Shown: positions 1 through 64,000 of the stretch, piece by piece
How the letters are laid out: every line of letters begins with the position of its first letter
How positions within the stretch are numbered: position 1 is the first letter of the stretch
The notes under the pieces: generated by a model
Seen by the model: the letters and a program-made list of their open reading frames with translations, nothing else
Told to the model about the DNA's origin: nothing
Database searches by the model: none
Assembly: GCF_054482595.1 (NCBI RefSeq)
Contig: NZ_CM137008.1
Strand: one strand, 5' to 3'
Length of the DNA: 64,000 nucleotides
Made by a program: the position numbers and the translations under genes

Positions 1-2727
<2,727 letters not shown>

Positions 2728-3040
2728 GCTTACCTTCCCTGAACGAGCTAACATAAATGCGCCCTTTCTAGCACAGCGAAAAAATGTAAATCCTGATAGC
2801 AATATGATTGAAAATTAATAACTTTTCGTTAGGCAGTTTTGGGTGTGAGTTGCAAGAGGGGAGACTACTGAATAACTCAAGTTTTATAATCGAGGGGAAA
2901 ATGGTGATGGCGTTCATAGCAAAACGCCCTCAACCATAAAGGTCGAGGGCGCTTAAGATGTTAAAAATCCGCTATCCGTTAAAAAACAATGTTCAACTAA
3001 GGTCAGTAACATTGCGCTAAAAAAGCGAATTTTTAGAATT

Positions 3041-3116
3041 TGGCTCCTCTGACTGGACTCGAACCAGTGACATACGGATTAACAGTCCGCCGTTCTACCG
3101 ACTGAACTACAGAGGA
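3041..3116 (-). tRNA. asnT: tRNA-Asn (GUU)
   Basis: Reverse complement reads TCCTCTGTAGTTCAGTCGGTAGAACGGCGGACTGTTAATCCGTATGTCACTGGTTCGAGTCCAGTCAGAGGAGCCA, a canonical cloverleaf with GTT anticodon. Confidence 0.9.
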
Positions 3117-3216
3117 ATCGTGTGAACGGGGCGCATATTACTTAGCGGTACCTTGTCTGTCAACACTAAATTTCATAAGTCATTTCAATTGGTTAATTAA
3201 TCTGCAAAGTTGTTAA

Positions 3217-4014
3217 TTAATGAACATTCGTCGCCGAAAACGAGTCTGTATCATTAGTGCGATGCAGTCTCTGCAAAGGATCTTGTTGATAAAATTGGCA
3301 GAAACGTTGCCACAATGAAGGGAAACGAGGAGCAAAAAGTTCTGGGGCGCTAAAGAAATATTCAGAAAGTACGGCAAAACATTCAGCAGGATCACTGGCA
3401 GCATAAGCATCAATGCTCGCCGCATTCTCGCCAACCAATTCGATTTCTTCCTGAATGTTGTTCATTGCAGCATGAAGATCGTGTTCCCAGCCAGCAACCT
3501 CACGCAACGGAATAAAGGGAACTCCGCTGGCGCGATCGCCGTTACGGGTGTCCAGCTTATGAGCGACTTCATGAATAATCAGGTTAAAACCAGATGCATC
3601 AAAAGAATCTTGTATATCCAACCAGTTCAAAACGATAGGCCCTTGCTGCCAGCTCTGACCTGACTGAACAATACGTTGGTTATGCACCAGACCGATATCG
3701 TCTTCCCATTCATCATCGACCACAAATGGCGCAGGATAAATTAAGACTTCATGAAAACCATCCAGCCATTCCAGTCCTAACTCCAGAACGGGTAGGCAAA
3801 ATAGAAGTGCTATCCGGCAGCTTCTTAATGAATCCAGTTCAAAGCCCTGTAAAGGAACAAGCCGCTTTTGCTGTAAAAAACGTTCGGCAAGAGTGACTAA
3901 TTTGCTTTGTTCCTGTTCCGTCAGACCCGTTAAAAGGGGGATCGATAGTGCTTCCTGCCAGGGAAGGGCAGTTTGATATGCTGATTCTTGTACTTTCCAG
4001 GGCCACTTAATCAT
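3217..4014 (-). CDS. mtfA: Mlc titration factor A (zinc-dependent peptidase family)
   Basis: ORF 3217..4053 trimmed to internal start [20 protein letters not shown] (265 aa); HEVAH zinc motif present. Confidence 0.85.
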
Positions 4015-4106
4015 CGTTTTGCTCGCAAACTCGTCACTTGAACAAAATTGCACGGACAGGGACTGTTAAAATGCCAAATTTCCTGGCATCATGGCAACCA
4101 TCTGAA

Positions 4107-4196
4107 CGGAGAGATGCCGGAGCGGCTGAACGGACCGGTCTCGAAAACCGGAGTGGGGGCAACTCCACCGGGGGTTCAAATCCCCCTCTCTCCGCC
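4107..4196 (+). tRNA. serU: tRNA-Ser (CGA), 90 nt with long variable arm; 3' part is the phage attachment core
   Basis: GGAGAGATGCCGGAGCGGCTGAACGGACCGGTCTCGAAAACCGG...GGTTCAAATCCCCCTCTCTCCGCCA; anticodon loop CTCGAAA. Confidence 0.9.
4135..4196. repeat. attL core: 62-bp direct repeat (2 mismatches) shared with attR
   Basis: cggtctcgaaaaccggagt[g/a]ggggcaactc[c/t]accgggggttcaaatccccctctctccgcca found at 4135-4196 and 43190-43251. Confidence 0.85.
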
Positions 4197-4243
4197 AAAA
4201 TTCAATCACTTACACATCATTAAGTCAGTGACAAAAATCACAC

Positions 4244-4278
4244 TTGGAATTACTTGGAATATTTTCTTGGAATATTTT
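4244..4278. promoter_or_regulatory. Three direct copies of TTGGAAT(ATTTTC): candidate integrase arm-type binding sites (P' arm)
   Basis: Copies at 4244, 4254, 4267; same motif at 43079-43089 and inverted at 43141-43150 near attR; overlaps int 3' end. Confidence 0.4.
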
Positions 4279-5275
4279 CAGGTAACGGGACATCAAGTGT
4301 TGGTGAAACTTTAACCTTCCTGTCATAGATTAGCACTTGCCCTTCGGTTTTGTGACCAGAGAAAAGTTGCTTATCCCGGCTGCTTCCTTCATAGTCTGAA
4401 ATTCCTTTCGCCTTCAGATCATGAAAGGTGAAGTCGGTTAAAATACCTGAAATTTTTCCAGCACGATTTCTTGCATCTACCCACATTTCGTTAAAGCCTT
4501 TGTACATATATCGGTTGCCGTATTGATTGCTGATCACATAGGCAGATTTTGGTAACTGTTTTGCTTTTTCGATCGCTGCCTGTAATCGTGGACTCCATGC
4601 TTTTATCTGTTTTTTTCCGGTTTTCCCTTGCTGGATGAATATCCCGTCGTTTCCAATCTGTTCCCATTTCAGCGATAACACATCGGAAACCCTCGCTGCA
4701 CACAGATAGGCAATTTCCATTGCGATAAAAACAGGAAGAGGTGCAACGCTTAATACTGCCTGGTATTCTTTGTCGGTTACATATCGTTCGCGGTTTTTGG
4801 CCTTGAATTTACTTACACCTGCACATGGGTTAGCCTTCACGTACCCTCGCTCATACCCCCAACTGTAAACACGGGACATACTGCTTTTTTCATGGTTGGC
4901 TTGCGTTTTACTCTGCTCCCCTCTTTTGTCCATGTATCGACGGATGTGTTCTGGTTTTATGGAATCCGCTGGTACCTTACCGAATACGGCAAGCAACTTT
5001 TTTTGATGTTGCAGATAATCTTTTTGTGTTCTTGGACTAAGGTCACTGTAATAGGCGCTGGCGAGGAATTTTTCCCACAAGCGACCGAATGTCATTGCAC
5101 GATCGCGATTATTTACAGTTTCCTCATACTTTTTCCATAAAGCAGCTAAACCATCCTTGATGGCGGTTAGTGTGACAGATTCTCTGGATGTTGGTTTCCA
5201 TACATAACTATATTTATTTGGGTATACATTTGGAGGTAATTTTTCGTGTTCAGGATTTTTCCTTCGTCTTCCCAT
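4250..5275 (-). CDS. int: Tyrosine recombinase / phage integrase
   Basis: 341-aa ORF adjacent to attL; C-terminal catalytic region with R...HxLR...Y-type residues (FTFHDLKAKG...LFSGHKTEGQVLIYDRK). Confidence 0.85.
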   Translation of the reverse strand: MGRRRKNPEHEKLPPNVYPNKYSYVWKPTSRESVTLTAIKDGLAALWKKYEETVNNRDRAMTFGRLWEKFLASAYYSDLSPRTQKDYLQHQKKLLAVFGKVPADSIKPEHIRRYMDKRGEQSKTQANHEKSSMSRVYSWGYERGYVKANPCAGVSKFKAKNRERYVTDKEYQAVLSVAPLPVFIAMEIAYLCAARVSDVLSLKWEQIGNDGIFIQQGKTGKKQIKAWSPRLQAAIEKAKQLPKSAYVISNQYGNRYMYKGFNEMWVDARNRAGKISGILTDFTFHDLKAKGISDYEGSSRDKQLFSGHKTEGQVLIYDRKVKVSPTLDVPLPENIPRKYSK

Positions 5276-5478
5276 CAGATCGCACCAAAATTCGGCTCTA
5301 CCTCGCGTGGTGGTAAAGTTTTATTGCAGGTAAATAGATCCCGGCTGACAATCGGTTTGCCACTACGATTGGTATAGAACGGAAGCCCGTTTTCCATTAA
5401 CCATTTTCGCTGGTGGCTTGCATATTTGCAGCCCGTTAATATTTGCAATTCATCTTCGGTTAAAAATAAGCTGCTCAT
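5275..5478 (-). CDS. xis: Excisionase-like small DNA-binding protein
   Basis: 67-aa ORF directly upstream of int with 1-nt stop/start overlap. Confidence 0.6.
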   Translation of the reverse strand: MSSLFLTEDELQILTGCKYASHQRKWLMENGLPFYTNRSGKPIVSRDLFTCNKTLPPREVEPNFGAI

Positions 5479-5536
5479 AGCTATATCTCATAACCGCCGC
5501 TAACTATATACGGTTAGCGGCAATTAGGGTTGAACA

Positions 5537-7978
5537 TTAAAAATCAGCCTGACTCGGGATCAGTTTTTGCCAGATAGCTGAAACGTATTTTGCCTGGTAA
5601 CGAGCGTCATCAAGTGCATTATGGCGCTCACCTTCGAATGGAATAGCCGTTCTGGCATCGAAGTCTATGGCTTTCCCCAGCTCAACGATTGTGCGTACAT
5701 CGCGATCGTTGTAGTAACGCCACGGGCAGGGGATCCCCTGCCGTTCGTATGAACGGCGCAAAATCGTGTTGTCGAAGTTGGCTCCATTTCCCCAGACCTG
5801 AACAAAAAATTCACCGGAGTTTTCGTCGATAAATTCCCGCAATTGTAACAGTGCATCATCTAACGGGATTTCATCGGTCATAATGGCAGATTGCGCTTCG
5901 CGTGATTGCTTAAGCCACCATTTAATGGTGTCCCGATCAATGACTCCGCCAGCAGTTTCCAGATCGATAGTCTTACTAAATTCCGGTCCCATATCTCCGG
6001 TTTGCGGATCGAAAAATATTGCACCTATTGAGATGATCGGGGCATCAGGATTTTTTCCCATGGTTTCAAGGTCGATCATTAGATGGTCACACGTCCTGCT
6101 GGTGGATGTGATTTCGTGATGACCGTTCACCTTAATTGAGTGATCTGCCGTCTCGCCAGTTTTATTATCGCTGGCGTGATGCTGATTGCCGCCAGGGTTC
6201 TCCTTGTGTGGATGTTCAGCGCCTTCCATTTCCTCCGGATCATTTTCCTGAACTTCAACCTGATTCTCTTCATCGAATGTTTCCTGGTATGTTGCGTCGC
6301 CCATCACCGCGCCACAATCAGGGCAGTTGACGCCACCGCTCTGACCGCAGGCGGTGCAGACTTTTTCCGGTTCCTGTTGCGCTACTGATTCGGATTGTTT
6401 CGTTTCTGGCTCGTTTTGTAACGCATTTGGGCTGTTTTGTTCCGCTTTTTGGTCGTTCCGTTCCGATTCATGCTGGTTCTGGTTCACAGAATCGCGAGTC
6501 TGGATCCCCTTGACCCATTTCGGATCATTAGGGTCGCTAATCCCCTCAACAAATTCACCACGCGATACAGCAAGTAACTTATCGGCGTCAGGCTGGCTGA
6601 TATTGGCTGCCTGCATAATTTTGTTTACTTCGTCAGCGGTGACTTTTACTTGGTTAGCGGAACTCACCTGCGACTGAGCATCCAGCGACTGCGCGTTCTG
6701 GCCATGTTCAGTTGTATCCGGTTCCATTGTTTCAGTTGTTGCCTGTTCACCTGCCATTGCGTCAGATGGTTGTGGTTTTTCTTCTTCTGTTTCACGCTCA
6801 GTAACCACCTCGCGGTTAATTTCTTCCAGGATATCTTTTTCCGGCGTATGCCGGGCAGCTGTGAGAGTTTCCTTGCTGGGGTTCTCGTGATCAGTTTCCG
6901 TCAAATAGGCGTTGATATACCCCTGAAGGCGTCCCGGGTAGTGATAAAATTCAGGGTGTGCGCTTCGGATAAGTGCAAAAATAGCGGCGCGGGAATAGTC
7001 CAGAATACCCGGGGTTGCACGAAGTGCTGCGGACCATTCTTTGAACGGACTTTCTTTGTTCAGGACTACTTCTTTTGCGCGACGATAAACGCTGCCCGGA
7101 ATTTCATAAATATTAAAATCCATCGGAAGTGTGGCTGCTGCAATCTCCACATCCAGTGTGTCGAGGGTGTGTACTAAATTCGGATTGCGATCGGTTTTGT
7201 TCCCACCGCCAGCATTAGCACCGGAAGCCGTGCGGGTGATGCGTGAAACACGATTTCCTTTCATCCACTCTTTTGTCAGCAGACCCCGATCAGTGTAGTC
7301 AGCGTCCAGGTATGCTTCGAAAAAAGCAGTTATTAGTCCCAGGTCTGAATTACCAGGATTAGGGAAAACTTTGTCAGTGTCACGAACCAGTTTGTGGAGG
7401 TCGCGAATCTCCAGCGAGTCGAGCAGACTGGTTTTATGCGAAATAGCCAGGGCAGTAACAGCCGGTAGTTCTTCAGCCCGTGCAATGTGTAATGCCTGGA
7501 GTTCGTCGCGTGAAACGTGCGTTACTGGTTTTTCGCTGCCGTGTTGAGCAAGCCAACGAATGGGCAGTTCCTGACCGGAGACAGGCAGAAGCATGCTCTC
7601 CTCAATCTCAGTCATGTCTTCGCCGTTGATGTTGGTATTGTCAGTGCTGGCTGGTTTGTCCTGAACAGAGGGGGAAGGGCCGATAAATGTCATTGTGATG
7701 CCATCTTTCCCGCCTTTTTCATAGCGGTTGCAGAATTCAGTATCAAACACGCCTTCTGGCGGAAGGTCGTCAACAACGGGCAAATTGACGCGGACGGGTT
7801 TTTTAAAGTCGTCTTCATCATAATCGTTGTCATCCATTGCGGTAATGCAGCGGGAGATTGCAACAGATAATTTTTTTGCTGTAGTCCAGTAAAAACCACC
7901 TTTAATTCCCAGGCGTTTTCTTACTTTGTCATTTTTTGCTTCGCAATATAGTGCAAATTCTTCTTTATCAGTGCTCAT
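5537..7978 (-). CDS. Large phage early protein with C-terminal DEDDh (DnaQ-like) 3'-5' exonuclease domain
   Basis: 813 aa; C-terminal motifs [21 protein letters not shown]; upstream Cys4 cluster [16 protein letters not shown]; long acidic low-complexity linker. Confidence 0.6.
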
Positions 7979-8071
7979 TATTGGTAAACCTCATCACAGA
8001 TTTAAGGGTGAACAAATCTCTGCCATTGCTGACATATAAGAATGAAACTGGATATTTATTACGGTGCTGTT

Positions 8072-8263
8072 TTAAAATCCTGCCGGGATTTCGTTATTAT
8101 CCTGGTGAATAACTTTATCGACCGGATAACAGTTGCCTGGAATTTTCTGTTCGGTTGCTGCTGCCATACATTCCTGCTTTGTTCTGTGAACACTGACTGC
8201 AATATCAACTGGCTCTCCGGAAACAAGAAAAACCGTCAGAATAAGTGCAAATACTGGATTCAT
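8072..8263 (-). CDS. ydfD: Small secreted/membrane protein, YdfD-like
   Basis: 63 aa MNPVFALILTVFLVSGEPV... with N-terminal hydrophobic segment; start overlaps dicB stop (ATGA). Confidence 0.5.
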   Translation of the reverse strand: MNPVFALILTVFLVSGEPVDIAVSVHRTKQECMAAATEQKIPGNCYPVDKVIHQDNNEIPAGF

Positions 8264-8448
8264 TGTGCACATCCTTTTGGCATCATACGTAAACGGGCCA
8301 GCATTGAAACAATGCATACTTTATTTAATAACTCCCGTTCGTGTTTTCTTTTGTTAATGGCATCTTCAGTAAATACAGGATTACTGATAGTGACACCAAT
8401 TTCAAAACAACCTTCAGACGTATTAACGTTTGGTAATAACGTTTTCAT
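8260..8448 (-). CDS. dicB: Cell division inhibitor DicB
   Basis: 62 aa MKTLLPNVNTSEGCFEIGVTISNPVFTEDAINKRKHERELLNKVCIVSMLARLRMMPKGCAQ, matching my recollection of Qin DicB. Confidence 0.75.
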   Translation of the reverse strand: MKTLLPNVNTSEGCFEIGVTISNPVFTEDAINKRKHERELLNKVCIVSMLARLRMMPKGCAQ

Positions 8449-8617
8449 TATCGCGCCCTCAACAATGAGTTTTGTGATGCGGTGCCTGGTGCCTCCAGGT
8501 GACGTTAACCAGTTAACAATTAACGCCGGATACAGAGAATCCACCCATAACACTGTTTTTGGTTTTAACTGTTCCGCGTGCGCTTAGCCGCATTCACCGC
8601 ATCACAAAATTCACTTT

Positions 8618-8675
8618 AAAAAGGGCGGCAGAGCAGTCACGGAGTAAAACTGATACCGCCAAACGTCACCAGAAA
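8618..8675 (-). ncRNA. dicF: DicF small RNA (ftsZ-targeting sRNA of the dicB operon)
   Basis: Minus strand reads TTTCTGGTGACGTTTGGCGGTATCAGTTTTACTCCGTGACTGCTCTGCCGCCCTTTTT, matching remembered DicF with terminal hairpin and U-run. Confidence 0.7.
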
Positions 8676-9015
8676 ATTGATAACAGAGGGCGTTGCAGCG
8701 GGGTTGTCACTTAAGCGTATGGTCAACCTGACAACCCGGTGTCCTCAACGGGGAAGGAATAACCCCGCCATACTTACCGCCGCGCCATTTCGCGGAGTGC
8801 CACAACCGGAAGCGCACGGTCGACGAAAATTTAACGACAGGCTATCTATGAACCAGCTACCTCGCCGTGCGCTTTCGCGTTATGGTCTGACTTTTCAGGG
8901 AAATATCCTTTCAGTAAACTGTCAGTGCCGGATGCTCACCCGTGTCCGGCGCACGCACTCCACCTCACCCGTGGAGAACTCCTTAATTACCAACCTTAGC
9001 TTCGTTGGTTAGCTA

Positions 9016-9234
9016 TTAACGCGGGTATGTAATCATTCTGGCAATGCTTAATGCCGCTGCTTTTTCCAGATTGGTGATATCCTGCTCCAGAGCGGACAGA
9101 TTTTCAGCCTGCTTAGCCCTGGCTTCATTAGCCCATTTCAGATCCTGCGCTGCATTAATTTTCTGGCGCATCCACTCATAAAGTTCATCATCGGTATAGT
9201 CTGGCGCGATTATGACGGGTTCTCGTTTCTGCAT
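9016..9234 (-). CDS. ydfC: Small early-operon protein, YdfC-like
   Basis: 72 aa from MQKREPVIIAPDYTDDELYEWMRQ...; position upstream of dicF as in Qin. Confidence 0.5.
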   Translation of the reverse strand: MQKREPVIIAPDYTDDELYEWMRQKINAAQDLKWANEARAKQAENLSALEQDITNLEKAAALSIARMITYPR

Positions 9235-9326
9235 GTCAGCTCCTTGTGGTTCGCATTGCCTGCTTTTAACCACGTCAGGCGAGGTGGTATCCTCTGAGGG
9301 GTCTGTTACTCGAGAGGAAATTGGTT

Positions 9327-9527
9327 ATGAATACAATCAAGTTTTCTTGCCCAGAATGTGGTGGCGAAGTCTTTGACACATCCTTTAAGCCGCAGGGCTC
9401 TGACAGTTTCGCGGGAGCCATCTGCAAAAATTGTGGTCACCTTGTAACTGAAGATGAGTCCTCGCAGTTCGATGACGAAATCGTTGACAATATCTTCGGT
9501 GCACTCACCAGAGACTTTCTGAAATAA
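9327..9527 (+). CDS. Small zinc-ribbon protein (CxxC...CxxC)
   Basis: MNTIKFSCPECGGEVFDTSFKPQGSDSFAGAICKNCGHLV...; SD-like gagaggaaa ~7 nt upstream; antisense to leftward early operon and overlaps minus-strand ORF 9306..9662, so only one is likely real. Confidence 0.4.
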   Translation: MNTIKFSCPECGGEVFDTSFKPQGSDSFAGAICKNCGHLVTEDESSQFDDEIVDNIFGALTRDFLK

Positions 9528-9851
9528 AGACGCATACCGCTTAGTTACCGCTCTGATAACTCTTACCTGTCCGGCAATGGCGCTGATGTCAATATAAAGC
9601 GCCATTGCTGCTTCTTTGCCGATCCCGTGATGCCTTCCATTCTGATGTTTGACTTCGCCCACTGAGAAATCCTCTGTTTCCCCTTAACGCCGGGGTAGCG
9701 GAACAAAAACCTGCTGCATAGTTATTAAAGTTGGACCCTGCCGTCATGTTCTTACGCCTCGGGCTGGCTACTTAACCCCTGACCACTGCCTGGTAACTCG
9801 AAGTATTGCCCTGCATTCTGTGGGGCGGGGTGGGTTGGTATGAAAAGAAGG

Positions 9852-9889
9852 ATACCCATAGGTATTTAAAAAGTAAATACCCATGGGTA
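9852..9889. promoter_or_regulatory. Candidate OL operator pair (palindromic TACCCAyrGGTA sites) and leftward early promoter region
   Basis: atacccataggtat (9852-9865) and tacccatgggta (9878-9889); related to acctgtgggtat sites between repressor and cro. Confidence 0.45.
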
Positions 9890-9931
9890 ACTTTTTGCGG
9901 TGTCTTAACTGGTGACTAGTTGTTTGGTGAG

Positions 9932-10351
9932 CTATGATGCGTTTTGTGCTTTCTTTTTACGGATTTCTTCGTAGATCATATTGTAATACTGTTTTTTCTC
10001 TTCAAGAGTTTTTAATAAGTTATCCGCTTCACTTTCTGGCAGTTCGTCTAAGAGATCTAAAAAAATACGTTGTCGTGGCGTTAGAACCCTTGTTTCATAA
10101 CTGGAGGCTGTGTTCGTTGATGATGAAACGATACCATCCATCCATCCCCGGGGTAACCCAAAGGACTCTTCGATAATCTCCACCATATCATCAGCGATCC
10201 GTTTTTTTCCCTTTTTCCCCTCTGGGTACAACATTCTTGATACATAAGAAGGCTCGCGCCCGATCTTTCTGGCCACGTTAACCGCTTTACCATCGCATTT
10301 CTCATCACGAATTTTGATGAGTTGCTGTCGTCTAAATTCATATTTGTCCAT
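9932..10351 (-). CDS. Prophage repressor (CI-like, HTH)
   Basis: 139 aa with HTH-like GKAVNVARKIGREPSYVSRM; divergent from cro-like gene; flanked by operator-like repeats. Confidence 0.65.
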   Translation of the reverse strand: MDKYEFRRQQLIKIRDEKCDGKAVNVARKIGREPSYVSRMLYPEGKKGKKRIADDMVEIIEESFGLPRGWMDGIVSSSTNTASSYETRVLTPRQRIFLDLLDELPESEADNLLKTLEEKKQYYNMIYEEIRKKKAQNAS

Positions 10352-10387
10352 AGGTAAATAATAGATGCGATTACCGCAAGGTAAACA

Positions 10388-10423
10388 ACCTGTGGGTATT
10401 GACTTTTGTTTACCTGTGGGTAT
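10388..10423. promoter_or_regulatory. Candidate OR operators: two direct copies of ACCTGTGGGTAT in the repressor/cro divergent region
   Basis: Copies at 10388-10399 and 10412-10423. Confidence 0.5.
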
Positions 10424-10451
10424 TCTTTACTGTGTTTACTAAGGAGTAGCT

Positions 10452-10733
10452 ATGGAAGAATTAAGAATATTTCTCAATTCTCTTTCGTCAGATGAACAGC
10501 GTATGTTTGCATGCGAGTGTGGTACCAGCATCGGTTATCTAAGAAAGGCATTGAGTAAAGGTCAAGTGTTAGGGGCATCGTTATGCGTCCTTATTGAGCG
10601 AGCCAGTAATGGTGAAGTTACACGTCAGCAACTAAGGCCTTTTGATTGGATGAATATTTGGCCCGAGCTGGAAGATACCAAAACGTTAACACAACCACTT
10701 TCTAGGAGCTTGATTCATGAAAATCAAGCATGA
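10452..10733 (+). CDS. Cro/YdaS-like HTH regulator
   Basis: 93 aa; AGGAG SD; first gene of rightward operon; helix-turn-helix-like CGTSIGYLRKALSKG. Confidence 0.6.
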   Translation: MEELRIFLNSLSSDEQRMFACECGTSIGYLRKALSKGQVLGASLCVLIERASNGEVTRQQLRPFDWMNIWPELEDTKTLTQPLSRSLIHENQA

Positions 10734-11142
10734 ACACATCCGCATGGCGATGAATGCCTGGGCGCATCCGGACGGTGAAAAAGTTCCGGCAGCTGAAATA
10801 ACCAGGGCTTATTTTGAACTGGGTATGACGTTCCCAGAACTGTATGACGACAGCCATCCGGAAGCCCTGGCTCGCAATACCCAGAAAATTTTCCGCTGGG
10901 TAGAGAAAGACACCCCTGATGCAGTTGAAAAAATTCAGGCGTTGTTACCAGCGATCGAAAAGGCAATGCCACCTTTGCTGGTGGCCAGAATGCGCAGCCA
11001 CAGTTCAGCTTATTTTCGGGAGCTGGTGGAGACGCGGGAGCGACTGGTGAGAGACGCTGATGATTTTGTCGCAGTGGCAATCGCCGGTTTCAATCAGATG
11101 AACCGTGGTGGCCCGGCAGGAAATGCTGTGGCAGTACATTGA
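10717..11142 (+). CDS. YdaT/CII-like early protein
   Basis: 141 aa, starts MKIKHEHIRMAMNAWAHPDGEK; follows cro-like gene as ydaS-ydaT in Rac-type prophages. Confidence 0.45.
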   Translation: MKIKHEHIRMAMNAWAHPDGEKVPAAEITRAYFELGMTFPELYDDSHPEALARNTQKIFRWVEKDTPDAVEKIQALLPAIEKAMPPLLVARMRSHSSAYFRELVETRERLVRDADDFVAVAIAGFNQMNRGGPAGNAVAVH

Positions 11143-11213
11143 CTGACAATAGCCATATCGAATCGCTTCCGGCAACTCGTGAGTAAAAAGATTCGGTATC
11201 AGAAGAGGTGAGT

Positions 11214-12308
11214 ATGGCTAACGCCTGGCTCAGATTATGGCATGACATGCCAAATGACCCTAAGTGGCGAACAATTGCCAGGGTGTCAGGGCAGCCAATT
11301 GCAACAGTGATGGCAGTGTATATCCACCTCCTGGTGAGCGCGTCACGAAATGTCACGCGAGGTCACATTGATGTCACGACAGAAGATTTGGCAAGTGCGC
11401 TCGACGTGACAGAAGAGGTAATTGATTCAATTTTGCAGACGATGCAGGGGCGGGTACTTGATGGTGATTTAATCACTGGATGGGAAAAACGCCAGGTGCT
11501 TAAAGAGGACAACGGCAATATTTCGCAAACCGCAAAATCTCCTGCAGAGCGCAAGAGGGCGCAGCGAGAGAGGGAAAGAAAGCGGGAACAAAATGGCGAT
11601 TGTCACGGCGCGTCACGAAATGTCACGCACATGTCACGACGAGTCACGACAGATAAAGATACAGATAAAGATACAGATCAAGAAGATCAAAACACTATGG
11701 TCCATGGCGTAAAAAACGCCACGAACCAGGCAGGGGATGTTCAGACCGTCAATCTTGGTCAGCCAGCAGGCACGACACCGGAAGCCGATTCAGCGTATGC
11801 GCTGAAAGCCGATTCGGGCGCTGTGCAGCAGGTGATGACCGCAAGGCTGGAGCAATCACACCAACTGCAGCAGCCCGAAGCCGATTCCGCCATTCAGCGG
11901 GAAGCCGATTCCGCCATTCAGCGGGAAGCCGATCGGGTAGTCCCGGAAAACACCGGGCAGTCTGTGGGACGAGTGGATTATCCGGATGTGTTCGAACAGG
12001 TCTGGCGGGAGTACCCGTTGCGTGCCGGAGCAAACCCGAAGAAATCCGCTTTCAGTGCCTGGAAGGCCAGATTACGCGAGGGGGTGCCACCAGAGGCCAT
12101 GCTGGATGGCGTGAGGCGTTACGCAAGATACTTGGCGGCTACCGGGAAAACGGGAACGGAATTTGTTCAGCGAGCGACGACGTTTTTTGGACCGGACCGG
12201 AATTTTGAGAACCCCTGGTTGCTCCCGGTAAGCGGCACGAACAACCAGCGTTGTGTGAATCATATTTCTGAACCGGATAACGAAATTCCGCCGGGCTTCA
12301 GGGGGTAA
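11214..12308 (+). CDS. Putative replication initiation protein (O-like) with internal repeats
   Basis: ATG 11214 after SD agaagagg; contains two GTCACG iteron-like clusters and coding tandem repeats (DKDTDKDTD, EADSAIQR x2). Confidence 0.55.
   Translation: MANAWLRLWHDMPNDPKWRTIARVSGQPIATVMAVYIHLLVSASRNVTRGHIDVTTEDLASALDVTEEVIDSILQTMQGRVLDGDLITGWEKRQVLKEDNGNISQTAKSPAERKRAQRERERKREQNGDCHGASRNVTHMSRRVTTDKDTDKDTDQEDQNTMVHGVKNATNQAGDVQTVNLGQPAGTTPEADSAYALKADSGAVQQVMTARLEQSHQLQQPEADSAIQREADSAIQREADRVVPENTGQSVGRVDYPDVFEQVWREYPLRAGANPKKSAFSAWKARLREGVPPEAMLDGVRRYARYLAATGKTGTEFVQRATTFFGPDRNFENPWLLPVSGTNNQRCVNHISEPDNEIPPGFRG
11342..11380. repeat. Iteron-like cluster 1: four GTCAC(G/A) at ~10-11 bp spacing
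   Basis: GTCAC at 11342, 11352, 11362, 11373 inside the replication gene. Confidence 0.5.
11602..11650. repeat. Iteron-like cluster 2: five GTCACG at ~10-11 bp spacing
   Basis: GTCACG at 11602, 11612, 11622, 11633, 11643; cgtcacgaaatgtcacgc shared with cluster 1. Confidence 0.5.
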
Positions 12309-12348
12309 GTGTTAATTTCTGGTCATGAGGTAATTTTCAGGAGGGCTT

Positions 12349-12771
12349 GTGGCAAAAGTTTTTACACAAGAAGAGCGGGAAAAAATTAAAGGACAGGTTG
12401 TTGAACTCGTACGCCAGAGTGGGCGTGAGACGTTACGGCAACTGGAAGTCAAGACAGGTGCGACAAGATATCTGATGAGCGTTCTCGCAAGAGAGCTGGT
12501 TGCCAGCGGCGATGTATACAACTCTGGTTACGGGTTATTCCCGTCTGAACAGGCGCGTAAGGACTGGCAAAATGCCCGTAAAAAGCTCTCAAGGGCAAAG
12601 CTGAAGAAACCATCTGCGGTTGATCCGGACCTTATCTGGTCATTACCAGACGGAGAAATACGCCGCTACGACAGGCGCCTGAATATAATCTGTCGCGAGT
12701 GCCGGAAGAGCGAAGCTATGCAGCGTGTACTGGCTTTCTATCAGGGTAATTTTCAGGAGGCGGTACTGTAA
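12349..12771 (+). CDS. Hypothetical protein (possible winged-helix)
   Basis: 140 aa, GTG start with SD caggaggg; no confident family. Confidence 0.45.
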   Translation: MAKVFTQEEREKIKGQVVELVRQSGRETLRQLEVKTGATRYLMSVLARELVASGDVYNSGYGLFPSEQARKDWQNARKKLSRAKLKKPSAVDPDLIWSLPDGEIRRYDRRLNIICRECRKSEAMQRVLAFYQGNFQEAVL

Positions 12772-12828
12772 GTGAAATTAGCTATCAGGCTTCAATTGCC
12801 GCTGGCATTCGCATCAAAGGAGAGGAGC

Positions 12829-13185
12829 ATGGAAATAAAACCAGAAGATGAGTTAAGTAATATTGTTTTATTTCCGGTAAAAGAGGATGACCCACGTAAT
12901 CAGGTTAATTTTCTTTATGAGCCATCGGAAAGACCATACTGCCATCACGCTTCTGTCCGGGTTGACGAAAAAGAGCGTCAGGTCCGCTGTAAAATCTGCG
13001 GTGCAGTTGTGGAGCCATTTGACTGGATGCTCTCTGTGGCGAAAAGAGAAACCAGACTGGCAGATGATGTAAAACTATTGCGCCAGGAGGAACAGGAAAG
13101 GCGAAAAAATATAGAAAAGCTAATTCAGATTGAGCGTAATGCGAAAGCACGGATACGCAGGGTGACAAAATCCAGAACTGAATAA
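12829..13185 (+). CDS. Hypothetical protein with Cys/His cluster and coiled-coil-like C-terminus
   Basis: ATG 12829 after ggagaggag; CHHASVRVDEKERQVRCKICG motif. Confidence 0.45.
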   Translation: MEIKPEDELSNIVLFPVKEDDPRNQVNFLYEPSERPYCHHASVRVDEKERQVRCKICGAVVEPFDWMLSVAKRETRLADDVKLLRQEEQERRKNIEKLIQIERNAKARIRRVTKSRTE

Positions 13186-13278
13186 TTAAATTTAGCACTG
13201 TTAAAAATTTAATCCTTAACCGGAGGGATTTCTGCACCCTCAGAACAGCAGGAGGCCACCCGAAAGGGTGGTAGTGAA

Positions 13279-13461
13279 ATGCGAAAGTTCAAAATAATTA
13301 TTGAAACGGGAATAGCTGGTGGAGATTTTGAGGATGTATTCGAAGTGGACGATGACGCAACACCTGATGAAATTCATGACGAAGCAAAAGAAATTTTCTT
13401 TAACTACTGCAATTACTCATATCACGAAATAAAAGACGAAGAGGAAGAACAAAATGGCTGA
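13279..13461 (+). CDS. Small highly acidic protein
   Basis: 60 aa, about 19 Asp/Glu; stop overlaps next start. Confidence 0.4.
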   Translation: MRKFKIIIETGIAGGDFEDVFEVDDDATPDEIHDEAKEIFFNYCNYSYHEIKDEEEEQNG

Positions 13462-13630
13462 TTTTGGTTCAACTAAATACAACGTCAGTTTTGAAGAATG
13501 GCATGAACTGTTAATGGACTATGCAGAGTTACGTGGTGGAAGTGCTGCTGATGCTGAAGCCTGGCGTGATGACTACGAAGCAGGAAAAACTCCGGTCGAA
13601 GCATATTGTGATGAGTGGGGCGATGAATGA
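13454..13630 (+). CDS. Small acidic protein (58 aa)
   Basis: ORF found by hand, below the 60-aa cutoff of the ORF track; MADFGSTKYNVSFEEWHELLMDYAELRGGSAADAEAWRDDYEAGKTPVEAYCDEWGDE; ATGA overlap with next gene. Confidence 0.35.
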   Translation: MADFGSTKYNVSFEEWHELLMDYAELRGGSAADAEAWRDDYEAGKTPVEAYCDEWGDE

Positions 13631-14142
13631 GCGAGATTAATTATCAGGAAGGGCATGAAACGGCAGGGCAGGCAAAACCAGTTGCATGGCGATATCGCTA
13701 CGTGAAAAAAGGCGTTACGGACTTTCAGGAGAAGATGTGGGTTGGTGACTGGAAATATGTACCGACAAAAGAGGGGTGCAACGACAGGCCGGGCTATGAG
13801 ATTCAGGCCTTATTCACTACCCCGCCAGTCCCTGTGATATCAGAAGGACTGGTTAAAGCCGTGCGCTTTTATGAACAGGTAAAGCGTGAGAATCCACCAG
13901 TCGAAACAGGAGCATGGAAAGATGCTGTTGATTGGGTACTCAAAGAGGCCTGCTGTGCTGTCATTCTGGGTAAAGCCGACAATCCACTAGCATCCAGTAA
14001 TCAGGTTGGCGAATTAACAATGTGGGTTAAACGACTGGTCAGTCAACTGAAAAAAGCTAATCCAGACTGCAAATTACCGGAGATGGCGATGGATTACCTG
14101 AAACGAAATGGACTGATAAGCGTGGAGGATGTTTTACGATGA
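13627..14142 (+). CDS. Hypothetical protein
   Basis: 171 aa; translationally coupled to neighbours. Confidence 0.5.
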   Translation: MSEINYQEGHETAGQAKPVAWRYRYVKKGVTDFQEKMWVGDWKYVPTKEGCNDRPGYEIQALFTTPPVPVISEGLVKAVRFYEQVKRENPPVETGAWKDAVDWVLKEACCAVILGKADNPLASSNQVGELTMWVKRLVSQLKKANPDCKLPEMAMDYLKRNGLISVEDVLR

Positions 14143-14222
14143 CCTGGCCTGAGGCATTTACAACGGCAGGAATCGCAATGGCTGTGGCGCTGGTGGTGTA
14201 TTCGATTTGCCGCTGGGGATAA
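14139..14222 (+). CDS. Possible 27-aa hydrophobic peptide
   Basis: MTWPEAFTTAGIAMAVALVVYSICRWG; ATGA overlap with upstream gene; single predicted TM segment. Confidence 0.25.
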   Translation: MTWPEAFTTAGIAMAVALVVYSICRWG

Positions 14223-14376
14223 AAACGGTTTGCGGGAAAAGGAGAGTTAAGTAGAATTGCAGCGGGTGCTTGAGGCTATCTGTCTCAGGCATGAACACCA
14301 AAAGGCAGATAGAGAAAAGCCCCAGTTAACATTACGCGTCCTGCAAGACGCTTAACATTAATCTGAGGCTCAATCT

Positions 14377-14589
14377 ATGAACGGCAAATCTAGGTTAGCC
14401 TCTTACGTGCCGAAAGGCAAGGAGAAGCAGGCTATGAAGCAGCAAAAGGCGATGTTAATCGCCCTGATCGTCATCTGTTTAACCGTCATTGTGACGGCAC
14501 TGGTAACGAGGAAAGACCTCTGCGAGGTACGAATCCGAACCGGCCAGACGGAGGTCGCTGTCTTCACAGCTTACGAACCTGAGGAGTAA
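14377..14589 (+). CDS. mok: Mok-like leader ORF, in-frame N-terminal extension of hok
   Basis: 70-aa ORF MNGKSRLASYVPKGKEKQA... continuing into the Hok reading frame. Confidence 0.45.
   Translation: MNGKSRLASYVPKGKEKQAMKQQKAMLIALIVICLTVIVTALVTRKDLCEVRIRTGQTEVAVFTAYEPEE
14434..14589 (+). CDS. hok: Hok/Gef-family type I toxin
   Basis: 51 aa MKQQKAMLIALIVICLTVIVTALVTRKDLCEVRIRTGQTEVAVFTAYEPEE; complementary mRNA end elements at 14263-14276 and 14639-14653. Confidence 0.8.
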   Translation: MKQQKAMLIALIVICLTVIVTALVTRKDLCEVRIRTGQTEVAVFTAYEPEE

Positions 14590-14732
14590 GAGACCTGGCG
14601 GGGGAGAAATCCCTCGCCACCTCTGATGTGTCAGGCATCCTCAACGCACCCGCACTTAACCCGCTTCGGCGTTTTTTCCGTTGATTAACTCTAGTTATTA
14701 GAGAACCGAACTTTTATTGATGGGGCAGGGAG

Positions 14733-15125
14733 ATGAAGAAACTTGTTTTAGTCGCAGGTGTAATGATTGCAACAGTAATGTTGGGAGGGTGTGCAGCAAA
14801 GGTCGATCCAGCGTTGAAAGCAGAAGCAATGAAGCCACTAACATGTAATGATGAAAAGCAATGTGACTTTTATTGGAAACGAGCGCAATTCTGGTTGGCT
14901 AATAATTCCTCATGGAAAATTCAAACGGCGACAGACACGCTAATTTCCACTTATAATCCCTCTCCAAATAGTCCATTCCTCGCTTATCAGGTGAGTAAAA
15001 TGCCAAATGAAGATGGATCCTCAAGAATTTTCATCAAGCCTTTTTGCGATAATATGTTTGGCTGTCAACCAAACCCCTATCAGGCAGTTGTTTCCTTTAA
15101 AAACTTCGTTAAAACAGGGCAGTAG
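14733..15125 (+). CDS. Lipoprotein of unknown function
   Basis: 130 aa; signal peptide with lipobox LGGC; four further Cys; followed by terminator-like hairpin. Confidence 0.55.
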   Translation: MKKLVLVAGVMIATVMLGGCAAKVDPALKAEAMKPLTCNDEKQCDFYWKRAQFWLANNSSWKIQTATDTLISTYNPSPNSPFLAYQVSKMPNEDGSSRIFIKPFCDNMFGCQPNPYQAVVSFKNFVKTGQ

Positions 15126-15324
15126 TGTATAGCTTGGACGATAAATTATTAGTGAAAACGCCGTAAACCCTCACCCAATGTGGACTAAGTCTATCAAACA
15201 TGACTGTGATGATTAGTCCGTAGTTGTTGCCTATGAAATCTGGATTGAGTCAGGGTTTAATCCAATAATTATTCTATCGTTCCTTTACAAGTCCGGTATA
15301 TTACTTTCAGTTTGTTTTAGCATA

Positions 15325-15350
15325 CCCGCTTCGGCGGGTTTTGTTTTTTC
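15325..15350 (+). terminator. Rho-independent terminator (CCCGCTTCGGCGGG + T-run)
   Basis: GC stem with UUCG loop followed by ttttgtttttt. Confidence 0.6.
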
Positions 15351-15421
15351 CTGGCATTCTGGTTTACAATTCGCACGCCAGCCTGAACAACTGGCACCTG
15401 CTGCGCCAGCAGAGACAACCG

Positions 15422-15700
15422 ATGGCGCACGATACCAAATTACACAATTCTGATGATTCTGCCGTCTTTGCCAGCAGGCACGGGCGGCGTTCCCGCACTT
15501 TCAAATCTGACTGGTTCCAGCATGACCCATGTACTGAAGAACAGGCCGAATGGCTAATTCATAACTATCGCAGACGCGGATACGAGATTAAGAAAGCCCT
15601 CAGCCTCGATTATCGTCACTGGATAATCTATGTCAGGCTCCCTTATTCCGAACGCCCACCGCGCCCATCCCGCACATACCAGCAACGGATCTGGAGGTAA
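15422..15700 (+). CDS. Hypothetical small protein
   Basis: 92 aa from MAHDTKLHNSDDSAVF...; weak SD; overlaps start of the next ORF. Confidence 0.3.
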   Translation: MAHDTKLHNSDDSAVFASRHGRRSRTFKSDWFQHDPCTEEQAEWLIHNYRRRGYEIKKALSLDYRHWIIYVRLPYSERPPRPSRTYQQRIWR

Positions 15701-16757
15701 CGTGCGGATATTACTTCGACCTGTTCTGGTACCGGAACTCGGGCTGGTGGTCCTTAGGCCGGGCCGTGAATCCATGCAAGTATTTCATAACCCTCGAGTG
15801 CTGGTGGAGCCTGAACCGAAAAGCATGCGCGGTCTGCCGTCCGGAGTCGTCCCTGCCGTTCGCCAGCCGCTGGCGGAGGATAAATCATTACTGCCATTTT
15901 TCAGCGATGAGCGGGTGATTCGTGCTGCTGGCGGCGCTGGGGCACTGTCTGACTGGCTGTTGCGTCATGTCAAATCCTGCCAGTGGCCTCATGGTGACTA
16001 TCATCACAGTGAAATCGTCATACATCGTTACGGTACCGGCGCGATGGTGTTGTGCTGGCACTGCGACAACCAGTTGCGTGACCAGACATCCGAATCACTC
16101 GGGCAACTTGCTCATCAAAACCTGTCAGCATGGATGATTGACGTCATACGCCATGCAATGAATGGCACGCAGGAGCGGGAATTGTCGCTGGCTGAATTAT
16201 CCTGGTGGGCGGTCTGCAATCAGGTGGCGGACGCGCTTCCGGAGGCAGTATTACGTCGTTCTCTGGGGTTACGTGCGGAAAAAATCCGCTCCTTGTACCG
16301 CGAAAGCGACATCGTACCGGGAGAGCAGACCGCCACCAGCATACTGAAGCAGCGCACAAAAAATCTTGCGCCGTTGCCTCATGCCCACCAGCAAAACCCG
16401 CCACAGGAAAAGACGGTGGTCAGCATTGCCGTTGATCCGGAGTCACCGGCTCAGTATCTCCAGCGCCAGAAACCACAACAGGAAGAGATGCCTGTATACA
16501 CGCGTTGGGTAAAAACGCAGAAATGCATGACGTGCGGTAATCAGGCAGATGATCCGCATCACATCATTGGTCATGGACTGGGAGGGATGGGAACAAAGGC
16601 TGATGATTTGTTTGTTATTCCGCTGTGCCGTAAATGTCATAACGAACTGCACGCCGGGGTAAAAGATTTTGAAGAAAAACACGGCAGCCAGCTGTTGTTG
16701 CTGATTCGTTTTTTAATGCACGCGAGAAATTCGGGTGTCCTGAAGTGGAAAGCATGA
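15630..16757 (+). CDS. DUF968-like nin-region protein (YdfU-like)
   Basis: 375-aa ORF; C-terminal Cys/His cluster CMTCGNQADDPHHIIGHG...CRKCHNELH; true start may be GTG 15702 or ATG 15774. Confidence 0.55.
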   Translation: MSGSLIPNAHRAHPAHTSNGSGGNVRILLRPVLVPELGLVVLRPGRESMQVFHNPRVLVEPEPKSMRGLPSGVVPAVRQPLAEDKSLLPFFSDERVIRAAGGAGALSDWLLRHVKSCQWPHGDYHHSEIVIHRYGTGAMVLCWHCDNQLRDQTSESLGQLAHQNLSAWMIDVIRHAMNGTQERELSLAELSWWAVCNQVADALPEAVLRRSLGLRAEKIRSLYRESDIVPGEQTATSILKQRTKNLAPLPHAHQQNPPQEKTVVSIAVDPESPAQYLQRQKPQQEEMPVYTRWVKTQKCMTCGNQADDPHHIIGHGLGGMGTKADDLFVIPLCRKCHNELHAGVKDFEEKHGSQLLLLIRFLMHARNSGVLKWKA

Positions 16758-17123
16758 ATGACTGAACGCATAGAATTTGTTTTGCCTTACCCGCCGACGG
16801 TGAATACCTACTGGCGACGTCATGGCAATACGTATTTCATCTCGGAAGCCGGAAAGCGTTATCGCCGTGATGTGGCGCTAATTGTTCGCCAGCAGCGGCT
16901 GAAATTAAGCCTGTCCGGAAGGCTGGCGATAAAGATTATTGCAGAGCCACCGGATAAGCGCCGCCGCGACCTGGACAATATCCTGAAGGCACCACTGGAT
17001 GCGCTGACGCATGCCGGACTACTTATAGACGACGAGCAGTTTGATGAAATCAATATTGTGCGCGGTCAGCTCGTTCCTGGTGGGCGGCTGGGGATAAAAA
17101 TCACAGAACTGGAGTGCGCATGA
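16758..17123 (+). CDS. rusA: Holliday junction resolvase RusA
   Basis: 121 aa; LPYPPTVNTYWRRHG...RRRDLDNILKAPLDALTHAGLLIDDEQF matches RusA catalytic Asp region. Confidence 0.8.
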   Translation: MTERIEFVLPYPPTVNTYWRRHGNTYFISEAGKRYRRDVALIVRQQRLKLSLSGRLAIKIIAEPPDKRRRDLDNILKAPLDALTHAGLLIDDEQFDEINIVRGQLVPGGRLGIKITELECA

Positions 17124-17809
17124 ATAACCAGTATTTACAGTTTGTGCGTGAGCAGCTCATTATCGCCACCGCTGATTTGAGTGGGGCAACAAAAGGTCAG
17201 CTTGAAGCCTGGCAAGAGAATGCCATGTTCGATACAGGGCGTTACAGGCGAAAAAAAATCCGGTACCGCGATGAAGTGACTGGAAAAATGATAACGCGGG
17301 ATAATCCACCAATCCCGGGAAAGCAATCGCTGGCGAAGGGGACGTCAATTCCTCTGGTCAGTCCGGTTGAGTTTTCGACATCATCGTGGCGGCGGGCTGT
17401 TCTGTCTCTTGAAGAACATCATAAAGCCTGGTTGTTGTGGTGTTACAGCGGGAGTATTTGTTGGGAATATCAGATCGCGATAACACAGTGGGCGTGGAAT
17501 GAATTTAATACTCAATCCGGTACCAGAAAAATTGCAGGGAAAACGCAGGAACGCCTGAAAAAATTAATCTGGCTGGCGGCGCAGGCAGTAAAAGCAGAAC
17601 TTTTTGGTGGGGAAGGTTATGAATACCAGGAGCTGGCATTACTGGCGGGAGTGACAACTAAAAACTGGTCCAAAACATTTACTCGTCACTGGGTTGCAAT
17701 GAAACACATTTTTCACCGACTGGATAGTGAGGCTTTATTGTTTGTAATGAGAACACGTTCAAAACAAAAGACGGCATTTTCAAAGCAAAGTGTTGCAAAA
17801 GTAGATTGA
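17120..17809 (+). CDS. Putative late-gene antiterminator (Q-like)
   Basis: Position between rusA and the tR'-like terminator/lysis genes; ATG overlaps rusA stop; no motif confirmed. Confidence 0.45.
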   Translation: MNNQYLQFVREQLIIATADLSGATKGQLEAWQENAMFDTGRYRRKKIRYRDEVTGKMITRDNPPIPGKQSLAKGTSIPLVSPVEFSTSSWRRAVLSLEEHHKAWLLWCYSGSICWEYQIAITQWAWNEFNTQSGTRKIAGKTQERLKKLIWLAAQAVKAELFGGEGYEYQELALLAGVTTKNWSKTFTRHWVAMKHIFHRLDSEALLFVMRTRSKQKTAFSKQSVAKVD

Positions 17810-17873
17810 AAGGCATATATTTCATGCAAATCTGATATTTTGCCGATTTTGTACGTGATGGCAAAAGCAAACA

Positions 17874-17898
17874 AAACCCGCCCACAAGCGGGTTTTTT
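17874..17898 (+). terminator. Rho-independent terminator downstream of Q-like gene (tR'-like)
   Basis: cccgcccacaagcggg followed by ttttttg. Confidence 0.6.
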
Positions 17899-18018
17899 GT
17901 GCCACTTATCTCGGATAGGCATGGTGAATGCGCTGGTGGAGGAGATAAGGGTGATTTTTAACCAGGTGATTTTTGAATGCTTGCAACATTGATTTCGTAA
18001 CATTATTATCCTGCGCCC

Positions 18019-18094
18019 GGCCCTTTAGCTCAGTGGTGAGAGCGAGCGACTCATAATCGCCAGGTCGCTGGTTCAAATCCAGCAAGGGCCACCA
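18019..18094 (+). tRNA. tRNA with CAU anticodon (Ile2/Met-like)
   Basis: GGCCCTTTAGCTCAGTGGTGAGAGCGAGCGACTCATAATCGCCAGGTCGCTGGTTCAAATCCAGCAAGGGCCACCA. Confidence 0.8.
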
Positions 18095-18095
18095 A

Positions 18096-18172
18096 CCGCC
18101 ACTAGCTCATCAGGAAAGAGCGTCAACCCTTTAAGTTGAGTGTGCGAGGTTCGAGTCCCCGGTGGCGGTCCA
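18096..18172 (+). tRNA. tRNA, anticodon read as UUU (Lys) but loop atypical; identity provisional
   Basis: Acceptor CCGCCAC/GTGGCGG, D and T arms, encoded CCA; anticodon loop CCTTTAA with C at position 33. Confidence 0.55.
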
Positions 18173-18174
18173 GT

Positions 18175-18250
<76 letters not shown>

Positions 18251-18253
18251 TAT

Positions 18254-18328
<75 letters not shown>

Positions 18329-18536
18329 GTTAGAGTCTTTCAGTCTGCGATGATGGGAAATCCCGGAGTGACTGAAAGACGTTTAAGTTATGAATGATCG
18401 CCTTTTTTTGCAAAATTGCTGTGCAGAAATACTAACCTTCGAGCAGGCGATCATTCATAAGCACTCTGCTTTTATTCCGATTAACTGTGGGTGGTTTGTT
18501 GGATAGAGTGCTTTCCTTTCTGTATATATCGTTTCG

Positions 18537-18560
18537 CCCGCTTTTGCGGGTTTTTCTTTT
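18537..18560 (+). terminator. Terminator-like hairpin upstream of holin
   Basis: cccgcttttgcggg followed by tttttctttt. Confidence 0.5.
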
Positions 18561-18620
18561 CAAATCCCTTTCATTTCTCAGTGTAAAACTACGCCATCCG
18601 TTATTTGCGGAGGTGAGGCT

Positions 18621-18836
18621 ATGAAATCCATGGACAAAATTTCAACGGGCATTGCCTACGGCACCTCCGCAGGCAGTGCTGGCTACTGGTTTTTACAGTG
18701 GCTTGATCAGGTCAGTCCTTCACAGTGGGCTGCGATTGGTGTACTGGGGAGTCTGGTTCTGGGCTTCCTGACTTATCTGACAAATCTGTACTTCAAAATC
18801 AGAGAAGACAAGCGTAAGGCTGCACGGGGAGAGTAA
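18621..18836 (+). CDS. Class II holin (phage 21 S-type pinholin) with dual start
   Basis: 71 aa [30 protein letters not shown]...; two start codons (M1, M4). Confidence 0.85.
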
Positions 18837-18840
18837 TTCA

Positions 18841-19191
18841 ATGACTCAAAACTATGAACTGATTGTGAAAGGGATCCGCAATTTTGAGAATAAAGTTACG
18901 GTAACTTTAGCGTTACGGGACAAAAAACGCTTTGACGGCGAAATTTTTGACCTGGACATCTCGCTGGACCGTGTTGAAGGTGCCGCGCTGGAGTTTTATG
19001 AGGCAGCAGCCAGAAGGAGCATCAGACAGGTCTTCCTGGATGTTGCTGCCGGGTTATGTGAAGGGGATGAGCAGTCGCCGGAAAAGCGCCCCGTAATTTT
19101 AGAGGCGCAGAATGTGTGGATAACCTACAAAGGAAAGCTACCAGGAAGAATTACTGGTTCTCTGAAGACTCCTCCGGAATCACAACCTTAA
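18841..19191 (+). CDS. Hypothetical protein inserted between holin and endolysin
   Basis: 116-aa ORF beginning 5 nt after holin stop; no recognisable motif. Confidence 0.45.
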   Translation: MTQNYELIVKGIRNFENKVTVTLALRDKKRFDGEIFDLDISLDRVEGAALEFYEAAARRSIRQVFLDVAAGLCEGDEQSPEKRPVILEAQNVWITYKGKLPGRITGSLKTPPESQP

Positions 19192-19254
19192 GTCACTGAC
19201 CGGAACAGATAAACCTGTCCGTGGGCAGAAACCGATAAATCCTGATAAATATCC

Positions 19255-19788
19255 ATGAACGCAAAAATCAGATACGGCCTGTCGGCTGCCGTTTTGGCAC
19301 TGATTGCCGTCGGTGCGCCCGCGCCTGATATTCTCGACCAGTTTCTGGATGAAAAAGAAGGTAACCACACAACGGCATACCGCGATGGTTCCGGCATCTG
19401 GACCATCTGTCGGGGTGCCACGATGGTGGATGGAAAACCCGTTTTTCCCGGTATGAAACTGTCGAAGGAAAAATGCGACCAGGTCAACGCCATTGAGCGT
19501 GATAAGGCGCTGGCATGGGTGGAGCGCAATATTAAAGTACCACTGACCGAACCACAAAAAGCGGGTATCGCGTCATTTTGTCCCTATAACATTGGCCCCG
19601 GTAAGTGTTTTCCGTCGACGTTTTATAAGCGGCTGAATGCCGGTGATCGTAAGGGCGCATGCGAGGCGATTCGCTGGTGGATAAAAGATGGTGGGCGCGA
19701 TTGCCGCATACGTTCAAATAACTGCTATGGACAGGTTATTCGTCGTGACCAGGAAAGCGCATTAGCCTGTTGGGGGATAGATCAGTGA
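19255..19788 (+). CDS. SAR (signal-anchor-release) endolysin, lysozyme family
   Basis: 177 aa; N-terminal weakly hydrophobic Gly/Ala-rich segment then lysozyme-like domain. Confidence 0.8.
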
Positions 19789-20252
19789 GCAGAGTCGCCG
19801 CGATTATTTATGCTCTGGTTATCTGCATCATCGTCTGCCTGTCGTGGGCGGTCAATCATTACCGTGATAACGCCATCGCCTACAAAGAACAGCGTGATAA
19901 AAAAGTCAGTGAGCTGAAGCTGGCGATCGCCACCATCGCTGACATGCAGCAGCGTCAGCGTGATGTTGCTGCGCTCGATGCAAAGTACTCGAGAGAATTA
20001 GCCAATGCGCAAGCTGAAAATGAAACTCTGCGCGCTGATGTTGCCGCTGGCCGTAAGCGCCTGCGGGTCAATGCCAGTTGCTCCGCAGCCGTGCGTGAAG
20101 CCACCGGACCCACCAGCGTGGATAATGCAACCATCCCCCGACTGGCAGACACCGCTGAACGGGATTATTTCACCCTCAGAGACCGATTGATGACGATGCA
20201 GATGCAACTGGAAGGGGCGCAGGAATATATCCGCACTCAGTGCATTAAGTAG
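19785..20252 (+). CDS. Rz-like inner-membrane spanin
   Basis: GTG start overlapping endolysin stop; N-terminal TM segment then coiled-coil region. Confidence 0.7.
20005..20190 (+). CDS. Rz1-like outer-membrane lipoprotein spanin, embedded in Rz in +1 frame
   Basis: [22 protein letters not shown]... lipobox, proline-rich mature part; lies wholly within Rz. Confidence 0.7.
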
Positions 20253-20294
20253 CCTTTTTATCGTGGTAAACATTTCGCAGGGTATGAGGTATTT

Positions 20295-20645
20295 ATGCCA
20301 TCACGAATCCCACGCGCCTGCCGTAAGCGTGGATGTGCAGGTACAACCACAGACAGTTCTGGTTACTGCGATAAACATCGTGGCGAAGGATGGGTACAGC
20401 ATCAACGCGGACTGAGCCGCCACCAGCGTGGCTATGGCTCGAAATGGGATGCCATACGTGCGCGCATACTGAAGCGTGATAATCATCTGTGTCAGAACTG
20501 CCTGCGCAATGGGAGAGCCGTTGAAGCCAGAACTGTGGACCACATCATTCCGAAAGCTCATGGTGGCACGGATGCAGACAGTAACCTGCAGAGTCTGTGC
20601 TGGCCCTGTCATAAAGCAAAAACAGCGCGCGAACGCATCAATTGA
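20295..20645 (+). CDS. HNH endonuclease (packaging-associated)
   Basis: 116 aa with paired Cys motifs and HNH-like H..N..H (DHIIPKAHGGTDADSNLQSLCWPCH); immediately upstream of terminase genes. Confidence 0.75.
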   Translation: MPSRIPRACRKRGCAGTTTDSSGYCDKHRGEGWVQHQRGLSRHQRGYGSKWDAIRARILKRDNHLCQNCLRNGRAVEARTVDHIIPKAHGGTDADSNLQSLCWPCHKAKTARERIN

Positions 20646-20793
20646 TAACAGTTCCCATCTGTAGGGGAGGGGCGGGTCAAATCTCTGCAACCCTGGCTGC
20701 TCAGTACCGCCGCCTGACCCTTCCTCACATCGCCGCAGGTTCGAAAACTTTTTTTTGGAAATGTGAACAAACGATTGATAGGTAAGACCGATT

Positions 20794-21276
20794 ATGTCAG
20801 GACCTCCGAAAACCCCGCCACGCCTGCATTTGATTCGAGGCAACCCCTCAAAGCGCCCCGTTAAAGACCACAAAAAAACCGCTAAAAAGGATGAAAAAGG
20901 TCTTCCTAAAATTCCGCAGCATTTAGGGGCTCAGGGGAAGTACTGGTTCAGGCGAATGGCGGAAGAGCTGAATGCGGAAGGGATCATTTCTCAGCTTGAT
21001 GCGCGTGCGCTCGAGTTGCTGGTGGAAGCCTACACCGAATATCGGCATCACTGCGAAACACTCGATGTTGAGGGGTATACCTACCGCACGGAAACGCAGA
21101 GCGGTGATGTACTGATTAAGGCGCACCCCGCGGCGGCAATGAAAGCGGATGCCTGGAAGCGGATCCGGGCAATGCTTGCAGAGTTTGGTATGTCACCGGC
21201 AAGCCGGGCTAAAGTAAATATCGCCGGACCGGATGATGTTGATCCGCTGGCGGAGCTTTTAAAAGCGAGAGACTGA
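20794..21276 (+). CDS. Terminase small subunit
   Basis: 160-aa ORF directly upstream of and overlapping terminase large subunit. Confidence 0.65.
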   Translation: MSGPPKTPPRLHLIRGNPSKRPVKDHKKTAKKDEKGLPKIPQHLGAQGKYWFRRMAEELNAEGIISQLDARALELLVEAYTEYRHHCETLDVEGYTYRTETQSGDVLIKAHPAAAMKADAWKRIRAMLAEFGMSPASRAKVNIAGPDDVDPLAELLKARD

Positions 21277-23033
21277 TGGCAAAAGTGGCTGACGGGATCC
21301 GCTACGCCGAACGTGTTGTTGCAGGAGAAATTGTTGCTGGCGAATTTGTCCGCCTGGCCTGCCAGCGTTTTCTTGATGATCTGAAGTACGGCGAAGAGCG
21401 GGGGATTTATTTCAGTGAACCCCGTGCGCAGCACATCCTGAATTTCTACAAATTTGTGCCTCATGTAAAAGGGGCGCTGGCAGGCCAGCCCATTGAACTG
21501 ATGGACTGGCATGTATTTATCCTCATTAATATTTTTGGTTTTGTCATTCCGCTGGTGAATGAAGAGACCGGGGAAGTTGTCATGCGCAGCGATGGCAGCG
21601 GACGTCCGGTGATGGTGCGCCGGTTCCGGACGGCGTACAACGAAGTCGCCCGTAAAAACGCAAAATCAACTCTGTCATCGGGTATCGGCCTGTATATGAC
21701 GGGGGCAGATGGTGAAGGCGGTGCTGAGGTGTATTCAGCCGCCACCACGCGTGACCAGGCCAGAATTGTGTTTGAAGACGCCAAAAATATGGTCAGAAAA
21801 GCCCGGTCGACACTCGGGCGGTTGTTTGATTTCAACAAGCTGGCGATTTACCAGGAGCAGAGCGCATCAAAATTTGAACCGCTTTCCTCGGATGCAAACA
21901 ACCTGGATGGTCTGAACATCCACTGCGCCATTATTGATGAGCTGCATGCACATAAAACCCGCGACGTGTGGGACGTTCTGGAAACGGCAACCGGTGCTCG
22001 CCTGCAGTCCCTGTTATTTGGTATCACCACGGCAGGGTTTAACAAGGAAGGGATTTGTTACGAGCAGCGTGATTACGCCATCAAGGTATTGCGTGGCTAT
22101 AACAGCGATGTGGAGGGCGCTGTAAAAGACGACTCCTACTTTGCGATTATTTACACCCTCGATGAGGGAGATGATCCGTTTGATGAAACGGTCTGGCAGA
22201 AAGCGAATCCCGGCCTGGGCATCTGTAAACGCTGGGATGATCTGCGTCGCCTGGCGAAAAAAGCGAAAGAACAGGTCTCTGCGCGGGTGAATTTTTTTAC
22301 CAAACACATGAATGTGTGGGTAACAGCAGAGTCTGCCTGGATGGACATGATTAAGTGGGAGAAGTGCGAATACATTGCCCCACGACATGAGCTGAAAACG
22401 TATCCCATGTGGGTCGGCGTTGACCTTGCTCATAAGATTGATATCTGTGCGGCGGCAAAACTCTGGCGAACGGATAACGGGCATGTTCATGCCGATTTTA
22501 AATTCTGGCTTCCGGAAGGACGGCTGGAACGATGCTCGCGGCAGCAGGCAGAACTTTACCGGAAGTGGGCGGAGATGGATAAGCTGATTCTGACGGATGG
22601 TGATGTTATCGATCATGCTCAGATAAAAAGTGACTTACTGGAATGGATTGGTGGTGAAAACCTCAGGGAACTGGGATTTGACCCGTGGAGCGCGATGCAG
22701 TTCAGCCTGGCACTGGCTGAAGAAGGGATACCGCTGGTGGAGGTTCCGCAGACGGTTCGTAATCTGTCAGAGGCCATGAAGGAAACGGAATCACTGGTCT
22801 ATGCCGGGCGTTTCCATCACAGCAATCATCCGGTCATGAACTGGATGATGTCTAACGTTACGGTAAAACCGGACAAAAACGACAATATCTTCCCGAATAA
22901 ATCCACGCTGGAAGCCAAAATCGACGGCCCTGTTGCGATGTTTACAGCAATGAGCCGGATGCTGGTCAATGGTGGTGAACCGGAGCTGGATCTGTCTGAA
23001 CATCTGGTCAGCGTGGGCATCCGTTCGCTTTAA
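21276..23033 (+). CDS. Terminase large subunit
   Basis: 585 aa; position and size; ATPase then nuclease-like segments. Confidence 0.8.
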
Positions 23034-23044
23034 CCGAGGTCATT

Positions 23045-23227
23045 ATGTTTCTGATAATTCTCGCGCCACTGGTGGGCGTGCTGGGTGCGCTTTTGCTGGC
23101 GTATGGTGCCTGGCTGATTTATCCCCCGGCGGGTTTTGTTGTTGCCGGGGTGCTGTGCCTGTTCTGGTCGTGGCTGGTGGCGCGATATCTCGACCGAACA
23201 CAGCCGTCTGTCGGCGGAGGTAAATAG
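23045..23227 (+). CDS. Small hydrophobic protein between terminase and portal
   Basis: 60 aa, two predicted TM segments. Confidence 0.4.
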
Positions 23228-24468
23228 TGTTCTTTTCGGGATTATTTCAACGAAAAAGTGACGCGCCGGTGACCACGCCAGCAGAGCTGGCGGATGCCAT
23301 CGGGTTGTCTTACGACACCTATACCGGAAAGCAGATCAGCAGTCAGCGGGCCATGCGACTGACGGCGGTTTTTTCCTGCGTCAGAGTGCTGGCAGAGTCG
23401 GTCGGGATGTTGCCCTGCAATCTGTATCACCTGAACGGCAGCCTGAAACAGAGAGCCACCGGCGAACGTCTGCATAAGCTGATCTCCACGCATCCCAATG
23501 GCTATATGACGCCGCAGGAGTTCTGGGAGCTGGTGGTCACCTGTCTGTGCCTGAGGGGAAACTTTTACGCCTACAAAGTGAAAGCATTTGGCGAAGTGGC
23601 TGAACTGCTGCCCGTCGATCCCGGCTGTGTGGTACCGAAGCTTAACAGTCGCTGGGAGCCGGTCTATCAGGTCACATTCCCGGACGGTTCCACGGATGTA
23701 CTGAGCCAGGAGGATATCTGGCATGTGCGCACGCTGACGCTGGACGGTCTGGTGGGACTGAATCCCATCGCCTATGCCCGCGAGGCAATATCGCTGGCAG
23801 CAGCGACCGAAGAGCACGGGGCCAGACTGTTCAGCAATGGTGCGGTGACGTCCGGTGTGTTGCGTACAGAACAGACGCTGTCGGATCAGGCTTATGAGCG
23901 CCTGAAGAAAGATTTTGAGGAGCGTCACACCGGGCTTGGCAATGCTCACCGCCCGATGATCCTTGAGATGGGGCTGGACTGGAAGTCGATGGCGCTGAAC
24001 GCCGAGGACAGCCAGTTCCTGGAAACCCGCAAGTTTCAGCTTGAAGAAATCTGTCGTCTGTTCCGGGTGCCGTTGCACATGGTGCAGAACACCGATCGCG
24101 CCACCTTCAACAATATCGAAGAGCTGGGGCTGGGATTTATCAACTATTCACTGGTGCCGTATCTGACCCGCATCGAACAGCGGATCAACACCGGACTGGT
24201 ACGAAAAAGTAAGCAGGGCGTTTATTACGCCAAATTTAACGCCGGGGCGTTACTGCGCGGGGATATGAAGTCCCGTTTTGAAGCCTACGCCACCGGGATC
24301 AACTGGGGAATTTACTCTCCCAATGACTGCCGCGACCTGGAAGATATGAATCCGCGTCCCGGTGGTGATGTCTATCTCACACCGATGAACATGACCACGA
24401 AACCCTCCGATGGCAGTAAAGCCGGTAAGCAGAAGGATAACGCCAATGCAGACGAAACAACGTCTTGA
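23227..24468 (+). CDS. Portal protein
   Basis: 413 aa following terminase; GTG start. Confidence 0.75.
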   Translation: MFFSGLFQRKSDAPVTTPAELADAIGLSYDTYTGKQISSQRAMRLTAVFSCVRVLAESVGMLPCNLYHLNGSLKQRATGERLHKLISTHPNGYMTPQEFWELVVTCLCLRGNFYAYKVKAFGEVAELLPVDPGCVVPKLNSRWEPVYQVTFPDGSTDVLSQEDIWHVRTLTLDGLVGLNPIAYAREAISLAAATEEHGARLFSNGAVTSGVLRTEQTLSDQAYERLKKDFEERHTGLGNAHRPMILEMGLDWKSMALNAEDSQFLETRKFQLEEICRLFRVPLHMVQNTDRATFNNIEELGLGFINYSLVPYLTRIEQRINTGLVRKSKQGVYYAKFNAGALLRGDMKSRFEAYATGINWGIYSPNDCRDLEDMNPRPGGDVYLTPMNMTTKPSDGSKAGKQKDNANADETTS

Positions 24469-25096
24469 TGTACCGCTGAGTCTGAAATCTGTCAGTGACT
24501 CCGGTGAGTTTGAAGGGTATGGCTCCGTCTTTGGTGTAAAGGACAGCCACGATGATGTGGTGATGTCCGGGGCATTTGCTGCTTCCCTGCGGGCGTGGAG
24601 TGACAGAAAAGCGTTACCTGCGCTGCTCTGGCAGCACCGCATGGATGAACCCATCGGTGTTTACACCGAAATGAAGGAAGACGATGTCGGGCTTTACGTC
24701 AGGGGACGGTTGCTTATTGATGATGATCCCCTCGCAAAACGCGCACATGCACACATGAAGGCCGGTTCGTTAACCGGCCTTTCTATTGGGTACGTCCTGA
24801 AAGACTGGGAATACGACCGGAGCAAAGAAGCCTTTCTGCTGAAAGAAATCGACCTCTGGGAAGTCAGCCTGGTGACGTTCCCGTCTAACGACGAGGCGCG
24901 GATCAGCGACGTCAAGAACGCACTGGCCCGCGGGGAAATCCCCGAACAGAAAAAAATCGAAAGAGTCCTGCGTGATGTCGGACTCTCCCGTACCCAGGCC
25001 AAAGCATTCATGGCCGGGGGCTATGGCGCACTGTCCCTGCGCGACGCTGAGGATGTGGGCTCTGCACTGAATGCACTGAAAAATCTAAACTTCTAA
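24446..25096 (+). CDS. Prohead protease
   Basis: 217 aa from MQTKQRLDVPL; between portal and capsid. Confidence 0.75.
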   Translation: MQTKQRLDVPLSLKSVSDSGEFEGYGSVFGVKDSHDDVVMSGAFAASLRAWSDRKALPALLWQHRMDEPIGVYTEMKEDDVGLYVRGRLLIDDDPLAKRAHAHMKAGSLTGLSIGYVLKDWEYDRSKEAFLLKEIDLWEVSLVTFPSNDEARISDVKNALARGEIPEQKKIERVLRDVGLSRTQAKAFMAGGYGALSLRDAEDVGSALNALKNLNF

Positions 25097-25110
25097 TCAG
25101 GAGAAATACG

Positions 25111-26316
25111 ATGGCGGTTGATATTAAAGATGTCGAACAGGTCGCGCAGGAGCTGCAGCAGAAGTTTGACGACTTCAAAGCAAAGAACGACAAGCGCGTG
25201 GATGCGATTGAGCAGGAAAAAGGCAAACTTGCCGGGCAGGTGGAAACCCTGAACGGGAAACTCAGCGAGCTGGAAAACCTCAAAAGCGATCTTGAAAAAG
25301 AGCTGCTTGAGCTGAAACGTCCGGCAGGTGGTGCGCAAAATAAACTGGCCACCGAGCATAAAGAAGCGTTTGTGGGCTTCCTGCGTAAAGGCCGTGAAGA
25401 TGGTCTGCGCGATCTGGAGCGCAAGGCATTACAGGTGGGCACCGATGAAGACGGCGGCTATGCCGTGCCGGAAGCACTGGATCGCAACATTCTCACCCTG
25501 CTGAAAGATGAAGTGGTGATGCGCCAGGAAGCCACGGTGATCAGCGTTGGTGGTTCCGACTACAAAAAACTGGTGAATCTGGGCGGCACGGCTTCCGGAT
25601 GGGTTGGCGAGACTGACGCGCGCTCCCAGACTGCCACCTCAAAACTGGGCCTGATTGAACCTTTCATGGGGGAAATCTACGGTAACCCGCAGGCCACCCA
25701 GAAAATGCTGGATGATGCCTTTTTCAACGTGGAAGCATGGATCAACAGCGAGCTGGCAACCGAATTTGCCGAACAGGAAGAAATTGCCTTTACCACCGGC
25801 GATGGTACCAAGAAGCCGAAAGGGTTCCTGGCGTATGAGTCCACGGATGAAACAGACAAGGTCCGGGCGTTCGGCAAACTTCAGCATATTGTATCCGGCG
25901 AAGCGACGGCGGTGACCGCAGATGCCATTATCAAACTGATTTACACGCTGCGTAAGGCACACCGCACTGGCGCGAAGTTCATGATGAACAACAACAGTCT
26001 GTTTGCCATCCGTCTGCTGAAAGACAGTGAGGGTAACTATCTGTGGCGTCCGGGGCTGGAGCTGGGGCAGCCGTCCTCTCTGGCGGGTTACGCTATCGCT
26101 GAAAACGAACAGATGCCGGATATTGCCGCTGATGCGAAAGCCATTGCATTTGGTAACTTCAAACGGGGTTACACCATCGTTGACCGTATCGGTACCCGCA
26201 TTCTGCGTGACCCGTACACCAATAAACCGTTTGTCGGTTTTTATACCACCAAGCGCACCGGCGGCATGCTGGTCGATTCGCAGGCCATCAAACTGCTGAA
26301 GATTGCAGCGGCGTAA
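25111..26316 (+). CDS. Major capsid protein
   Basis: 401 aa with N-terminal coiled-coil delta-domain-like region followed by capsid-like body. Confidence 0.8.
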   Translation: MAVDIKDVEQVAQELQQKFDDFKAKNDKRVDAIEQEKGKLAGQVETLNGKLSELENLKSDLEKELLELKRPAGGAQNKLATEHKEAFVGFLRKGREDGLRDLERKALQVGTDEDGGYAVPEALDRNILTLLKDEVVMRQEATVISVGGSDYKKLVNLGGTASGWVGETDARSQTATSKLGLIEPFMGEIYGNPQATQKMLDDAFFNVEAWINSELATEFAEQEEIAFTTGDGTKKPKGFLAYESTDETDKVRAFGKLQHIVSGEATAVTADAIIKLIYTLRKAHRTGAKFMMNNNSLFAIRLLKDSEGNYLWRPGLELGQPSSLAGYAIAENEQMPDIAADAKAIAFGNFKRGYTIVDRIGTRILRDPYTNKPFVGFYTTKRTGGMLVDSQAIKLLKIAAA

Positions 26317-26367
26317 TCATTCAGGGGGCGCAGAAGTGCGCCCCCTGTTCTGACAGGTGAAAGAATC

Positions 26368-26556
26368 ATGATCCTGAAACAAGATCTGAAATGGTCACCG
26401 GACGGTATGCGTGTTGAGATTATTCGGGCCGGTGAGTATGAAGATAAAGAATTACCCGAACGGGTACGCGAAATTGCCACTGCAGCTGGGATTGTCTCTG
26501 ATAAGAGAACACCTGTTGCGCGGGGGGCTGATAAGTCTAAAAAACAGCATTCATAG
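26368..26556 (+). CDS. Hypothetical small protein
   Basis: 62-aa ORF after capsid gene. Confidence 0.35.
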   Translation: MILKQDLKWSPDGMRVEIIRAGEYEDKELPERVREIATAAGIVSDKRTPVARGADKSKKQHS

Positions 26557-26567
26557 AGGTTGCCCAA

Positions 26568-26873
26568 ATGATGCCCACTCTGGAAGAGCTTCGTGTTCAG
26601 TGCCGGATTGATGATGACAATGAACAGGAGAATTCTCTTCTTATGATGTATCTGGCTGCTGCCAGGGAAGAGGCTGAAAAGTTTTTAAACCGGACGCTTT
26701 ACGATGAAACTGTTTCTGAGCAGGATACGACCGGGCTTGTAATAACACCTCTGATAAAACTGCGTCTTATGCAACTGGTTGGCTACTGGTACGAGAACAG
26801 GGAAATGCAGGATGCAGTGCCTGATTTTTTCTATACCGGACTGCGGATGTATCGATTTCATCCCGGAACATAG
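26568..26873 (+). CDS. Head-tail connector protein
   Basis: 101 aa; position in head-completion block. Confidence 0.55.
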   Translation: MMPTLEELRVQCRIDDDNEQENSLLMMYLAAAREEAEKFLNRTLYDETVSEQDTTGLVITPLIKLRLMQLVGYWYENREMQDAVPDFFYTGLRMYRFHPGT

Positions 26874-26881
26874 GAGGATTC

Positions 26882-27220
26882 ATGCAGGCAGGAAGATTAC
26901 GTGATCGTGTGGTTATTCTGAATGCCACCACCGTTCGGTCTCCGTCAGGGCACCCTGTGGAAACAATGACGGAGGGGGCAACCATATGGGCAGAAGTTAA
27001 GGGGATCAGTGGCAGGGAGAGAATATCCGGAGGCGCAGAAACTGCTCAGGCTACAGTGAGGGTCTGGATGAGATTCCGGCGAGATGTAACAGCAACTTCA
27101 TGTCTGAAAGTGCTGACTGGTGCATTCAAAGGCGCGATTCTGAGTATAGACGGTCCGCCGATACCGGATGCTCGTGCCACACGGCTTGAGATACTCTGTT
27201 CTCAGAAGGGGAATGTGTGA
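26882..27220 (+). CDS. Head closure / head-tail adaptor protein
   Basis: 112 aa; position. Confidence 0.55.
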   Translation: MQAGRLRDRVVILNATTVRSPSGHPVETMTEGATIWAEVKGISGRERISGGAETAQATVRVWMRFRRDVTATSCLKVLTGAFKGAILSIDGPPIPDARATRLEILCSQKGNV

Positions 27221-27666
27221 TGGATTTCAGTCTTGATTTTTCAGGTCTGGCGGATATTGCACGGGATCTGGAGACGCTCAGCAGGGCAGAAAACAATAAG
27301 GTACTGCGCGATGCCACCCGTGCCGGTGCTGAAGTTATGCGGGATGCAGTTGTTGAACGTGCGCCGGAGCGAACCGGGAAACTGAAGAAAAATGTGGTTG
27401 TTCTCACTCAGCGTTCAAAGCGTCGGGGGGAAATTATCTCGGGTGTCCACATTCGTGGACGGAACCTGCGAACCGGAAACAGTGATAACAGCATGAAAGC
27501 CAGTGATCCCCGAAATGCGTTTTACTGGCGCTTTGTGGAGCTGGGAACGATAAACATGCCCGCGCATCCGTTCATTCGCCCGGCTTTCGATACGACAGAG
27601 GAACTGGCAGCACAGATTGCCATACAGCGAATGAATCAGGCTATTGATGAGGTCTTAAGTAAATGA
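27217..27666 (+). CDS. Head-tail joining protein
   Basis: 149 aa; overlapping start with upstream gene. Confidence 0.55.
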   Translation: MMDFSLDFSGLADIARDLETLSRAENNKVLRDATRAGAEVMRDAVVERAPERTGKLKKNVVVLTQRSKRRGEIISGVHIRGRNLRTGNSDNSMKASDPRNAFYWRFVELGTINMPAHPFIRPAFDTTEELAAQIAIQRMNQAIDEVLSK

Positions 27667-28007
27667 GAGAGACCACACTGTATTCCCTGCTGTCTCAACT
27701 GGCCGGAGGACAGGTTTATCCTTATGTGGTCCCGCTGACGGAGGGAAAGCCTGCGGTATCTCCGCCATGGCTGGTATTTTCTGTGGTGTCTGACACTGCG
27801 TCTGATGTGCTTGATGGTCAGGCTGAATCCAGAATTACCGTGCAGATCGATGTCTGGGCAACAGTACCTGATGACGCAGATGATATCCGTGAGCAGGCGC
27901 TTGATGCGGTAAGGCAACTTGCACCCTCCGTTATTTCTAAAACTCAGGGTTATGATCCTGATTCCCGTCTGAGCAGAGCCACGCTTGAATTTCAGGTAAT
28001 AGCCTGA
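27663..28007 (+). CDS. Tail completion protein
   Basis: 114 aa; precedes major tail gene. Confidence 0.5.
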   Translation: MRETTLYSLLSQLAGGQVYPYVVPLTEGKPAVSPPWLVFSVVSDTASDVLDGQAESRITVQIDVWATVPDDADDIREQALDAVRQLAPSVISKTQGYDPDSRLSRATLEFQVIA

Positions 28008-28026
28008 GGTCGTTAATGATTTTACC

Positions 28027-28049
28027 CACCCGCCGCTGGCGGGTTTTTT
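28027..28049 (+). terminator. Hairpin + T-run upstream of major tail gene (possible attenuator)
   Basis: cccgccgctggcggg followed by ttttttatttt. Confidence 0.5.
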
Positions 28050-28066
28050 ATTTTCAGGAGACGAGT

Positions 28067-28771
28067 ATGTCCTCTAATTTTGAGCGTTCGCAACTGACGA
28101 AAATTATGATTTCGTCTGCACCGGTAACAGCAGAAACCCTGGATTCTGCCAGCTATCTTGGCCTGAGCTGTACAATCAAAGAGGTGCAGTTTACCGCAGG
28201 ACAAAAGCAGGATATTGATGTCACCACGCTGTGTTCTGTTGAGCAGGAAAATATTAACGGCCTTGGTGCCGCGTCAGAGATTTCCATGTCAGGCAACTTT
28301 TACCTCAATGCTGCCCAGAACGCGTTGCGCAGTGCCTATGACAATGACACCACGTATGGCTTTAAAGTTATTTTTCCGTCAGGCAACGGATTTACCTTTA
28401 TGGCAGAGGTGCGTCAGCATACCTGGTCTGCAGGAACTAATGGTGTTGTGGCTGCAACGTTTTCCCTGCGCCTGAAAGGTAAACCTGTGCTGACGACAGA
28501 GCCGCTGAAAGTGAAGGTCGATTTAAACAGCACGCTGCAGGTTTCTGCCGGAGCGAAACTCGAAATGGTGGTTGAGGCTGCCGGTGGTGTGCCGCCTTAT
28601 TCTTATGTCTGGAAGAAAGGTAGTTCTCCTGTTTCCGGACAGACGGCGGCAACATTCAGTAAGGCATCAGCAGCATCAGGTGATGCCGGTGCGTATACCT
28701 GCGAGATTTCTGATTCAGCAAGCCCTGTTAACAAGGTGACCTCCACTTCCTGCACTGTTACCGTCAGTTAA
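28067..28771 (+). CDS. Major tail protein with C-terminal Ig-like domain
   Basis: ATG 28067 after aggag; C-terminal segment GGVPPYSYVWKKGSSPVSGQTAATF...GAYTCEISDSA. Confidence 0.7.
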   Translation: MSSNFERSQLTKIMISSAPVTAETLDSASYLGLSCTIKEVQFTAGQKQDIDVTTLCSVEQENINGLGAASEISMSGNFYLNAAQNALRSAYDNDTTYGFKVIFPSGNGFTFMAEVRQHTWSAGTNGVVAATFSLRLKGKPVLTTEPLKVKVDLNSTLQVSAGAKLEMVVEAAGGVPPYSYVWKKGSSPVSGQTAATFSKASAASGDAGAYTCEISDSASPVNKVTSTSCTVTVS

Positions 28772-29157
28772 TGAGGATAGATGTGATGACTAAAAATATC
28801 CGCAATCTGGCACTGGCAACGATGTCGGGGTTTCGCCATAAAACTGTTGATGTGCCTGAATGGGAAGGGGCAACGGTTGTATTACGGGAACCTTCTGCAG
28901 AAGCCTGGTTGCGCTGGCAGGAGATCGTTAAAGCAAAAGATGATGAGACACCGTTATCCGTTGCGGAGCGCGCCCGCCGAAATCTGGAGGCAGATGTTGA
29001 ACTGTTCATTGATGTTCTGTGTGATACCGGACTGCAACCTGTATTTTCAGAGGATGATCGTGAACAGGTGATTGCCGTGTATGGCCCGGTGCATGCGCGG
29101 CTTCTTCGGCAGTCTCTGGAACTGATCAGTGATGCCGGCGAGGTTAAAAAAAAGTAG
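28771..29157 (+). CDS. Tail assembly chaperone (lambda G-like); 3' end has slippery site
   Basis: ORF ends ...GEVKKK* on A-AAA-AAG at 29148-29154; alternative start ATG 28786. Confidence 0.65.
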   Translation: MRIDVMTKNIRNLALATMSGFRHKTVDVPEWEGATVVLREPSAEAWLRWQEIVKAKDDETPLSVAERARRNLEADVELFIDVLCDTGLQPVFSEDDREQVIAVYGPVHARLLRQSLELISDAGEVKKK

Positions 29158-29459
29158 CGCTTCCGGGGATGCGTTTTCTGATGATGCTGGCGCTCAGGAT
29201 GGGGCGCACATTGTCAGAGTTACGCCGGGAAATGTCCGCATCAGAAATCATGATGTGGGCAGAATTTGACAGGTTCAGCCCGCTGGGTGACGAGCGGGCT
29301 GATATCCGGGCTGCCCAGATAGTTTCTGCGGTTTACGGTGCGCAGGGTGTCAAAGTCCCACTGAATGATGCGCTTCTTCAGTGGGAACAAGAGCAGACAG
29401 AAGGCGTCTCAGATCCATTTGCCGGACTGGAAAACGCGCTTTTAATAGTGTCTCAGTGA
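28771..29459 (+). CDS. Tail assembly chaperone GT-like fusion made by -1 programmed frameshift
   Basis: Downstream ORF 29169..29459 is in the -1 frame relative to G and lacks its own SD. Confidence 0.55.
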
Positions 29460-29469
29460 GTCAACATAA

Positions 29470-29488
29470 CCGCTTCGGCGGTTTTTTT
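29470..29488 (+). terminator. CCGCTTCGGCGG hairpin + U-run between chaperone and tape measure genes
   Basis: ccgcttcggcgg followed by ttttttt. Confidence 0.45.
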
Positions 29489-29498
29489 CGTCCGGAGA

Positions 29499-32400
29499 AT
29501 GAGTGTGGCGACATTACGTGAACTGATTATTAAAATCTCGGCAAATTCCCGGTCATTCCAGTCAGAGATCTCCCGGGCTTCGCGTATGGGGCAGGATTAC
29601 TACCGTACCATGCAGAACGGAGGCCGGCAGTCCGCTGCTGCATCCCGTGAAATGCGGCGTGCACTGGCAGAAGTGACGGATCAGATAAATACAGCTAAAT
29701 CTTCGGCACTGAATATGGCGGGGGCATTTGCCGGAGCTTTTGCTACCGGTCATCTTATTTCTCTCGCCGATGAGTGGAATTCAGTAAATGCCCGTCTGAA
29801 GCAGGCTTCACAGTCCAGTGATGATTTTCAGGTATCACAACGTGAATTAATGGCAATCAGCCAGAGAACGGGAACGGCGTTTTCTGATAACGCCAGCCTT
29901 TTTGCCCGCTCTGCAGCTTCCATGCGGGAGTATGGCTACAGTTCTGAGGAGGTACTGAAAGTCACCGAGGCGATCTCCACGGGCCTGAAATTATCCGGTG
30001 CCAGTACAGCAGAAGCCAGTTCGGTGATCACGCAGTTCAGTCAGGCACTGGCGCAGGGAGTGCTGCGCGGTGAAGAATTTAACTCTGTGAATGAGAACGG
30101 CGATCGTGTTATTCGTGCGCTGGCTGCGGGAATGGGTGTTGCCCGTAAGGATCTGAAGGCCATGGCGGATAACGGAAAACTGACCGCCGATAAGGTTGTT
30201 CCTGCACTGATTAGTCAGCTTGGGGCGTTGCGTGATGAATATGCAGCAATGCCTGATACTGTTTCATCCTCTGCAACCAAAGTTGAAAACGCCTTTATGG
30301 CCTGGGTTGGTGGTGCGAACGAGGCAAGCGGAGTGACAAAGACACTCACCGGGGTGTTGAATGGTGTTGCAGACAATATGGATACCGTGGCTGCTGCAGC
30401 TGGCGCACTGGTTGCCGTCGGGGTAGCCCGATATTTTGGCAATATGGCGTCGTCTGCTGGATCTGCAACTGCCGGATTAATTACTGCAGCCAGAAACGAA
30501 GTGGCTCTTGCTGAAGCGCAACTTCGGGGGACACAGATAGCAACCGCCAGGGCGCGTGCGGCGGTTTATCGTGCGCAACAGGCGGTTGTTGCTGCTCGCG
30601 GTACCGAAAGGCAGGCCGCAGCAGAAGCGAAGCTGACAGCTGCCCAGGCGTCACTTACCCGTAATATTGCGGCCAGAACAGCGGCACAGACAACGCTGAA
30701 TACTGTCACGTCAGTGGGGAGTCGTCTGTTAAGTGGTGCGCTGGGGTTGGTTGGTGGTGTGCCGGGACTCGTCATGCTGGGGGCGACGGCCTGGTACACG
30801 ATGTATCAGAATCAGGAGCAGGCCAGAGAATCTGCACGCCAGTATGCCGCAACAATCGACGAAATTCGCCAGAAAACGTCGGCAATGTCGCTTCCTGAAG
30901 CGTCAGATAATGAGGAAAAGACGCGGCAGGCACTTGATGAGCAAAATAGGTTAATTGACGAGCAGAAAAGTAAGATTAAATCCTTACAGGAAAAAATTGC
31001 TGGCTATCAGTATGTGCTGGCAAACCCGGGCTGGACAACCGATAACGGTTTTATGATTAACCACATGATGTCGGTAAAAACTGTCACAGAAGGGCTTGCA
31101 GAAGCAACAAATCAACTGGCAGTTGAACAGTCCCGTCTCACACAAATGCAGGGCAAAGCGCAATCCATTCAGGATGTGCTTGCCGGGCTGGAGGAGCGAC
31201 GGGTGGCGTTGATCCGTCAACAGGCCGCGGAACAAAACAAAGCGTATCAGTCCCTGTTGATCATGAATGGGCAGCATACCGAGTTTAATCGCCTTCTCGG
31301 GCTCGGTAATGAATTACTTCAGCAGCGACAGGGGCTGGTGAATGTACCGTTACGGCTACCACAGGCAACCTTGGATGATAAACAGCAGACCGCACTGAAT
31401 AACAGTGAGCGCGAACTGGCTCTGTCCCGCCTGAAGGGGGAAGCCCGTGAGCGTGCCCGCCTGGGTTATGCTGCGGATGATCTCGGCTTTGTGGGAGAGG
31501 CGTATCAGACAGCCAGACAGAATTATATCAATAACTCACTGGATGCCTGGCGAAATAACCAGGCAAATAAACCCAAAGCGCATAAAAAGACCGAAGCGGA
31601 AAAAACAGAAGATATTTATAAACGGCTGATTAAACAGCAAAAAGAACAAATAGCACTGGCAGGTCAGAATACTGAACTGGCTAAGATGAAATATCAGGTC
31701 AGTCAGGGCGAATTATCAACCCTGTCAGAAGCGCAGAAAAAAACGCTTTTACAGAATGCGGCACTCATCGACCAGAAAAAGATTCGTGAGCAGCTTGCCG
31801 CGTATGAAAGCAGTCTGGCGGACAGTAATGCCAGCGCCCGGGCATCTGACGACGCGCAGTTGCTGGGATATGGTGAAGGCTCACGGATGCGTGAACGACT
31901 CCAGGAAATGTGGAGTATCCGGCAGGCGTTTGAGCAGAAAAATAACGAGCTGCTGAGACAGTATCAGGCCGGAGAAATTGAAGAAGCCCTGTGGAAACAG
32001 GAGAAAGAACTGAATAAAAAATATCTGGAAGAGCGTCTCAGCGATCAGCAGGATTATTATGCAAAGGCTGATGCTTTACGCAGTAACTGGAATGCCGGAC
32101 TCCAGGAGGGGCTGACGAACTGGGCAGACAGTGCCACTGATTATGCTTCGCAGGCGGCAGATGCTGTCGTTTCCACTATGGACGGGCTGGTATCAAATAT
32201 TTCCGATGCACTGGCCGGAAATGTTGTGGACTGGAGAAACTGGGGGAGTTCAATTCTCCAGGAAGTTTCAAAAATTCTGATGAACGCTGCCATCGTTAAC
32301 GGGCTGAAGTCACTTTCCAAAAGCATGTCCGGTGCCGGAGGATGGCTTGGTACAGTCGGCGACTGGCTGTCCGGTGCAGTGGCAAACGCAAAAGGTGGTG

Positions 32401-32744
32401 TTTATACATCGGCAAATCTGAGTGCTTACAGTAACACTATTGTGGATACACCGACGTATTTTGCTTTTGCGAAAGGTGCCGGGTTGATGGGCGAGGCCGG
32501 GCCTGAAGCAATCATGCCACTGACACGGGCAGCGGACGGCTCTCTTGGGGTCAGGGCCATTGGAAATGTGAATGGTGGCGGTGGATTTGTTTATTCTCCC
32601 GTGTATCACATCAGCATTCAGAATCAAGGGAGCAATGGCGAGATAGATGCGCGCTCAGCCAGGGGACTGGTGGATCTGATCGACAGCAGGGTTGTGTCAA
32701 TTATGCAGTCATCACGTCGGGACGGAGGATTATGCAGTGCCTGA
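29499..32744 (+). CDS. Tail tape measure protein
   Basis: 1081 aa, Ala/Gln-rich coiled-coil-like; position after G/GT. Confidence 0.85.
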   Translation: MSVATLRELIIKISANSRSFQSEISRASRMGQDYYRTMQNGGRQSAAASREMRRALAEVTDQINTAKSSALNMAGAFAGAFATGHLISLADEWNSVNARLKQASQSSDDFQVSQRELMAISQRTGTAFSDNASLFARSAASMREYGYSSEEVLKVTEAISTGLKLSGASTAEASSVITQFSQALAQGVLRGEEFNSVNENGDRVIRALAAGMGVARKDLKAMADNGKLTADKVVPALISQLGALRDEYAAMPDTVSSSATKVENAFMAWVGGANEASGVTKTLTGVLNGVADNMDTVAAAAGALVAVGVARYFGNMASSAGSATAGLITAARNEVALAEAQLRGTQIATARARAAVYRAQQAVVAARGTERQAAAEAKLTAAQASLTRNIAARTAAQTTLNTVTSVGSRLLSGALGLVGGVPGLVMLGATAWYTMYQNQEQARESARQYAATIDEIRQKTSAMSLPEASDNEEKTRQALDEQNRLIDEQKSKIKSLQEKIAGYQYVLANPGWTTDNGFMINHMMSVKTVTEGLAEATNQLAVEQSRLTQMQGKAQSIQDVLAGLEERRVALIRQQAAEQNKAYQSLLIMNGQHTEFNRLLGLGNELLQQRQGLVNVPLRLPQATLDDKQQTALNNSERELALSRLKGEARERARLGYAADDLGFVGEAYQTARQNYINNSLDAWRNNQANKPKAHKKTEAEKTEDIYKRLIKQQKEQIALAGQNTELAKMKYQVSQGELSTLSEAQKKTLLQNAALIDQKKIREQLAAYESSLADSNASARASDDAQLLGYGEGSRMRERLQEMWSIRQAFEQKNNELLRQYQAGEIEEALWKQEKELNKKYLEERLSDQQDYYAKADALRSNWNAGLQEGLTNWADSATDYASQAADAVVSTMDGLVSNISDALAGNVVDWRNWGSSILQEVSKILMNAAIVNGLKSLSKSMSGAGGWLGTVGDWLSGAVANAKGGVYTSANLSAYSNTIVDTPTYFAFAKGAGLMGEAGPEAIMPLTRAADGSLGVRAIGNVNGGGGFVYSPVYHISIQNQGSNGEIDARSARGLVDLIDSRVVSIMQSSRRDGGLCSA

Positions 32745-33078
32745 GTCTGAAGTTTTTAACTGGATCCCCCGCGAGGGGATGGAGACGACACGAAAGCCAT
32801 CTGTTATTACGGTAAAGTTCGGTGACGGATATGAACAGCGACGGGCTGGTGGTCTGAATGCAGATCTGAAAACGTTTAAACCGGTATTTCGTGTCACGGA
32901 TGAATATTCCCGTGCCGCGCTGGACAGTTTTTTATCCCGTCATGCCGGGGTTCGTGCTTTTTTGTGGCGTCCGCCAAAACACAACAGGACTGTCCGGGTT
33001 GTCTGCAGGGAGTGGAGCATTTCGGATAATGCCATGTATACCGATTTTAACTGTACCTTTGAAGAGGTCACTCACTGA
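32737..33078 (+). CDS. Minor tail protein M (lambda gpM-like)
   Basis: GTG start overlapping tape measure stop; ...KPSVITVKFGDGYEQRRAGGLNADLKTF... resembles lambda M. Confidence 0.7.
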   Translation: MPESEVFNWIPREGMETTRKPSVITVKFGDGYEQRRAGGLNADLKTFKPVFRVTDEYSRAALDSFLSRHAGVRAFLWRPPKHNRTVRVVCREWSISDNAMYTDFNCTFEEVTH

Positions 33079-33776
33079 TGCAGGATATACAGCAGGAAAC
33101 ACTCAATGAGTGCACTAAAACGGAGCAATCCGCGCTGGTCGTGCTCTGGGAAATTGATCTGACAGAGGTCGGCGGAGATCGTTATTTCTTCTGTAATGAG
33201 CAGAACGAAAAAGGTGAACCAGTCACCTGGCAGGGGCGGCAGTATCAGGCCTATCCCATTCAGGGAAGTGGATTTGAGATGAACGGCAAAGGAGCCAGTG
33301 CAAGGCCAACGCTGAAAGTCTCTAATCTGCACGGCATGGTCACCGGGATGGCGGAAGACCTGCAGAGTCTGGTCGGCGGAACGGTGGTCAGGCGTAAGGT
33401 TTACGCCCGTTTTCTGGATGTGGTGAACTTCGTCAACGGAAACAGCGAAGCCGATCCGGAGCAGGAGGTGATCAGCCGCTGGCGCATCGAGCAGTGCAGC
33501 GAACTGAGCGCGGTGAGTGCCTCTTTTGTACTGTCCACGCCGACGGAAACGGATGGTGCTGTTTTTCCGGGACGTACCATGCTGGCCAACACCTGCACCT
33601 GGACCTATCGCGGTGATGAGTGCGGTTATCACGGTCCGGCGGTTGCGGATGAATATGACCAGCCGACGTCCGATATCACGAAGGATAAATGCAGCAAATG
33701 CCTGAGTGGTTGTAAGTTCCGCAATAACGTCGGCAACTTTGGCGGCTTCCTTTCCATTAACAAACTTTCGCAGTAA
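33078..33776 (+). CDS. Minor tail protein L (lambda gpL-like)
   Basis: 232 aa with C-terminal Cys cluster CTWTYRGDECGY...CSKCLSGC. Confidence 0.8.
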   Translation: MQDIQQETLNECTKTEQSALVVLWEIDLTEVGGDRYFFCNEQNEKGEPVTWQGRQYQAYPIQGSGFEMNGKGASARPTLKVSNLHGMVTGMAEDLQSLVGGTVVRRKVYARFLDVVNFVNGNSEADPEQEVISRWRIEQCSELSAVSASFVLSTPTETDGAVFPGRTMLANTCTWTYRGDECGYHGPAVADEYDQPTSDITKDKCSKCLSGCKFRNNVGNFGGFLSINKLSQ

Positions 33777-33781
33777 ATCCC

Positions 33782-34525
33782 ATGACAGAGACAGAATCAG
33801 CGATTCTGGCGCACGCCCGGCGATGTGCGCCAGCGGAGTCGTGCGGCTTCGTGGTGAGAACGCCGGAGGGGGAAAGATATTTTCCCTGCGTGAATATCTC
33901 CGGTGAGCCGGAGGATTATTTCCGGATGTCGCCTGAGGACTGGCTGCAGGCAGAGATGCAGGGTGAGATTGTGGCGCTGGTCCACAGCCACCCCGGTGGT
34001 CTGCCCTGGCTGAGTGAGGCTGACCGGCGGCTGCAGGTGCAGAGTGATTTGCCGTGGTGGCTGGTCTGCCGGGGTGAGATTCATAAATTCCGCTGTGTGC
34101 CGCATCTCACCGGGCGGCGCTTTGAGCACGGGGTGACGGACTGTTACACGCTGTTCCGGGATGCTTACCATCTGGCGGGGATTGAGATGCCGGATTTTCA
34201 TCGTGAGGATGACTGGTGGCGTAACGGCCAGAATCTCTATCTTGACAATATGGAGGCGACTGGTTTTTACCGTGTCGCACTGACAGAGGCGCAGCCGGGC
34301 GATGTGCTGCTGTGCTGTTTTGGTTCATCGGTGCCGAATCATGCCGCCATTTACTGCGGCGACGGCGAGCTGCTGCACCATATTCCTGAACAACTGAGCA
34401 AACGAGAGAGGTATACCGACAAATGGCAGCGACGCACACACTCCCTCTGGCGTCACCGGGCATGGCACGCATCTGCCTTTACGGGAATTTACAACGATTT
34501 GGCCGCCGCATCGACCTTCGTGTGA
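33782..34525 (+). CDS. Tail tip assembly protein K (lambda gpK-like)
   Basis: 247 aa; MTETESAILAHARRCAPAESCGFVV...HSHPGG; close to remembered lambda K. Confidence 0.8.
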   Translation: MTETESAILAHARRCAPAESCGFVVRTPEGERYFPCVNISGEPEDYFRMSPEDWLQAEMQGEIVALVHSHPGGLPWLSEADRRLQVQSDLPWWLVCRGEIHKFRCVPHLTGRRFEHGVTDCYTLFRDAYHLAGIEMPDFHREDDWWRNGQNLYLDNMEATGFYRVALTEAQPGDVLLCCFGSSVPNHAAIYCGDGELLHHIPEQLSKRERYTDKWQRRTHSLWRHRAWHASAFTGIYNDLAAASTFV

Positions 34526-35070
34526 AAACGGGGGCCGAAGCCATCCGGGCGCTGGCCATGCAGATCCCGGCGTTTCGTCAGAAACTGAGTGACGGCTGGT
34601 ATCAGGTACGGATTGCCGGGCGTGATGCAGGTGAAACCGAATTGTCTGCCCGTCTTAATGAGCCGCTGGCAAATGGTGCCGTGATCCACATCGTTCCGCG
34701 TCTGGAGGGGGCCAAAAGTGGCGGTGTGTTTCAGGCGGTGCTGGGTGCGGCGCTGATTGCGGTGGCATGGTGGAACCCTGTGGGCTGGCTGGGGGCCGCG
34801 GCTGTATCGGGTATGTATGCAGCAGGGGCCAGTATGATCCTGGGTGGTGTGGCGCAGATGCTGGCACCGAAAGCCAGGACGCCCACGGCAGCCAGTACAG
34901 ATAACGGCAAACAGAACACGTATTTCTCGTCACTGGATAACATGGTTGCCCAGGGCAATGTTCTGCCCGTTCTGTACGGTGAAATGCGTGTGGGGTCGCG
35001 GGTGGTATCTCAGGAGATCAGCACGGCAGATGAAGGTGATGGTGGTCAGGTTGTGGTGATTGGTCGCTGA
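34423..35070 (+). CDS. Tail assembly protein I (lambda gpI-like)
   Basis: 215 aa MAATHTLPLASPGMARICLYG...; overlaps 3' end of K. Confidence 0.7.
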   Translation: MAATHTLPLASPGMARICLYGNLQRFGRRIDLRVKTGAEAIRALAMQIPAFRQKLSDGWYQVRIAGRDAGETELSARLNEPLANGAVIHIVPRLEGAKSGGVFQAVLGAALIAVAWWNPVGWLGAAAVSGMYAAGASMILGGVAQMLAPKARTPTAASTDNGKQNTYFSSLDNMVAQGNVLPVLYGEMRVGSRVVSQEISTADEGDGGQVVVIGR

Positions 35071-35130
35071 TGAAAAATGTTTTATGTGAAACCGCCTCCG
35101 GGCGGTTTTGTCGTTTATGGAGCGTGAGGA

Positions 35131-38100
35131 ATGGGTAAAGGCAGCAGTAAGGGGCATACCCCGCGCGAAGCGAAGGACAACCTGAAGTCCACGCAGTTGC
35201 TGAGTGTGATTGATGCCATCAGCGAAGGTCCGGTTGAAGGTCCGGTGGATGGATTAAAAAGCGTGCTGCTGAACAGTACGCCGGTGCTGGACAGCGAGGG
35301 GAATACCAATATCTCCGGCGTCACGGTGGTGTTCCGGGCAGGCGAGCAGGAGCAGACACCGCCGGAGGGATTTGAATCCTCCGGCTCCGAGACGGTGCTG
35401 GGTACGGAAGTGAAATATGACACGCCGATCACCCGGACCATCACGTCTGCAAACATCGACCGTCTGCGTTTTACCTTCGGCGTGCAGGCACTGGTGGAAA
35501 CCACCTCAAAGGGGGACAGGAATCCGTCGGAAGTCCGCCTGCTGGTTCAGATCCAGCGTAATGGTGGCTGGGTGACGGAAAAAGACATCACCATTAAGGG
35601 CAAAACCACCTCGCAGTATCTGGCCTCGGTGGTGGTGGGTAACCTGCCGCCGCGCCCGTTTAATATCCGGATGCGCAGGATGACGCCGGACAGCACCACA
35701 GACCAGCTGCAGAACAAAACGCTCTGGTCGTCATACACCGAAATCATCGATGTGAAACAGTGCTACCCGAACACGGCACTGGTCGGCGTGCAGGTGGATT
35801 CGGAGCAGTTCGGCAGCCAGCAGGTGAGCCGTAATTATCATCTTCGCGGGCGCATTCTGCAGGTGCCGTCGAACTATAACCCGCAGACGCGGCAATACAG
35901 CGGTATCTGGGACGGAACGTTAAAACCGGCATACAGCAACAACATGGCCTGGTGTCTGTGGGATATGCTGACCCACCCGCGCTACGGCATGGGGAAACGT
36001 CTTGGTGCGGCGGATGTGGATAAATGGGCGCTGTATGTCATCGGCCAGTACTGCGACCAGTCAGTGCCGGACGGCTTTGGCGGCACGGAGCCGCGCATCA
36101 CCTGTAATGCGTACCTGACCACACAGCGCAAGGCGTGGGATGTGCTCAGTGATTTCTGCTCGGCGATGCGCTGTATGCCGGTATGGAACGGGCAGACGCT
36201 GACGTTCGTGCAGGACCGACCGTCGGATAAGGTGTGGACCTATAACCGCAGTAATGTGGTGATGCCGGATGATGGCGCGCCGTTCCGCTACAGCTTCAGC
36301 GCCCTGAAGGACCGCCATAATGCCGTTGAGGTGAACTGGATTGACCCGGACAACGGTTGGGAGACAGCGACAGAGCTTGTGGAGGACACACAGGCCATTG
36401 CCCGTTACGGTCGTAACGTCACGAAGATGGATGCCTTTGGCTGTACCAGCCGTGGGCAGGCGCACCGCGCCGGGCTGTGGCTGATTAAAACGGAACTGCT
36501 GGAGACGCAGACCGTGGATTTCAGCGTGGGTGCTGAAGGGCTTCGCCATGTACCGGGCGATGTCATTGAAATCTGCGATGATGACTATGCCGGTATCAGC
36601 ACCGGTGGTCGCGTGCTGGCGGTGAACAGCCAGACCCGGACGCTGACGCTCGACCGTGAAATCACGCTGCCATCCTCCGGTACCACGCTGATAAGCCTGG
36701 TTGACGGAAGTGGTAATCCGGTCAGCGTGGAGGTCCAGTCCGTCACCGACGGCGTGAAGGTGAAAGTGAGCCGGGTTCCTGACGGCGTTGCCGAATACAG
36801 CGTGTGGGGACTGAAGCTGCCGACGCTGCGCCAGCGCCTGTTCCGCTGTGTGAGTATCCGTGAGAATGACGACGGTACGTATGCCATCACCGCCGTGCAG
36901 CATGTACCGGCAAAAGAGGCCATCGTGGATAACGGGGCGCACTTTGACGGCGACCAGAGCGGAACGGTAAACGGTGTCACGCCGCCAGCAGTACAGCACC
37001 TGACCGCAGAAGTCACCACAGACAGCGGGGAATATCAGGTGCTGGCGCGCTGGGACACGCCGAAGGTGGTGAAGGGCGTGAGCTTCCTGCTTCGCCTGAC
37101 CGTGGCAGCGGATGACGGCAGTGAGCGGCTGGTCAGCACGGCCCGGACGACGGAAACCACATACCGCTTCACGCAGCTGGCGCTGGGGAATTACAGGCTG
37201 ACAGTCCGGGCGGTAAATGCGTGGGGACAGCAGGGCGATCCGGCATCGGTATCGTTCCGGATTGCCGCACCGGCAGCACCGTCGCGGATTGAGCTGACGC
37301 CGGGCTATTTTCAGATAACCGCCACGCCGCATCTTGCGGTTTATGATCCGACGGTACAGTTTGAGTTCTGGTTCTCGGAAAAACGGATTGCTGATATCAG
37401 GCAGGTTGAAACCAGCGCGCGTTATCTTGGTACGGCGCTGTACTGGATAGCCGCCAGTATCAATATCAAACCGGGCCATGATTATTATTTTTACGTTCGC
37501 AGTGTGAACACCGTTGGCAAATCGCCATTCGTGGAGGCTGTTGGTCAGCCGAGTGATGATGCGTCCGGCTATCTGGATTTTTTCAAAGGAGAGATAGGGA
37601 AAACCCATCTGGCTCAGGAGCTGTGGACGCAGATTGATAACGGTCAGCTTGCGCCTGACCTGACTGAAATCAGGACGTCCATAACGGATGTCAGCAATGA
37701 AATCACCCAGACCGTTAACAAGAAACTGGAAGACCAGAGTGCAGCGATCCAGCAGATACAGAAGGTTCAGGTTGATACAAATAATAACCTGAACAGCATG
37801 TGGGCAGTGAAGCTGCAGCAGATGCAGGACGGACGCCTTTATATTGCGGGTATCGGTGCCGGTATTGAGAACACCCCCGACGGCATGCAGAGTCAGGTGC
37901 TGCTGGCTGCAGACCGGGTGGCATTTATTAACCCGGCGAATGGTAACACCACTCCTGCACTGGTCACACAGGGCGGACAGACGTTTATTAATGAGGCGCT
38001 GATCAAGTTCCTTATTGCTCCCACGATTACCAGTGGTGGCAATCCTCCGGCATTCTCCCTGACACCTGACGGAAAGCTGACTGCTAAAAATGCGGATATC

Positions 38101-38607
38101 AGTGGCAGTGTGAATGCGAACGCCGGGGCGCTCAACAACGTCACGATTAATGAGAGCTGTACTATTAAGGGGATGCTTGATGCTAACCAGGTGCGTGGTG
38201 ATTTTGTAAAAACGACAGGGCATCGATTTCCGCACCCCGGAGAATACCCACAGGGTTCACTTACCGTTCATATTAAGGACGATCATGCCTTTGACAGGCA
38301 GATTATAATTCAACCAATCATGTACGGTGCACCACCATATTTTAGTAAAAATGATGGCGCTAATATCTACGATACCTGCAGATTAATTGTGCGCAAAAAT
38401 GGCAATGTAATCTATGACAAATCCACTAGTGGTTCGAAAAGGACAACAGTCGTGTACAGCAATATCATTGATATGCCAGTGGGGGACGGAGATGTAATAT
38501 TAACATTTGAAGTTCAGTCGAGCGGCAGTGGAGATCCCAGAACATGGATCAGTGATTTAATGGTCTCGGTAACGAAAAAAGCCGCATCCGGTATCAGTAT
38601 CAGTTGA
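35131..38607 (+). CDS. Host specificity / central tail fibre protein J
   Basis: 1158 aa; position after I; lambda J-like N-terminal and central regions. Confidence 0.85.
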
Positions 38608-38627
38608 AATTTTTATAACCCCAATAC

Positions 38628-38653
38628 GGGCGCCAGAAATGGCGCCTTTTTTA
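38628..38653 (+). terminator. Rho-independent terminator after J
   Basis: gggcgccagaaatggcgcc followed by ttttttatt. Confidence 0.7.
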
Positions 38654-38676
38654 TTGCAGAAAAGCGAGAGGTAATT

Positions 38677-39276
38677 ATGCGTAAAGTTTGTGCAGCCATT
38701 TTTTCCGCAGCCATCTGTCTGGCCGTATCCGGTGCGCCTGCATGGGCGTCTGAACATCAGTCCACACTGAGCGCAGGGTATCTTCATGCCCGTACGAACG
38801 CACCCGGCAGCGATAATCTGAACGGGATTAACGTGAAATACCGTTATGAGTTTACGGACACACTGGGGCTGGTGACGTCATTCAGCTATGCAGGAGACAA
38901 GAATCGCCAGCTTACCCGTTACAGCGATACCCGCTGGCATGAAGATTCAGTGCGTAACCGCTGGTTCAGCGTGATGGCGGGGCCCTCTGTGCGCGTGAAT
39001 GAATGGTTCAGTGCGTATGCGATGGCGGGCGTGGCTTACAGCCGTGTGTCGACTTTTTCCGGGGATTATCTGCAGGTGACCGACAGCAAGGGGAAAACGC
39101 ACGATGTGCTGACCGGCAGTGATGACGGTCGCCACAGCAACACGTCTCTGGCGTGGGGGGCTGGCGTGCAGTTTAACCCGACCGAATCCGTGGCCATTGA
39201 TATTGCTTATGAAGGCTCCGGCAGTGGCGACTGGCGCACTGACGGTTTCATCGTGGGCGTCGGTTATAAGTTCTGA
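38677..39276 (+). CDS. lom: Lom-like outer membrane beta-barrel protein (Ail/Lom family)
   Basis: 199 aa with signal peptide and C-terminal ...GVGYKF. Confidence 0.8.
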
Positions 39277-39334
39277 TTAGCCAGGTAACACAGTGTTATG
39301 ACAGCCCGCCGGTTCAGGCGGGCTTTTTTGTGGG

Positions 39335-42259
39335 GTGAATATGGCAGTAAAGATTTCAGGTGTACTGAAAGACGGCACAGGAAAACCGGTTCAGAACTGC
39401 ACAATCCAGCTGAAAGCAAAACGTAACAGCACCACGGTGGTGGTGAACACGCTGGCCTCAGAAAATCCGGATGAAGCCGGGCGTTACAGCATGGACGTTG
39501 AGTACGGTCAGTACAGCGTTATTCTGTTGGTGGAAGGATTCCCGCCGTCACATGCCGGGACCATCACCGTGTATGAAGATTCCCAACCCGGTACGCTGAA
39601 TGATTTTCTCGGTGCCATGACGGAGGATGATGCCCGTCCGGAGGCTCTGCGCCGTTTTGAACTGATGGTGGAAGAGGTGACGCGTAACGCGTCCGCGGTG
39701 GCACAGAACACGGCAGCCGCGAAGAAGTCAGCCAGTGATGCCGGCACATCTGCCCGTGAGGCGGCAACCCATGCGACTGATGCTGCAGGCTCAGCGCGTG
39801 CAGCCAGCACGTCAGCCGGACAGGCCGCGACTTCGGCTCAGGAGGCGTCTTCCAGCGCAGGAACGGCATCAACAAAGGCCACTGAAGCATCAAAAAGTGC
39901 TGCCGCTGCAGAGTCCTCAAAAAGCGCGGCGGCCACCAGTGCCGGTGCGGCGAAAACGTCAGAAACGAATGCTGCAGCGTCACAAAAATCAGCAGCCACT
40001 TCTGCATCCACTGCGACGACGAAAGCGTCAGAAGCCGCCACTTCAGCCAGAGATGCGGCGGCCTCCAAAGAGGCGGCAAAATCATCAGAAACGAACGCCT
40101 CCACAAGCGCCAGCAGTGCAGCCTCCTCGGCAACGGCGGCAGGAAATTCCGTGAAGGCGGCAAAAACGTCCGAGACGAATGCCAGGTCTTCTGAAACGGC
40201 AGCGGAACAGAGCGCCTCAGCTGCGGCAGACTCTGAGACAGCAGCTGCATCATCGGCCCGTGAGGCGTCCATTAAGGCAGAGGAGGCAGCAGTCAGTGCC
40301 ACCGCCGCCGGAAAATCGGCAGAAAGCGCCGCATCATCCGCTTCAACAGCCACAACGAAGGCTGGCGAAGCCACTGAACAGGCCAGCGCAGCAGCGAGGT
40401 CTGCTTCCGCAGCGAAGACATCCGAAACGAACGCGAAAGCGTCGGAAACCAGCGCAGAATCCTCAAAAACGGCTGCCGCATCGTCCGCCAGTTCGGCGGC
40501 GTCATCGGCATCATCTGCGTCTGCTTCAAAAGATGAGGCGACCAGACAGGCGTCAGCAGCGAGGGGCAGCGCCACGACGGCATCCACGAAGGCGACAGAG
40601 GCTGCTGGCAGTGCGGCAGCGGCAGCACAGAGCAAAAGTACGGCGGAATCCGCGGCAACGCGCGCCGAGACAGCAGCAAAACGGGCAGAGGATATTGCAT
40701 CCGCCGTGGCGCTTGAGGATGCGAGCACGACGAAAAAGGGGATAGTACAGCTCAGCAGTGCGACCAACAGCACTTCCGAGTCACAGGCGGCAACGCCAAA
40801 AGCCGTTAAGGCCGCGTATGACCTGGCTAACGGGAAATACACCGCACAGGATGCAACGACAGCACAGAAAGGGATAGTTCAGCTCAGCAGTGCGACTAAC
40901 AGCACTTCCGAGTCACAGGCGGCAACGCCAAAAGCCGTTAAGGCCGCGTATGACCTGGCTAACGGGAAATACACCGCACAGGACGCTACGACAGCACAAA
41001 AAGGAATTGTCCAGCTCAGTAGTGCAACCAACAGCACATCTGAAACGCTTGCTGCGACACCGAAAGCAGTGAAAGCAGCTAATGACAATGCGAATGGTCG
41101 GGTACCTTCTGCCCGTAAGGTGAATGGTAAGGCGCTTTCAGCGGATATAACACTGACGCCGAAAGATATTGGTACGCTTAACTCAACAACAATGTCATTC
41201 AGCGGTGGTGCTGGTTGGTTCAAATTAGCAACGGTAACCATGCCACAGGCGAGTTCTGTTGTTTCAATTACGTTGATTGGTGGCGCTGGATTTAACGTGG
41301 GGTCACCTCAACAGGCAGGTATATCTGAACTTGTTTTACGTGCAGGTAATGGTAATCCGAAGGGGATTACTGGTGCTTTATGGCAGCGCACATCGACAGG
41401 GTTTACAAATTTTGCCTGGGTCAATACATCTGGTGATACTTACGATATTTACGTTGCAATCGGAAATTATGCGACTGGTGTAAATATTCAATGGGATTAT
41501 ACCAGTAATGCCAGCGTGACGATTCATACGTCACCAGCATATTCTGCTAATAAGCCGGAAGGGTTAACGGACGGTACAGTTTATTCACTCTATACGCCAT
41601 CAGAGCAGTTTTATCCGCCTGGCGCACCAATCCCGTGGCCATCAGATACCGTTCCGTCTGGCTATGCCCTGATGCAGGGGCAGACTTTTGACAAATCTGC
41701 CTACCCGAAACTTGCAGCCGCTTATCCGTCAGGCGTGATCCCTGATATGCGTGGCTGGACGATTAAGGGCAAGCCCGCCAGTGGTCGTGCCGTATTATCT
41801 CAGGAACAGGACGGCATTAAATCGCATACCCACAGTGCCAGTGCATCCAGTACGGATTTGGGGACGAAAACCACATCGTCGTTTGATTACGGCACTAAAT
41901 CCACGAATAACACCGGAGCGCACACCCATAGTGTCAGTGGTACGGCTGCTTCTGCAGGGGCACATACACACACGGTTGCCTGTTACCCATCTGGCAATAC
42001 CGAGCAGGGCGATAAAGCCCTCAAAGGTGCGTCTCGTGCAGGCTCGAGTACTGGCACATCGTCAGCCGGAGCGCATACCCACCCGGTGTCAGGTACTGCT
42101 GCAAGTGCAGGTGCACACGCGCATACTGTCGGTATTGGTGCTCATACGCACTCCGTTGCGATTGGCTCACACGGACACACCATCACCGTTAACGCTGCTG
42201 GTAACGCGGAAAACACCGTCAAAAACATCGCATTTAACTATATTGTGAGGCTTGCATAA
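39335..42259 (+). CDS. stf: Side tail fibre protein with long Ala/Ser/Thr-rich repeat region, three tandem ~41-aa repeats and His-rich C-terminus
   Basis: 974 aa; repeats [25 protein letters not shown]; C-terminal [18 protein letters not shown] repeats. Confidence 0.75.
40735..41100 (+). repeat. Three tandem ~123-bp coding repeats inside stf
   Basis: Units at ~40735, ~40858, ~40981; first two near-identical. Confidence 0.7.
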
Positions 42260-42843
42260 TGGCATTCAGAATGAGTGAACAACCACGGACCATAACAATT
42301 TATAATCTGCTGGCCGGAACTAATGAATTTATTGGTGAAGGTGACGCATACATTCCGCCTCATACAGGTCTGCCAGCAAACAGTACCGATATTGCACCGC
42401 CAGATATTCCGGCTGGCTTCGTGGCTGTTTTCAACAGTGATGAGGCATCGTGGCATCTTGTTGAAGACCATCGGGGTAAAACAGTTTATGACGTGGCATC
42501 AGGGAACGCGTTATTTATTTCTGAACTCGGCTCATTACCGGAAAATGTTACCTGGTTATCCCCGGCAGGGGAGTTTCAGAAGTGGAACGGCACAGCCTGG
42601 GTGAAGGATACGGAAGCAGAAAAACTGTTCCGGATCCGGGAGGCGGAAGAAACAAAAAACAGCCTGATGCAGGTAGCCAGTGAGCATATAGCGCCGCTTC
42701 AGGATGCTGTAGATCTGGAGATCGCAACGGAGGAAGAAAACTCGTTGCTGGAAGCCTGGAAAAAGTATCGGGTGTTGCTGAACCGTGTTGACACATCAAC
42801 TGCACCTGATATTGAGTGGCCGGAAGAACCAGACACAATGTAA
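42259..42843 (+). CDS. tfa: Tail fibre assembly protein
   Basis: 194 aa; start overlaps stf stop (ATAATGG). Confidence 0.7.
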
Positions 42844-43189
42844 GCGAAAAAGAAAAACCGCAGACACGACGTATGCAGGACGTGCTGCGGTTGGCTGGTG
42901 AACTTTCGATAGTGCGAGTATTGAATGATTTCCAGCCGTTACCGATTTTATATAACTGCAGTGGAATTATTCAACACACAGGCAAAACGGAATAAGCTGA
43001 GAAAAAAGCGTGCTTTCCCAATCTGGGGCAAATCACGTCTGAATGACACCTGAAAACAGGTGGTGGACTCAAGACGGCTTGGAATATTCTTCTTTAATGT
43101 TATGTAATTCATTGATTTTTCGTGTACGATTTTAAGACATTTATTCCAAGAAAAATTTTTAACTCTTTGATTTTTCGACTCTGTATCAT

Positions 43190-43251
43190 CGGTCTCGAAA
43201 ACCGGAGTAGGGGCAACTCTACCGGGGGTTCAAATCCCCCTCTCTCCGCCA
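43190..43251. repeat. attR core: partial serU 3' end (62 bp)
   Basis: Direct repeat of 4135-4196 with 2 paired differences. Confidence 0.85.
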
Positions 43252-43820
43252 CTTTATCAATGACTTATCTCCCGACTTCCCGCCTTGCTTTTCCTAAACA
43301 GAACAATCGTAGAATATTCTTGAAGGGTTAGATCGTCACTGTTTTCTGTTCGATACTGTGACATTCAGCACTTGATTCGCTATGGATCTGACAGGAAGCT
43401 TTCGAGCGAAAATGTGCAGTTATTCAGTCGTTTTCTTATCGCTCACCATTATTCTTTTAGACATTCATCCTATGAAACTGCCGCAAAGTTGGTGGTGGGA
43501 ACTGAAGTTGCGTAGAGAAGGGTTCAATAATTGAGTCAAAAAAGGAACGCGGCCGTCAGATTAAAGCCGCGGGACAAAGTCCATAATTTCCAAGAGTTGT
43601 TGAATTTCCCAGCTTTTTTGAAAGCCTTTGTATCATACTAACAAGTAAAAAAGGTTTAAATACCAAAATTAACCTGTATTTTTGATAAGTCTTACCATTG
43701 TACGATTTACACAGTTTCTGCTCCTCCTTGTTGATAGTGGAAAGGGTGCATTGTGCACTTGCGTAAACATTTATGACGCGTTGATGTCCATGGTTCACAT
43801 TTCCTTGTCAGGGGATCGAC

Positions 43821-44351
43821 TTATTTGCGGCGAGGCATCATTCGTAACAGAGTATTATCTTTCTGAATGTAGTGATGAAAGAGTGCTGCGCCAGCGTGAG
43901 CTGCGATTAAAAAGTAACCTATATTTGCCCAGGTTTCGTGAATATTTTTTATCAGTGCTTTAATTTCGCTGTTTGGGGTAACAAAGGGAGACACATTGAA
44001 ACCAAGGAAACTCCACGATTTTCCACTGTAAGCCATCAAAGCAATCCCCAGCAGAGGAAGTGCAAGGAAGGTTATATAAAGCATGATGTGCATTAGCGAA
44101 GCCGCTTTCATTTGCCAGGCAGGTGGCGGTGGCACAATAGAAGGATCACTATAACGGTGTTTTATAATCAGGCGTGAAAACATTAACACCCAAACGAATA
44201 TACCCGCATTGTAATGTGTTTCTCGCATCAGCAGATAAGTACTACTACCTTTAGGAAACCAGCCACGGAGTTCCATCGCGGCATAGGTTATTGCAACGAA
44301 AAGCAGCGTTATCCAATGTAAATAAATTTGAGTTTTTGAGAATCGGTTCAT
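43821..44351 (-). CDS. yodB: Cytochrome b561-family membrane protein
   Basis: 176 aa from MNRFSKTQIYLHWITLLFVAI...; multiple TM segments. Confidence 0.8.
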   Translation of the reverse strand: MNRFSKTQIYLHWITLLFVAITYAAMELRGWFPKGSSTYLLMRETHYNAGIFVWVLMFSRLIIKHRYSDPSIVPPPPAWQMKAASLMHIMLYITFLALPLLGIALMAYSGKSWSFLGFNVSPFVTPNSEIKALIKNIHETWANIGYFLIAAHAGAALFHHYIQKDNTLLRMMPRRK

Positions 44352-44693
44352 TTTTGTAGCTCCTGTAATTTTTACAGTCAAGCTATCCCACGAACCTTAA
44401 AAATTCCTTATACAGATGTGGTTTTAAGAATTTGTTATTTAAAAAATTGATAGTGCACATTGTAACCAGCCAATATAAGCAATGGCGTGAGCACAGGTAT
44501 CTTTCTCTGTTGGCCGTATTGTGTATGGAATCCGTTATTGGTTAACTCAATGCGGGTTAGCTTATTAATATACAGACACGTCATAGTGATGAGCGTGTCT
44601 GTAGCTAGCTTGCGTTCAGTGGCGTTTGTGGATGGACCAGTGGCAGTTATGATGACTTACTAAAGCGGCATCGAGGCGTTATCATGAGAATAC

Positions 44694-45365
44694 TCAATGA
44701 GACATCATTTCCTCGACCACTTCTTCGCTACTCAACTGATATGGATAATACGTTGGCCAGTTTTCCATTTCATTTAATAAAGATTGCTGTGAATCATTAC
44801 CCATAAAAATGTGAAAATGAGATGATTTTCGTGGTGCAATTATATGATCGCTAAATTGTATATATTTAGGGGCTTTGCTTTCAGGATCTTTACATTCGAA
44901 TAAGTAACGAACGCCTTTCTTGCCTGATTTATAGGTGAGTATTTTGTATCCATCGTAATCATATTTACAGGATGTTGTTTCATTATTTCTATGGAATTCA
45001 ACAATGCCGTCCTCAATGCCAATCATCTCGATATCTGTTGCATAACCTTTGTGATAATAATCTTTAATTTCAGCAAATGTTTTAGTTTTATCTGCATCCG
45101 CTTTCTTCTGAAAGACGGGGTCAAGTTTGCCACTTTGCAGTAAAGGATAAACGGATTGCCAGACTCCATCCCAGTCACTGAGCGTTCGGTTTTGTACATT
45201 GGCATCATCAAAAACACCATTAGCAGCTTTTTGTTCGACCTCTGTTAAGGGTTTGCCGTGTGAGTGATGACCATGCGAAAAGGCAGGAGCGCTAACAATA
45301 AAGACACCTAAAGCAACAGCCAGTTTGTGAAGACGAATCGCCAAAACAGTTTCCTCCAGAGTCAT
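44694..45365 (-). CDS. zinT: Zinc/cadmium-binding periplasmic protein ZinT (YodA)
   Basis: ...[30 protein letters not shown]...; start ambiguous (ATG 45365 or TTG 45344). Confidence 0.85.
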
Positions 45366-45531
45366 TGTATATGATGTGTAATGTTATATTGTAACATATG
45401 GCAAAATGCAACAACTCTTAGGAGATGAGAGCATAGTTTTCTCAGGTGTACTTATCTATCTTATTGAAATAAAATGAATTATATTGATAATTTGAGGTTG
45501 ATGACAAACGAAACATAATCTGATGTGATCT

Positions 45532-45568
45532 GCGTAGGCCGGATAGGGCGCTCGCGCCGCATCCGGCA
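45532..45568. repeat. REP (repetitive extragenic palindromic) element
   Basis: gcgtaggccggatagggcgctcgcgccgcatccggca. Confidence 0.7.
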
Positions 45569-45600
45569 GGGATAACGCGTACTTTGTCGGCAATATGAAG

Positions 45601-46236
45601 TTATACAGATAATTTGTTGTGAACCTGCTTGCGTAACCGGTTAAAAAGGGAACGCAACTTCTTATACCGTAAGGCTAAAAGCAGTACAGCCAGCCCAGCG
45701 TAGATGAGCGGCTGCGGTGAAATAATCTTCACTGACCACAGATAATGTATTGGGGCCAGGATCGCGACAAGATAGACGAAATTATGCAACTGTTGCCAGT
45801 GCTTGCCGAGTTTTCGCTGCATCGCCTGGGTTGAAGTAAACGCTAAAGCAAGCAAAATAACCCAGCTGATAATTCCTAACGTTAAATAAGGCCGGGTAAT
45901 TAACTCCTTGCCTAATAACGCCAGATTATTCACGCCCAGCTCCAGCAATGCGTAACTGGTTAAATGCAGTGTCGCCCAGGCAAAGCACCATAAGCCTAAC
46001 AGGCGGCGAGTGCGTATCAATAACGGCTGTTTTGCGTAGCGTGCCAGAGGTGTGATTAACAAGGTCGCCAGCAAAAATTTCAGTGCAGTGCGACCGGTAA
46101 AATGCTGAATATCTTTCACCGGATCGGCACCCAGTCCACCGTGATTGATCGCCCAGACCAGCCAGAGAAACGGCAACAATCCGGCAAGATGCAGGCTAAC
46201 TTTCAGCCATGTCACCTGTTTTGCTGTCAGACGCAT
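45601..46236 (-). CDS. msrQ: Methionine sulfoxide reductase heme-binding subunit MsrQ (YedZ)
   Basis: 211-aa membrane protein directly downstream of msrP. Confidence 0.85.
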
Positions 46237-47247
<1,011 letters not shown>

Positions 47248-47349
47248 TCACACTTTTTTGTCGTTAGCCAGCAAGAGCCGTTTACTGTTAATCTGTCAGG
47301 GAGTGTCCTCCCTAACAGTAGCAGAGATCTGCTTTTACATATTTATGCA

Positions 47350-47763
47350 TTAACTGCCACGATAGGTTGAATACCCATATTGGCTAAGTAATAAAGGCAC
47401 ATGATAATGCTCGTTCACTTTATTAATATGAAATTCAACGGGGATCTCAGGGAAGAAACTTTCAAGATTTTGTTTCTTGAAATAGTCCCCGGTTTTAAAT
47501 ACGACACGGTAATCGCCCGTAGTTGCAGTTTGCTCGGGCCACAGTGCCTTAATTCGTCCATCCTTATCTGTTTTGGCGGTATTAAGTTGTAACCAGCCGT
47601 TGTCCGCTTTCTTTTCAAGAGTGACTGTCACGTCGGCAGCGGGTTTTCCTGTTTGCTGGTTCAAAATGTGCACACTAAGAATGTTTTGTTGTGCAGCATA
47701 GACCAAAGAAGGTAATGAAAATGCAGCCGTTACTACGGAGAGTACTAAATAACGCTTTAACAT
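47350..47763 (-). CDS. hiuH: 5-hydroxyisourate hydrolase (transthyretin-like), HiuH/YedX
   Basis: 137 aa with signal peptide; C-terminal ...YRGS. Confidence 0.8.
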
Positions 47764-47895
47764 GTTTATATCCTTGTCATGTGAATGAGTTTTGAGGATA
47801 GCGAAAAAGCGTCCACGGTAACCTTACAGCAGCATTACAATTTTGTAATGAACCAGGTTGTTTCTATAACATATGATTTATGGCATATTATTTTC

Positions 47896-48567
47896 ATGAA
47901 GATTTTACTTATTGAAGATAATCAAAGGACCCAGGAGTGGGTAACGCAGGGGCTTTCCGAAGCGGGTTATGTCATTGATGCCGTTTCTGATGGCAGAGAT
48001 GGGCTCTATCTTGCGCTTAAGGATGATTATGCATTGATCATTCTGGATATTATGCTTCCGGGTATGGATGGCTGGCAGATCTTACAAACGTTAAGAACAG
48101 CAAAGCAAACTCCTGTTATTTGCCTTACTGCAAGAGATTCTGTCGATGACAGAGTCAGAGGGCTGGACAGTGGGGCAAATGATTATCTGGTAAAACCTTT
48201 TTCATTTTCTGAGTTGCTGGCAAGGGTTCGGGCACAATTAAGGCAACATCACGCTTTGAATTCAACATTAGAAATCAGTGGCTTAAGAATGGACTCTGTT
48301 AGTCAAAGTGTGAGCAGGGACAATATCAGTATTACACTGACGCGCAAGGAGTTTCAGTTACTTTGGCTACTGGCCTCCAGAGCTGGCGAGATTATCCCCA
48401 GAACGGTTATTGCGAGTGAAATTTGGGGAATCAACTTTGATAGTGATACCAATACGGTGGACGTCGCCATTCGCAGGCTCCGCGCAAAAGTTGATGATCC
48501 TTTTCCTGAAAAGCTAATCGCCACAATCCGGGGGATGGGCTATTCATTCGTAACGGTAAAAAAATAA
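47896..48567 (+). CDS. hprR: Two-component response regulator HprR (YedW)
   Basis: 223 aa from MKILLIEDN...; receiver plus winged-helix output domain. Confidence 0.8.
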   Translation: MKILLIEDNQRTQEWVTQGLSEAGYVIDAVSDGRDGLYLALKDDYALIILDIMLPGMDGWQILQTLRTAKQTPVICLTARDSVDDRVRGLDSGANDYLVKPFSFSELLARVRAQLRQHHALNSTLEISGLRMDSVSQSVSRDNISITLTRKEFQLLWLLASRAGEIIPRTVIASEIWGINFDSDTNTVDVAIRRLRAKVDDPFPEKLIATIRGMGYSFVTVKK

Positions 48568-49925
48568 TGAAAAGATTATCTATAACCGTCCGTTTAACCT
48601 TGCTTTTTATATTGCTGCTGTCTGTTGCTGGCGTTGGAATTGTATGGACTCTCTATAATGGCTTGGCAAGTGAGTTGAAATGGCGCGATGATACAACACT
48701 CATTAACCGGACAGCGCAGATCAAGCAGTTGTTAATTGATGGGGTAAATCCAGATACGTTACCTGTGTACTTTAACCGGATGATGGATGTTAGTCAGGAT
48801 ATCTTGATCATTCATGGTGATAGCATCAACAAAATTGTTAACCGGACGAATGTCAGTGATGACATGTTAAATAACATACCTGCTACTGAGACAATCAGCG
48901 CAGCTGGCATTTACAGAAGCATTATTAATGATACAGAGATAGATGCTTTACGAATTAATATTGATGAAGTTTCGCCATCATTAACGGTTACTGTGGCTAA
49001 ATTGGCTTCAGCCAGACATAACATGCTTGAACAGTATAAAATTAATAGCATTATAATTTGCATTGTCGCCATTGTACTTTGCTCAGTATTAAGTCCGCTG
49101 TTAATCAGAACGGGATTACGAGAGATCAAAAAGTTGAGTGGTGTAACGGAAGCGCTGAATTATAACGATAGCCGGGAGCCTGTTGAGGTTAGCGCATTAC
49201 CGAGAGAACTAAAACCTCTTGGGCAGGCGTTGAATAAAATGCATCATGCTTTAGTCAAAGATTTTGAGCGTCTAAGTCAGTTTGCTGACGATCTCGCTCA
49301 TGAACTTAGAACGCCCATTAATGCATTACTGGGTCAGAATCAGGTTACGCTCAGTCAAACCAGAAGTATCGCTGAATATAAAAAAACAATTGCCGGTAAC
49401 ATTGAAGAGCTGGAAAATATTTCGCGGTTAACAGAGAACATACTGTTTCTTGCCCGGGCAGATAAAAACAATGTTTTGGTGAAACTGGACTCACTTTTTC
49501 TCAATAAGGAAGTCGAAAATTTGTTGGATTATCTTGAATACCTTTCAGACGAGAAAGAGATTTGCTTTAAGGTCGAGTGCAATCAGCAAATCTTTGCGGA
49601 TAAAATTTTACTGCAACGAATGTTATCGAATCTTATTGTTAATGCCATTAGATATTCACCAGAAAAATCGCGCATTCATATAACCAGTTTTCTTGATACC
49701 AACGGCTATCTTAATATTGATATCGCCAGTCCTGGAACGAAAATTAATGAGCCTGAAAAACTCTTCCGTAGATTTTGGCGGGGAGATAATTCGCGTCATT
49801 CCGAAGGTCAGGGACTTGGTCTTTCTTTAGTCAAAGCGATTGCCGAATTGCATGGGGGAAGTGCTACGTATCACTATTTTAATAAGCATAATGTGTTCCG
49901 AATTACGTTACCGCAAAGAAATTAA
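48567..49925 (+). CDS. hprS: Sensor histidine kinase HprS (YedV)
   Basis: 452 aa; two TM segments; H-box LAHELRTPIN. Confidence 0.8.
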   Translation: MKRLSITVRLTLLFILLLSVAGVGIVWTLYNGLASELKWRDDTTLINRTAQIKQLLIDGVNPDTLPVYFNRMMDVSQDILIIHGDSINKIVNRTNVSDDMLNNIPATETISAAGIYRSIINDTEIDALRINIDEVSPSLTVTVAKLASARHNMLEQYKINSIIICIVAIVLCSVLSPLLIRTGLREIKKLSGVTEALNYNDSREPVEVSALPRELKPLGQALNKMHHALVKDFERLSQFADDLAHELRTPINALLGQNQVTLSQTRSIAEYKKTIAGNIEELENISRLTENILFLARADKNNVLVKLDSLFLNKEVENLLDYLEYLSDEKEICFKVECNQQIFADKILLQRMLSNLIVNAIRYSPEKSRIHITSFLDTNGYLNIDIASPGTKINEPEKLFRRFWRGDNSRHSEGQGLGLSLVKAIAELHGGSATYHYFNKHNVFRITLPQRN

Positions 49926-50032
49926 CATAGGGCTTCAGTACGCCATAAATCAACCATGAAAAAACGCAGCCACGTCGTGAGTATTAACGTGGCTGCGATT
50001 GATTATGCGCTTACATTCATACGTAACAGGGA

Positions 50033-50884
50033 TTAACCCGCATAAGCTGCCAGCATTTCCTGCGCCGCCAGTTTACCCAACGCAATCGCTGCGAAAGGAC
50101 TGTCGCCGGTGAGAACTTTACGGTCCTTATGTACTCGCCCGGTGATGTCGTCATTAATAATGTTCATGCCCATTTTCTTCAGCTCTTCGCCGAAGTACCA
50201 GGTGAGATGACCCGGCATATAGCCTATCTCTGGCGTTTGTTTGTCTGCGGCGTCTGGGAATGCGCAAATGGAATAACCATTCAGTGGGTTATCGCCGTGG
50301 CGAAGCGCCAGAAAAGCCGCCGGGCCGTGGCAAAGGGAGATAACAAAACGGTCATTTTTGATTGCCCACTGTAAAGCGGCAGCTACGTCCTGGCTTTCTG
50401 GTAAACCAATAAGTGCGCCATGACCACCAGGAACAAAGATTGCTGCATATTCGCTATCAGCGTTGAGGCTGGCAACAACATCCGCGAGTTTCTTCGGATT
50501 GCGGAACAACGATTTATGCTGCTCAAAGAATGGCATTACTTTTTCATCTTTGTGCGGCATAGCCCAGTATTCAAACTTGGTCATCAGACCGGAAATGGTC
50601 GCCACTTCGAATTCGAAACCTGCAGCATGGAGATGATACAACGGCAGCAACGTTTCAATCGGATGGTTACCGGTCGAGAACAGTTTTCCGTTATCGGTCG
50701 GCAAATAACGTTCGTCCGCGGCGATCACCAGAATTTTATGTTTACCGCGATAAGGTTTTGGATAGTCCACGCCATCAAGATCAGAGACAGGACTGGTATA
50801 TTGGCTAAGCGAATATTCTGAAGGGAAGAATGCATTATCTTCAGCAATATCGACCTGCGGATTTTTACTTGTTTGAACAGTCAT
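50033..50884 (-). CDS. hchA: Hsp31 glyoxalase/chaperone HchA
   Basis: 283 aa MTVQTSKNPQVDIAEDNAFFPSEYSLSQYTSP...; DJ-1/PfpI-like with catalytic Cys in ISLCHGP. Confidence 0.85.
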   Translation of the reverse strand: MTVQTSKNPQVDIAEDNAFFPSEYSLSQYTSPVSDLDGVDYPKPYRGKHKILVIAADERYLPTDNGKLFSTGNHPIETLLPLYHLHAAGFEFEVATISGLMTKFEYWAMPHKDEKVMPFFEQHKSLFRNPKKLADVVASLNADSEYAAIFVPGGHGALIGLPESQDVAAALQWAIKNDRFVISLCHGPAAFLALRHGDNPLNGYSICAFPDAADKQTPEIGYMPGHLTWYFGEELKKMGMNIINDDITGRVHKDRKVLTGDSPFAAIALGKLAAQEMLAAYAG

Positions 50885-51475
50885 AGTGTATTCCTTATTG
50901 TTGCTTAGTTAGGGTAGTCACTATATTTGCGACTGAGCTGGTCGCTATTTTTAACCAGGCTGGAAAATTGAGTCAATATATCGAAAGCGGTAGTCGGCGG
51001 GTGTAAGTATGTAATGATGATGCTGCACTGGTGTTGAATATTATTCACGCCAAATTTTCCTTATTGAGTAACGTCGTCGCAAGTGGCCTCAATGATTTTA
51101 GACCATTATCAGAGGTACGGGGTGGCTGGGAGAGATTTAGTGCTGTGGAATATTGTGGTGCTGATGAATATTTATATCGCGGATTGGTAGAGAAAAATCT
51201 TATTTCATGCACTATTTTTGCAAATATTTCTATATGGGAAGCGTGTTTGTTATGGATTAATTCATAAAGAAATGCATTTGGGTGTTGGCTTGAAGAGTCG
51301 CTGGTTGATGTTGTTGTGCCAGGAGGGGCAGGGTAAGGTGCTGTATCGATATGCTTCGGCAATTGCGTGTGCCGCAGATGGAGATGAAATGTCAATAAAA
51401 AAGCCTGAGTTCGATGAGGGACGAACTCAGGCTAGTGTTCAGTTTTACAGTAACACGCCGCGGCGCGTTGGCTGA

Positions 51476-52663
51476 TTAGAACTGGTAGACTAAGCCCACA
51501 GCCACGATATCATCGGTAGCGATGCCGTTTTCTTTGTAGAAGTCGTCGTCGTTGTCCAGCAGGTTGATTTTGTAATCAACATAAGTGGACATGTTTTTGT
51601 TGAAGTAGTAGGTCATACCAATATCAACATATTTAACCAGATCTTTGTTGGTGTAATGATGATTACCCTGGCTGTCGAAGTTATCACTATTTACACCGCC
51701 TAAATCCTTACCTTTAGATTGCAGGTAAGCGATGGACGGGCGCAGGCCAAAGTCGAACTGATACTGAGCAACAACTTCAAAGTTTTGGGTTTTGTTAGCG
51801 ATGGCATCAGCATCACCGTAACCAGTCATGTTACGGGTTTCAGCATACATAGCTGCTAAGTAAACGTTATTAGCGTCATATTTAGCACCAACGGTCCATG
51901 CTTCTGCTGTTTCACCGCCAGCAGTTGCATCGAAGCGATCTCCATAACGAATGTTATGCAAACCTTTGTGAACCTGATTGTCAGTACGGTCAGAATTAGA
52001 ATATGCAGCACCCAGACTTAAACCGAAGTCGAAGTCATAGGAAGTGGACATACCGAAGCCGTCGCCGTTCTCTTTAGCTAACTTACGGCCATTACCGTTA
52101 CCAGAACCTTCCTGACCGAATAATCCATCATCTTCATTATTACCCTGATATTGCAAAGCAAAGTTCAAGCCATCGACCTGACCAAAGAAGCCATTGTTAC
52201 GGTAGGTTGCAACACCATTAGCACGACCGTTCATGAAGTTGTCAGCGCCAGCATAGGTATCGCCACCAAATTCTGGCAGCATATCGGTCCATGCTTCTAC
52301 GTCATATACGACACCGTAGTTACGACCATAGTCGAAAGTACCATTCTGACCAAAGCCTAAACCTGCAAATGCCAGACGCGTTGCGGTATTACCCTTGTCG
52401 CTTTCAGGACCGTTTGCGCCAATGTTAAATTCCCACTGACCATAACCAGTGAATTGATCAGCGATCTGAGTTTCACCTTTGAAACCGATACGGGCATATG
52501 ACATGTCGCCATCGCTGCCAGAATCATCAGAGAAGTAGTGCAGACCCACTACTTTTCCGTACAAATCCAGTTTATTACCATCTTTATTATAGACTTCAGC
52601 CGCATTTGCTGCGCCAGCAACTAATAATGCCGGGACCAGCATTGCCAGAACTTTTCTTTTCAT
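51476..52663 (-). CDS. yedS: OmpC/OmpF-family general porin, apparently intact
   Basis: 395 aa from [21 protein letters not shown]; porin-like, C-terminal ...VGLVYQF. Confidence 0.75.
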
Positions 52664-53292
52664 TATGTATTCCCTTGTGATTATAATCTTCATGAATATA
52701 TCAATAAGTGCCGTTATCCAAAAAAAAGCACATTTGGATACTATTCTATGAAGTTCATTTTATTTTAAAGATTACATGTAACAAATGTATTTAAAAGATT
52801 TCAAAATGTTTCTAATCTATTTAATATAATTTAGAATTATGAATTCTAAATATAAATATTCATGAAAATTATAAATGTATATCAATATGTTATGAGTTGA
52901 GCGGAAGCATAGGGGGTATCAATGATTGTTGCGCCAAACGGCTGGTGTGATCACGCGCACATTAATGAAGGCATAAAAAAAAGCCGGCATCATGCCGGCC
53001 CAAAAAATATAAACAAGACGATAAAAGGCTAATAACGGAGGCATCATGACACAGAAAAATAAAAAGGTATAATTGTATTCAGTGCTAATATATTGATTAA
53101 ATGAATTAATAAAGCCGATCTCAAAGATAAATAAAATCGCTCAAAACGATTTTTCCTGTATTCACTGCCGTTGCGCAAAAATTATCTATTTGTTCAAAAA
53201 ATGAGTGAGTCTTGACTGGCTCATCCAATGTGGAAAAATGTGACTTTTATCACATAATAGTACTAAGTCTGAATTTTCCGGGTTATCTCAAA

Positions 53293-53616
53293 ATGGAATA
53301 CGGTTCGACAAAGATGGAAGAGAGACTCTCTCGCAGCCCTGGTGGCAAACTGGCTTTGTGGGCTTTCTATACATGGTGTGGCTATTTCGTCTGGGCAATG
53401 GCGCGTTACATCTGGGCAATGGCGCGTTACATCTGGGTGATGAGCCGGATCCCCGATGCCCCCGTGTCGGGATTTGAAAGCGATTTAGGCTCTACCGCGG
53501 GAAAGTGGTTAGGGGCACTGGTCGGATTTTTATTTATGGCTCTGGTCGGGGCATTGTTAGGCAGCATTGCCTGGTACACCCGACCTCGTCCCGCACGTAG
53601 CAGACGCTATGAATAA
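53293..53616 (+). CDS. yedR: Inner membrane protein YedR-like; start uncertain; contains 21-bp tandem duplication
   Basis: ORF 53212..53616; tctgggcaatggcgcgttaca repeated at 53390-53431 (WAMARYI x2). Confidence 0.5.
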   Translation: MEYGSTKMEERLSRSPGGKLALWAFYTWCGYFVWAMARYIWAMARYIWVMSRIPDAPVSGFESDLGSTAGKWLGALVGFLFMALVGALLGSIAWYTRPRPARSRRYE

Positions 53617-53655
53617 AAACTGCTAAGGTGGCGACTCTTTGGCAACGGAGCGCGT

Positions 53656-54351
53656 ATGGACTTACAACACTGGCAGGCACAGTTCGAAAACTGGTTGAAA
53701 AACCATCATCAGCACCAGGACGCGGCCCATGACGTGTGTCATTTTCGCCGCGTCTGGGCTACGGCACAGAAGCTGGCGGCAGATGACGATGTCGATATGC
53801 TGGTGATTTTAACCGCCTGTTATTTTCACGATATTGTGAGCCTGGCGAAAAATCATCCGCAAAGGCAGCGTTCTTCAATCCTGGCGGCAGAAGAGACGCG
53901 TCGCCTGCTCCGTGAAGAGTTCGAGCAATTTCCGGCGGAGAAAATCGAGGCCGTTTGTCATGCCATTGCCGCTCACAGTTTCAGCGCGCAAATCGCCCCC
54001 TTAACAACGGAAGCTAAAATTGTCCAGGATGCGGATCGGCTGGAAGCCCTGGGGGCGATTGGCCTGGCGCGCGTGTTTGCCGTTTCAGGGGCATTGGGCG
54101 TGGCGCTGTTTGATGGTGAAGATCCGTTCGCACAGCATCGCCCGCTTGATGATAAACGCTACGCGCTGGATCATTTCCAGACTAAGTTGCTGAAGCTACC
54201 GCAAACCATGCAAACCGCAAGAGGCAAGCAGCTGGCGCAGCACAACGCGCATTTTTTAGTCGAGTTTATGGCGAAGCTCAGTGCCGAACTGGCGGGGGAG
54301 AATGAAGGTGTCGATCACAAGGTGATAGATGCGTTTTCACCCGCGGGATAA
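53656..54351 (+). CDS. yedJ: HD-domain phosphohydrolase YedJ
   Basis: 231 aa; HD motif HFRRV...CYFHDI. Confidence 0.8.
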
Positions 54352-54417
54352 GCGCGTGGCCCTAAATGGCTGTAATTATGTTAACCTGTCGGCCATCTCA
54401 GATGGCCGGTTAAATCT

Positions 54418-55836
54418 ATGCAGGAAAATATATCAGTAACCGATTCATACAGCACCGGGAATGCCGCACAGGCAATGCTGGAGAAACTGCTGCAAATTTA
54501 TGATGTTAAAACGCTGGTGGCGCAGCTTAATGGTGTGGGTGAGAATCACTGGAGCGCGGCAATTTTAAAACGTGCGCTGGCGAATGACTCGGCATGGCAC
54601 CGTTTAAGTGAGAAAGAGTTCGCCCATCTGCAAACGTTGTTACCCAAACCACCGGCACATCATCCGCATTATGCGTTTCGCTTTATCGATCTATTTGCCG
54701 GAATTGGCGGCATCCGTCGCGGTTTTGAATCGATTGGCGGACAATGCGTGTTTACCAGCGAATGGAACAAACATGCGGTACGCACTTATAAAGCCAACCA
54801 TTATTGCGATCCGGCGACGCATCATTTTAATGAAGATATCCGCGACATCACCCTCAGCCATAAAGAAGGCGTGAGTGATGAGGCGGCGGCGGAACATATT
54901 CGTAAACACATTCCTGAACACGATGTTTTACTGGCCGGTTTCCCTTGTCAGCCATTTTCGCTGGCTGGCGTATCGAAAAAGAACTCGCTCGGGCGGGCGC
55001 ACGGTTTTGCCTGCGATACCCAGGGCACGCTGTTTTTTGATGTGGTACGCATTATCGACGCGCGTCGTCCGGCGATGTTTGTGCTCGAAAACGTCAAAAA
55101 CCTGAAAAGTCACGACCAGGGTAAAACGTTCCGCATCATCATGCAGACGCTGGACGAACTGGGCTATGACGTGGCTGATGCAGAAGATAATGGGCCAGAC
55201 GATCCGAAAATCATCGACGGTAAACATTTTCTGCCGCAGCACCGTGAACGCATCGTGCTGGTGGGTTTTCGTCGCGATCTGAATCTGAAAGCCGATTTTA
55301 CCCTGCGTGAGATCAGCGAATGTTTCCCTTCACAGCGAGTGACACTGGCGCAGTTACTGGACCCGATGGTCGAGGCGAAATATATCCTGACGCCGGTGCT
55401 GTGGAAGTACCTCTATCGTTATGCGAAAAAACATCAGGCGCGCGGTAACGGCTTCGGTTATGGAATGGTTTATCCGAACAATCCGCAAAGCGTCACGCGT
55501 ACGCTGTCTGCGCGTTATTACAAAGATGGCGCGGAAATTTTAATCGATCGCGGCTGGGATATGGCCAAAGGTGAGAAAGACTTTGACGATCCGCAGAATC
55601 AGCAACATCGTCCACGTCGGTTAACGCCTCGTGAATGCGCGCGCTTAATGGGTTTTGAAGCGCCGGGAGAAGCGAAATTCCGCATTCCGGTTTCGGACAC
55701 TCAGGCCTATCGCCAGTTCGGTAACTCGGTGGTCGTGCCGGTCTTTGCCGCGGTGGCAAAACTGCTTGAGCCAAAAATCAAACAGGCGGTGGCGTTGCGT
55801 CAGCAAGAGGCACAACATGGCCGACGTTCACGATAA
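54418..55836 (+). CDS. dcm: DNA-cytosine methyltransferase Dcm
   Basis: 472 aa; FAGIGG and PCQPFS motifs; ENVKNL. Confidence 0.9.
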
Positions 55837-56287
55837 GGCCACTCGCAGCAAAAATATGCGCGCGATTGCCACGCGTGATACGGCGATTGAGAAGCGCCTC
55901 GCCAGTCTGTTAACCGGGCAGGGCCTGGCGTTTCGCGTTCAGGACGCCAGTCTGCCCGGTCGCCCGGATTTTGTCGTTGATGAATATCGTTGCGTGATAT
56001 TTACCCACGGCTGCTTCTGGCACCATCATCACTGCTATCTGTTTAAAGTGCCTGCGACTCGAACCGAGTTCTGGCTGGAGAAGATAGGTAAAAATGTTGA
56101 GCGCGATCGCCGCGATATCAGTCGCTTGCAGGAGCTTGGCTGGCGCGTACTGATTGTCTGGGAGTGTGCGTTACGCGGGCGCGAAAAATTGACGGATGCG
56201 GCACTTACCGAGCGTCTGGAAGAGTGGATCTGCGGCGAAGGTGCCAGCGCGCAGATCGACACGCAGGGGATTCATTTACTCGCTTGA
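55817..56287 (+). CDS. vsr: Very-short-patch repair endonuclease Vsr
   Basis: 156 aa from [17 protein letters not shown]...; start overlaps dcm 3' end. Confidence 0.85.
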
Positions 56288-57196
56288 TGCGTCCTGAATA
56301 ACTGGCGCAATAACGGGTTTTGCCGGGAAAAGATATTTTCCTAACGTGACCAGTACCACCGCGAAGACAATCACGCCGAGCGCCAGCCATTCAATCTTAG
56401 ACAGCGTCTCTCCGCCCACTCCCGTACCCAGCAAGACCGCGACCACCGGGTTAACGTAGGCGTAGCTGGTGGCGAGAGCCGGACTGACGTTGCGGATTAA
56501 ATACATATAAGCGTTAATGGCGATAATCGAACCAAACAGCGCCAGATAGCCGACCGCAAGGAAGCCTGAAAGGGAAGGGATCGCCGTCAGTTTTTCACCT
56601 GCAATCATCGACGCGATAATTAACACCACGCCTGCCGCCAGCATCTCAATCGCACCCGCCATCATTCCTACAGGTAAGGTAATGCGCGAGCCATAAACCG
56701 AGCCAAACGCCCAGCTAATCGAGCCGATTAAAATAAGAATCGCGCCCCACGGATTGCCGCTTAAATTTCCACCGCTATTGAGCATGATGATTCCGGCAAG
56801 CCCAATGGCGATACCCACCCATTCCAGTTTGCGCGTTTTAATGCCAAACAGGCGGCTGAAGCACAGGGTAAAGAGGGGCACGGTTGCAACCACAACGGCG
56901 GCGATGCCGGAAGGAACATTTTGATGCTCGGCAACCGTCACCATGCCATTACCGACAGCCAGCAATAACAGGCCAATCAGCGCGGCATTGAGCAGCGGAC
57001 GTAGCGGGGGGAGTTTGTGTCCGCGCAGTAGCAAAAATGCCAGCAATAAAATACCGGCTGCCAGGAATCGAACGCCCGCCATCATTAACGGAGGCCAGCT
57101 TTCCACGCCAATCCGAATGACAAAATAGGTTGAGCCCCAAATGATATACAACGCAAACAGCGCGCCAAAAAGCGGTAACAACTGGCGGAAACGCAT
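56276..57196 (-). CDS. yedA: EamA-family (drug/metabolite) transporter YedA
   Basis: 306 aa, ~10 TM segments. Confidence 0.8.
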   Translation of the reverse strand: MRFRQLLPLFGALFALYIIWGSTYFVIRIGVESWPPLMMAGVRFLAAGILLLAFLLLRGHKLPPLRPLLNAALIGLLLLAVGNGMVTVAEHQNVPSGIAAVVVATVPLFTLCFSRLFGIKTRKLEWVGIAIGLAGIIMLNSGGNLSGNPWGAILILIGSISWAFGSVYGSRITLPVGMMAGAIEMLAAGVVLIIASMIAGEKLTAIPSLSGFLAVGYLALFGSIIAINAYMYLIRNVSPALATSYAYVNPVVAVLLGTGVGGETLSKIEWLALGVIVFAVVLVTLGKYLFPAKPVIAPVIQDASSE

Positions 57197-57368
57197 AATC
57201 CCTCACGGTGGAAATAAAAAGGTGGTTCATAGTAAACGTGAAAATCATTCTGCTGGCGAGAGATATAATTGCACTTGATTGTTAAAAAAATGTTGACCTG
57301 TGAAGCAAGTATCAGAGCTGCCGTTTTTGCTTCATACTTACACCCTTCAACAATAAAAATGAGAGGGA

Positions 57369-58286
57369 ATGCTTTTGGCCGGGAGTAGTTTACTGACGTT
57401 GCTCGATGATATCGCCACACTGCTGGACGATATCTCCGTGATGGGCAAACTGGCGGCGAAGAAAACCGCCGGTGTATTAGGGGATGACTTATCGCTCAAT
57501 GCGCAACAAGTTTCAGGCGTGCGGGCCAACCGGGAACTTCCCGTGGTCTGGGGCGTGGCGAAAGGATCGCTGATTAATAAAGTGATTCTGGTGCCGCTGG
57601 CGCTGATCATCAGTGCGTTTATCCCGTGGGCGATTACGCCTCTGTTGATGATTGGTGGCGCGTTTCTCTGCTTTGAAGGAGTAGAGAAAGTGCTGCATAT
57701 GCTGGAGGCGCGTAAACATAAAGAAGATCCGGCGCAGAGCCAGCAGCGTCTGGAGAAGCTGGCGGCGCAGGATCCGCTGAAGTTTGAAAAGGACAAAATA
57801 AAAGGGGCGATTCGTACCGATTTTATATTGTCTGCCGAAATCGTCGCCATCACGCTGGGGATTGTGGCCGAAGCGCCGTTGCTTAATCAGGTGCTGGTGC
57901 TTTCAGGCATCGCGCTGGTAGTGACCGTGGGCGTCTACGGTCTGGTAGGGGTTATCGTTAAGATTGATGACCTGGGGTATTGGCTGGCGGAAAAATCCAG
58001 CGCGCTGATGCAGGCATTAGGTAAAGGGTTATTGATCATTGCGCCCTGGTTGATGAAGGCGTTATCGATTGTCGGCACGCTGGCGATGTTCCTCGTCGGC
58101 GGCGGGATTGTGGTACATGGTATTGCGCCGCTGCATCACGCCATTGAACATTTCGCCGGGCAGCAAAGTGCAGTGGTGGCGATGATATTACCGACTGTTT
58201 TAAATCTGATTCTTGGATTTATCATCGGCGGCATCGTGGTGCTGGGAGTGAAAGCCGTAGCGAAAATACGCGGTCAGGCACATTAA
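57369..58286 (+). CDS. yedI: DUF808 inner membrane protein YedI
   Basis: 305 aa from [22 protein letters not shown]. Confidence 0.8.
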
Positions 58287-58364
58287 TACTCGCACAGGCT
58301 ATTATGCAAAATTCGCCATCTTCAACTAAGGTGAACAAGTTTCACTCGAAAAAAGGAGGCGAGT

Positions 58365-58547
58365 ATGAGCTTTATGGTTAGTGAGGAAGTTACGGTTAAA
58401 GAGGGCGGCCCGCGGATGATTGTCACCGGATACTCCAGCGGTATGGTTGAGTGTCGTTGGTATGACGGTTACGGGGTCAAGCGGGAAGCTTTTCATGAAA
58501 CCGAGCTTGTTCCGGGGGAGGGGAGTCGTCCTGCGGAAGAAGTTTGA
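58365..58547 (+). CDS. yodC: Small protein YodC
   Basis: 60 aa MSFMVSEEVTVKEGGPRMIVTGY... Confidence 0.75.
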   Translation: MSFMVSEEVTVKEGGPRMIVTGYSSGMVECRWYDGYGVKREAFHETELVPGEGSRPAEEV

Positions 58548-58717
58548 AAGAGTATCATTAACATCAGGCCGGATCACATCCGGCCTGATGTGCTAATGCC
58601 TGCAATGAATGATAGTCGCGTCTTATCATGCCACCATTATAAAATTATCGCTGTTTTGCGGTACGCTATCGCCAGGTTATGCCAGAATCATAAAAAAGCA
58701 GGTTGGGAGTCGTCAGG

Positions 58718-61241
<2,524 letters not shown>

Positions 61242-61420
61242 TTACCAGGATGTTTCTCAAAACAGCACAAATAATCAAAGATGATTTTTTCGGGAGCGAT
61301 CCCGTTGACGTCAGAGCCACCAAGGGGTGACGCGCGTCACATTTCTATTCATAAGTAGCGTTAATCATTCATATCACGAATATTTTCTTGTCAGCGAAAA
61401 AAATTGCGGATAAGGTGATG

Positions 61421-61507
61421 AACACATCAGATTTCCTGGTGTAACGAATTTTTTAAGTGCTTCTTGCTTAAGCAAGTTTAATCCCGACCCCCTCAGGGTC
61501 GGGATTT
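61421..61507 (+). ncRNA. dsrA: DsrA small regulatory RNA
   Basis: AACACATCAGATTTCCTGGTGTAACGAATTTTTTAAGTGCTTCTTGCTTAAGCAAGTTTAATCCCGACCCCCTCAGGGTCGGGATTT matches remembered DsrA including terminator. Confidence 0.85.
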
Positions 61508-61520
61508 TTTTATTGTGCAT

Positions 61521-61748
61521 TCAACGATTCACTTCAGAGACGCTGAAGTCATGAATATCCAGTTCGAAGGCATCCGCCAATTCACGCCATGTATGATATT
61601 CACGTCCATCGACACTAACGTGTTCAGGATCGTGCTGGCTGCGATGAACTTCGCTTTCGCTAATTTCATTGATCGCCGCCAGCAGGGCATCGACATCGAC
61701 ACTGACCTCACGTTTTGCGGTATCGCTGTACTCTTTTGCGGTTTTCAT
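61521..61748 (-). CDS. yodD: Stress-induced small protein YodD
   Basis: 75 aa from MKTAKEYSDTAKREVSVDVDALLAAINE... Confidence 0.7.
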   Translation of the reverse strand: MKTAKEYSDTAKREVSVDVDALLAAINEISESEVHRSQHDPEHVSVDGREYHTWRELADAFELDIHDFSVSEVNR

Positions 61749-61819
61749 CATCTTTCCTCGCAACCGTTACTCTGTTGTTGCCGCCAGTCGTTAAGTCCGC
61801 TGGCATCTCTTAAGTATAG

Positions 61820-62098
<279 letters not shown>

Positions 62099-62141
62099 TC
62101 TAATTCAGCCTGACTGGTGGGAAACCACCAGTCAGAATGTG

Positions 62142-62765
62142 TTAGCGCATGTTGACAAAAATACCATTAGTCACATTATCCGTCAGTCGGACGACATGGT
62201 AGATAACCTGTTTATTATGCGTTTTGATCTTACGTTTAATATTACCTTTATGCGATGAAACGGTCTTGGCTTTGATATTCATTTGGTCGGAGATTTGAAT
62301 GGTTCCCTGACCTGCCATCCACATTCGCAACATACTCGATTCGGTTCGGCTCAATGATAACGTCGGCATATTTAAAAACGAGGTTATCGTTGTCTCTTTT
62401 TTCAGAATATCGCCAAGGATATCGTCGAGAGATTCCGGTTTAATCGATTTAGAACTGATCAATAAATTTTTTCTGACCAATAGATATTCATCAAAATGAA
62501 CATTGGCAATTGCCATAAAAACGATAAATAACGTATTGGGATGTTGATTAATGATGAGCTTGATACGCTGACTGTTAGAAGCATCGTGGATGAAACAGTC
62601 CTCATTAATAAACACCACTGAAGGGCGCTGTGAATCACAAGCTATGGCAAGGTCATCAACGGTTTCAATGTCGTTGATTTCTCTTTTTTTAACCCCTCTG
62701 CTCAACAGATACCCGGTTAAACCTAGTCGGGTGTAACTACATAAATCCATAATAATCGTTGACAT
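62142..62765 (-). CDS. rcsA: Colanic acid capsule regulator RcsA (LuxR-type)
   Basis: 207 aa [30 protein letters not shown]...; C-terminal HTH. Confidence 0.85.
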
Positions 62766-63054
62766 GGCATACCCTCACTCAATGCGTAACGATAATTCCC
62801 CTTACCTGAATATTTCATCATGACTAAACGGAACAACATGGGTCACCTAATGCGCCACTCTCGCGATTTTTCAGGCGGACTTACTATCCCGTAAAGTGTT
62901 GTATAATTTGCCTGGAATTGTCTTAAAGTAAAGTAAATGTTGCGATATGTGAGTGAGGTTAAAACAAATATTTCGCCACAGGAGTATCCTGGAAGATGTT
63001 CGTGGGTATTATTTTTCAGATAATCCTTAGGATAACAAGATAAACATTAGGGAA

Positions 63055-63840
63055 TCATATTACAGGTAATTCGCTGATAATATCTGCCAGCAAATTAAAA
63101 ATTTCACTGAATAAATGTTCGCAAAAAGGAGCAATTAACGGCATTAATGCCGCCATTAATGAGATACCGACAGTCAGAGTTAATGGAAATCCAATAACAA
63201 AAATGGATAATTGCGGGGCCATACGATTCAGTAAACCTAATGCCAGATTCAGTGTCAGCAGCAGAGTAATGAGCGGTAACGCCAGCATCAGTCCATTGAG
63301 GAAAATCAAACTCCCTGCTTTGGTGAGTGCCAGAAACGCATTGCTATTTAGCGGCTCGCCACCAATAGGCAGGGTGTGAAAGGTATCCACCAGCAGTGAA
63401 ATCAGCCATAAATGACCGTTAAATGTCAGGAACAGCAGTAACGCCAGCATATCCATGATGCGCGCTAAAACGGGCATATTGAGATGGCTGCCCGGATCGA
63501 CAAACGTCGCAAATGACAGTCCCATTTGCAGACCGATAATTTCGCCAGCGGTTCGCACAGCGGCAAAAGCAAACTGCATGGTAAAACCAAGCGCAATGCC
63601 GATCAGGATCTGCTGCACGGCCAGCCACAGAGCAAAGAACGAAAAAACAGGAACATCGTTGGCAGGTAAGGATGGGGCAATGGCGAACGTGATCATCATT
63701 GCCAGACCCAGTTTGACCCGTTTCGGCACGCTACGTTCGCTCAGAATTGGCGCGGTAGAAATGAGCGCCAGCACGCGCAGTAACGGCCAGAAGTACAGGC
63801 TCAACCAAGAAAGCCATTGATCGCTTGTCACCTGCAACAT
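63055..63840 (-). CDS. fliR: Flagellar export apparatus protein FliR
   Basis: 261-aa polytopic membrane protein upstream-adjacent to fliQ. Confidence 0.85.
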
Positions 63841-63848
63841 TATACGGG

Positions 63849-64000
63849 CTACCCGATGATATACGGCAGGTTAGTGAACAAGGTACGGACGTAATCCAGC
63901 AACAGATTGAGCATCCACGGTCCGGCAATAATAATGGCGATAAATACGGCGATGATTTTCGGAATAAACGACAGCGTCATTTCATTAATCTGCGTGGCGG
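63849..64000 (-). CDS. fliQ: Flagellar export apparatus protein FliQ, C-terminal part; continues beyond window end
   Basis: Minus-strand frame ending ...[10 protein letters not shown] with stop at 63849-63851. Confidence 0.7.

What the first reader, a model, noticed from the sequence alone, without database searches (positions are those of the whole stretch)
18335..18462. Two nested long inverted repeats between the tRNA array and the holin gene
gtctttcagtc / gactgaaagac (18335-18345 and 18370-18380) form an 11-bp perfect stem, and ttatgaatgatcgcc / ggcgatcattcata (18389-18402 and 18446-18459) a 14-bp stem with a ~43-nt loop. Such structures in the late leader could be processing sites or a small RNA.
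Basis: seen in the sequence. Interest (0 to 1): 0.3.

Follow-up and report, generated by a model that had tools for sequence, protein, structure and literature searches.

The report
Conserved RNA trailer behind prophage tRNAs
The two inverted repeats are real and belong to a three-hairpin RNA, conserved across many enterobacterial prophages, that sits right behind a prophage tRNA gene cluster; it matches no RNA family in Rfam, no name for it turned up in the papers I could search, and its function is untested.

Summary
Both inverted repeats exist at the stated coordinates. They lie side by side rather than nested, and the second is longer than reported: 16 bp at 18388-18403/18445-18460, with a 41-nt interior. 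A third hairpin (18461-18513) and an intrinsic terminator (18536-18560) follow.

The hairpins are + strand RNA structures. About 120 related (pro)phage loci keep them through compensatory base changes. They hold 121+42 G·U cells against 10+2 A·C cells, so the structure fits the + strand only.

The element always lies directly 3' of a phage tRNA array in the Q-dependent late leader. It occurs next to at least three unrelated Q families and four holin families. The tRNA array has its own conserved sigma-70-type promoter, found in 41 of 42 distinct upstream contexts. Promoter, tRNAs, hairpins and terminator therefore form a self-contained "moron" unit.

About 10% of complete E. coli genomes carry it. 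So do Citrobacter, Yokenella and Phytobacter, phage HK639, and (second hairpin only) Salmonella Fels-1.

There is no Rfam match. It is not PasA-D, AgvB, AsxR or STnc100.

Best reading: it is the 3' trailer of the tRNA operon, released as a stable structured small RNA. A cis-acting processing or stability site is the main rival. Function is inferred, not shown.

The parts
17114..17809 (+). Q antiterminator gene (context: start of the late region)
   Evidence: ORF. Pfam PF06323 Phage_antiter_Q, E = 1.8e-91. RefSeq annotation of an identical locus.
17793..17821 (+). pR'-like late promoter (TTGCAA, 17 nt, TATATT) (context)
   Evidence: Promoter scan. It is followed by a short leader with weak isrK/isrJ Rfam matches at 17825-17898.
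17873..17902 (.). tR'-like hairpin terminator with T-runs on both sides (context)
   Evidence: Sequence aaaacccgcccacaagcgggttttttgtg. The terminator scan reported it on the - strand.
17981..18009 (+). Dedicated sigma-70-type promoter of the tRNA array (TTGCAA, 17 nt, TATTAT, then the G+C-rich stretch cctgcgccc up to the tRNA)
   Evidence: The pattern TTGnnn, 16-18 nt, TAnnnT, ending 5-11 nt before the first tRNA, occurs in 41 of 42 distinct upstream contexts of related arrays, against 1.2% of shuffles.
18019..18328 (+). tRNA array: CAT-anticodon tRNA (annotated tRNA-Ile), Lys(UUU), Thr(UGU), Gly(UCC), 1-3 nt apart
   Evidence: ARAGORN, Rfam tRNA hits, RefSeq annotation.
18335..18380 (+). SL1: 11-bp perfect stem (extendable to 18330-18386) enclosing a conserved internal loop and a small apical hairpin. 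It is an optional module of the family.
   Evidence: Alignment A2 of 22 variants has 3 pairs with compensatory changes and 98.4% of cells paired on the + strand against 85.4% on the - strand. It is absent in loci where the last tRNA abuts SL2.
18347..18369 (+). Internal loop of SL1 that fits the kink-turn consensus: C18348-G18368, bulge GAU, G18352·A18367, A18353·G18366, U18354·G18365, then GGG/CCC
   Evidence: Read. The pattern C-GAU-GA-U...G-GA-G is kept in 20 of 22 variants by the scan while the apical hairpin varies. One of the two misses (L016) still shows the tandem GA on inspection. This is an inference from sequence only.
18388..18460 (+). SL2: 16-bp outer helix closing a junction with an inner hairpin (18405-18429, loop AAAUUGCUG) and a short second hairpin. 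It is the constant core of the family.
   Evidence: helix 1: 4 pairs with changes on both sides. It is present in every family member, including Fels-1, and in L270, which has a different interior.
18461..18513 (+). SL3: irregular hairpin whose 3' strand carries the near-invariant GGUGGUUUGUUGGAU
   Evidence: I5; helix 4: 4 pairs with changes on both sides. It is replaced or absent in some relatives.
18386..18517 (+). Match to covariance model R1 (SL2+SL3 core), the only match in the window
   Evidence: 136.8 bits, E = 7.9e-32.
18536..18560 (+). Intrinsic terminator (GCCCGC-UUUU-GCGGG, then UUUUUCUUUU) ending the tRNA-plus-hairpin unit
   Evidence: A strict terminator lies at the same relative position in 58 of 95 distinct contexts, and about 20 more carry eroded versions.
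18621..18836 (+). Class II (S21-like) holin gene, the first late protein gene (context)
   Evidence: ORF; RefSeq annotation.

Best explanation
The inverted repeats are hairpins SL1 and SL2 of a three-hairpin structured RNA (SL1-SL2-SL3, 18330-18513), encoded on the + strand immediately 3' of a prophage tRNA array.

SHOWN:
- The structures are conserved by compensatory change and fit the + strand only.
- The element is a mobile module that follows phage tRNA arrays in the Q-dependent late leader of many enterobacterial lambdoid (pro)phages.
- The tRNA array carries its own conserved promoter.
- A terminator usually follows the hairpins.

INFERRED:
- Promoter (17981-18009), four tRNAs, hairpins and terminator (18536-18560) form one autonomous 'moron' transcript of about 545 nt. 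It would be made in the lysogen, independently of Q.
- RNase P and RNase E excision of the tRNAs would leave the trailer as a stable RNA. It would be about 230 nt, or about 170 nt if cut between SL1 and SL2, and would be protected by a 5' hairpin and a 3' terminator with a U-tail.
- That RNA would act as a small RNA in the manner of a tRNA 3' external transcribed spacer, as a base-pairing regulator, a sponge or a protein-binding RNA.
- During lytic growth, Q-modified polymerase would read through. The same hairpins would then form the new 5' end of the lysis and morphogenesis mRNA.
For: - Repeats verified and unusually stable fold, z = -5.5.
- About 124 homologous sites found.
- SL2+SL3 alignment A1: 97.5% of 1020 cells paired, 8 pairs and 49 cells changed on both sides, 0 of 500 shuffles reach this, and slid controls give 35-48% paired.
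- SL1 alignment A2: 3 compensatory pairs.
- Strand: 121+42 G·U cells against 10+2 A·C cells.
- Context: the last tRNA ends -1 to 1 nt, 52-58 nt, or about 131-136 nt before SL2 in most distinct contexts. That tRNA is mostly Gly(UCC) but also Glu, Arg, Lys, Met or Thr.
- Promoter pattern in 41 of 42 distinct upstream contexts, against 1.2% of shuffles.
- Terminator 15-35 nt after SL3 in most loci.
- Mosaic neighbours: Q families PF06323, PF03589 and PF06530/DUF1133; holin families S21-like, PF05106, PF16931 and PF16080.
- Neighbouring modules of the same leader (STnc100, PasD, EcOnc27) are proven Hfq-associated sRNAs.
Against: - No expression, end-mapping or Hfq data exist for this element.
- Strict terminators are found in only 58 of 95 contexts. 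Several lineages (the L019 type, L213/L233, L051) have none nearby.
- SL2 occurs alone, after an ORF and without a tRNA, in Fels-1.
- The best-conserved stretches are largely base-paired or lie in hairpin loops, not in an obvious single-stranded seed.
- No complementary target was found in the window.
- The covariation comes from a few clades, so the number of independent events is modest.
Confidence: 0.5

Rival explanations
1. The hairpins are a cis-acting processing or stability element, not a trans-acting RNA. They would be cleavage signals (RNase III on the 16-bp SL2 helix, RNase P on a tRNA-like hairpin, or RNase E in the AU-rich linkers). These would free the 3' end of the last tRNA, which has no downstream tRNA to supply an RNase P cut. 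They would also leave a 5'-terminal hairpin that shields the downstream lysis and late mRNA from 5'-end-dependent decay.
For: - The first hairpin always starts within a few nucleotides of the last tRNA's CCA. The gap is -1 to 1 nt for SL2 (or 6 nt in one locus) and about 2-6 nt for SL1, like the 1-3 nt spacers inside the array.
- The SL2 outer-helix sequence is kept even when its interior is replaced, as in L270.
- The element persists in lineages without a nearby terminator.
- The SL1 loop resembles the variable and T-arm segment of tRNA-Gly (GAUGAUG..GGG..CCCG).
Against: - SL2 occurs in Fels-1 with no tRNA upstream.
- A mere cleavage site would not need three hairpins with near-invariant loop sequences.
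- Neither hairpin carries a 3' RCCA as typical RNase P model substrates do.
- The 16-bp helix is shorter than classical RNase III sites.
- Nothing was tested enzymatically.
Confidence: 0.3
2. The element controls transcription in cis. It could be an RNA that modifies RNA polymerase like the put RNA of phage HK022, or a ligand- or protein-sensing leader that sets read-through of the terminator at 18536-18560 into the lysis genes.
For: - Structured RNA followed by an intrinsic terminator just upstream of genes is the usual attenuator or riboswitch layout.
- There are consecutive stem-loops, as in put.
- HK639, a phage I recall (own knowledge, not checked here) as using put RNAs, carries the element.
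Against: - The terminator type and its distance vary, and it is absent in several lineages. No conserved alternative pairing links SL3 to the terminator.
- These phages all have Q proteins that already override terminators.
- The element lies about 300-500 nt from the promoters rather than directly after them.
- Read-through from a constitutive tRNA promoter into a holin gene would harm the lysogen.
Confidence: 0.07
3. The RNA is a decoy or sensor in the conflict over tRNAs. It would travel with phage tRNA arrays and bind or distract a host tRNA-targeting nuclease or a tRNA-processing factor.
For: - Tight physical linkage to arrays of variable tRNA content.
- The arrays hold atypical tRNAs, for example Lys(UUU) with C33 in this window and odd anticodon loops in relatives.
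- SL1 has a tRNA-like loop segment and a kink-turn-like protein- or tertiary-contact motif.
Against: This is purely circumstantial. No tRNA-like fold was detected by ARAGORN or the Rfam tRNA model in 18329-18520, and no defence gene association was examined.
Confidence: 0.06
4. The repeats are not an RNA element. They could be DNA palindromes (a protein-binding or recombination site, or a MITE-like repeat), a small protein gene (the 38-codon ORF 18390-18506), or chance.
For: - An ATG-initiated 38-codon ORF spans SL2-SL3 in the window, and a related frame is open in many relatives.
- Perfect palindromes can be DNA sites.
Against: - G·U pairs outnumber A·C pairs about 13 to 1, which a DNA cruciform or duplex site would not produce.
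- The ORF has no Shine-Dalgarno sequence and, in most relatives, no ATG. One-nucleotide indels shift the frame between clades, and the frame contains stops in L009, L021, L079, L110 and L112, while the RNA pairs are kept.
- There is one copy per prophage and a median of one place per genome, so it is not a dispersed repeat.
- Chance is excluded.
Confidence: 0.03

Closest known systems
3'ETS-leuZ of the E. coli glyW-cysT-leuZ tRNA operon (a tRNA 3' external transcribed spacer acting as an sRNA sponge; own knowledge, Lalaouna et al. 2015; listed as an sRNA in the tables seen)
   Same: It lies directly 3' of the last tRNA of a polycistronic tRNA transcript and runs to the operon's intrinsic terminator. 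It would be released by tRNA processing rather than from its own promoter.
   Different: No sequence relation is evident. The element is much longer (about 170-230 nt against about 50 nt) and highly structured, it is phage-borne and mobile, and no partner sRNA or Hfq binding is known.
STnc100 / PasD / EcOnc27 (Rfam RF02076; prophage sRNAs between Q and the lysis genes)
   Same: Same genomic niche: the pR' late leader or 'moron' site, same strand as late transcription, about 170-240 nt, ending in an intrinsic terminator. It co-occurs in the same leader in HK639 and Fels-1.
   Different: There is no sequence or model similarity. STnc100 and PasD are not tied to tRNA arrays. They have experimental Hfq and Northern support, and this element has none.
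Stable RNAs 'species 1 and 2' (rnaC, rnaD) in the phage T4 tRNA gene cluster (own knowledge)
   Same: They are phage-encoded, structured, non-tRNA stable RNAs, co-transcribed and co-processed with a tRNA cluster, with function still unknown.
   Different: They belong to a lytic myovirus, with no sequence relation tested or expected, and they sit inside the cluster rather than as a terminal trailer.
GOLLD and ROOL large ncRNAs (own knowledge: often adjacent to tRNA genes in prophages of Firmicutes and others)
   Same: They are structured ncRNAs of unknown function, recurrently next to phage tRNA genes.
   Different: They are 500-800 nt with complex folds, occur in different phyla and are present in Rfam. 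The window gave no Rfam match.
put antiterminator RNAs of HK022 and HK639 (own knowledge)
   Same: They are consecutive stem-loops on a lambdoid transcript upstream of terminators, and the element is present in HK639.
   Different: put sites lie right after the early promoters pL and pR and replace N. This element lies in the late leader of phages that have Q, is tied to tRNAs, and can lack a downstream terminator.

Membership tests
Rfam families (all 4227, including STnc100, AgvB, AsxR, isrK, tRNA and known ribozymes and riboswitches) | Covariance-model score at or above the family's gathering threshold | tested here: not met
   No match inside 18329-18520 at gathering thresholds or at E up to 10. 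Relatives L019 and L001 give nothing, or only far-sub-threshold terminator-like hits.
Pas sRNAs (PasA, PasB, PasC, PasD1/2) of EPEC | Sequence similarity to the E2348/69 genes or to their published probes | tested here: not met
   PasA and PasD1/2 were extracted from E2348/69 (L123, L124), and blastn against the window element gave only chance-level words. The PasB and PasC probe sequences were not seen on reading the element (no tool search was run for them). Model R1 finds nothing in L123-L125.
tRNA 3' external transcribed spacer (3'ETS) RNA | Lies directly 3' of the last tRNA of a tRNA operon, on the same strand | tested here: met
   tRNA-Gly ends at 18328 and the extended SL1 starts at 18330. 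The same holds in most of 95 distinct contexts.
tRNA 3' external transcribed spacer (3'ETS) RNA | Transcribed from the tRNA operon promoter and ended by the operon terminator | tested here: inconclusive
   A conserved promoter pattern lies before the first tRNA and a terminator at 18536-18560. Both are sequence predictions, and terminators are missing in some lineages.
tRNA 3' external transcribed spacer (3'ETS) RNA | Released by RNase E or RNase P processing and accumulates as a stable RNA | not testable with these tools
   Needs Northern blots or RACE in wild-type and RNase mutant strains.
Hfq-dependent base-pairing sRNA | Rho-independent terminator with a U-tail, preceded by an AU/U-rich single strand | tested here: met
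   UUUCCUUUCUGUAUAUAUCGUUUC, then GCCCGC-UUUU-GCGGG, then UUUUUCUUUU.
Hfq-dependent base-pairing sRNA | Conserved accessible seed with identifiable targets, and Hfq binding | tested here: inconclusive
   The near-invariant GCAAAAUUGCUGUG spans the inner stem and the loop of the SL2 inner hairpin, and GGUGGUUUGUUGGAU is mostly paired. No complementary site was found in the window. Hfq binding is not testable here.
Intrinsic terminator | G+C-rich hairpin followed directly by a U-run | tested here: not met
   SL1 and SL2 are followed by GUUUAAGUU and GCACUCUGC, not U-runs. The scan flags only 18536-18560.
HK022-type put antiterminator RNA | Two stem-loops placed directly downstream of an early promoter in a phage lacking N; cis-acting read-through | tested here: not met
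   The position is in the late leader, about 300-500 nt from the promoters, in phages that encode Q. Read-through activity is not testable here.
Kink-turn (K-turn) RNA motif (SL1 internal loop) | C helix ending in a Watson-Crick pair, 3-nt bulge, tandem sheared G·A / A·G, then a non-canonical helix | tested here: met
   The sequence pattern C-GAU-GA-U..G-GA-G is present in 20 of 22 variants by the scan, and one of the two misses (L016) still shows the tandem GA on inspection. The three-dimensional geometry is not testable here.
RNase III processing site | Roughly two turns (about 20 bp) of dsRNA lacking antideterminant pairs; cleavage by RNase III | tested here: inconclusive
   The SL2 outer helix is 16 bp perfect here, and 14-16 bp with a G·U or A·C pair in relatives. 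Cleavage is not testable.
Dispersed repeat (REP/ERIC/MITE) | Many copies in unrelated genomic contexts | tested here: not met
   There is one copy in the window and a median of 1 place per genome, all chromosomal. Every site examined lies in a phage late-region context.
Small protein gene | Reading frame, start codon and ribosome-binding site conserved; substitutions biased toward synonymous changes | tested here: not met
   There are frame shifts and in-frame stops in several relatives, most lack an ATG, there is no SD, and changes are non-synonymous (for example NDRL against NGRC).

The most novel reading that the evidence does not exclude
SL1-SL2-SL3 may be a compactly folded functional RNA: a kink-turn, a three-way junction, and near-invariant loops. 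It would have co-evolved with phage tRNA arrays as a dedicated partner of tRNA biology. It could be an RNase P or RNase III-guided maturation device for the last tRNA, or a decoy or sensor for host tRNA-targeting defence nucleases. That would make it a new class of phage RNA element rather than another base-pairing sRNA.
Probability: 0.12. Interest if true: 0.75.

Novelty: new member of a known kind. Interest (0 to 1): 0.5.

Why it matters
Temperate-phage tRNA arrays are currently discussed mainly in terms of codon supply and evasion of anticodon nucleases. Here a conserved, covariation-supported RNA is physically tied to such arrays. It is present in roughly one in ten complete E. coli genomes, including some Shiga-toxin-type phages. 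It is left blank by genome annotation and absent from Rfam.

If it is a stable RNA made from a constitutive prophage promoter, it adds one more horizontally transferred regulator to the set of late-leader sRNAs (STnc100/PasD, AgvB, AsxR) that reprogramme host physiology.

If it is instead a processing device, it would explain how the last tRNA of a phage array is matured and how late mRNA survives tRNA excision.

Either way it offers a well-defined family, with an alignment, a consensus structure and a covariance model, for curation and experiment.

Tried and rejected
1. Known prophage sRNAs. PasA and PasD1/2 were extracted from E2348/69, the PasB and PasC probe sequences were read against the element by eye, and AgvB, AsxR, EcOnc27 and STnc100 were also checked. 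No similarity was found.
2. Coding ORF 18390-18506. The frame is not conserved.
3. Dispersed repeat or MITE. It is single-copy and always in phage context.
4. DNA-level palindrome. Rejected by the G·U against A·C asymmetry.
5. Trans targets within the window for the two near-invariant motifs. None beyond chance.
6. Pseudoknot or long-range covariation scan on A1. Only weak, non-covarying alternatives appeared, for example CUAAC/GUUGG.
7. Full-text search for the motif strings and for HK639 or 3'ETS-prophage literature. No prior description was found.
8. Genome-wide pattern scan. Most of the 73 hits were chance matches in unrelated phyla. Only Citrobacter, Yokenella and Phytobacter were real.
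9. A hit labelled 'E. coli 042' looked like a possible model strain. It is a 4.69-Mb Swiss isolate with a degraded prophage, which does not look like the well-known EAEC 042 strain.
10. First-ORF neighbour clustering was noisy, so only Pfam-confirmed representatives are used.

Full report
OBSERVATION

The window around the finding reads, on the + strand, in this order:
- a Q antiterminator gene (17114-17809; Pfam PF06323);
- a pR'-like promoter (17793-17821);
- a hairpin terminator (17873-17902);
- a second promoter-like site (17981-18009);
- four tRNA genes 1-3 nt apart (18019-18328: a CAT-anticodon tRNA annotated tRNA-Ile, Lys-UUU, Thr-UGU, Gly-UCC);
- the region in question;
- an intrinsic terminator (18536-18560);
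- an S21-type holin gene (18621-18836).

Both inverted repeats are present. The first is 11 bp at 18335-18345/18370-18380. The second is 16 bp, not 14, at 18388-18403/18445-18460, with 41 nt between the arms. They lie side by side, not nested. A third inverted repeat follows at 18459-18467/18505-18513.

As RNA, 18329-18565 folds into three consecutive hairpins plus the terminator. The energy is -81.7 kcal/mol, z = -5.5, and 0 of 200 shuffles fold as well. Perfect inverted repeats of at least 11 bp are about twelve times more frequent in the window than in Markov simulations. The 16-bp repeat is unique in the window and never appeared in the simulations.

IS IT SELECTED, AND ON WHICH STRAND?

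Phage HK639 carries a copy that is 75% identical. Two pattern scans of viral contigs and one of species-representative genomes, followed by BLAST, nhmmer and covariance-model filtering, gave about 124 homologous sites.

For SL2+SL3 I used 26 representatives below about 95.5% identity (alignment A1):
- The consensus fold has 41 pairs, and 97.5% of 1020 cells are paired.
- Eight pairs and 49 cells have changes on both sides, a level reached by 0 of 500 column shuffles.
- Sliding the 3' partners by 1-3 columns drops pairing to 35-48%.

For SL1 (22 variants, alignment A2), three pairs show compensatory changes.

The mismatch spectrum is strongly one-sided. There are 121 G·U against 10 A·C cells in A1, and 42 against 2 in A2. 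The structure is therefore 97.5-98.4% paired on the + strand but only 85-87% paired on the - strand. That argues for RNA, on the late-transcript strand, and against a DNA palindrome. The covariation comes from a handful of clades, so the number of independent substitutions is modest. Even so, it recurs in three separate helices.

ANATOMY OF THE FAMILY

SL2 is the constant module. It has a 14-16 bp outer helix closing a junction. Inside is a hairpin (U-rich/A-rich stem, loop AAAUUGCUG) and a short second hairpin. One relative (L270) keeps the outer helix but has a different interior. Salmonella Fels-1 has SL2 alone.

SL3 is present in most members, and its 3' strand is the near-invariant GGUGGUUUGUUGGAU. 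It is swapped for other sequence in several lineages.

SL1 is optional. When it is absent, the last tRNA abuts SL2 (gap -1 to 1 nt). When present, the gap is 52-58 nt. Its internal loop (C-GAU-GA-U ... G-GA-G) is kept in 20 of 22 variants by the scan, and one of the two misses (L016) still shows the tandem GA on inspection. The apical hairpin varies. The loop fits the kink-turn consensus, which is an inference from sequence only.

An ATG-initiated 38-codon ORF spans SL2-SL3 in the window. It lacks a ribosome-binding site, shifts frame between clades and carries stops in several relatives that keep the RNA pairs. I rejected it as a gene.

CONTEXT

In most of 95 distinct contexts the element lies directly 3' of a same-strand tRNA array of variable content. 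The last tRNA is mostly Gly-UCC but can be Glu, Arg, Lys, Met or Thr.

Where the array begins with the CAT-anticodon tRNA, 41 of 42 distinct upstream sequences carry the pattern TTGnnn (mostly TTGCA/G-N), 16-18 nt, then TAnnnT (mostly TAT(C/T)AT), ending 5-11 nt before the tRNA. Only 1.2% of shuffles match this pattern, and the flanks of these sites are otherwise unrelated.

A strict intrinsic terminator lies 15-35 nt after SL3 in 58 of 95 contexts, and about 20 more carry eroded versions. Some lineages have none.

The neighbours are mosaic. The Q proteins belong to three Pfam families: PF06323, PF03589 and PF06530/DUF1133. The holins belong to at least four families. One group of loci has a Shiga-toxin-like A subunit upstream.

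Promoter, tRNAs, hairpins and terminator therefore behave as one self-contained 'moron' inside the Q-dependent late leader.

The element is found in these places:
- 535-539 of 5426 complete E. coli genomes, always chromosomal, a median of one copy, never annotated;
- Citrobacter sedlakii, Yokenella regensburgei and Phytobacter ursingii;
- phages HK639, phi467, PhiR47_1, vB_EcoM-606R7 and vB_EcoS-689R5.

COMPARISON WITH WHAT IS KNOWN

Rfam 15 gives nothing for the element, either at gathering thresholds or at E up to 10, in the window and in two divergent relatives.

The literature describes several sRNAs at the 'moron' site downstream of pR': AgvB, AsxR, EcOnc27, and PasA-D. I extracted PasA and PasD1/2 from E2348/69 and the EcOnc27 region from Sakai Sp5. 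None resembles the element, and model R1 finds no match in those loci.

STnc100 (the PasD/EcOnc27 family) is a different module of the same leader. In HK639 it lies downstream of the element, and Fels-1 has three copies.

Full-text searches for the motif strings found no paper. Two topical searches brought up nothing that described it.

By position and architecture, the closest analogues are tRNA 3' external transcribed spacers such as 3'ETS-leuZ, the stable RNAs of the T4 tRNA cluster, and tRNA-adjacent phage ncRNAs such as GOLLD and ROOL. These comparisons rest on my own knowledge. It works like these at most; it is not a member of any of them.

MECHANISM

What is shown: the element is a selected + strand RNA structure, it is linked to tRNA arrays, there is a conserved promoter pattern, and a terminator is frequently present.

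What is inferred, and is my best reading (about 0.5): the tRNA promoter makes a transcript of about 545 nt in the lysogen. tRNA excision releases the trailer, bounded by a 5' hairpin and a terminator with a U-tail preceded by a U-rich single strand. This RNA accumulates and acts in trans.

The main rival (about 0.3) is a purely cis role. The hairpins would serve as RNase III, P or E signals that mature the last tRNA, and as a 5' cap that protects the late mRNA once the tRNAs are cut out. Two observations fit this well: the invariably tight spacing to the CCA end, and the conserved outer helix of SL2.

Transcription control (put-like or attenuator), a tRNA-defence decoy, and non-RNA explanations are less likely, for the reasons given under the rivals.

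VERDICT

What is there is an uncurated, moderately widespread structured-RNA family attached to prophage tRNA arrays. It is a new member of the known kind 'phage late-leader or tRNA-trailer ncRNA', with function still to be tested.

Noticed in passing
window 18096-18172: The prophage tRNA-Lys(UUU) has the anticodon loop CCUUUAA, which puts C at position 33 where U is almost universal. Its Rfam tRNA score is low (44.4 bits, against 65-74 for its neighbours). This could be an anticodon-loop variant that escapes host anticodon nucleases.
   Followed up: no
window 17793-17902: A pR'-like promoter is followed about 50 nt later by a hairpin with T-runs on both sides. There are weak sub-threshold Rfam matches to isrK and isrJ (17825-17898). 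This looks like the short terminated pR' RNA that in other prophages is itself an sRNA (IsrK, StxS).
   Followed up: partly
window 17981-18009 and related loci: A sigma-70-type promoter with a G+C-rich stretch between the -10 hexamer and the tRNA sits immediately before the first (CAT-anticodon) tRNA. It appears in 41 of 42 distinct upstream contexts, which implies Q-independent expression of prophage tRNAs in lysogens.
   Followed up: yes
L073 3695-3767; L033 2532-2604; L074 3069-3142; L012 7253-7326: Related arrays contain unusual tRNAs: one with anticodon UUA (which would read the ochre stop codon), Phe(AAA), and several that ARAGORN cannot assign because of odd anticodon loops.
   Followed up: no
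L028 (and the similar L021, L057, L030), about 1 kb upstream of the Thr-Gly tRNAs: An ORF with a ribosome-inactivating-protein domain (PF00161) and clear similarity to Shiga toxin A subunits precedes the tRNAs and the element. Some Stx-type converting phages therefore carry this RNA downstream of the toxin genes.
   Followed up: partly
L001 2754-2959 (HK639); L199 1273-1486, 1687-1809, 2810-3028 (Fels-1): STnc100 (the PasD/EcOnc27 family) occurs downstream of the element in HK639 and in three copies in the Fels-1 late leader. The late leader is a chain of separate ncRNA modules, each with its own terminator.
   Followed up: partly
window 18536-18560 and relatives: In many close relatives the terminator stem is eroded by G-to-T changes that lengthen the T-run (GCGGG to GCGGT or GCGTT). 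This suggests relaxed selection, or slippage, at this terminator.
   Followed up: no
window 8623-8674 (-), 14264-14439 (+), 42602-42800 (+), 52976-53065 (-), 61421-61507 (+): Rfam gathering-level hits elsewhere in the window: DicF, sok (with hokD), IS009, rseX and DsrA. The window is an E. coli chromosome region with a Qin-like lambdoid prophage whose genes begin just after tRNA-Ser (serU, 4108-4197).
   Followed up: no
L072 about 9620-9900: An IS3-family transposase gene (OrfA-like, MPMSGKRYPEEFK...) begins right after SL2, at the position SL3 occupies in other loci, in one relative.
   Followed up: no
window 18841-19191: A YdfR-family ORF sits between the holin and the lysozyme gene, inside the lysis cassette (RefSeq annotation of the identical locus).
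   Followed up: no

Follow-up and report, generated by a model that had tools for sequence, protein, structure and literature searches.

Bacteriophage HK97 (39,732 bp) carries its packaging and head genes in the order HNH endonuclease, cos, small terminase (TerS), large terminase (TerL), portal, protease and capsid (Juhala 2000; Kala 2014; PMC9410871; PMC11331095). Its HNH protein, gp74, stimulates cos cleavage in vitro (PMC9410871, PMC11331095), and its genome ends are 10-nt 3' overhangs (PMC9410871). For Shigella phage SfI, run-off sequencing of virion DNA revealed a 10-nt gap, TGCCCGCCCC (PMC3636060), and in the Stx2e phage phiP27 (NC_003356) the order is HNH gene (L34), annotated cos-site and terminase genes (L35/L36). 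In lambda, cosQ-cosN-cosB likewise has three parts: an element on the left, a staggered cut and, beside the TerS gene, a region bound by TerS. For the locus considered here lambda offers an analogy only, as it has a 12-nt 5' overhang, the Nu1/gpA terminase, no HNH gene and no sequence homology.

The stretch of DNA analysed (the window; 64,000 nt from assembly GCF_054482595.1, contig NZ_CM137008.1) holds an apparently complete lambdoid prophage, about 39 kb long and with head genes of the HK97 type; the locus described here is its packaging-initiation module. Both copies of the prophage's 31-bp att repeat are intact (4167–4197 and 43221–43251) and delimit a unit of 39,054 bp, similar in size to the HK97 genome. 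An HNH endonuclease gene of 116 aa (20295–20645, + strand; PF01844 E 1.9e-16; phrog_144 E 1.2e-41) is followed, on the same strand and after a non-coding gap of 148 bp (20646–20793), by the gene for a P27-family small terminase of 160 aa (20794–21276, +; PF05119 E 2.3e-25; TIGR01558; phrog_83 E 2.5e-55). The large terminase gene (21276–23033, +; 585 aa), with HK97-type ATPase and nuclease domains (PF03354, PF20441), overlaps the TerS stop codon with its start (TGATG). In profile searches, an HK97-family portal gene (23227–24468, +; PF04860 E 5e-108; TIGR01537 260 bits), an S78 prohead protease (PF04586) and an HK97-type capsid (PF05065) lie downstream. All packaging and head open reading frames in the window are full length, and tail and integrase-sized ones are also there. 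The original prediction, that an HNH gene lies directly upstream of the two terminase genes, was thus borne out by the reading frames and domain matches, and the boundaries it gave for the HNH gene and the gap were exact. Modules of this type are already known, and the genes are already annotated in E. coli genomes.

The HNH gene appears intact. Its product covers the whole PF01844 profile (1–47 of 47), and its translation retains both CxxC pairs (CQNC and CWPC, the latter within CWPCH) and the DH...N...H residues. It is 91% identical in amino acids to phiP27 gp34 and 37% identical to HK97 gp74 over 70 aa (E 6e-12), from which it differs by an extra N-terminal stretch of ~39 aa with a zinc-ribbon-like Cx4C...Cx2H motif and by the lack of gp74's C-terminal extension. 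Its closest solved structure is PDB 5h0m (full-length match, E 2.4e-15), labelled in the match only as ‘HNH endonuclease’, which we take to be the enzyme of Geobacillus virus E2. That enzyme reportedly acts jointly with its own large terminase; its host is a thermophilic Gram-positive bacterium, unlike the source of the window's HNH. Among 89 related viral loci with a cosB-like block of the window's type (described below) and enough upstream sequence, 79 have an HNH gene within 1.5 kb upstream. Of the ten without one, eight resemble PICI-type satellites, one (L067) is without any cos module, and the tenth is L033. Such recurrence of the arrangement is not chance, and a role of the HNH protein in cutting the cos of this prophage would follow from its likeness to HK97.

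The large terminase belongs to the same families as HK97 gp2 (PF03354 E 1.9e-27; PF20441 E 4e-52), and is 29% identical to gp2 (E 7e-41) and 38% identical to the TerL of phiP27. Kala et al. 2014 are said to have associated HNH partners with large terminases of the PF03354 type, the family found here. The small terminase scores above both curated cut-offs of its family (TIGR01558, 110.4 bits against 45.6; PF05119, 89.3 bits against 24.7). BLASTP gave no alignment between it and HK97 gp1, and gp1 has no PF05119 match. To our knowledge, the HNH-dependent class is not defined by a gp1-homologous small terminase, and yet the absence of one limits the label ‘HK97-type’ for this module. That description, as originally proposed, therefore holds for the HNH, large terminase, portal, protease and capsid, but not for the P27-family small terminase.

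The gap was expected from the outset to hold the cohesive end, and this is supported by its alignment with cos regions whose ends are known. In an alignment of 11 phages (A2; HK97, phiP27, SfV, SfI, Pm34, mEp235, Fraca, and Klebsiella and Morganella phages among them), the left 60 columns of the gap align without gaps with the cos regions of HK97, phiP27, SfI/SfV and Proteus phage Pm34. All known or annotated ends in this alignment (HK97, phiP27, SfI and Pm34) coincide with window positions 20708–20717, which hold the predicted cohesive-end core, the 10-nt sequence CGCCGCCTGA. Column for column, this core matches the 10 nt with which the HK97 record closes (CGCCGCCAAA), the phiP27 GenBank feature ‘cos-site’ at 21806–21815 (CGCCCGCCCC) and the 10-nt gap of SfI, and the record of Pm34 stops at the predicted left nick. 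Position 1 of the HK97 record is +1 of the cleavage site as mapped; T16, C:G 21 and A:T 24–29 of the published map match record positions (PMC11331095). The records of mEp235 and PSTRCR_117lys were left out of the end evidence because their layouts are arbitrary or incomplete at cos. By homology, the top strand is expected to be nicked at 20717/20718 and the bottom strand at 20707/20708, leaving a 10-nt 3' overhang whose last three bases would be TGA (AAA in HK97). The CGCCGCC of the core is at least 90% conserved. A scan of the gap (20646–20793) for a sigma-70-like promoter, an intrinsic terminator or an inverted repeat found none. In phage CharmingMan the core is inverted, an orientation of which a simple packaging model gives no account.

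To the left of the core lies a G-rich block, GGGGAGGGGCGGGTCAAATC (20664–20683), identified as a conserved left cos element from alignment A2 and from its conservation across related loci. It stands 24 bp to the left of the predicted nick, gap-free, in all 11 phages of the alignment, HK97 included, and few parts of the gap are as well conserved across 105 unique related loci. HK97 shares this layout, with a G-rich block containing TCAAATC, a 22-nt spacer, ACCGCCGCC and the cut 3 nt on. In PhiR49_2 the block remains beside cos, though ~730 bp part it from the HNH gene. By analogy with lambda, it may have a cosQ-like role. For the 24-nt spacer between block and nick, a hairpin or cruciform was rejected after folding with DNA parameters, as 56 unique spacers gave a mean z of −0.58 against shuffles (window, +0.42). 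A stem-loop like a tRNA T-arm around TCAAATC was likewise rejected, as variants retain the G-run alongside uncompensated changes on the 3' side.

To the right of the cut, a cosB-like block, CACATCGCCGCAGGTTCGAAAACTTTTTTTT (20726–20756; +9 to +39 from the cut), is nearly invariant in mEp235, Pm34, Fraca, Klebsiella phage 1 LV-2017 and Morganella IME1369_02 (small terminases 57–74% identical in amino acids), and is absent from HK97, phiP27 and SfV, which have different small terminases. As the block is conserved only with one small-terminase type, it is the candidate site that this small terminase probably binds. Its position matches that of the small-terminase site of HK97 (+15 to +29, with an A-tract), and in both phages the 40 bp just right of the cut include an A/T tract. 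The distance from cut to TerS start differs, at 76 bp in the window and 49 bp in HK97, and since the small terminase falls outside the HK97 gp1 family, the assignment of the site is one of analogy.

The named relatives share different parts of this site. In phiP27, the DNA from the HNH gene through the G-rich block to the core is 83% identical to the window, while the sequence right of the core is unrelated and the TerS, of the same Pfam family, is only 19% identical. Shigella phages SfV, SfI and SfIV and Salmonella ST64B are homologous in the 3' end of the HNH gene and the G-rich block (76–79% DNA identity) and have the SfI core; their cosB region and terminase subtype are unlike those of the window. 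The Hendrixvirinae mEp235, Pm34, Fraca, Providencia PSTRCR_117lys and Morganella IME1369_02 have small terminases 60–74% identical to the window's and share the G-rich block, a core of the form CGCCSCCTNR and the cosB block. They differ in their tail and early modules, some have a small extra open reading frame between HNH and cos, and their T-run is followed by a GGGG-N-CCCC dyad. This dyad occurs in most relatives and is missing in the window, which counts against the model. A mosaic joint is seen at the cos core. PICI-like satellites that have neither an HNH gene nor a P27-type TerS nor a TerL carry copies of the G-rich block, the core and the cosB block; copying of these three elements by satellites is predicted for a packaging signal.

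The ends of contigs from related phages bear directly on the position of the cut. Four metagenomic viral sequences end at the predicted left (bottom-strand) nick, 22–25 nt past the G-rich block and with an HNH gene just upstream, and two of the four end in ...GGAC. Three of these (L178, L184 and L186) span their contigs entirely; the fourth (L183) is a locus shorter than its contig, so its end is not shown to be that of the contig. The same holds for L068, also shorter than its contig, which starts at the predicted +1 (right nick) and whose TerL and TerS are 86.6% and 72.5% identical to the window's. By a rough estimate, about 0.05 contig ends would be expected by chance in a 4-nt window, against the four observed. 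Ends set by record or storage aside, those of the relatives pile up within 150 nt at the two nicks only. The 10-mer is missing from both kinds of end, as it would be after loss of 3' overhangs and as in the 10-nt gap of SfI, and the pattern is the one expected of 3' overhangs. In a metagenome scan for ends of the exact subtype (GTAC/CGCCGCCTGA), none of 64 contigs with the window-type cosB block ended at cos, which was internal in all of them, as in a prophage.

Taken together, HNH-assisted cos packaging of an HK97-like prophage, with the cut at 20708–20717, is the best explanation of this locus, and we hold it with considerable confidence. It is carried by what the genes encode, by the gap's homology to cos sites with mapped ends, by the pattern of conservation and by where contigs of relatives end; for the prophage itself, the place of the cut is predicted from homology. 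After induction, late transcription would run through the lysis genes, the HNH gene, the gap and the terminase genes. The P27-family small terminase would then bind the conserved block right of the cut (~20726–20756), and the large terminase, helped by the HNH protein, would introduce two staggered nicks 10 bp apart, on the bottom strand at 20707/20708 and on the top strand at 20717/20718. Each product would be one genome unit long and carry 10-nt 3' cohesive ends (CGCCGCCTGA). Packaging would proceed rightwards, with the terminase-gene end entering first, until the next cos in the concatemer is cut in turn. The site would include the G-rich block 24 bp to the left of the cut, which would probably serve termination, as cosQ does in lambda. 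We infer from the comparison which protein reads which sub-site, and that the HNH protein is required. In HK97 itself, we know of no assignment of either strand's nick to one of the nucleases.

The sharp mosaic joint at the cos core raises the question of whether the HNH gene is instead a selfish, homing-type endonuclease at a recombination hot spot, with the terminase cutting cos without it. DNA similarity to phiP27 ends at about 20714, and across this joint the near identity of the two HNH proteins (91%) gives way to far more distant terminases (TerS 19%, TerL 38%). Nuclease genes have reportedly been found at boundaries of genetic exchange between phages, and in some relatives a small open reading frame or the 730-bp insert separates HNH from cos. 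A mobile gene of this kind is nevertheless hard to reconcile with a position and orientation that are constant in 79 of the 89 loci and in phages as distant as HK97. The HNH gene interrupts no gene, and the sporadic presence and absence of a homing element is not seen. Its homologue gp74 stimulates HK97 cos cleavage, and the large terminase is of the PF03354 type with which HNH partners are said to be associated. We therefore regard a homing role as quite unlikely.

Were the prophage defective or cryptic, the cos module could be an uncut relic, or be used only when another phage supplies the functions. In the closest copy from a complete genome (E. coli SMS-3-5) the integrase is frameshifted, and no virion-derived sequence of the exact cos subtype was found among the phage records and metagenome contigs checked. 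The near-identical ‘phage’ records ON4706xx trace only to a preprint whose subject is phages located in clinical E. coli isolates, and for that reason they were not counted as virion evidence. Against decay stand the full-length packaging and head genes, the tail and integrase-sized reading frames, the two intact att repeats around a phage-sized unit and the conservation of core and cosB block over many independent copies, and we consider a cryptic prophage unlikely. Nothing specific favours headful (pac) packaging, or a cohesive end outside the gap, such as one inside the coding sequence for HNH or the small terminase. The large terminase belongs to the families of the cos phage HK97, the mapped ends of four homologous phages fall within the aligned 10-mer, and within 150 nt the relatives' contig ends stack at the two nicks alone, those set by record or storage aside, all of which makes such packaging highly improbable.

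HNH-assisted packaging from this cos leaves the current understanding of phage packaging unchanged, and its value is mostly practical. Of 5,426 complete E. coli genomes, 930 contain at least 80% of a 1.2-kb query from the locus, and the genome ends, and hence the correct linear map, would be fixed for a prophage type found in about one-sixth of them. The 100 bp at ~20660–20760 should suffice for packaging of a plasmid by this phage. The three parts (G-rich block, core and a right block specific to the small-terminase type) offer a comparative frame for HK97 and for the role of its sequence left of the cut. The G-rich block lies exactly 24 bp from the nick across unrelated small terminases (the HK97 gp1 type and two divergent P27 types) and differing cores. 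We tentatively suggest, while leaning against it, that the block is a separate cos sub-site read by TerL or HNH and not by TerS, that the core is a preferred recombination joint, and that satellites exploit such sites in tandem. If so, a joint at the core would let HNH-plus-left-cos modules swap between terminase types, and E. coli PICI-like satellites with an HK97/P27-type cos and a lambda-like cosN in tandem would exploit two unrelated helper packaging systems.

A lambdoid prophage at a tRNA-Ser gene hosts the locus. Its limits are set by a direct repeat of 31 bp (4167-4197 and 43221-43251) that takes in the 3' end of tRNA-Ser(cga); this gives a prophage unit of 39,054 bp, and an integrase-sized ORF lies at 4250-5275. 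The phage carries a cluster of four tRNA genes (Met/Ile-type CAT, Lys, Thr and Gly) at 18019-18328, between a Q-like antiterminator and the lysis genes. The packaging module follows the holin, lysozyme and Rz genes, and its ORFs bear out the original prediction of an HNH gene directly upstream of the terminase genes. The HNH endonuclease (20295-20645, 116 aa) matches the full PF01844 profile (E 1.9e-16) and phrog_144 (E 1.2e-41), and is homologous over its full length to a solved HNH protein (PDB 5h0m, E 2.4e-15). It retains both CxxC pairs and the catalytic DH...N...H residues, also has an N-terminal Cx4C...Cx2H motif, and shares 37% identity with HK97 gp74 across the catalytic half. A non-coding gap of 148 bp (20646-20793), in which scans for promoter-like sites, terminator-like sites and inverted repeats found nothing, separates it from the P27-family small terminase gene (20794-21276; PF05119; TIGR01558, 110 bits, cut-off 45.6), whose stop is overlapped by the start of the large terminase gene (21276-23033; with a PF03354 ATPase and a PF20441 nuclease domain). 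Next comes a predicted membrane protein of 60 aa (phrog_502; 23045-23227), whose position is conserved in phiP27 and SfI, and then the genes for an HK97-family portal, an S78 protease and an HK97-type capsid. Those traits of HNH-assisted cos modules that sequence can reveal are present: an adjacent intact HNH gene, a PF03354/PF20441 large terminase and an HK97-type portal, protease and capsid. The small terminase is P27-type where that of HK97 is gp1-type, and the label 'HK97-type' is accurate for every other gene. A homing endonuclease and headful packaging were also considered as readings of the locus, and both failed when tested.

The cohesive end had been expected somewhere within the spacer of about 150 bp; homology to known cos regions agrees and narrows it to 10 bp. 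The phiP27 GenBank record carries a 'cos-site' feature at 21806-21815, CGCCCGCCCC, and run-off sequencing of SfI virion DNA gave a 10-nt gap, TGCCCGCCCC, with SfV differing by one base (PMC3636060). For HK97, the first base of the record is +1 of the mapped cleavage site: T16, a C:G pair at 21 and A:T pairs at 24-29 (PMC11331095) match the record positions. Because HK97 ends carry 10-nt 3' overhangs (PMC9410871), the final 10 nt of the record, CGCCGCCAAA, represent the overhang. The record of Proteus phage Pm34 terminates in ...GGAC, with the circular continuation CGCCCCCTTA. When the gap region was aligned across 11 phages, the left 60 columns contained no internal gaps in any of them, and the phiP27, SfI, HK97 and Pm34 10-mers all fell on 20708-20717 of the window, CGCCGCCTGA. 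Nicks are therefore predicted at 20707/20708 (bottom strand) and 20717/20718 (top strand). On these sequence comparisons, the gap is homologous to cos regions with known ends, which supports a putative cos feature in the element.

Contig ends in relatives come from two scans of a viral contig collection, with a right-hand block downstream of the core (ATCGCCGCAGGTTNGAAAAC, 120 loci) and with a 14-mer of a G-rich block upstream of it (another 120 stretches). The right-hand-block scan returned one relative (L068; TerL 86.6% and TerS 72.5% identical to the window) whose first bases, CCTCTTTTCAC..., start exactly at the predicted +1. The G-block scan returned four metagenomic sequences (L178, L183, L184 and L186), each with an HNH gene directly upstream, that terminate 22-25 nt past the G-block, where the bottom-strand nick is predicted; two of these sequences terminate in ...GGAC. 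L178, L184 and L186 are whole contigs, and L183 and L068 are loci shorter than their contigs, which means that storage cuts may account for the ends of these two. Apart from record- or storage-defined ends, no further contig end lay within 150 nt of the predicted nicks, and we estimate that chance would place about 0.05 ends in the 4-nt span at the bottom-strand nick. The 10-mer is missing from both kinds of end: right ends stop before it and the left end begins after it, the pattern expected if library preparation removes 3' overhangs. A 5' overhang is expected to be filled in, and hence visible at both ends. A metagenome scan for the exact cos subtype of the window gave 64 contigs, and in every one of them cos is internal, as it would be in a prophage.

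Four spots are highly conserved among 105 unique loci: the G-block (20664-20683), the core, two C's after the cut, and the right-hand block (20726-20756). The core reads G(G/T)AC then CGCCGCCT, the spacer from G-block to core is variable, and the right-hand block is conserved as CACATCGCCGCAGGTT(A/C)GAAAACTTTTTTT, partly by construction, as 20 of its bases are the search pattern. The right-hand block may be a cosB-like element bound by the small terminase, since it is restricted to phages with the small-terminase type of the window and, at +9 to +39, overlaps the stretch where HK97 has its small-terminase site (+15 to +29, A-tract included). Phages with unrelated small terminases (HK97 gp1 and two P27-family types mutually only 19% identical) share the G-block at a constant 24 bp from the nick, and on that ground we would assign this block, as a cosQ-like element, to a component that all these phages share, which would be the large terminase, HNH protein or portal. 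In most relatives a T-run is followed by a short dyad (alignment columns 97-112; window 20757-20775) whose sequence changes while its symmetry is retained (GGGGTCCCC, GGGGAACCCC, CCGGGATACCCGG); the dyad is missing both from the window and from phi467, the closest relative of the window. One food-metagenome contig (L297) has two cosB-block copies in opposite orientation 1.4 kb apart, at 8421-8447 (+) and 9863-9889 (-).

Comparison with phiP27 reveals a mosaic joint exactly at the core, between 20295-20717 and 20718-23033. The HNH protein of phiP27, gp34, is 91% identical to that of the window, and DNA identity is 83% as far as about 20714, where similarity ends; the terminases are only 19% (TerS) and 38% (TerL) identical. 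In Escherichia phage CharmingMan (L019, ~470-560) a 17-nt core segment, TTAGGCGGCGGTCCTTT, is inverted with flanks unchanged and overall spacing preserved, and another locus (L116) has CharmingMan-type flanks with the core in normal orientation; the inversion is either genuine or a product of assembly. Three further public records are rearranged at cos, probably through misassembly at physical DNA ends: in Evi (L022) the HNH 3' end and cos are replaced by an inverted copy of the 5' part of TerS, Fraca (L013/L014) starts with a 131-nt TerL fragment fused within a few bases of the predicted +1 (the exact joint being ambiguous), and PSTRCR_117lys (L011/L012) lacks ~39 nt, core included. The HNH gene is misannotated or missed in several records, being labelled 'holin' in Pm34 (L015, 256-606) and unannotated in PSTRCR_117lys (L012, 169-513) and PhiR49_2 (L021, 396-740), with tblastn identities of 73-92%; a 'holin' of matching size and position in Morganella IME1369_02 (L018, 41-394) is a candidate. 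PhiR49_2 also has a reverse-strand gene of ~730 bp between HNH and G-block.

Eight small PICI-like elements of 9.8-13.7 kb, four of ~13 kb (L041, L066, L085, L094) and four of ~10-11 kb (L054, L076, L096, L112), contain the G-block, core and right-hand block, and have no HNH, P27-type TerS or TerL gene. L041 encodes an integrase together with DUF927 primase, ProQ and PerC, and in L054 there are genes for an AAA_25 helicase and for capsid proteins resembling lambda E/D. Two lambda-like cosN sequences lie ~200-260 nt downstream of the cos module in L041 and L094, followed in L041 by a Nu1-like gene; this region is found in 30 of 5,426 E. coli genomes. The literature examined on EcCICFT073 describes two lambda-type cos sites and does not mention an HK97/P27-type cos.

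Homology with HK97 suggests that the small terminase would mark the cos site and that the large terminase, stimulated by the HNH protein, would make the staggered cut. Packaging would then proceed rightwards to the next cos, with the terminase-gene end entering first. The original prediction was right, and the finding is real. At least 80% of a 1.2-kb query was found in 930 of 5,426 complete E. coli genomes, and the E. coli SMS-3-5 genome already labels this locus 'HNH endonuclease / phage terminase small subunit P27 family / terminase large subunit'. The module is of a well-understood kind in a very common prophage, and some novelty lies only in the G-block and satellite observations.

Follow-up and report, generated by a model that had tools for sequence, protein, structure and literature searches.

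Introduction

What is the virion module of this Escherichia coli prophage made of, and where do its parts meet? The window analyzed here is a stretch of 64,000 nucleotides that holds E. coli chromosome with a lambdoid prophage of about 39 kb at a tRNA-Ser gene. An initial annotation described the structural genes as a mosaic, in which HK97-type head and packaging genes are joined to a lambda-type tail tip. Modular patchwork of this kind is textbook phage biology and already known, and in lambdoid phages the head genes and the tail genes are co-transferred as separate modules (PMC9836094). We compared the module with HK97 (Byrnievirus HK97, AF069529), lambda (J02459), and prophages in complete E. 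coli genomes to place its seams.

Results

The module is the late (virion) head-and-tail operon of a common, widespread E. coli lambda-like prophage, and its HNH, terminase, portal, protease, capsid, connector, tail, and tip genes are all intact and in the expected order (Table 1). Pfam matches, which were well above curated cut-offs for the module genes, confirmed that the protease gene lies between those for portal and capsid and that an HNH gene lies upstream, just outside the start of the module as first delimited. When we followed identity to lambda, HK97, and E. coli prophages along the module, it fell into at least five blocks, and identity was uniform to neither lambda nor HK97. The mosaic is therefore real with respect to these two phages, but its seams had been misplaced.

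Table 1. Blocks and features of the virion module, in window coordinates
Feature	Position	Strand	Basis or closest comparison
Block 1: HNH, TerS, and TerL body	20295–22975	+	
HNH endonuclease gene	20295–20645	+	PF01844, E 1.9e-16; 96.4% nt to HR12-1 prophage (L006)
TerS, P27/Terminase_4 family	20794–21276	+	PF05119, E 2.3e-25
TerL	21276–23033	+	PF03354 and PF20441; 29% aa to HK97 gp2
Block 2: portal-protease-capsid (capsid-assembly) cassette, including start of orf62	23016–26444	+	97.5% nt over 3,429 nt to E. coli strain 20 prophage (L004)
ymfR-like orf60	23045–23227	+	
Portal	23227–24468	+	PF04860, E 5e-108; 32% aa to HK97
S78 prohead protease	24446–25096	+	PF04586, E 1e-31; 36% aa to HK97
HK97-fold major capsid protein	25111–26316	+	PF05065, E 2e-79; 26% aa to HK97 gp5
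orf62 3' part and gp6-like head-tail adaptor (26568–26873)	26445–26873	+	PF05135, E 3.9e-11
Block 3: HK97-like neck, tail shaft, chaperones, and tape measure (gp7 head closure, gp10-like, gp11/tail completion, major tail protein with Ig domain, G, T, tape measure)	26882–32744	+	Pfam
A AAA AAG slippery heptamer, G-T -1 frameshift	29148–29154	+	G frame, just before G stop
M, ring protein between tube and tip	32737–33078	+	PF05939
Start of lambda-like sequence, M stop/L start overlap (CTGATG)	33060–33080	+	Identity profile and base-by-base view
Block 4: lambda-type tip cassette, L, K (JAB + NlpC/P60), I, and first 2.5 kb of J (residues 1 to ~823)	33078–37627	+	Pfam, sliding identity profile
Block 5: divergent J C-terminus and lom, then lambda-like stf and tfa	37628–42843	+	
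Divergent J C-terminus (tip fibre, receptor-binding domain) and lom homologue	37628–39200	+	36–68% nt to lambda, one 80% patch
Side tail fibre stf (972 aa, patchy) and assembly protein tfa	39341–42843	+	Pfam

The likeness of the head and packaging genes to HK97 holds for gene order, which agrees all the way from terminase to J, and for the portal, S78 protease, and capsid families. It does not extend to sequence, since the head proteins are only 26 to 36% identical in amino acids to their HK97 counterparts (gp3 to gp5 for the portal-protease-capsid cassette), and neither TerS nor the gp6-like protein has a recognizable counterpart in HK97. Across the head genes (20794–26880), blastn found no match to HK97, and a global alignment gave 35 to 45% nucleotide identity. 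By these comparisons, the module is not a close relative of HK97 at genus-level nucleotide similarity across its head genes. BLASTP likewise found no match of TerS to HK97 gp1 or lambda Nu1, and neither BLASTP nor blastn matched the lambda head, neck, and shaft genes (Nu1, A, W, B, C, Nu3, D, E, FI, FII, Z, U, V, G, and T) in the window, which by these genes is not a Lambdavirus. The HNH gene is 148 bp upstream of TerS and is thus terminase-adjacent, as in the HK97-type packaging module; the gap between the two is likely the cos region. Portal, protease, and capsid genes abut at 23227–26316 with no intervening ORF and, as in HK97, no separate scaffold gene. The capsid profile match begins at residue 115 of 401, after a 114-residue N-terminal extension that may correspond to the scaffold-like delta domain of the HK97-type module, and in a three-sequence MAFFT alignment the identity to HK97 gp5 is too low to place equivalents of the chain-mail cross-link residues K169, N356, and E363 reliably.

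A capsid cassette of nearly the same sequence occurs in prophages of the ST64B/e14 type, which have contractile tails. The capsid protein is 96% identical in amino acids to Sb6 of Salmonella phage ST64B, and the protease accession (WP_001193631.1) is the same in the window and in the contractile-tail prophages. The prophage of E. coli strain 20 has only the ymfR-portal-protease-capsid cassette in common with the window; sheath, tube, and baseplate genes come next there, and the body of its TerL is different, while the window encodes a non-contractile HK97/lambda-type tail. One capsid cassette is therefore common to prophages with contractile and with non-contractile tails. The HR12-1 prophage shows the reciprocal pattern: it lies beside the same downstream flank (zinT-msrQP) and has 20295–22975 (96.4%) and 26871–37618 (95.3%) in common with the window, with a different portal-capsid cassette between them. 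The same pieces thus occur with different partners.

These two comparisons also place the first seam inside TerL. The break relative to HR12-1 falls at 22975, and the block in common with strain 20 starts at 23016, so that the body of the protein ends at 22975 and the last 19 codons (22976–23033) go together with the portal genes. Two unrelated TerL bodies that occur with the same portal both end in ...GIRSL, and the window's TerL body, where it occurs with another portal (HR12-1 type), ends in ...DEDLLIL.

A single HK97/lambda breakpoint between the capsid and tape measure genes, with HK97-type sequence upstream and lambda-type sequence downstream, was the junction first proposed. A seam does exist in this interval (26444–26871), and the tape measure carries the lambda-type C-terminal domain PF09718. 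However, what this seam divides is a capsid cassette of the ST64B/e14 type and a neck and shaft that are HK97-like. The 3' part of orf62 and the gp6-like adaptor between them have no blastn match to either the strain 20 or the HR12-1 prophage and represent a third sequence type, and the junction with HR12-1 falls at the gp6 stop codon. HK97 cannot be aligned until 26,880; from there to the tape measure, nucleotide identity is 55 to 77%, and the counterparts of gp7, gp10, gp11, gp12, gp13, and gp16 are 63, 80, 51, 71, 64, and 55% identical in amino acids. These proteins, which include the major tail protein, G, and the tape measure, have no match to lambda FII, Z, U, V, G, or T; the only lambda match of this block is to the C-terminus of H (26% aa). 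As in HK97, G and T form a frameshift pair, with the -1 frame (T) open from 29148, and the tape measure has an HK97-type domain as well. It is only from L onward that identity to lambda is high. The identity profiles and the comparison with the two prophages thus refute a single breakpoint in this interval, and we regard that arrangement as exceedingly improbable.

The tail-tip genes M, L, K, I, and J are in the lambda order with matching families (PF05939, PF05100, JAB + NlpC/P60, PF06805, and the J domain set) over 32737–38607, and all five had been taken as close to lambda. This holds for L (91% nt, 93% aa), K (94% nt, 95% aa), and the first 2,497 nt of J (95% nt), and in part for I (79% nt, 78% aa), which has a divergent central patch at 34600–34870. 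It fails for M, which is about equally far from lambda M (40% aa) and HK97 gp17 (39% aa). M travels with the shaft block, and its protein accession is identical in strains SM107 and HR12-1. Lambda-like sequence therefore starts at the M stop/L start, where identity to lambda steps from about 50% to 84 to 97% within about 20 nt; many partial matches in E. coli genomes start at this point as well (query 595/596, window 33074/33075).

Stepwise rather than gradual shifts of this kind bear on whether any exchange took place. Under vertical descent from an ancestor common with lambda and HK97, gene-specific rates would account for the identity profile, and the order and families of the genes from TerL to J are indeed as in HK97, while rates are known to vary among structural genes. 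Rate variation does not, however, give a step from 50% to 90% within 20 nt at a start codon, nor does it explain a cassette that is nearly identical to that of prophages with unalignable flanks and a different type of tail. We consider descent without exchange to be scarcely credible.

We also found that the tip does not set lambda apart from HK97 in architecture. HK97 has its own M-L-K-I-J homologues in the same order, which are 32 to 34% identical in amino acids to those of lambda and, for M to J, 35 to 39% identical to those of the window. The description of an HK97 head joined to a lambda tail tip as two architectures consequently fails, and the module is a mosaic of alleles rather than of architectures. 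BLASTP found no match to the HK97 morons gp15, gp22, and gp23 among the ORFs of the window module, and gp15 falls in an alignment gap.

Identity to lambda drops again at about 37,600, where the break in J matches the point at which the Ig_J_second domain stops (aa 818). The C-terminal 328 aa of J, which form the receptor-binding end and differ from lambda, show no more than 70% identity to almost all phage records, and Lom is 44% identical in amino acids to lambda Lom. Lambda-like sequence then returns in the side fibre, with 80% aa identity of the Stf N-terminus to lambda orf401, 69% of the Stf C-terminus to orf314, and 94% of Tfa to orf194. The parts of the module that resemble lambda are thus L, K, I, the first 823 residues of J, the stf N-terminus, and tfa, at 78 to 95% aa and 79 to 95% nt identity and in the same order.

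To determine how common the module is, we counted its presence in the 5,426 complete E. coli genomes at a coverage of at least 80%. The whole 18.5-kb module was present in 262 of them, usually at 97 to 100% identity. The blocks differ widely in frequency: the head block was found in 275 genomes, the shaft block in 893, and the tip cassette in 4,313. Genomes with any match to the tip cassette had a median of 3 matching places, partial and full ones counted alike. No phage in the collection searched was uniform across the module, the best having 72 to 80% coverage at 95 to 98% identity; in this the phages differ from complete E. coli genomes, which do match it uniformly. The plaque-forming phages Evi and phi467 and related induced E. 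coli prophages are 96 to 98% identical in nucleotides to the window from the head to the tail-shaft genes, with coverage of 52 to 80% across these and related records, several of which are partial, with matches that end at window 33078–35616 (query 12879–15417). The structural module of Evi and phi467 has been described as common among E. coli prophages, with an HK97-like neck of Virfam Type 1, cluster 3 (PMC6969025).

These counts also speak to whether the mosaic could have arisen through misassembly, or could be what is left of a cryptic prophage that has lost virion production. In favor of decay, the annotation of strain SM107 reports frameshifts in the integrase and cro/cI-like genes. In the window, on the other hand, the integrase ORF is uninterrupted (341 aa) and every structural ORF of the module is intact; the 18.5 kb are identical in two independent complete genomes, and plaque-forming or induced phages have the same structural genes, with phage Evi, which forms plaques, carrying a related module (PMC6969025). 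Given these identical copies and the intact ORFs, we rejected both a chimera and a remnant, either of which is very unlikely.

Discussion

Our comparisons indicate that the module was, with high probability, built by repeated recombination among co-resident lambdoid prophages, in which each piece is a cassette of mutually fitting proteins. The exchanges themselves are documented by pairwise sequence comparisons, which do not give direction or order. The exchanged cassettes comprise the terminase body with HNH; portal, protease, capsid, and adaptor with the last 19 TerL residues; the neck, tube, chaperones, tape measure, and M ring; and further the L-K-I-J hub, the receptor-binding end of J, and the side fibre.

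Each seam falls at a gene or domain boundary, and these boundaries match physical interfaces of the virion, such as TerL tail/portal, adaptor/stopper, and M hexamer/L-J hub. In the lambda structure, the gpM hexamer sits atop the trimeric gpL/gpJ hub (PMC11101478). Since the seams lie at physical interfaces, we propose that hybrids would still assemble. Such seams may survive because the interfaces are tolerant, as suggested by the lambda structure together with the three TerL/portal combinations. The likeness to HK97 and lambda hides this finer patchwork.

The module is a clean, well-populated example of lambdoid modular exchange, of little importance beyond annotation, although it would suit teaching and could supply material to surveys of recombination junctions. 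From the TerL endings, we tentatively suggest, while considering it somewhat unlikely, that in the P27/HK97 class of large terminases the last ~19 TerL residues might be a self-contained portal-docking peptide that is exchanged with the portal cassette. If this pattern extended to many prophages, naturally occurring recombinants would locate the determinant of terminase-portal specificity for the class.

The virion genes follow the HK97 layout, with near-lambda identity in part of the tail tip

Gene families were called by Pfam with scores that far exceed the curated cut-offs, and ORF and Pfam evidence together confirmed that every virion gene named in the initial annotation is present, unbroken, and in the order proposed. 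All ORFs of the module are intact. The heptamer A AAA AAG lies immediately ahead of the G stop codon and the -1 frame opens there, matching the expectation for a G-T frameshift. The spacing from T to the tape measure gene is about 45 bp (29459-29505); HK97 has its moron gp15 here (HK97 8142-8441), following the chaperone genes, and the window has no equivalent of it.

Features of the prophage, with identity to HK97 (AF069529) and lambda (J02459); families from HNH to J are Pfam calls
Feature	Position	Description	HK97	Lambda
tRNA-Ser(cga)	4108-4197	one prophage end		
Four tRNA genes	18019-18328	anticodon CAT, Lys, Thr, Gly		
HNH	20295-20645			
TerS		P27/Terminase_4 family	no match	no match
TerL			29% aa	no match
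TerL, last 19 codons	22976-23033			
Portal			32% aa	no match
Protease		S78; between portal and capsid	36% aa	no match
Capsid		HK97 family	26% aa, partial	no match
gp6-like		gp6-type adaptor (neck)	no match	no match
gp7		head-closure protein (neck)	63% aa	no match
gp10		HK97-gp10-like protein	80% aa	no match
gp11		tail completion protein	51% aa	no match
Major tail		with Ig domain	71% aa	no match
G		chaperone	64% aa	no match
Heptamer	29148-29154	A AAA AAG		
T		chaperone		
Tape measure		HK97-type and lambda-C domains	55% aa	26% aa, C-terminus only
M		tail tip	39% aa	40% aa
L		tail tip	35% aa	93% aa / 91% nt
K	33782-34525	tail tip; JAB and NlpC/P60, 247 aa	36% aa	95% aa / 94% nt
I		tail tip	35% aa	78% aa / 79% nt
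J		tail tip	33% aa	83% aa overall; first 2,497 nt 95% nt
ORF antisense to J	36061-38235	minus strand, 724 aa		
J C-terminus	37628-38607	about 328 aa		
Lom				44% aa
stf	39341-42259	one 972-aa ORF		N-terminus 80% aa (orf401)
Tfa			35% aa	94% aa
31-bp direct repeat	43221-43251	tRNA-Ser(cga) 3' end; other prophage end		

Since HK97 itself carries relatives of M, L, K, I, and J, which its own annotation labels "similar to lambda M/L/K/I/J", the window has the HK97 layout throughout as regards gene families and order, and the mosaicism lies in the degree to which each piece resembles one relative or another. From M to J, lambda and HK97 share 32-34% amino acid identity. The initial annotation had joined an HK97-type head to a lambda-type tip at a junction between the capsid and tape measure genes. 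The gene set and order stood, and L, K, and the first 2,497 nt of J are indeed close to lambda (91-95% nt), with I lower; M, however, is not, and the junction was placed wrongly, as near-lambda identity starts at M/L (33060-33080).

In global alignments, the M region is about 50% identical to lambda, and identity is 84-97% from the overlap of the M stop and L start. Within I, identity dips centrally to 57-60% (34600-34870), and it collapses at about 37,600 before coming back up near 39,200. In J, the break comes where the second Ig-like domain ends (residue 818), before the tip-fibre and receptor-binding domains. The head region could not be aligned meaningfully with HK97 (35-45% nt); similarity to that phage, at 55-77% nt, sets in at gp7 (about 26,880). 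A probe spanning the M/L junction was fully covered in 1,261 E. coli genomes, while in many other genomes the match starts at the L start.

Blocks of the module occur with alternative partners

We searched E. coli genomes block by block and found, at a coverage of at least 80%, the head block in 275 genomes, the shaft block in 893, and the L to J block in 4,313; the tip query had a median of 3 matching places (full or partial) per genome with any. Partial head-block matches divide at query positions 2179-2222, the 3' end of TerL. The prophage of E. coli strain 20 has only 23016-26444 in common with the window (97.5% nt identity, with an identical protease accession), and its portal cassette is followed by sheath, tube, baseplate, and gp47-family genes. 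The HR12-1 prophage, which also adjoins zinT-msrQP, shares 20295-22975 (96.4%) and 26871-37618 (95.3%) but carries a portal-protease-capsid-adaptor cassette unlike that of the window. Sb6 of Salmonella phage ST64B is 96% identical to the capsid protein at the amino acid level. Since partners alternate and block frequencies are unequal, the blocks move independently, and the data show that they have been exchanged.

Seams may coincide with protein interfaces

Most likely, the unit of exchange would be a set of mutually contacting proteins, with seams falling at the interfaces between such sets. Comparison with HR12-1 puts the right seam at the gp6-type adaptor's stop codon, which groups the adaptor with the portal, and gp7, the stopper, with the tail. 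The M/L seam corresponds to the place in the lambda tail structure where the gpM hexamer meets the pseudo-hexameric gpL/gpJ hub (PMC11101478). We infer that recombinants survive only where seams hit tolerant interfaces, in agreement with published analyses of lambdoid phages, in which head and tail modules are co-transferred (PMC9836094).

Variation in the last 19 codons of TerL follows the portal cassette and not the TerL body. Strain 20 TerL, with the same portal and another body, ends in ...LSDHIESYGIRSL and shares the final ...GIRSL with the window's, whereas HR12-1 TerL, with the same body and another portal, ends differently, in ...FLSTLDPDEDLLIL. The C-terminus of lambda gpA binds proheads. 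Judging from this co-variation, the last 19 residues may form a portal-docking tail; the C-terminal domains of the HK97 terminase lie directly beneath the portal (PMC10359639).

The module belongs to a lambdoid prophage and is common in E. coli

The prophage, about 39 kb long, is delimited by tRNA-Ser(cga) and a second copy of the last 31 bp of this gene. The E. coli SM107 and O157:H16 Santai chromosomes are 100% identical to 18.5 kb around the module, and at least 80% of this 18.5-kb module was found in 262 of 5,426 complete E. coli genomes. By its RefSeq gene content, the SM107 element is a lambdoid prophage, in which an exonuclease, dicB/ydfABC, a repressor region, RusA, Q, 4 tRNAs, and lysis genes lead to the virion genes, with yodB-zinT-msrQP downstream. 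Outside the structural genes, the window differs from SM107 (window 4250-5275 and 9900-10750); tRNA coordinates are shifted by 86 and 47 nt, and the integrase ORF (341 aa) is unbroken in the window but annotated as frameshifted in SM107. The four tRNA genes come after Q and before the lysis genes; the one with anticodon CAT is Met according to ARAGORN and Ile according to RefSeq, and the HR12-1 prophage has another set (Ile, Arg, Arg) at the equivalent position.

The head and shaft of Evi, a plaque-forming phage, are 96.7% nt identical to those of the window. According to the authors of the Evi study, the structural module of Evi and phage phi467 is frequent among prophages of E. coli and has a neck like that of HK97 (PMC6969025). 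The phenomenon is the mosaicism for which lambdoid phages are well known, and the module that shows it here is a common one in E. coli.

Observations on K, J, and stf

The K homology to lambda (lambda 14133-14875) begins 143 nt before the start that J02459 gives for K, with K at 199 aa in that record, so that annotated start appears to make K too short. The ORF antisense to J spans 731 stop-free codons, and in lambda J the same antisense frame stays free of stops for 705 codons; the window ORF is probably an effect of codon composition, with 65% GC at J third codon positions. The J C-terminus, comprising the tip fibre and receptor-binding domain, is unlike that of lambda, and of the 764 phage records that it matched, nearly all are at most 70% identical to it. 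In Stf, the C-terminus is 69% identical to orf314 (aa), with unrelated repeats between the two lambda-like ends, and the window stf is an intact, patchy form of the side-fibre gene that laboratory lambda has split.

What the first reader, a model, noticed from the sequence alone, without database searches (positions are those of the whole stretch)
29140..29459. Programmed -1 frameshift site for a G/GT-type tail chaperone fusion
The G-like ORF ends ...GEVKKK on the heptamer A AAA AAG (29148-29154) two codons before its stop. The next ORF (29169-29459) has no SD and is in the -1 frame, as in lambda G/GT.
Basis: partly seen in the sequence, partly recalled or inferred. Interest (0 to 1): 0.4.

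Follow-up and report, generated by a model that had tools for sequence, protein, structure and literature searches.

The report
Phage tail chaperone −1 frameshift site
This is the expected programmed −1 ribosomal frameshift site in the tail assembly chaperone genes of an HK97/lambda-like E. coli prophage; it is real but ordinary, and the only gap is that public annotation lists the two halves as separate genes.

Summary
The G-like ORF (28786–29157, Pfam PF06222) ends GAG GTT AAA AAA AAG TAG. The heptamer A_AAA_AAG (29148–29154) is in the X_XXY_YYZ phase. The T-like ORF (Pfam PF06223, ending 29459) is in the −1 frame. A −1-frame TAA (29145–47) lies directly before the heptamer and the zero-frame TAG (29155–57) directly after it. 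The heptamer is therefore the only place where a shift can join the two ORFs.

The pair is homologous to HK97 gp13/gp14. HK97 gp13 has a solved structure (PDB 2ob9), and the HK97 record annotates a −1 frameshift. In 90+ related loci T is always in the −1 frame, apart from two contigs with 1-nt indels, and an in-phase A_AAG-type motif sits in the overlap. The annotated T start codon (29169) has no usable Shine-Dalgarno sequence, is not conserved, and lies downstream of an invariant −1-frame proline.

A homologous prophage junction with the same A_AAA_AAG_TAG was measured at 7% frameshifting in E. coli (PMC3711429, Table S2). No conserved stimulatory structure was found.

Verdict: an already known kind of recoding site, correctly identified, of low interest. 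PGAP and the phage records do not annotate the 224-aa fusion.

The parts
28067..28771 (+). Major tail (tube) protein gene with a C-terminal Ig-like domain. It is the expected binding partner of the T domain.
   Evidence: Pfam Ig_2/Ig_3 plus sub-threshold Phage_TTP_11 and Phage_tail_2. PGAP places the start at ATG 28067; the longer ORF from 28016 overlaps a terminator-like hairpin.
28786..29157 (+). G-like tail assembly chaperone ORF (123 aa), the product of standard translation.
   Evidence: PF06222 Phage_TAC_1, E 2.4e-58, full length. PDB 2ob9 'Tail assembly chaperone', E 4.6e-49. GAGGA Shine-Dalgarno sequence 7 nt upstream of ATG 28786. PGAP annotates the same coordinates.
29145..29147 (+). 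TAA stop in the -1 frame, directly 5' of the heptamer. It sets the upstream limit of the productive shift window.
29148..29154 (+). Slippery heptamer A_AAA_AAG, in X_XXY_YYZ phase. It is part of an A8 run at 29146-29153.
   Evidence: No substitution other than AAG->AAA (2 loci) in the window-clade loci of the motif-independent survey; the only other variants are A-run length changes in three contigs. The same heptamer plus TAG in a homologue gave 7% -1 frameshifting (PMC3711429 Table S2).
29155..29157 (+). TAG stop of the G frame, directly 3' of the heptamer.
   Evidence: A stop abutting the shift codon recurs in the YYZ-2008/Stx, Proteus, Klebsiella and Moraxella lineages.
29154..29459 (+). 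T segment read in the -1 frame after the shift (101 codons, GTA ... TGA). The predicted GT fusion is join(28786..29154,29154..29459), 224 aa.
   Evidence: PF06223 Phage_tail_T, E 3e-19. PHROG 14766 (224 positions) covers both halves. Invariant Pro127 is encoded at 29163-65, upstream of the annotated ATG.
29169..29171 (+). ATG used by public annotation as the start of a separate 'tail assembly protein T'. It is probably not a start codon.
   Evidence: No spaced Shine-Dalgarno sequence. The codon is ATA or ATT in 5 of 59 close relatives. It aligns to V/T/I/L/R in more distant homologues.
29468..29490 (+). Intrinsic-terminator-like hairpin (AACCGC-TTCG-GCGGTT followed by a T run) between T and the tape measure gene.
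29505..32744 (+). Tail tape measure protein gene (alternative start ATG 29499). It is the expected binding partner of the G domain.
   Evidence: PF06120, PF20155 and PF09718. PGAP start GTG 29505.

Best explanation
This is a programmed -1 ribosomal frameshift in the tail assembly chaperone gene pair of a lambdoid, HK97-like prophage. Most ribosomes translating the G-like ORF from ATG 28786 terminate at TAG 29155 and release a 123-aa chaperone.

In a few percent of passes the ribosome slips back one base. This can happen when tRNA-Lys(UUU) occupies AAA (29149-51) and AAG (29152-54), or when a single tRNA-Lys sits on AAG in the P site with the slowly decoded TAG in the A site. The tRNAs re-pair with AAA/AAA. 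The next codon read is then GTA (29154-56), and translation continues in the -1 frame to TGA 29457-59. The product is a 224-aa G-T fusion (...GEVKKK-VALPGMRFLMM...).

The function is inferred by homology with lambda gpG/gpGT. Many G copies and a few GT copies coat the tape measure protein (29505-32744). The T domain recruits the major tail protein (28067-28771). Both chaperones leave the finished tail.

Shown here: the sequence anatomy, the homology and the conservation. Shown by others on a homologous junction with the same heptamer and stop: about 7% frameshifting. Inferred: that the shift occurs at this locus, its rate, and the chaperone function.
For: Anatomy: the heptamer is in phase, and the -1-frame TAA and zero-frame TAG flank it exactly.

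Families: G is PF06222 (2.4e-58) and T is PF06223 (3e-19). The G part matches PDB 2ob9, HK97 tail assembly chaperone, at 4.6e-49. PHROG 14766, a 224-position profile of fused proteins, matches both halves with a 7-residue linker.

Synteny: head completion, HK97-gp10-like, tail completion, major tail, G, T, tape measure, M, L, K, I, J.

HK97 itself: gp14 is annotated 'translated due to a -1 frameshift'.

Comparative survey of 15 phage/E. coli loci plus 79 IMG/VR loci. T is in the -1 frame in all but two singleton contigs with 1-nt indels. Observed in-phase motifs are:
- A_AAA_AAG in the window clade, YYZ-2008/Stx, Proteus, Bordetella and Burkholderia
- G_GGA_AAG in mEp506
- G_GAA_AAG in HK97 and Cronobacter
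- A_GCA_AAG in Klebsiella
- A_AAA_AAC in Moraxella

Within the window clade the flanks vary (23 of 57 positions upstream, 11 of 57 downstream). In the TAA + heptamer + TAG block only G29154A is seen.

The fusion alignment has an invariant Pro between the shift site and the annotated ATG, and that ATG is not conserved. The Shine-Dalgarno pairing before ATG 29169 is weak and wrongly spaced.

[quoted passage not shown] A G_GGA_AAG member gave 6% (PMC3711429 text and Table S2).

A_AAA_AAG is among the most shift-prone heptamers in E. coli, and the G/GT mechanism is established for lambda (PMC5009743).
Against: No protein or reporter data exist for this exact sequence.

No stimulatory element is supported. 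The downstream fold has z = -1.4. The alignment fold has no compensatory changes in the proximal helices. The upstream GAGG is only 4 nt from the heptamer and is not conserved.

Public annotation treats T as a separate gene.

A conserved Met (ATG 29181, in the FLM motif) could in principle act as an internal start. A GGGGA lies 11 nt upstream of it (-5.7 kcal/mol).

The A8 run could also support some transcriptional slippage, which would give the same protein.
Confidence: 0.88

Rival explanations
1. The GT product arises mainly from transcriptional slippage. RNA polymerase would add one A in the A8 run (29146-29153), making an mRNA in which G and T are in frame, and the ribosome would not shift.
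For: The run has 8 As, and runs longer than 7 are cited as candidates for transcriptional realignment (PMC3711429). Inserting one A gives exactly the same 224-aa protein. Two public assemblies carry A9 at this site and encode exactly that fusion, which shows the run is length-unstable at least in sequencing or replication.
Against: Homologues keep the motif in the ribosomal X_XXY_YYZ phase with much shorter A runs: A6 in YYZ-2008/Stx, GGGAAAG in mEp506, GCAAAG in Klebsiella. The A6 version still gave 7%. Phase conservation is not needed for polymerase slippage. E. coli RNA polymerase slippage becomes substantial at 9 or more As (own knowledge). It may add to ribosomal shifting rather than replace it.
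Confidence: 0.07
2. T is made as a separate protein, by independent initiation or by termination-reinitiation at ATG 29169 (as annotated by PGAP) or at the conserved ATG 29181. The heptamer would be incidental.
For: PGAP and phage records annotate a separate 96-aa 'tail assembly protein T' or DUF4035 protein. ATG 29169 lies only 11 nt after the G stop, so reinitiation is conceivable. Met133 (ATG 29181) is nearly invariant. In Burkholderia and Bordetella phages the G stop overlaps that ATG as TGATG.
Against: There is no Shine-Dalgarno sequence at a functional spacing for 29169. The 29169 codon is ATA or ATT in 5 of 59 close relatives and is a non-start codon in most distant homologues. An invariant Pro and a conserved linker are encoded upstream of both ATGs in the -1 frame. 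An in-phase slippery motif is conserved across lineages. HK97 gp14 is annotated as a frameshift product. Measured frameshifting in homologues is 6-7%. In lambda, T is made only as GT (PMC5009743).
Confidence: 0.04
3. No recoding takes place. The heptamer is a chance A-rich Lys-Lys-Lys C-terminus, and the T ORF is a decaying remnant in a defective prophage.
For: AAAAAAG is common in the window (29 matches on both strands). Some contigs carry indels at the run.
Against: T is under clear purifying selection, with 22 invariant columns over phages at 25-66% identity. The locus is 100% identical in many E. coli chromosomes and is present in isolated phages Evi, phi467 and others.
Confidence: 0.01

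Closest known systems
Phage HK97 gp13/gp14 tail assembly chaperone pair (PF06222 + PF06223; PDB 2ob9; gp14 annotated as a -1 frameshift product in NC_002167)
   Same: Same two protein families. The window fusion is 64% identical to the HK97 fusion in alignment A1, and tblastn gives 61.5% to the HK97-like phages HK446/HK544. Both fusions are 224 aa. The position between the major tail and tape measure genes is the same, and T is in the -1 frame.
   Different: HK97 has a 52-nt overlap. Its only in-phase A_AAG motif is G_GAA_AAG, and the G stop lies five codons later. The window has the canonical A_AAA_AAG, a 7-nt shift window and an abutting TAG. HK97 carries the gp15 moron between T and H; the window has only a terminator-like hairpin there.
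Prophage 'Phage_TAC' cluster tested by Antonov et al. 2013 (PMC3711429), YYZ-2008/Stx-phage type junction
   Same: Homologous G and T, about 64% identity. Identical A_AAA_AAG_TAG shift site with the stop abutting. E. coli host. Measured at 7% -1 frameshifting.
   Different: The flanking sequence differs: A6 rather than A8, and a 25-nt rather than a 10-nt open -1 window. The window sequence itself was not tested.
Phage lambda gpG/gpGT (G_GGA_AAG; Levin et al. 1993; Xu et al. 2004, 2013, 2014, as reviewed in PMC5009743)
   Same: Same gene position. Low-level -1 shift near the 3' end of G. The T domain is in the same Pfam family (PF06223: lambda 2e-14, window 3e-19). No stimulatory element is needed. 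The presumed role in tape measure / tail tube assembly is the same.
   Different: Lambda G is PF06894, with no detectable pairwise similarity to the window G (E 4.9). The heptamer is G_GGA_AAG, and the G stop lies six codons downstream.
E. coli dnaX gamma/tau frameshift (A_AAA_AAG)
   Same: Identical heptamer, decoded by the single tRNA-Lys(UUU) (PMC5009743).
   Different: dnaX has an upstream Shine-Dalgarno-like stimulator at about 10 nt and a downstream hairpin, and shifts at about 50%. Neither stimulator is supported here. Here the shift extends the protein rather than truncating it.

Membership tests
G/GT-type programmed -1 frameshift tail assembly chaperones (Xu, Hendrix & Duda 2004 class) | Two ORFs located between the major tail protein gene and the tape measure gene | tested here: met
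   Major tail 28067-28771, G 28786-29157, T to 29459, tape measure 29505-32744. Pfam assignments.
G/GT-type programmed -1 frameshift tail assembly chaperones (Xu, Hendrix & Duda 2004 class) | Downstream ORF in the -1 frame, overlapping the 3' end of the upstream ORF | tested here: met
   -1 frame, open from 29148. The same relation holds in all related loci except 2 contigs with indels.
G/GT-type programmed -1 frameshift tail assembly chaperones (Xu, Hendrix & Duda 2004 class) | Slippery X_XXY_YYZ heptamer in phase within the overlap | tested here: met
   A_AAA_AAG at 29148-54. Conserved in the clade and in other lineages.
G/GT-type programmed -1 frameshift tail assembly chaperones (Xu, Hendrix & Duda 2004 class) | Downstream ORF lacks its own translation initiation signals | tested here: inconclusive
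   No spaced Shine-Dalgarno sequence for ATG 29169, and that ATG is not conserved. A weak GGGGA lies 11 nt before the conserved ATG 29181, so internal initiation cannot be excluded from sequence alone.
G/GT-type programmed -1 frameshift tail assembly chaperones (Xu, Hendrix & Duda 2004 class) | A fusion protein is actually made at a low, fixed ratio to G, and both are required for tail assembly and absent from virions | not testable with these tools
   Only indirect support: 7% and 6% in reporters for two homologous junctions (PMC3711429), and lambda data as reviewed in PMC5009743.
HK97 gp13/gp14 family | G part belongs to PF06222 (Phage_TAC_1) and is homologous to HK97 gp13 (PDB 2ob9) | tested here: met
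   PF06222 195.9 bits against a cut-off of 25. 2ob9_A E 4.6e-49 over residues 1-125.
HK97 gp13/gp14 family | T part belongs to PF06223 (Phage_tail_T) | tested here: met
   69.6 bits against a cut-off of 25.9. Lambda T also matches this family.
Lambda gpG family (PF06894, Phage_TAC_2) | Sequence membership of the G part | tested here: not met
   The window G hits only PF06222, while lambda G hits PF06894. BLASTP between the two gives E 4.9. It works like lambda G but is not in its sequence family.
dnaX / IS3-type stimulated A_AAA_AAG frameshift | Upstream Shine-Dalgarno-like stimulator about 10-14 nt 5' of the heptamer, and a stable hairpin or pseudoknot 5-9 nt 3' of it | tested here: not met
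   GAGG is 4 nt upstream and is replaced by GAAG or GTTA in relatives. The downstream fold has z = -1.4. The consensus fold has a covariation term of -1.0 kcal/mol, and the one strongly conserved, G-C-rich hairpin lies 36 nt downstream inside the conserved ALRMGR codons; the proximal helix is weak and G-U-rich.
Programmed transcriptional realignment | Homopolymer long enough for RNA polymerase slippage (typically 9 or more A/T), with no requirement for codon phase | tested here: inconclusive
   The window has A8, but homologues keep phase with A6 or GGGAAAG. No transcript data are available.

The most novel reading that the evidence does not exclude
The prophage's own late-operon tRNA with a UUU anticodon (18096-18172) may take part in decoding the A_AAA_AAG site. 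It is a diverged copy of the Stx-phage argN, and its anticodon loop reads CCUUUAA, with C at position 33. By acting at the shift site it could tune the G:GT ratio, for example by buffering the phage against host changes in tRNA-Lys U34 thiolation, which are known to alter lambda G/GT frameshifting (PMC3296357 abstract).

I found nothing that excludes this. I also found no strict co-occurrence: phi467, YYZ-2008, Proteus and Burkholderia phages have the site without this tRNA. The tRNA may be non-functional.
Probability: 0.04. Interest if true: 0.55.

Novelty: already known. Interest (0 to 1): 0.1.

Why it matters
The scientific value is small, because this is a standard feature of long-tailed phages. 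The practical value is for annotation. This exact locus occurs in about 900 of 5,426 complete E. coli genomes and in isolated phages, and it is everywhere annotated as two separate genes ('tail assembly chaperone' plus 'tail assembly protein T' or DUF4035). The real second product is most likely a 224-aa fusion, join(28786..29154,29154..29459). Correct gene models matter for proteomics and for phage engineering. They also matter for studies of bacterial immune sensors that recognise tail assembly chaperones (Avs17, bioRxiv 10.64898/2026.01.04.697583).

Tried and rejected
- NCBIfam gave no hit for G, T or the fusion.
- Downstream stimulatory structure: the single-sequence fold was not significant (z = -1.4). 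The alignment fold of 11 haplotypes showed no compensatory changes in the two helices nearest the site. Rejected.
- Upstream Shine-Dalgarno-like GAGG as a stimulator: rejected, because the spacing is wrong and it is not conserved.
- Heptamer rarity as an argument: rejected as stated. AAAAAAG is frequent in the window, and only its position and phase are informative.
- Xu et al. 2004 could not be read. Statements about it rest on citing reviews and on my own knowledge.
- The first supplement search of PMC3711429 found nothing. A second search found Table S2.
- The per-position variability count selected loci by the motif, so it is circular for the motif itself. The motif-independent survey is the valid basis for saying the site is conserved.
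- Link between the phage tRNA(UUU) and the site: checked by co-occurrence. No strict association, so it is kept only as a low-probability reading.

Full report
**1. Observation.**
The window sequence at 29140-29157 reads GAG GTT AAA AAA AAG TAG in the frame of the upstream ORF. The heptamer A_AAA_AAG occupies 29148-29154 in the X_XXY_YYZ phase needed for tandem -1 slippage. The zero-frame stop TAG (29155-57) follows it directly, so the heptamer covers the last two sense codons.

The downstream ORF (ATG 29169 to TGA 29457-59) is in the -1 frame. That frame is closed by a TAA at 29145-47 and opens at 29148. The region where a -1 shift can join the two ORFs is therefore exactly the 7-nt heptamer.

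AAAAAAG alone is not rare. It occurs 29 times on both strands against about 16 expected, and 16 times on the + strand.

ATG 29169 has only a GGGG directly abutting it (-4.5 kcal/mol, spacing 0). Neighbouring late genes have anti-SD pairings of -6 to -11 kcal/mol at 3-9 nt.

**2. What the genes are.**
- The upstream ORF (123 aa from ATG 28786, preceded by GAGGA) matches Pfam PF06222 Phage_TAC_1 over its whole length (E 2.4e-58).
- The downstream ORF matches PF06223 Phage_tail_T (E 3e-19).
- The next gene is a tape measure protein (PF06120, PF20155, PF09718).
- The previous gene is a tail tube protein with an Ig-like C-terminus.

The wider order is connector, head completion, HK97-gp10-like, tail completion, major tail, G, T, tape measure, M, L, K, I, J. 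The G part matches the solved structure 2ob9, 'Tail assembly chaperone' (HK97 gp13), at E 4.6e-49. PHROG 14766, a 224-position profile, matches G at positions 1-121 and T at 129-220, which is a profile of fused proteins. NCBIfam had no model.

Lambda G belongs to a different Pfam family (PF06894) and shows no pairwise similarity to this G (E 4.9). Lambda T shares PF06223. The pair is therefore HK97 gp13/gp14-type. It is analogous to lambda G and homologous to lambda T.

**3. Where it occurs and how it is annotated.**
The 728-bp segment is 100% identical in many E. coli chromosomes and matches 900 of 5,426 complete genomes. It is 97-99% identical in isolated phages (phi467, Evi, vB_Eco series). 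The window is an E. coli chromosome with a lambdoid prophage beside tRNA-Ser(cga).

PGAP and the phage records annotate two separate CDSs and no slippage join. The exact G and T sequences each occur on 1000 or more contigs under the names 'phage tail assembly chaperone' and 'DUF4035' or 'tail assembly protein T'. In contrast, the HK97 reference record annotates gp14 as 'translated due to a -1 frameshift', and HK446 does likewise.

**4. Comparative test.**
I dissected the junction in 15 annotated loci and 79 IMG/VR loci. T is in the -1 frame everywhere except two singleton contigs with 1-nt indels (L048, L053).

The overlap always contains an in-phase motif. In every lineage but Moraxella, where it is A_AAC, the motif ends in A_AAG:
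- A_AAA_AAG followed at once by TAG: the window clade, YYZ-2008/Stx phages, Proteus Pm34
- A_AAA_AAG 30 nt before the stop: Bordetella and Burkholderia phages
- G_GGA_AAG: mEp506
- G_GAA_AAG: HK97, HK446, Cronobacter
- A_GCA_AAG_TAA: Klebsiella
- A_AAA_AAC_TAA: Moraxella

In the window clade the flanks vary, including synonymous GGC/GGA/GGT and GAG/GAA just upstream and CGC/AGC/CAC/CGA just downstream. The block TAA-AAAAAAG-TAG changes only by AAG to AAA in two loci. The count selected loci by the motif, so one search is the unbiased basis for this statement.

The fusion alignment shows an invariant proline (Pro127, encoded at 29163-65) between the shift site and the annotated ATG. The residue at the annotated ATG is V/T/I/M/L/R in other lineages. 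It is ATA or ATT in 5 of 59 close relatives. This argues that the -1 frame is translated from the heptamer onward, not from ATG 29169.

**5. Experimental support from the literature.**
Antonov et al. 2013 (PMC3711429) tested two members of a 'phage tail assembly chaperone' cluster similar to HK97 in an E. coli GST-MBP reporter and found 6% and 7% frameshifting.

[quoted passage not shown]. This is identical to the YYZ-2008 junction I extracted (L007). It is a homologue at about 64% identity with the same heptamer and the same abutting TAG. The 6% insert is the G_GGA_AAG_CCG_TAA type, as in mEp506.

The review PMC5009743 states three relevant points:
- A_AAA_AAG, G_GGA_AAG and the bare A_AAG are shift-prone in E. 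coli.
- Lambda G:GT is about 30:1, and neither protein is in virions.
- G binds the tape measure protein, and T binds the major tail protein.

**6. Mechanism.**
Most ribosomes terminate at TAG and release G. A few percent slip one base back on the Lys codons and continue through GTA GCG CTT CCG GGG ATG... to make the 224-aa GT protein.

The abutting stop and the Klebsiella-type site suggest a second route: a single-tRNA P-site slip on A_AAG while the stop codon waits in the A site. At the Klebsiella site only the Lys tRNA can re-pair. This is my inference. Both routes give the same protein.

No stimulator is supported. The downstream fold has z = -1.4. The consensus fold of 11 haplotypes has a negligible covariation term. 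Its only strongly conserved, G-C-rich hairpin lies 36 nt downstream inside the codons for the conserved ALRMGR motif; the proximal helix is weak and G-U-rich. The upstream GAGG is too close and is not conserved. This matches the low-efficiency lambda type rather than dnaX.

**7. Rivals.**
- Transcriptional slippage on the A8 run would give the same protein and may contribute. However, homologues keep the ribosomal phase with A6 or GGGAAAG, and the A6 version still gives 7%.
- Independent initiation or reinitiation of T is disfavoured by the missing Shine-Dalgarno sequence, the non-conserved ATG and the conserved upstream -1-frame residues. It cannot be excluded for the conserved ATG 29181.
- Chance or pseudogene status is excluded by conservation.

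**8. Novelty and score.**
This is an already known kind of recoding signal in a family where it is annotated (HK97) and where near-identical junctions have been measured. The only new element is that this very common E. coli prophage allele is not annotated as a fusion. Interest 0.1.

The most novel reading not excluded is that the prophage's own argN-derived tRNA with a UUU anticodon modulates the shift. I give it about 4%.

Noticed in passing
window 18019-18328 (+), especially 18096-18172: A four-tRNA cluster lies between the Q antiterminator and the holin: Met/Ile2(CAT), 'Lys'(UUU), Thr(UGU), Gly(UCC). PGAP calls them tRNA-Ile, Lys, Thr and Gly. The 'Lys' tRNA is a diverged copy of the Stx-phage argN (Nil2 tRNA-Arg UCG). 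Its anticodon loop has changed from CUUCGAA to CCUUUAA, including C at the normally invariant U33. Its Rfam score is low (44 bits). It would read the very codons of the A_AAA_AAG shift site. It also occurs in PPompW prophages, Evi, 606R7 and PhiR47_1.
   Followed up: partly
L098 1860-1872, L099 1156-1168, L048 about 1860 (equivalent to window 29146-29153): The A run at the shift site differs in length among public assemblies. It is A8 in nearly all. One IMG/VR contig has A7, which puts T in the +1 frame. Two independent assemblies (Logan ERR13868054, ENA ERZ27292621) have A9, which fuses G and T in frame and encodes exactly the predicted 224-aa product. Whether these are homopolymer sequencing errors or real slippage mutants was not resolved.
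   Followed up: partly
window 29468-29490 and 28028-28054 (+): Two strong intrinsic-terminator-like hairpins lie inside the late tail operon. One is between T and the tape measure gene. The other is just before the major tail gene, and it overlaps the 5' end of the longest ORF (ATG 28016), so the real start is probably ATG 28067, as PGAP has it. HK97 annotates putative terminators at equivalent places. At the T-H position HK97 also carries the gp15 moron, which is absent here.
   Followed up: partly
L004 (HK97) 1330-1345; L006 (Cronobacter ENT39118); L008 (Klebsiella P7641) 1190-1205: Several homologues lack a canonical X_XXY_YYZ heptamer. HK97, HK446 and Cronobacter have CGG/GTG_GAA_AAG (G_GAA_AAG). 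Klebsiella phages have GCT_AAA_GCA_AAG_TAA, with only a 10-nt open window. This implies single-tRNA A_AAG slippage next to a stop, or imperfect P-site re-pairing.
   Followed up: partly
L002 (phage vB_EcoM-606R7) 1862-2189: In this GenBank record the T region is split into two short overlapping 'tail assembly chaperone' CDSs (138 and 207 nt), although the junction sequence is the same as in the window. This looks like an annotation artefact.
   Followed up: no
window 14264-14439 (+), 8623-8674 (-), 42602-42800 (+): Rfam gathering-level hits inside the prophage: sok antitoxin RNA (112 bits), DicF sRNA (77 bits), and 'IS009' RNA (222 bits) lying within the ORF 42259-42843 that follows the 974-aa ORF at 39335-42259, just downstream of J.
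   Followed up: no
window 3041-3116 (-), 4108-4197 (+), 4250-5275 (-); 52976-53065 (-), 61421-61507 (+): The chromosomal context identifies the host as E. coli-like. tRNA-Asn and tRNA-Ser(cga) lie next to an ORF of integrase size on the minus strand, which suggests a serU-type attachment site. The sRNAs rseX and DsrA lie downstream of the prophage.
   Followed up: no

Follow-up and report, generated by a model that had tools for sequence, protein, structure and literature searches.

OmpC, OmpF and PhoE belong to one Pfam porin family and have in common a 16-strand architecture, a PEFGGD motif in loop L3, a ladder of basic residues and a C-terminal YQF. OmpK37 and OmpN are OmpC-like porins described as "quiescent," a term also applied to OmpS1 of Salmonella enterica, whose repression by H-NS/StpA is relieved by LeuO and whose expression depends on OmpR. 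The yedS gene of Escherichia coli encodes a porin with all the features that OmpC, OmpF and PhoE share. In MG1655 it is annotated as a pseudogene (b4496, formerly b1964-b1966; NC_000913, 2034051-2035243), and the copy in DH5alpha is annotated "frameshifted; internal stop." A study by Warner et al. (2013, Antimicrob Agents Chemother 57:1935) is reported to have linked MarR and YedS to carbapenem resistance in a clinical E. coli isolate, and its abstract reportedly describes the gene as "a normally nonfunctional porin gene in E. coli." Passages of two later papers attribute to Warner et al. 2013 a mode of carbapenem resistance in which an active yedS porin gene is combined with a marR mutation (PMC4048246, PMC11267920). 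The existence of an intact yedS is therefore already known, the K-12 pseudogene standing in the reference annotation and a functional yedS having been published in 2013. Here, we describe a yedS allele with an uninterrupted frame, compare it with the K-12 copy and with the alleles of other E. coli genomes, and consider what its conservation implies for expression.

The yedS frame and its surroundings

The window is a 64,000-nt stretch of contig NZ_CM137008.1 (assembly GCF_054482595.1), and the porin ORF lies on its minus strand (Table 1). Genes around it follow the order hprS, hchA, yedS, rseX, drpB, yedJ and dcm, which is the order around b4496 in MG1655. The gene of the Hfq-binding small RNA RseX sits directly upstream of yedS on the same strand, matches the position of b4603 of K-12 and is not part of the porin. 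Both this position, from hchA to rseX/drpB as for b4496, and 89.4% nucleotide identity with the K-12 gene over its full length bear out the name yedS that an earlier note on this DNA had given to the ORF. We consider it very probable that the porin ORF is an intact, wild-type yedS allele between hchA and rseX/drpB. In K-12, micF adjoins ompC and micC adjoins ompN; rseX beside yedS parallels this arrangement, in which a porin gene neighbors one for an sRNA that regulates porins.

ORF analysis and translation found no internal stop over the 395 codons. The earlier note had described a continuous ORF of about 395 codons at 51476-52663, and the frame is indeed uninterrupted over exactly this interval, on the minus strand, which the note had omitted. 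The longest mechanical ORF opens 10 codons further 5′, at 52693; the MKRKVLAM start adopted here is the one that RefSeq uses in EC-JS426 (WP_047656155.1), a complete genome whose 1188-nt yedS is annotated intact and is 100% identical to the window copy. The Shine–Dalgarno-like AAGGGAA is invariant in the window, K-12, CFT073 and O157:H7. All sampled yedS alleles share one signal peptide sequence, which nearly matches that of OmpC. The first residue of the mature OmpC and OmpK36 chains in solved structures aligns with query residue 22, so cleavage is placed after ANA, and the mature N-terminus that results fits the family pattern AE(V/I)YNKDGNK. The protein ends in VGLVYQF, and its last three residues (Y393, Q394 and F395) are invariant in 11 aligned porins and in 14 yedS alleles. 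Thus, the signal peptide and the typical C-terminal Phe of a porin, both read from the sequence in the earlier note, hold up. The intrinsic terminator starts 43 nt past the stop codon and has the T-rich tail TTTTTATTGA.

Table 1. Coordinates of yedS, its sequence elements and neighboring genes in the window.
Feature	Position	Strand	Details
hprS	48567-49925	plus	neighbor gene
hchA	50033-50884	minus	neighbor gene
yedS intrinsic terminator	51402-51433	minus	terminator scan; 12-bp stem (7 GC pairs), 8-nt loop
yedS CDS	51476-52663	minus	ATG at 52663, TAA ends at 51476; 1188 nt, 395 codons plus stop
yedS product, predicted general-diffusion porin precursor	51476-52663	minus	Pfam Porin_1, full length
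Signal peptide	52601-52663	minus	21 codons; cleavage ANA/AEV, mature start AEVYNK
Shine–Dalgarno-like AAGGGAA	52670-52676	minus	read from sequence; 6 nt 5′ of ATG
AT-rich 5′ regulatory spacer	52664-52975	minus	rseX terminator to yedS ATG; 19.5% GC over 52700-52899
rseX sRNA gene	52976-53065	minus	Rfam RF01401; 96.7 bits versus gathering 50; full model length

The earlier note had suggested that yedS is disrupted in K-12 and had proposed an alignment with the K-12 gene as a check. That suggestion is correct: in addition to the pseudogene annotation, the nucleotide alignment with the window locates two lesions in K-12, namely, a CAG to TAG change at nt 484 (codon 162) and the loss of 1 nt at approximately nt 663, after which the remainder reads in a different frame to ...VYQF. 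The window ORF shows neither lesion: codon 162 is CAG, and the frame continues unbroken through nt 663. The note had also allowed for an inactivating change that it might have missed; none was found in the window gene when the start, Shine–Dalgarno sequence, signal peptide, L3, β-signal, terminator and upstream region were checked.

Apart from these lesions, the two copies differ in a patterned way. Only 2 differences fall within the first ~530 nt, and beyond that point the alignment becomes a mosaic, in which identical blocks alternate with strongly diverged ones and three indels occur (9, 24 and 9 nt); the flanks of the gene are 97 to 100% identical. When the K-12 gene is repaired in silico, its product is 88% identical to the window protein, with 40 substitutions and three indels. 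The slot, promoter region, signal peptide and first 177 residues are common to the two proteins, all 40 substitutions lying past residue 177. With the strand boundaries of an AlphaFold2 model, 36 of the 40 lie outside predicted β-strands, mostly at external-loop positions.

The 7.2 kb around yedS are 99.85% identical to EC-JS426. Over the 24 kb from 40001 to 64000, which according to the annotations of matching genomes include a prophage tail-fiber gene and dgcQ, no complete E. coli genome in the collection reached 99% identity at full length, the best being 97 to 98%. Upstream of rseX, drpB (yedR), the gene of the cell-division protein DrpB, carries a perfect 21-nt tandem duplication of 2.3 copies at 53390-53437 (plus strand), which adds 7 in-frame residues relative to K-12 (WAMARYIWAMARYIWVM versus WAMARYIWVM). 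The duplication is also present in EC-JS426, whose alignment with the window is gapless. Between hchA and yedS lies a spacer of ~590 nt, where the GC skew of the plus strand is strong over 51000-51400 (+0.37 to +0.47); a 116-aa ORF in this spacer, at 51045-51395 on the minus strand, is called "hypothetical protein" in some RefSeq genomes, for example, ETEC4075. K-12 has no annotation in this spacer, and an Rfam scan of it found nothing.

Porin features of the encoded protein

The YedS protein matches Pfam Porin_1 (PF00267) with E = 1.1e-142, residues 27 to 395 aligning to positions 1 to 337 of the 337-position profile. Its score of 542.7 bits passes the NCBIfam OmpC-subfamily cutoff of 484, and it remains below the cutoffs of the OmpF (451 versus 583 bits) and PhoE (444 versus 599 bits) equivalogs. 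The best match among solved structures is Klebsiella pneumoniae OmpK37 (PDB 6v78; E = 2.6e-145, full length), followed by Omp36, OmpK36 and OmpC, and all of these align through the final Phe. YedS differs from OmpK37 in its locus and in its longer loops L4, L5 and L7. Relative to K-12 proteins, the window YedS is 73% identical to OmpN, 66% to OmpC and 62% to OmpF; it is thus closer to one of the quiescent porins than to either OmpC or OmpF, from which it also differs in chromosomal locus.

The residues that line the pore occupy invariant or nearly invariant columns in an alignment with OmpC, OmpF and OmpN. The basic ladder is conserved as K37, R58, R96 and R147 in precursor numbering (K16, R42, R82 and R132 in OmpF), and the L3 constriction with its PEFGGD motif retains the acidic residues D127, E131 and D135, likewise in precursor numbering. 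An AlphaFold2 model built from an 11-sequence alignment shows 16 long strands at moderate confidence (pLDDT 62.7), and we used it for strand and loop boundaries only. A 16-strand barrel is also backed by the gap-tolerant, end-to-end alignment to solved 16-strand porins.

Every testable sequence feature agrees with a Sec-exported, BAM-assembled, trimeric general-diffusion porin, and this is the function that we infer for YedS. Judging from family membership, Sec would export the precursor, cleavage would follow ANA, BAM would insert the protein in response to its C-terminal YQF signal, and the mature protein would fold as a 16-stranded β-barrel and trimerize. Small hydrophilic solutes, including β-lactams, would then be expected to diffuse through a pore narrowed by L3.

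Intact and inactivated alleles across E. coli

We searched 5426 complete genomes with 55-nt queries centered on each K-12 lesion, so that the lesion falls within nearly all of the 28-nt seed words. The allele with TAG was present in 360 of the 5426 genomes and, among the matches listed, all were K-12 laboratory derivatives. The CAG context at codon 162 was found in at least 794 genomes, a lower bound since divergent alleles lack the seed word. The K-12 frameshift context occurred exactly in 371 genomes, and 136 further genomes have the K-12 allele type with the missing base present; one of these, O177:H21, has yedS annotated as intact at 397 aa. Both lesions are confined to the laboratory lineage of K-12, which accounts for about 360 to 371 of the 5426 genomes.

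As a second sample, we took genomes at regular intervals along the similarity ranking and examined their drpB-hchA locus. This yielded 18 informative loci, including those of 16 non-K-12 genomes; two more sampled matches (H29 and H37) are true ompC genes and uninformative on yedS. The porin in the yedS slot is annotated as intact in 15 of the 16 non-K-12 genomes, at lengths of 352 to 404 aa, and the complete frames end in YQF. The sole exception is O157:H7, which has a frameshift of its own, a 1-nt deletion at nt 606. In strain 3384 of this serotype (L004:1201-2387), the broken copy is a window-type allele with 95% nucleotide identity, inactivated independently of the K-12 copy; a frameshift is annotated in the adjacent drpB as well. 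A protein identical to that of the window is encoded on 198 public contigs, and the cluster that contains it at 90% identity numbers 1201 members.

These results show that an intact yedS is the common wild-type state in natural E. coli. The premise implicit in the earlier note, that an intact copy is unusual, is not borne out, and the population data suggest that the reported wording "normally nonfunctional" reflects a K-12-centered view. Since K-12 and O157:H7 lost the gene independently, it is dispensable.

Two ways in which an intact yedS could be only apparent deserve consideration. Single-base homopolymer indels are common assembly errors, and the O157:H7 allele differs from the window type by one deleted base, so an artefact of sequencing or assembly could in principle mask a real frameshift in the window; with the identical 395-aa protein on 198 independent contigs and the identical 1188-nt gene in the EC-JS426 complete genome, we regard this as hardly credible. 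Equally improbable is that the gene is the true OmpC of the strain rather than yedS, as its automated label would imply. RefSeq/PGAP names the gene at the yedS locus "ompC: porin OmpC" where the allele is OmpC-like, as in the genomes listed with such alleles, and simply "porin" where it is shorter, and the passing score against the OmpC subfamily agrees with that name. However, the true ompC sits between rcsD/micF and apbE (ftp in K-12) in K-12 and two other genomes, whereas the window gene sits between hchA and rseX/drpB; its product is 66% identical to K-12 OmpC versus 88% to the repaired K-12 YedS; and genomes hold a median of 3 matching places, so that a separate ompC is present. The label "porin OmpC" is thus misleading, many E. 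coli genomes seeming to carry two ompC genes, and this duplicate naming is a trap for automated calls of porin loss and resistance. An intact yedS at its own locus remains the reading that we adopt.

Expression, selection and allelic diversity

The region of ~310 nt upstream of yedS is on average 97% identical among the window, K-12, CFT073 and O157:H7, with the last ~90 nt identical, even though the coding alleles of strains with this conserved upstream region differ by up to 40% at the protein level. Promoter-like hexamers are present at 52850-52823 and 52784-52757, but a promoter scan of the region gave 7 sites versus 6.7 expected in shuffled sequences, no excess, and we assigned no promoter. 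In K-12, in vitro mapping placed a CRP site immediately downstream of rseX, at 2033766 (PMC12871828), and the window keeps this site with one spacer base changed. rseX itself is reported to be silenced by H-NS/StpA in K-12 (PMC8313858). This silencing, together with the 19.5% GC of the upstream region, implies that yedS may be silent in culture.

Small RNAs that regulate other porins gave no pairing signal with yedS. In a crude test, in which RNAduplex energies for the initiation region (−60 to +30) were compared with those of 200 dinucleotide shuffles, MicF, RseX and MicC gave z values of +0.73, −0.08 and −1.13, respectively, whereas the positive controls behaved as expected (micF-ompF, z = −2.0; micC-ompC, z = −2.6). 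Control of yedS by MicF is therefore unsupported by this test.

Other observations point to conditional or low expression. Of 141 healthy people, one had serum antibodies to YedS (PMC11242715), a rarity that fits either low expression in vivo or a mismatch between alleles and the antigen used. One paper equates yedS with the gene of the quiescent Salmonella porin OmpS1, listing it as "(ompS1)"; there, yedS was 2.5-fold down on σE induction together with ompC, ompF, ompN and phoE (PMC2731931). The AT-rich upstream region of yedS also fits the H-NS/LeuO regulatory logic of ompS1 (PMC4264507). We take a possible kinship with OmpS1 as a lead and claim no membership. Because the upstream region has 19.5% GC and the closest relatives of YedS are quiescent porins, expression of yedS is probably low or conditional, as for those porins. 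H-NS silencing at the AT-rich upstream region would be the likely mechanism, and YedS would then matter mainly on loss of OmpC or OmpF or under particular host conditions. The suggestion of the earlier note that this strain may express an additional general porin is reasonable.

We estimated dN/dS by the Nei–Gojobori method for the window allele against 13 other intact yedS alleles. Over the whole gene, the ratio was 0.08 to 0.26. Outside the external loops, it was 0.04 to 0.08 for nine OmpC-type alleles and 0.20 to 0.23 for the four shortest alleles, and in the external loops, where computable, it was 0.18 to 0.47. These values are far below the 1 expected of a decaying relic and thus indicate that purifying selection acts on yedS in nature, implying expression in some setting.

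The same data weigh against the possibility that the intact ORF is a permanently silent, functionally irrelevant and decaying relic, so that the strain never makes an extra porin. Several of the facts above would suit such a relic: two successful lineages, K-12 and O157:H7, have inactivated the gene independently, its upstream region is extremely AT-rich and adjoins a gene silenced by H-NS/StpA (PMC8313858), and antibodies to its product are rare in people (PMC11242715). Yet a neutral relic would show ratios near 1 rather than those found over the whole gene and, for the closer alleles, in the barrel; its frame would not be expected to remain complete, down to the terminal YQF, in 15 of the 16 non-K-12 genomes sampled, nor its 5′ region to stay conserved where the coding alleles have diverged; and a clinical isolate is reported to have a functional YedS, according to a passage citing Warner et al. 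2013 (PMC4048246). Accordingly, we judge a dead relic to be unlikely, though less remote than the two artefactual readings considered above, and favor a conserved porin gene with probably low or conditional expression.

Complete porin alleles of 352, 357, 371, 387 and 393 to 404 aa occupy the yedS slot, with amino acid identities down to 60%, which is approximately the distance of YedS from OmpF; there are at least five length classes in what is a small sample. Between the window and other strains, the flanks are 90 to 100% identical at the nucleotide level. For the alleles of CFT073, W60, ATCC BAA-2469 and JML285, identity to the window drops to 35 to 78% inside the coding sequence, starting just past the signal peptide, and is back above 90% immediately past the stop codon. 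The promoter, rseX and the signal peptide thus form the conserved flank of the slot on one side, and everything from the stop codon onward forms it on the other. In this small sample, yedS is a hypervariable locus with a cassette-like pattern, which resembles other surface-antigen loci and is the only mildly novel thread in the comparison. A tentative interpretation, to which we give somewhat less than an even chance, is that phages, colicins or host immunity have exerted long-term diversifying or balancing selection on a conditional porin in this cassette-like slot.

That the gene is intact in this strain has little discovery value in itself, an intact yedS being ordinary in natural isolates and K-12 being the exception. 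In a strain that loses OmpC or OmpF, the product of an intact yedS could still let β-lactams enter. If the interpretation by long-term selection is true, the yedS allele that a strain carries could be among the overlooked factors that determine phage host range and, in strains losing OmpC or OmpF, β-lactam permeability.

Follow-up and report, generated by a model that had tools for sequence, protein, structure and literature searches.

The window, by which we mean the whole 64-kb stretch of DNA analysed here, contains on its plus strand the gene formerly called yedR and now named drpB, whose counterparts in the matching RefSeq genomes are labelled 'cell division protein DrpB'. The gene lies in the order yedS/ompC-like porin gene, drpB, yedJ, dcm, and vsr, and this synteny is kept in the matching RefSeq genomes. 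The start calls for drpB disagree across databases: TTG, GTG, ATG-22, and ATG-29 (the ATG codons being numbered by the old annotation) give products of 134, 128, 107, and 100 aa, respectively, for the two-copy allele described below. The coding sequence beginning at ATG-22 (53293..53616, plus strand) specifies 107 aa here and 100 aa in K-12, and that beginning at the alternative ATG-29 (53314..53316, plus strand), which is used by RefSeq and the NCBI PGAP, specifies 100 aa here and 93 aa in K-12. ATG-22 (53293) is backed by experiment, since start-codon mapping placed the main DrpB start at annotated codon 22; the form starting at M29 is still functional (PMC7648144).

DrpB is a small, non-essential inner-membrane protein with two transmembrane (TM) helices, a short periplasmic loop, and both termini in the cytoplasm; it is found at the septal ring, suppresses an ftsEX deletion when present in multicopy, and shows a synthetic defect with a dedD deletion (PMC7648144). 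When overproduced, DrpB switches on the Rcs phosphorelay by way of the RcsC periplasmic domain, and the substitution R38F weakens both known DrpB activities, a partial loss of function (PMC11709261). The two-copy protein of the window matched the NCBIfam equivalog NF038392 (div_DrpB_YedR) with 147.2 bits, compared with 151.6 bits for the one-copy protein and a cut-off of 50, and its match was broken into two stretches by the insert. The family PF28000 (DrpB) is also precomputed for the two-copy protein; a Pfam scan of the protein gave no family, the scanned copy of Pfam apparently being one without the new PF28000 model. The NF038392 score, the synteny, and the two helices make the gene a clear member of the DrpB family. 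The two-copy protein has been deposited in RefSeq as WP_244462095.1, and no paper describing the two-copy drpB allele was found in our literature search.

At this gene, Tandem Repeats Finder gave a single array at 53390-53437 with a period of 21, 2.3 copies, 100% matches, 0 indels, and a score of 96. The raw letters agree, as the unit TCTGGGCAATGGCGCGTTACA stands in two perfect tandem copies at 53390-53431. On the plus strand, copy 1 (53390..53410) encodes W34-I40 (WAMARYI) and copy 2 (53411..53431) encodes W41-I47, and the translation of the open reading frame across the array reads ...GYFVWAMARYIWAMARYIWVMSR... Copy 2 is treated here as the derived extra copy, which K-12 lacks, as do more than 99.9% of complete E. 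coli genomes, although either of the two units may be called the insert. The perfect, in-frame 21-bp tandem duplication inside yedR that had been reported by the first-pass annotation was thus confirmed by the raw letters, by Tandem Repeats Finder, and by the translation. Because the probability of a perfect head-to-tail 21-mer is approximately 4^-21 (2 x 10^-13) per position, the array is not a product of chance. The 64-kb window contained just one further perfect two-copy array of at least 20 bp, at 11877-11933, within the presumed prophage.

Directly 3' of the second unit lies TCTGGG (53432-53437), which forms part of the string TCTGGGtgATG (53432..53442, plus strand), identical to the start of the unit at 9 of 11 bases. 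The same annotation had read this string as a diverged partial third copy. The string does exist, but it is not a decayed copy: since one-copy genomes (for example, L002) carry it too, it is the ancestral downstream flank, consisting of the downstream direct repeat TCTGGG plus tgATG.

Several features of the surrounding DNA were also observed. A segment of approximately 39 kb (4213-43190), located directly 3' of tRNA-Ser(CGA) (4108-4197), is missing from the otherwise near-identical genome of EC-JS426. It has its own tRNA cluster (Met, Lys, Thr, and Gly; 18019-18328) and a prophage tail fibre annotation in relatives; the most likely identity of the segment is that of a serU-integrated prophage. 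The region 11601-11933 of this presumed prophage holds tandem repeats of 10 bp x 5.0 (11601-11651), 12 bp x 2.9 (11649-11683), and a perfect 24 bp x 2.4 (11877-11933), and a 132-bp unit is repeated 2.3 times with 92% identity at 40734-41037, near the presumed prophage end, in what is a tail-fibre region in related genomes. Upstream of drpB, the porin gene (approximately 51500-52600, annotated as ompC or porin) is hypervariable, with more than 100 differences per kb between haplotypes; its product has 357, 395, or 404 aa depending on the haplotype, and in the K-12 derivative L002 the gene has become a pseudogene.

Copy number was examined among complete E. coli genomes with several nucleotide queries. 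K-12 drpB contains one unit. When a 489-bp query covering the full region was used, 4903 complete genomes aligned over most of it, and all but three of them spanned 467-468 bp instead of 489 bp. A 42-nt probe corresponding to exactly two units, which has no more than 27 exact bases in common with one-copy genomes and thus falls short of the 28-base word size there, matched 3 of 5426 complete genomes (EC-JS426, LR025096, and CE-O153H30), giving a frequency of the two-copy allele of approximately 0.06%. Queries of 91 nt and 110 nt were confounded with respect to copy number, because two overlapping pieces were joined and one-copy genomes also reached 100% coverage. With a three-copy probe, no genome matched better than the three two-copy complete genomes, and a 48-nt junction probe for the reciprocal deletion matched 0 of 5426 complete genomes.

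Exact-sequence look-ups were also carried out among approximately 15 billion proteins. The two-copy protein was recovered with each of the four starts, namely in 105 contig observations for the 100-aa form from the PGAP ATG (M29), 98 for the 128-aa form from the old GTG, 6 for the 107-aa form from M22, and 172 for the 134-aa form from TTG, counts that overlap in that one assembly may be counted under several annotations. One variant of the two-copy protein (P0028) has an additional W-to-R substitution, and all two-copy loci compared contain two exact units. In the same collection and on the K-12 protein background, no three-copy protein was found with the M29, M22, GTG, or TTG start, no zero-copy protein with the M29, M22, or GTG start, and no four-copy protein with the M29 start, the only one searched for that number. 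The first-pass annotation had called the array a likely slipped-strand variation site, a suggestion that would fail if all strains carried the same two copies. Strains do differ, with one copy in K-12 and two in 3 of 5426 complete genomes, and the duplication is recurrent, being present on five haplotypes as described below. The suggestion is thus supported, with the refinement that one and two are the only states seen and that two copies are, judging from the genomes surveyed, the rare derived state, one copy being the norm.

Hardly any differences separate the three complete two-copy genomes from one another or from the window between 43190 and approximately 55300 (3 SNPs in 12 kb), and this suggested a single clonal origin of the duplication. 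This reading was overturned by loci from draft assemblies. For the comparison of haplotypes, the repeat unit was collapsed, and 5.85 kb around the repeat (4000 bp upstream and 1850 bp downstream) was compared among complete and draft loci. The two-copy loci grouped into five clades of local haplotypes, with 38-399 SNPs between clades across the 5.85 kb. Clade A comprises the window and L003, L004, L006, L010, L012, L019, L020, and L022, and is separated by 1-3 SNPs (10 for L019) from its nearest one-copy genome, PSS-07 (L017). Clade B1 (L005) differs by 0 SNPs from C7 (L015), clade B2 (L008, L013, and L021) by 1 SNP from A38 (L018), clade C (L007) by 0 SNPs from S42 (L014), and clade D (L009) by 1 SNP from NCTC9080 (L016). 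All five of these nearest one-copy genomes are complete genomes. Two further loci, L011 and L023, were left out of the clade assignment on account of their short upstream sequence, and both match clade A downstream of the repeat. In a neighbour-joining tree, every two-copy locus paired with its one-copy counterpart. Because each of the five distant haplotypes has a one-copy genome within 0-3 SNPs of it, the simplest reading of these data is that the duplication arose independently at least five times.

Haplotype A accounts for most of the two-copy contigs, and most of the two-copy observations therefore represent clonal inheritance and not new events. The two-copy clone is widespread, having been found in a human in Germany, in a wild bird in Hong Kong, and elsewhere. 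Two copies have been kept across haplotype-A genomes despite the SNPs and the recombined flank that set these genomes apart, and the one-copy genomes 1-3 SNPs away may be ancestors or revertants. This retention, as far as the genome comparison indicates, argues against rapid switching. From approximately 55300 onward (dcm, vsr, yedA, and beyond), SNPs between the window and the other haplotype-A genomes are far denser, at tens per kb instead of 3 per 12 kb, beginning as a cluster at 55311-55419 within dcm. Owing to this recombination breakpoint at approximately 55300, the strain of the window is regarded as a mosaic relative of the haplotype-A clone.

A direct-repeat scan of the reconstructed one-copy coding sequence showed that one-copy genomes have TCTGGG at both ends of the unit with a spacing of 21. 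Such a hexamer at both ends of the ancestral unit is the signature that a slipped-strand, microhomology-mediated duplication would be expected to carry, and we consider it very likely that the two-copy form is a rare natural drpB allele made by a replication error of this kind. In the proposed course of events, the nascent strand would copy the second TCTGGG, unpair, and re-pair with the first TCTGGG. The 21 bp between the hexamers would then be copied again, which would give a perfect head-to-tail duplication without filler or scar. The reading frame remains intact because 21 is a multiple of 3. Once formed, the two-copy allele offers a 27-bp perfect tandem homology, which would be expected to collapse to one copy much faster than the 6-bp homology expands. 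Two causes probably hold the allele at its very low frequency: this fast collapse, and a longer helix 1 that would at best make no difference to a protein the cell can do without. For a near-neutral allele, the observed frequency of approximately 6 x 10^-4 would be roughly equal to the ratio of the forward to the reverse rate.

A hairpin that aids slippage was also considered as a contributor. However, single-stranded DNA folds of both strands of the one-copy region and of the two-copy region were no more stable than those of shuffled sequences (z-scores of 0.23, 0.54, and 0.28), and hairpin-assisted slippage was rejected with these z-scores of 0.2-0.5. The drpB site thus appears not to be special beyond its 6-bp repeat. 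The gene has eleven direct repeats of at least 6 bp, three of which coincide with natural in-frame indels. The strongest is the 8-bp repeat CTGGTCGG (53518-53525 and 53542-53549, spacing 24) in helix 2. Among public E. coli proteins, an 8-residue deletion at this repeat was found in P0130, P0134, P0046, and P0043 (12-40 contigs each), and an 8-residue duplication at the same repeat in P0036 and P0149 (4-5 contigs). A 12-residue deletion (P0048) maps to a GGGGCA repeat with a spacing of 36, likewise among the strongest in the gene. Further indels in drpB are a 14-residue duplication in helix 1 (P0031), which is other than the WAMARYI event, and a 33-residue deletion (P0073). The site may be called slippage-prone on the basis of homoplasy among database genomes. 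The reciprocal deletion, which would be expected from the same microhomology, is missing; this could mean that selection shapes the surviving alleles, and it is weak evidence with five or more events scored.

The effect of the insertion on the protein was examined by structure prediction. The duplicated residues W34-I40 (WAMARYI, M22 numbering) lie in the periplasm-proximal half of helix 1 and include the conserved R38. With AlphaFold2, run with homologue alignments, helices were predicted at residues 16-44 and 55-88 for the one-copy protein and at 16-51 and 61-95 for the two-copy protein; the mean pLDDT of 66-68, with approximately 80 in the helices, corresponds to moderate confidence. Helix 1 was longer in the two-copy model by exactly seven residues (two turns), and helix 2 and the hairpin were kept. 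Consistent with this, the hydrophobic stretch L20-M43, which has 24 residues and one Arg, becomes one of 31 residues with two Arg. These models suggest that the insertion does no more than lengthen helix 1 by 7 residues.

Among 26 homologues (from Escherichia, Citrobacter, Klebsiella, Lelliottia, Atlantibacter, Kluyvera, Phytobacter, and others), helix 1 is constant in length and the WAM.RY.W motif shows good conservation. Since helix 1 shows no length variation across the 26 homologues, the insertion departs from a conserved length. Approximately 516 of the 5426 complete genomes had no match to the drpB region (53212-53616). In the one such genome inspected, MLI104K2 (L024), the porin gene and drpB are gone between hchA and a frameshifted yedJ. 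By these matches, roughly one strain in ten seems to have lost drpB. Because DrpB is non-essential, the gene is missing in approximately one in ten genomes, and helix-2 deletions that look destructive occur at contig counts comparable to those of the duplication, the two-copy allele is probably neutral to mildly hypomorphic.

An alternative reading of the recurrence is that the heptad duplication alters DrpB function, for instance its divisome interaction or the triggering of the Rcs or Psp stress responses, and has been selected repeatedly in parallel. The apparent number of origins, at least five, the wide distribution of one two-copy clone, and the fact that the reciprocal deletion was never found would all agree with selection, and the duplicated segment has the conserved R38, whose mutation changes both DrpB activities (PMC11709261). 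If this were true, the longer TM1 and the doubled Arg38 would re-tune the contact of DrpB with its partners or with the RcsC sensor. The allele is nevertheless confined to approximately 0.06% of complete genomes, and TM1 is invariant in length in the 26 homologues of other genera. Moreover, other in-frame drpB indels that are apparently destructive occur at similar contig counts, and the absence of drpB from approximately one-tenth of complete genomes points to relaxed constraint and not to selection for a new function. We therefore regard repeated positive selection as unlikely, and recurrent slippage remains the preferred account.

The presence of the duplication on five haplotypes might instead reflect a single origin followed by spread through homologous recombination in very short gene-conversion tracts. 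E. coli does recombine, the window itself has a breakpoint approximately 1.9 kb downstream of the repeat, and the marker-free intervals of 120-680 bp around the repeat could hold a short tract. The four backgrounds other than clade A, however, each have a one-copy genome 0-1 SNP away across 5.85-7.8 kb, so that at least four separate micro-tracts would be required, each bounded within 120-680 bp and each with a donor allele that is present in less than 0.1% of the population. In the loci examined from the other lineages, no short imported tracts with haplotype-A-specific SNPs were seen beside the repeat. Recurrent slippage at the flanking microhomology is far more parsimonious, and spread by such micro-tracts is considered quite improbable.

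A tandem array in the coding sequence of an envelope protein, with a copy number that varies among strains, could also suggest a programmed contingency locus, in which high-frequency switching of the repeat produces phase or antigenic variation of a surface-related function. Only two states were seen, however, and never more than two copies; an in-frame unit cannot turn expression on or off; the two-copy state has been stably inherited in a clone that gathered SNPs; and the segment is buried in an inner-membrane helix instead of being exposed at the surface. A contingency locus is accordingly a highly improbable explanation, and the drpB repeat is an ordinary, rare recurrent slippage polymorphism. 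Finally, although assemblers can miscount tandem repeats, we give almost no credence to an assembly or sequencing artefact, which was rejected on the grounds that the 42-bp array is shorter than a read and fits inside one, and that three closed genomes, as well as hundreds of draft assemblies produced independently in different laboratories, show two copies.

The two-copy allele represents naturally occurring length variation in a divisome protein that activates Rcs and has only recently been characterised; the variation falls in the helix that bears Arg38, and the allele could be used to probe the effect of TM1 length on DrpB function. It also provides an example of homoplasy, since typing or phylogeny based on indels could be misled by a 21-bp duplication that five backgrounds share. 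That drpB gathers in-frame slippage alleles and is lost in approximately one in ten genomes fits its non-essential, weakly constrained status. The practical value of the finding is small, and no new mechanism or system is revealed by it.

Duplications and deletions between short direct repeats are classical in E. coli, both among spontaneous lacI events and where short tandem repeats undergo RecA-independent slipped misalignment. The drpB event resembles them in that the ancestral gene has TCTGGG at both ends of the unit, in that the duplication is precisely head-to-tail with a unit length equal to the repeat spacing, and in that both duplications and deletions occur at the other direct repeats of the gene. 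It differs from the classical lacI work in the nature of the evidence, which is population-genomic (homoplasy across lineages) and not that of a selection assay, and from classical microhomology events in that duplication alone, and no deletion, was found in nature at the TCTGGG pair. A particular parallel is the CTGG hot spot of lacI, where gain or loss of 4 bp at three tandem CTGG copies gives frameshifts. At drpB as well, slippage has very probably occurred at CTGG-containing repeats, and the same mutation has recurred; the lacI hot spot, however, is a pre-existing three-copy tetranucleotide run, whereas the drpB repeats are of 6 bp with 15 bp between them, and their product is a 21-bp in-frame duplication.

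With contingency loci and the coding VNTRs used for MLVA, drpB shares an in-frame tandem repeat within a coding sequence and a copy number that is variable among strains. Those loci switch at high rates and exist in many alleles with many copies, whereas at drpB more than 99.9% of genomes have a single copy, the maximum is two, and there is no expression switch. Compared with DrpB of K-12 (PMC7648144; PMC11709261), the gene and its synteny are the same, the protein is identical outside the insert, and the two-helix topology is predicted to be kept; what distinguishes the allele of the window is the extra WAMARYI heptad in helix 1, which gives two copies of Arg38 and a protein of 107 aa instead of 100 aa.
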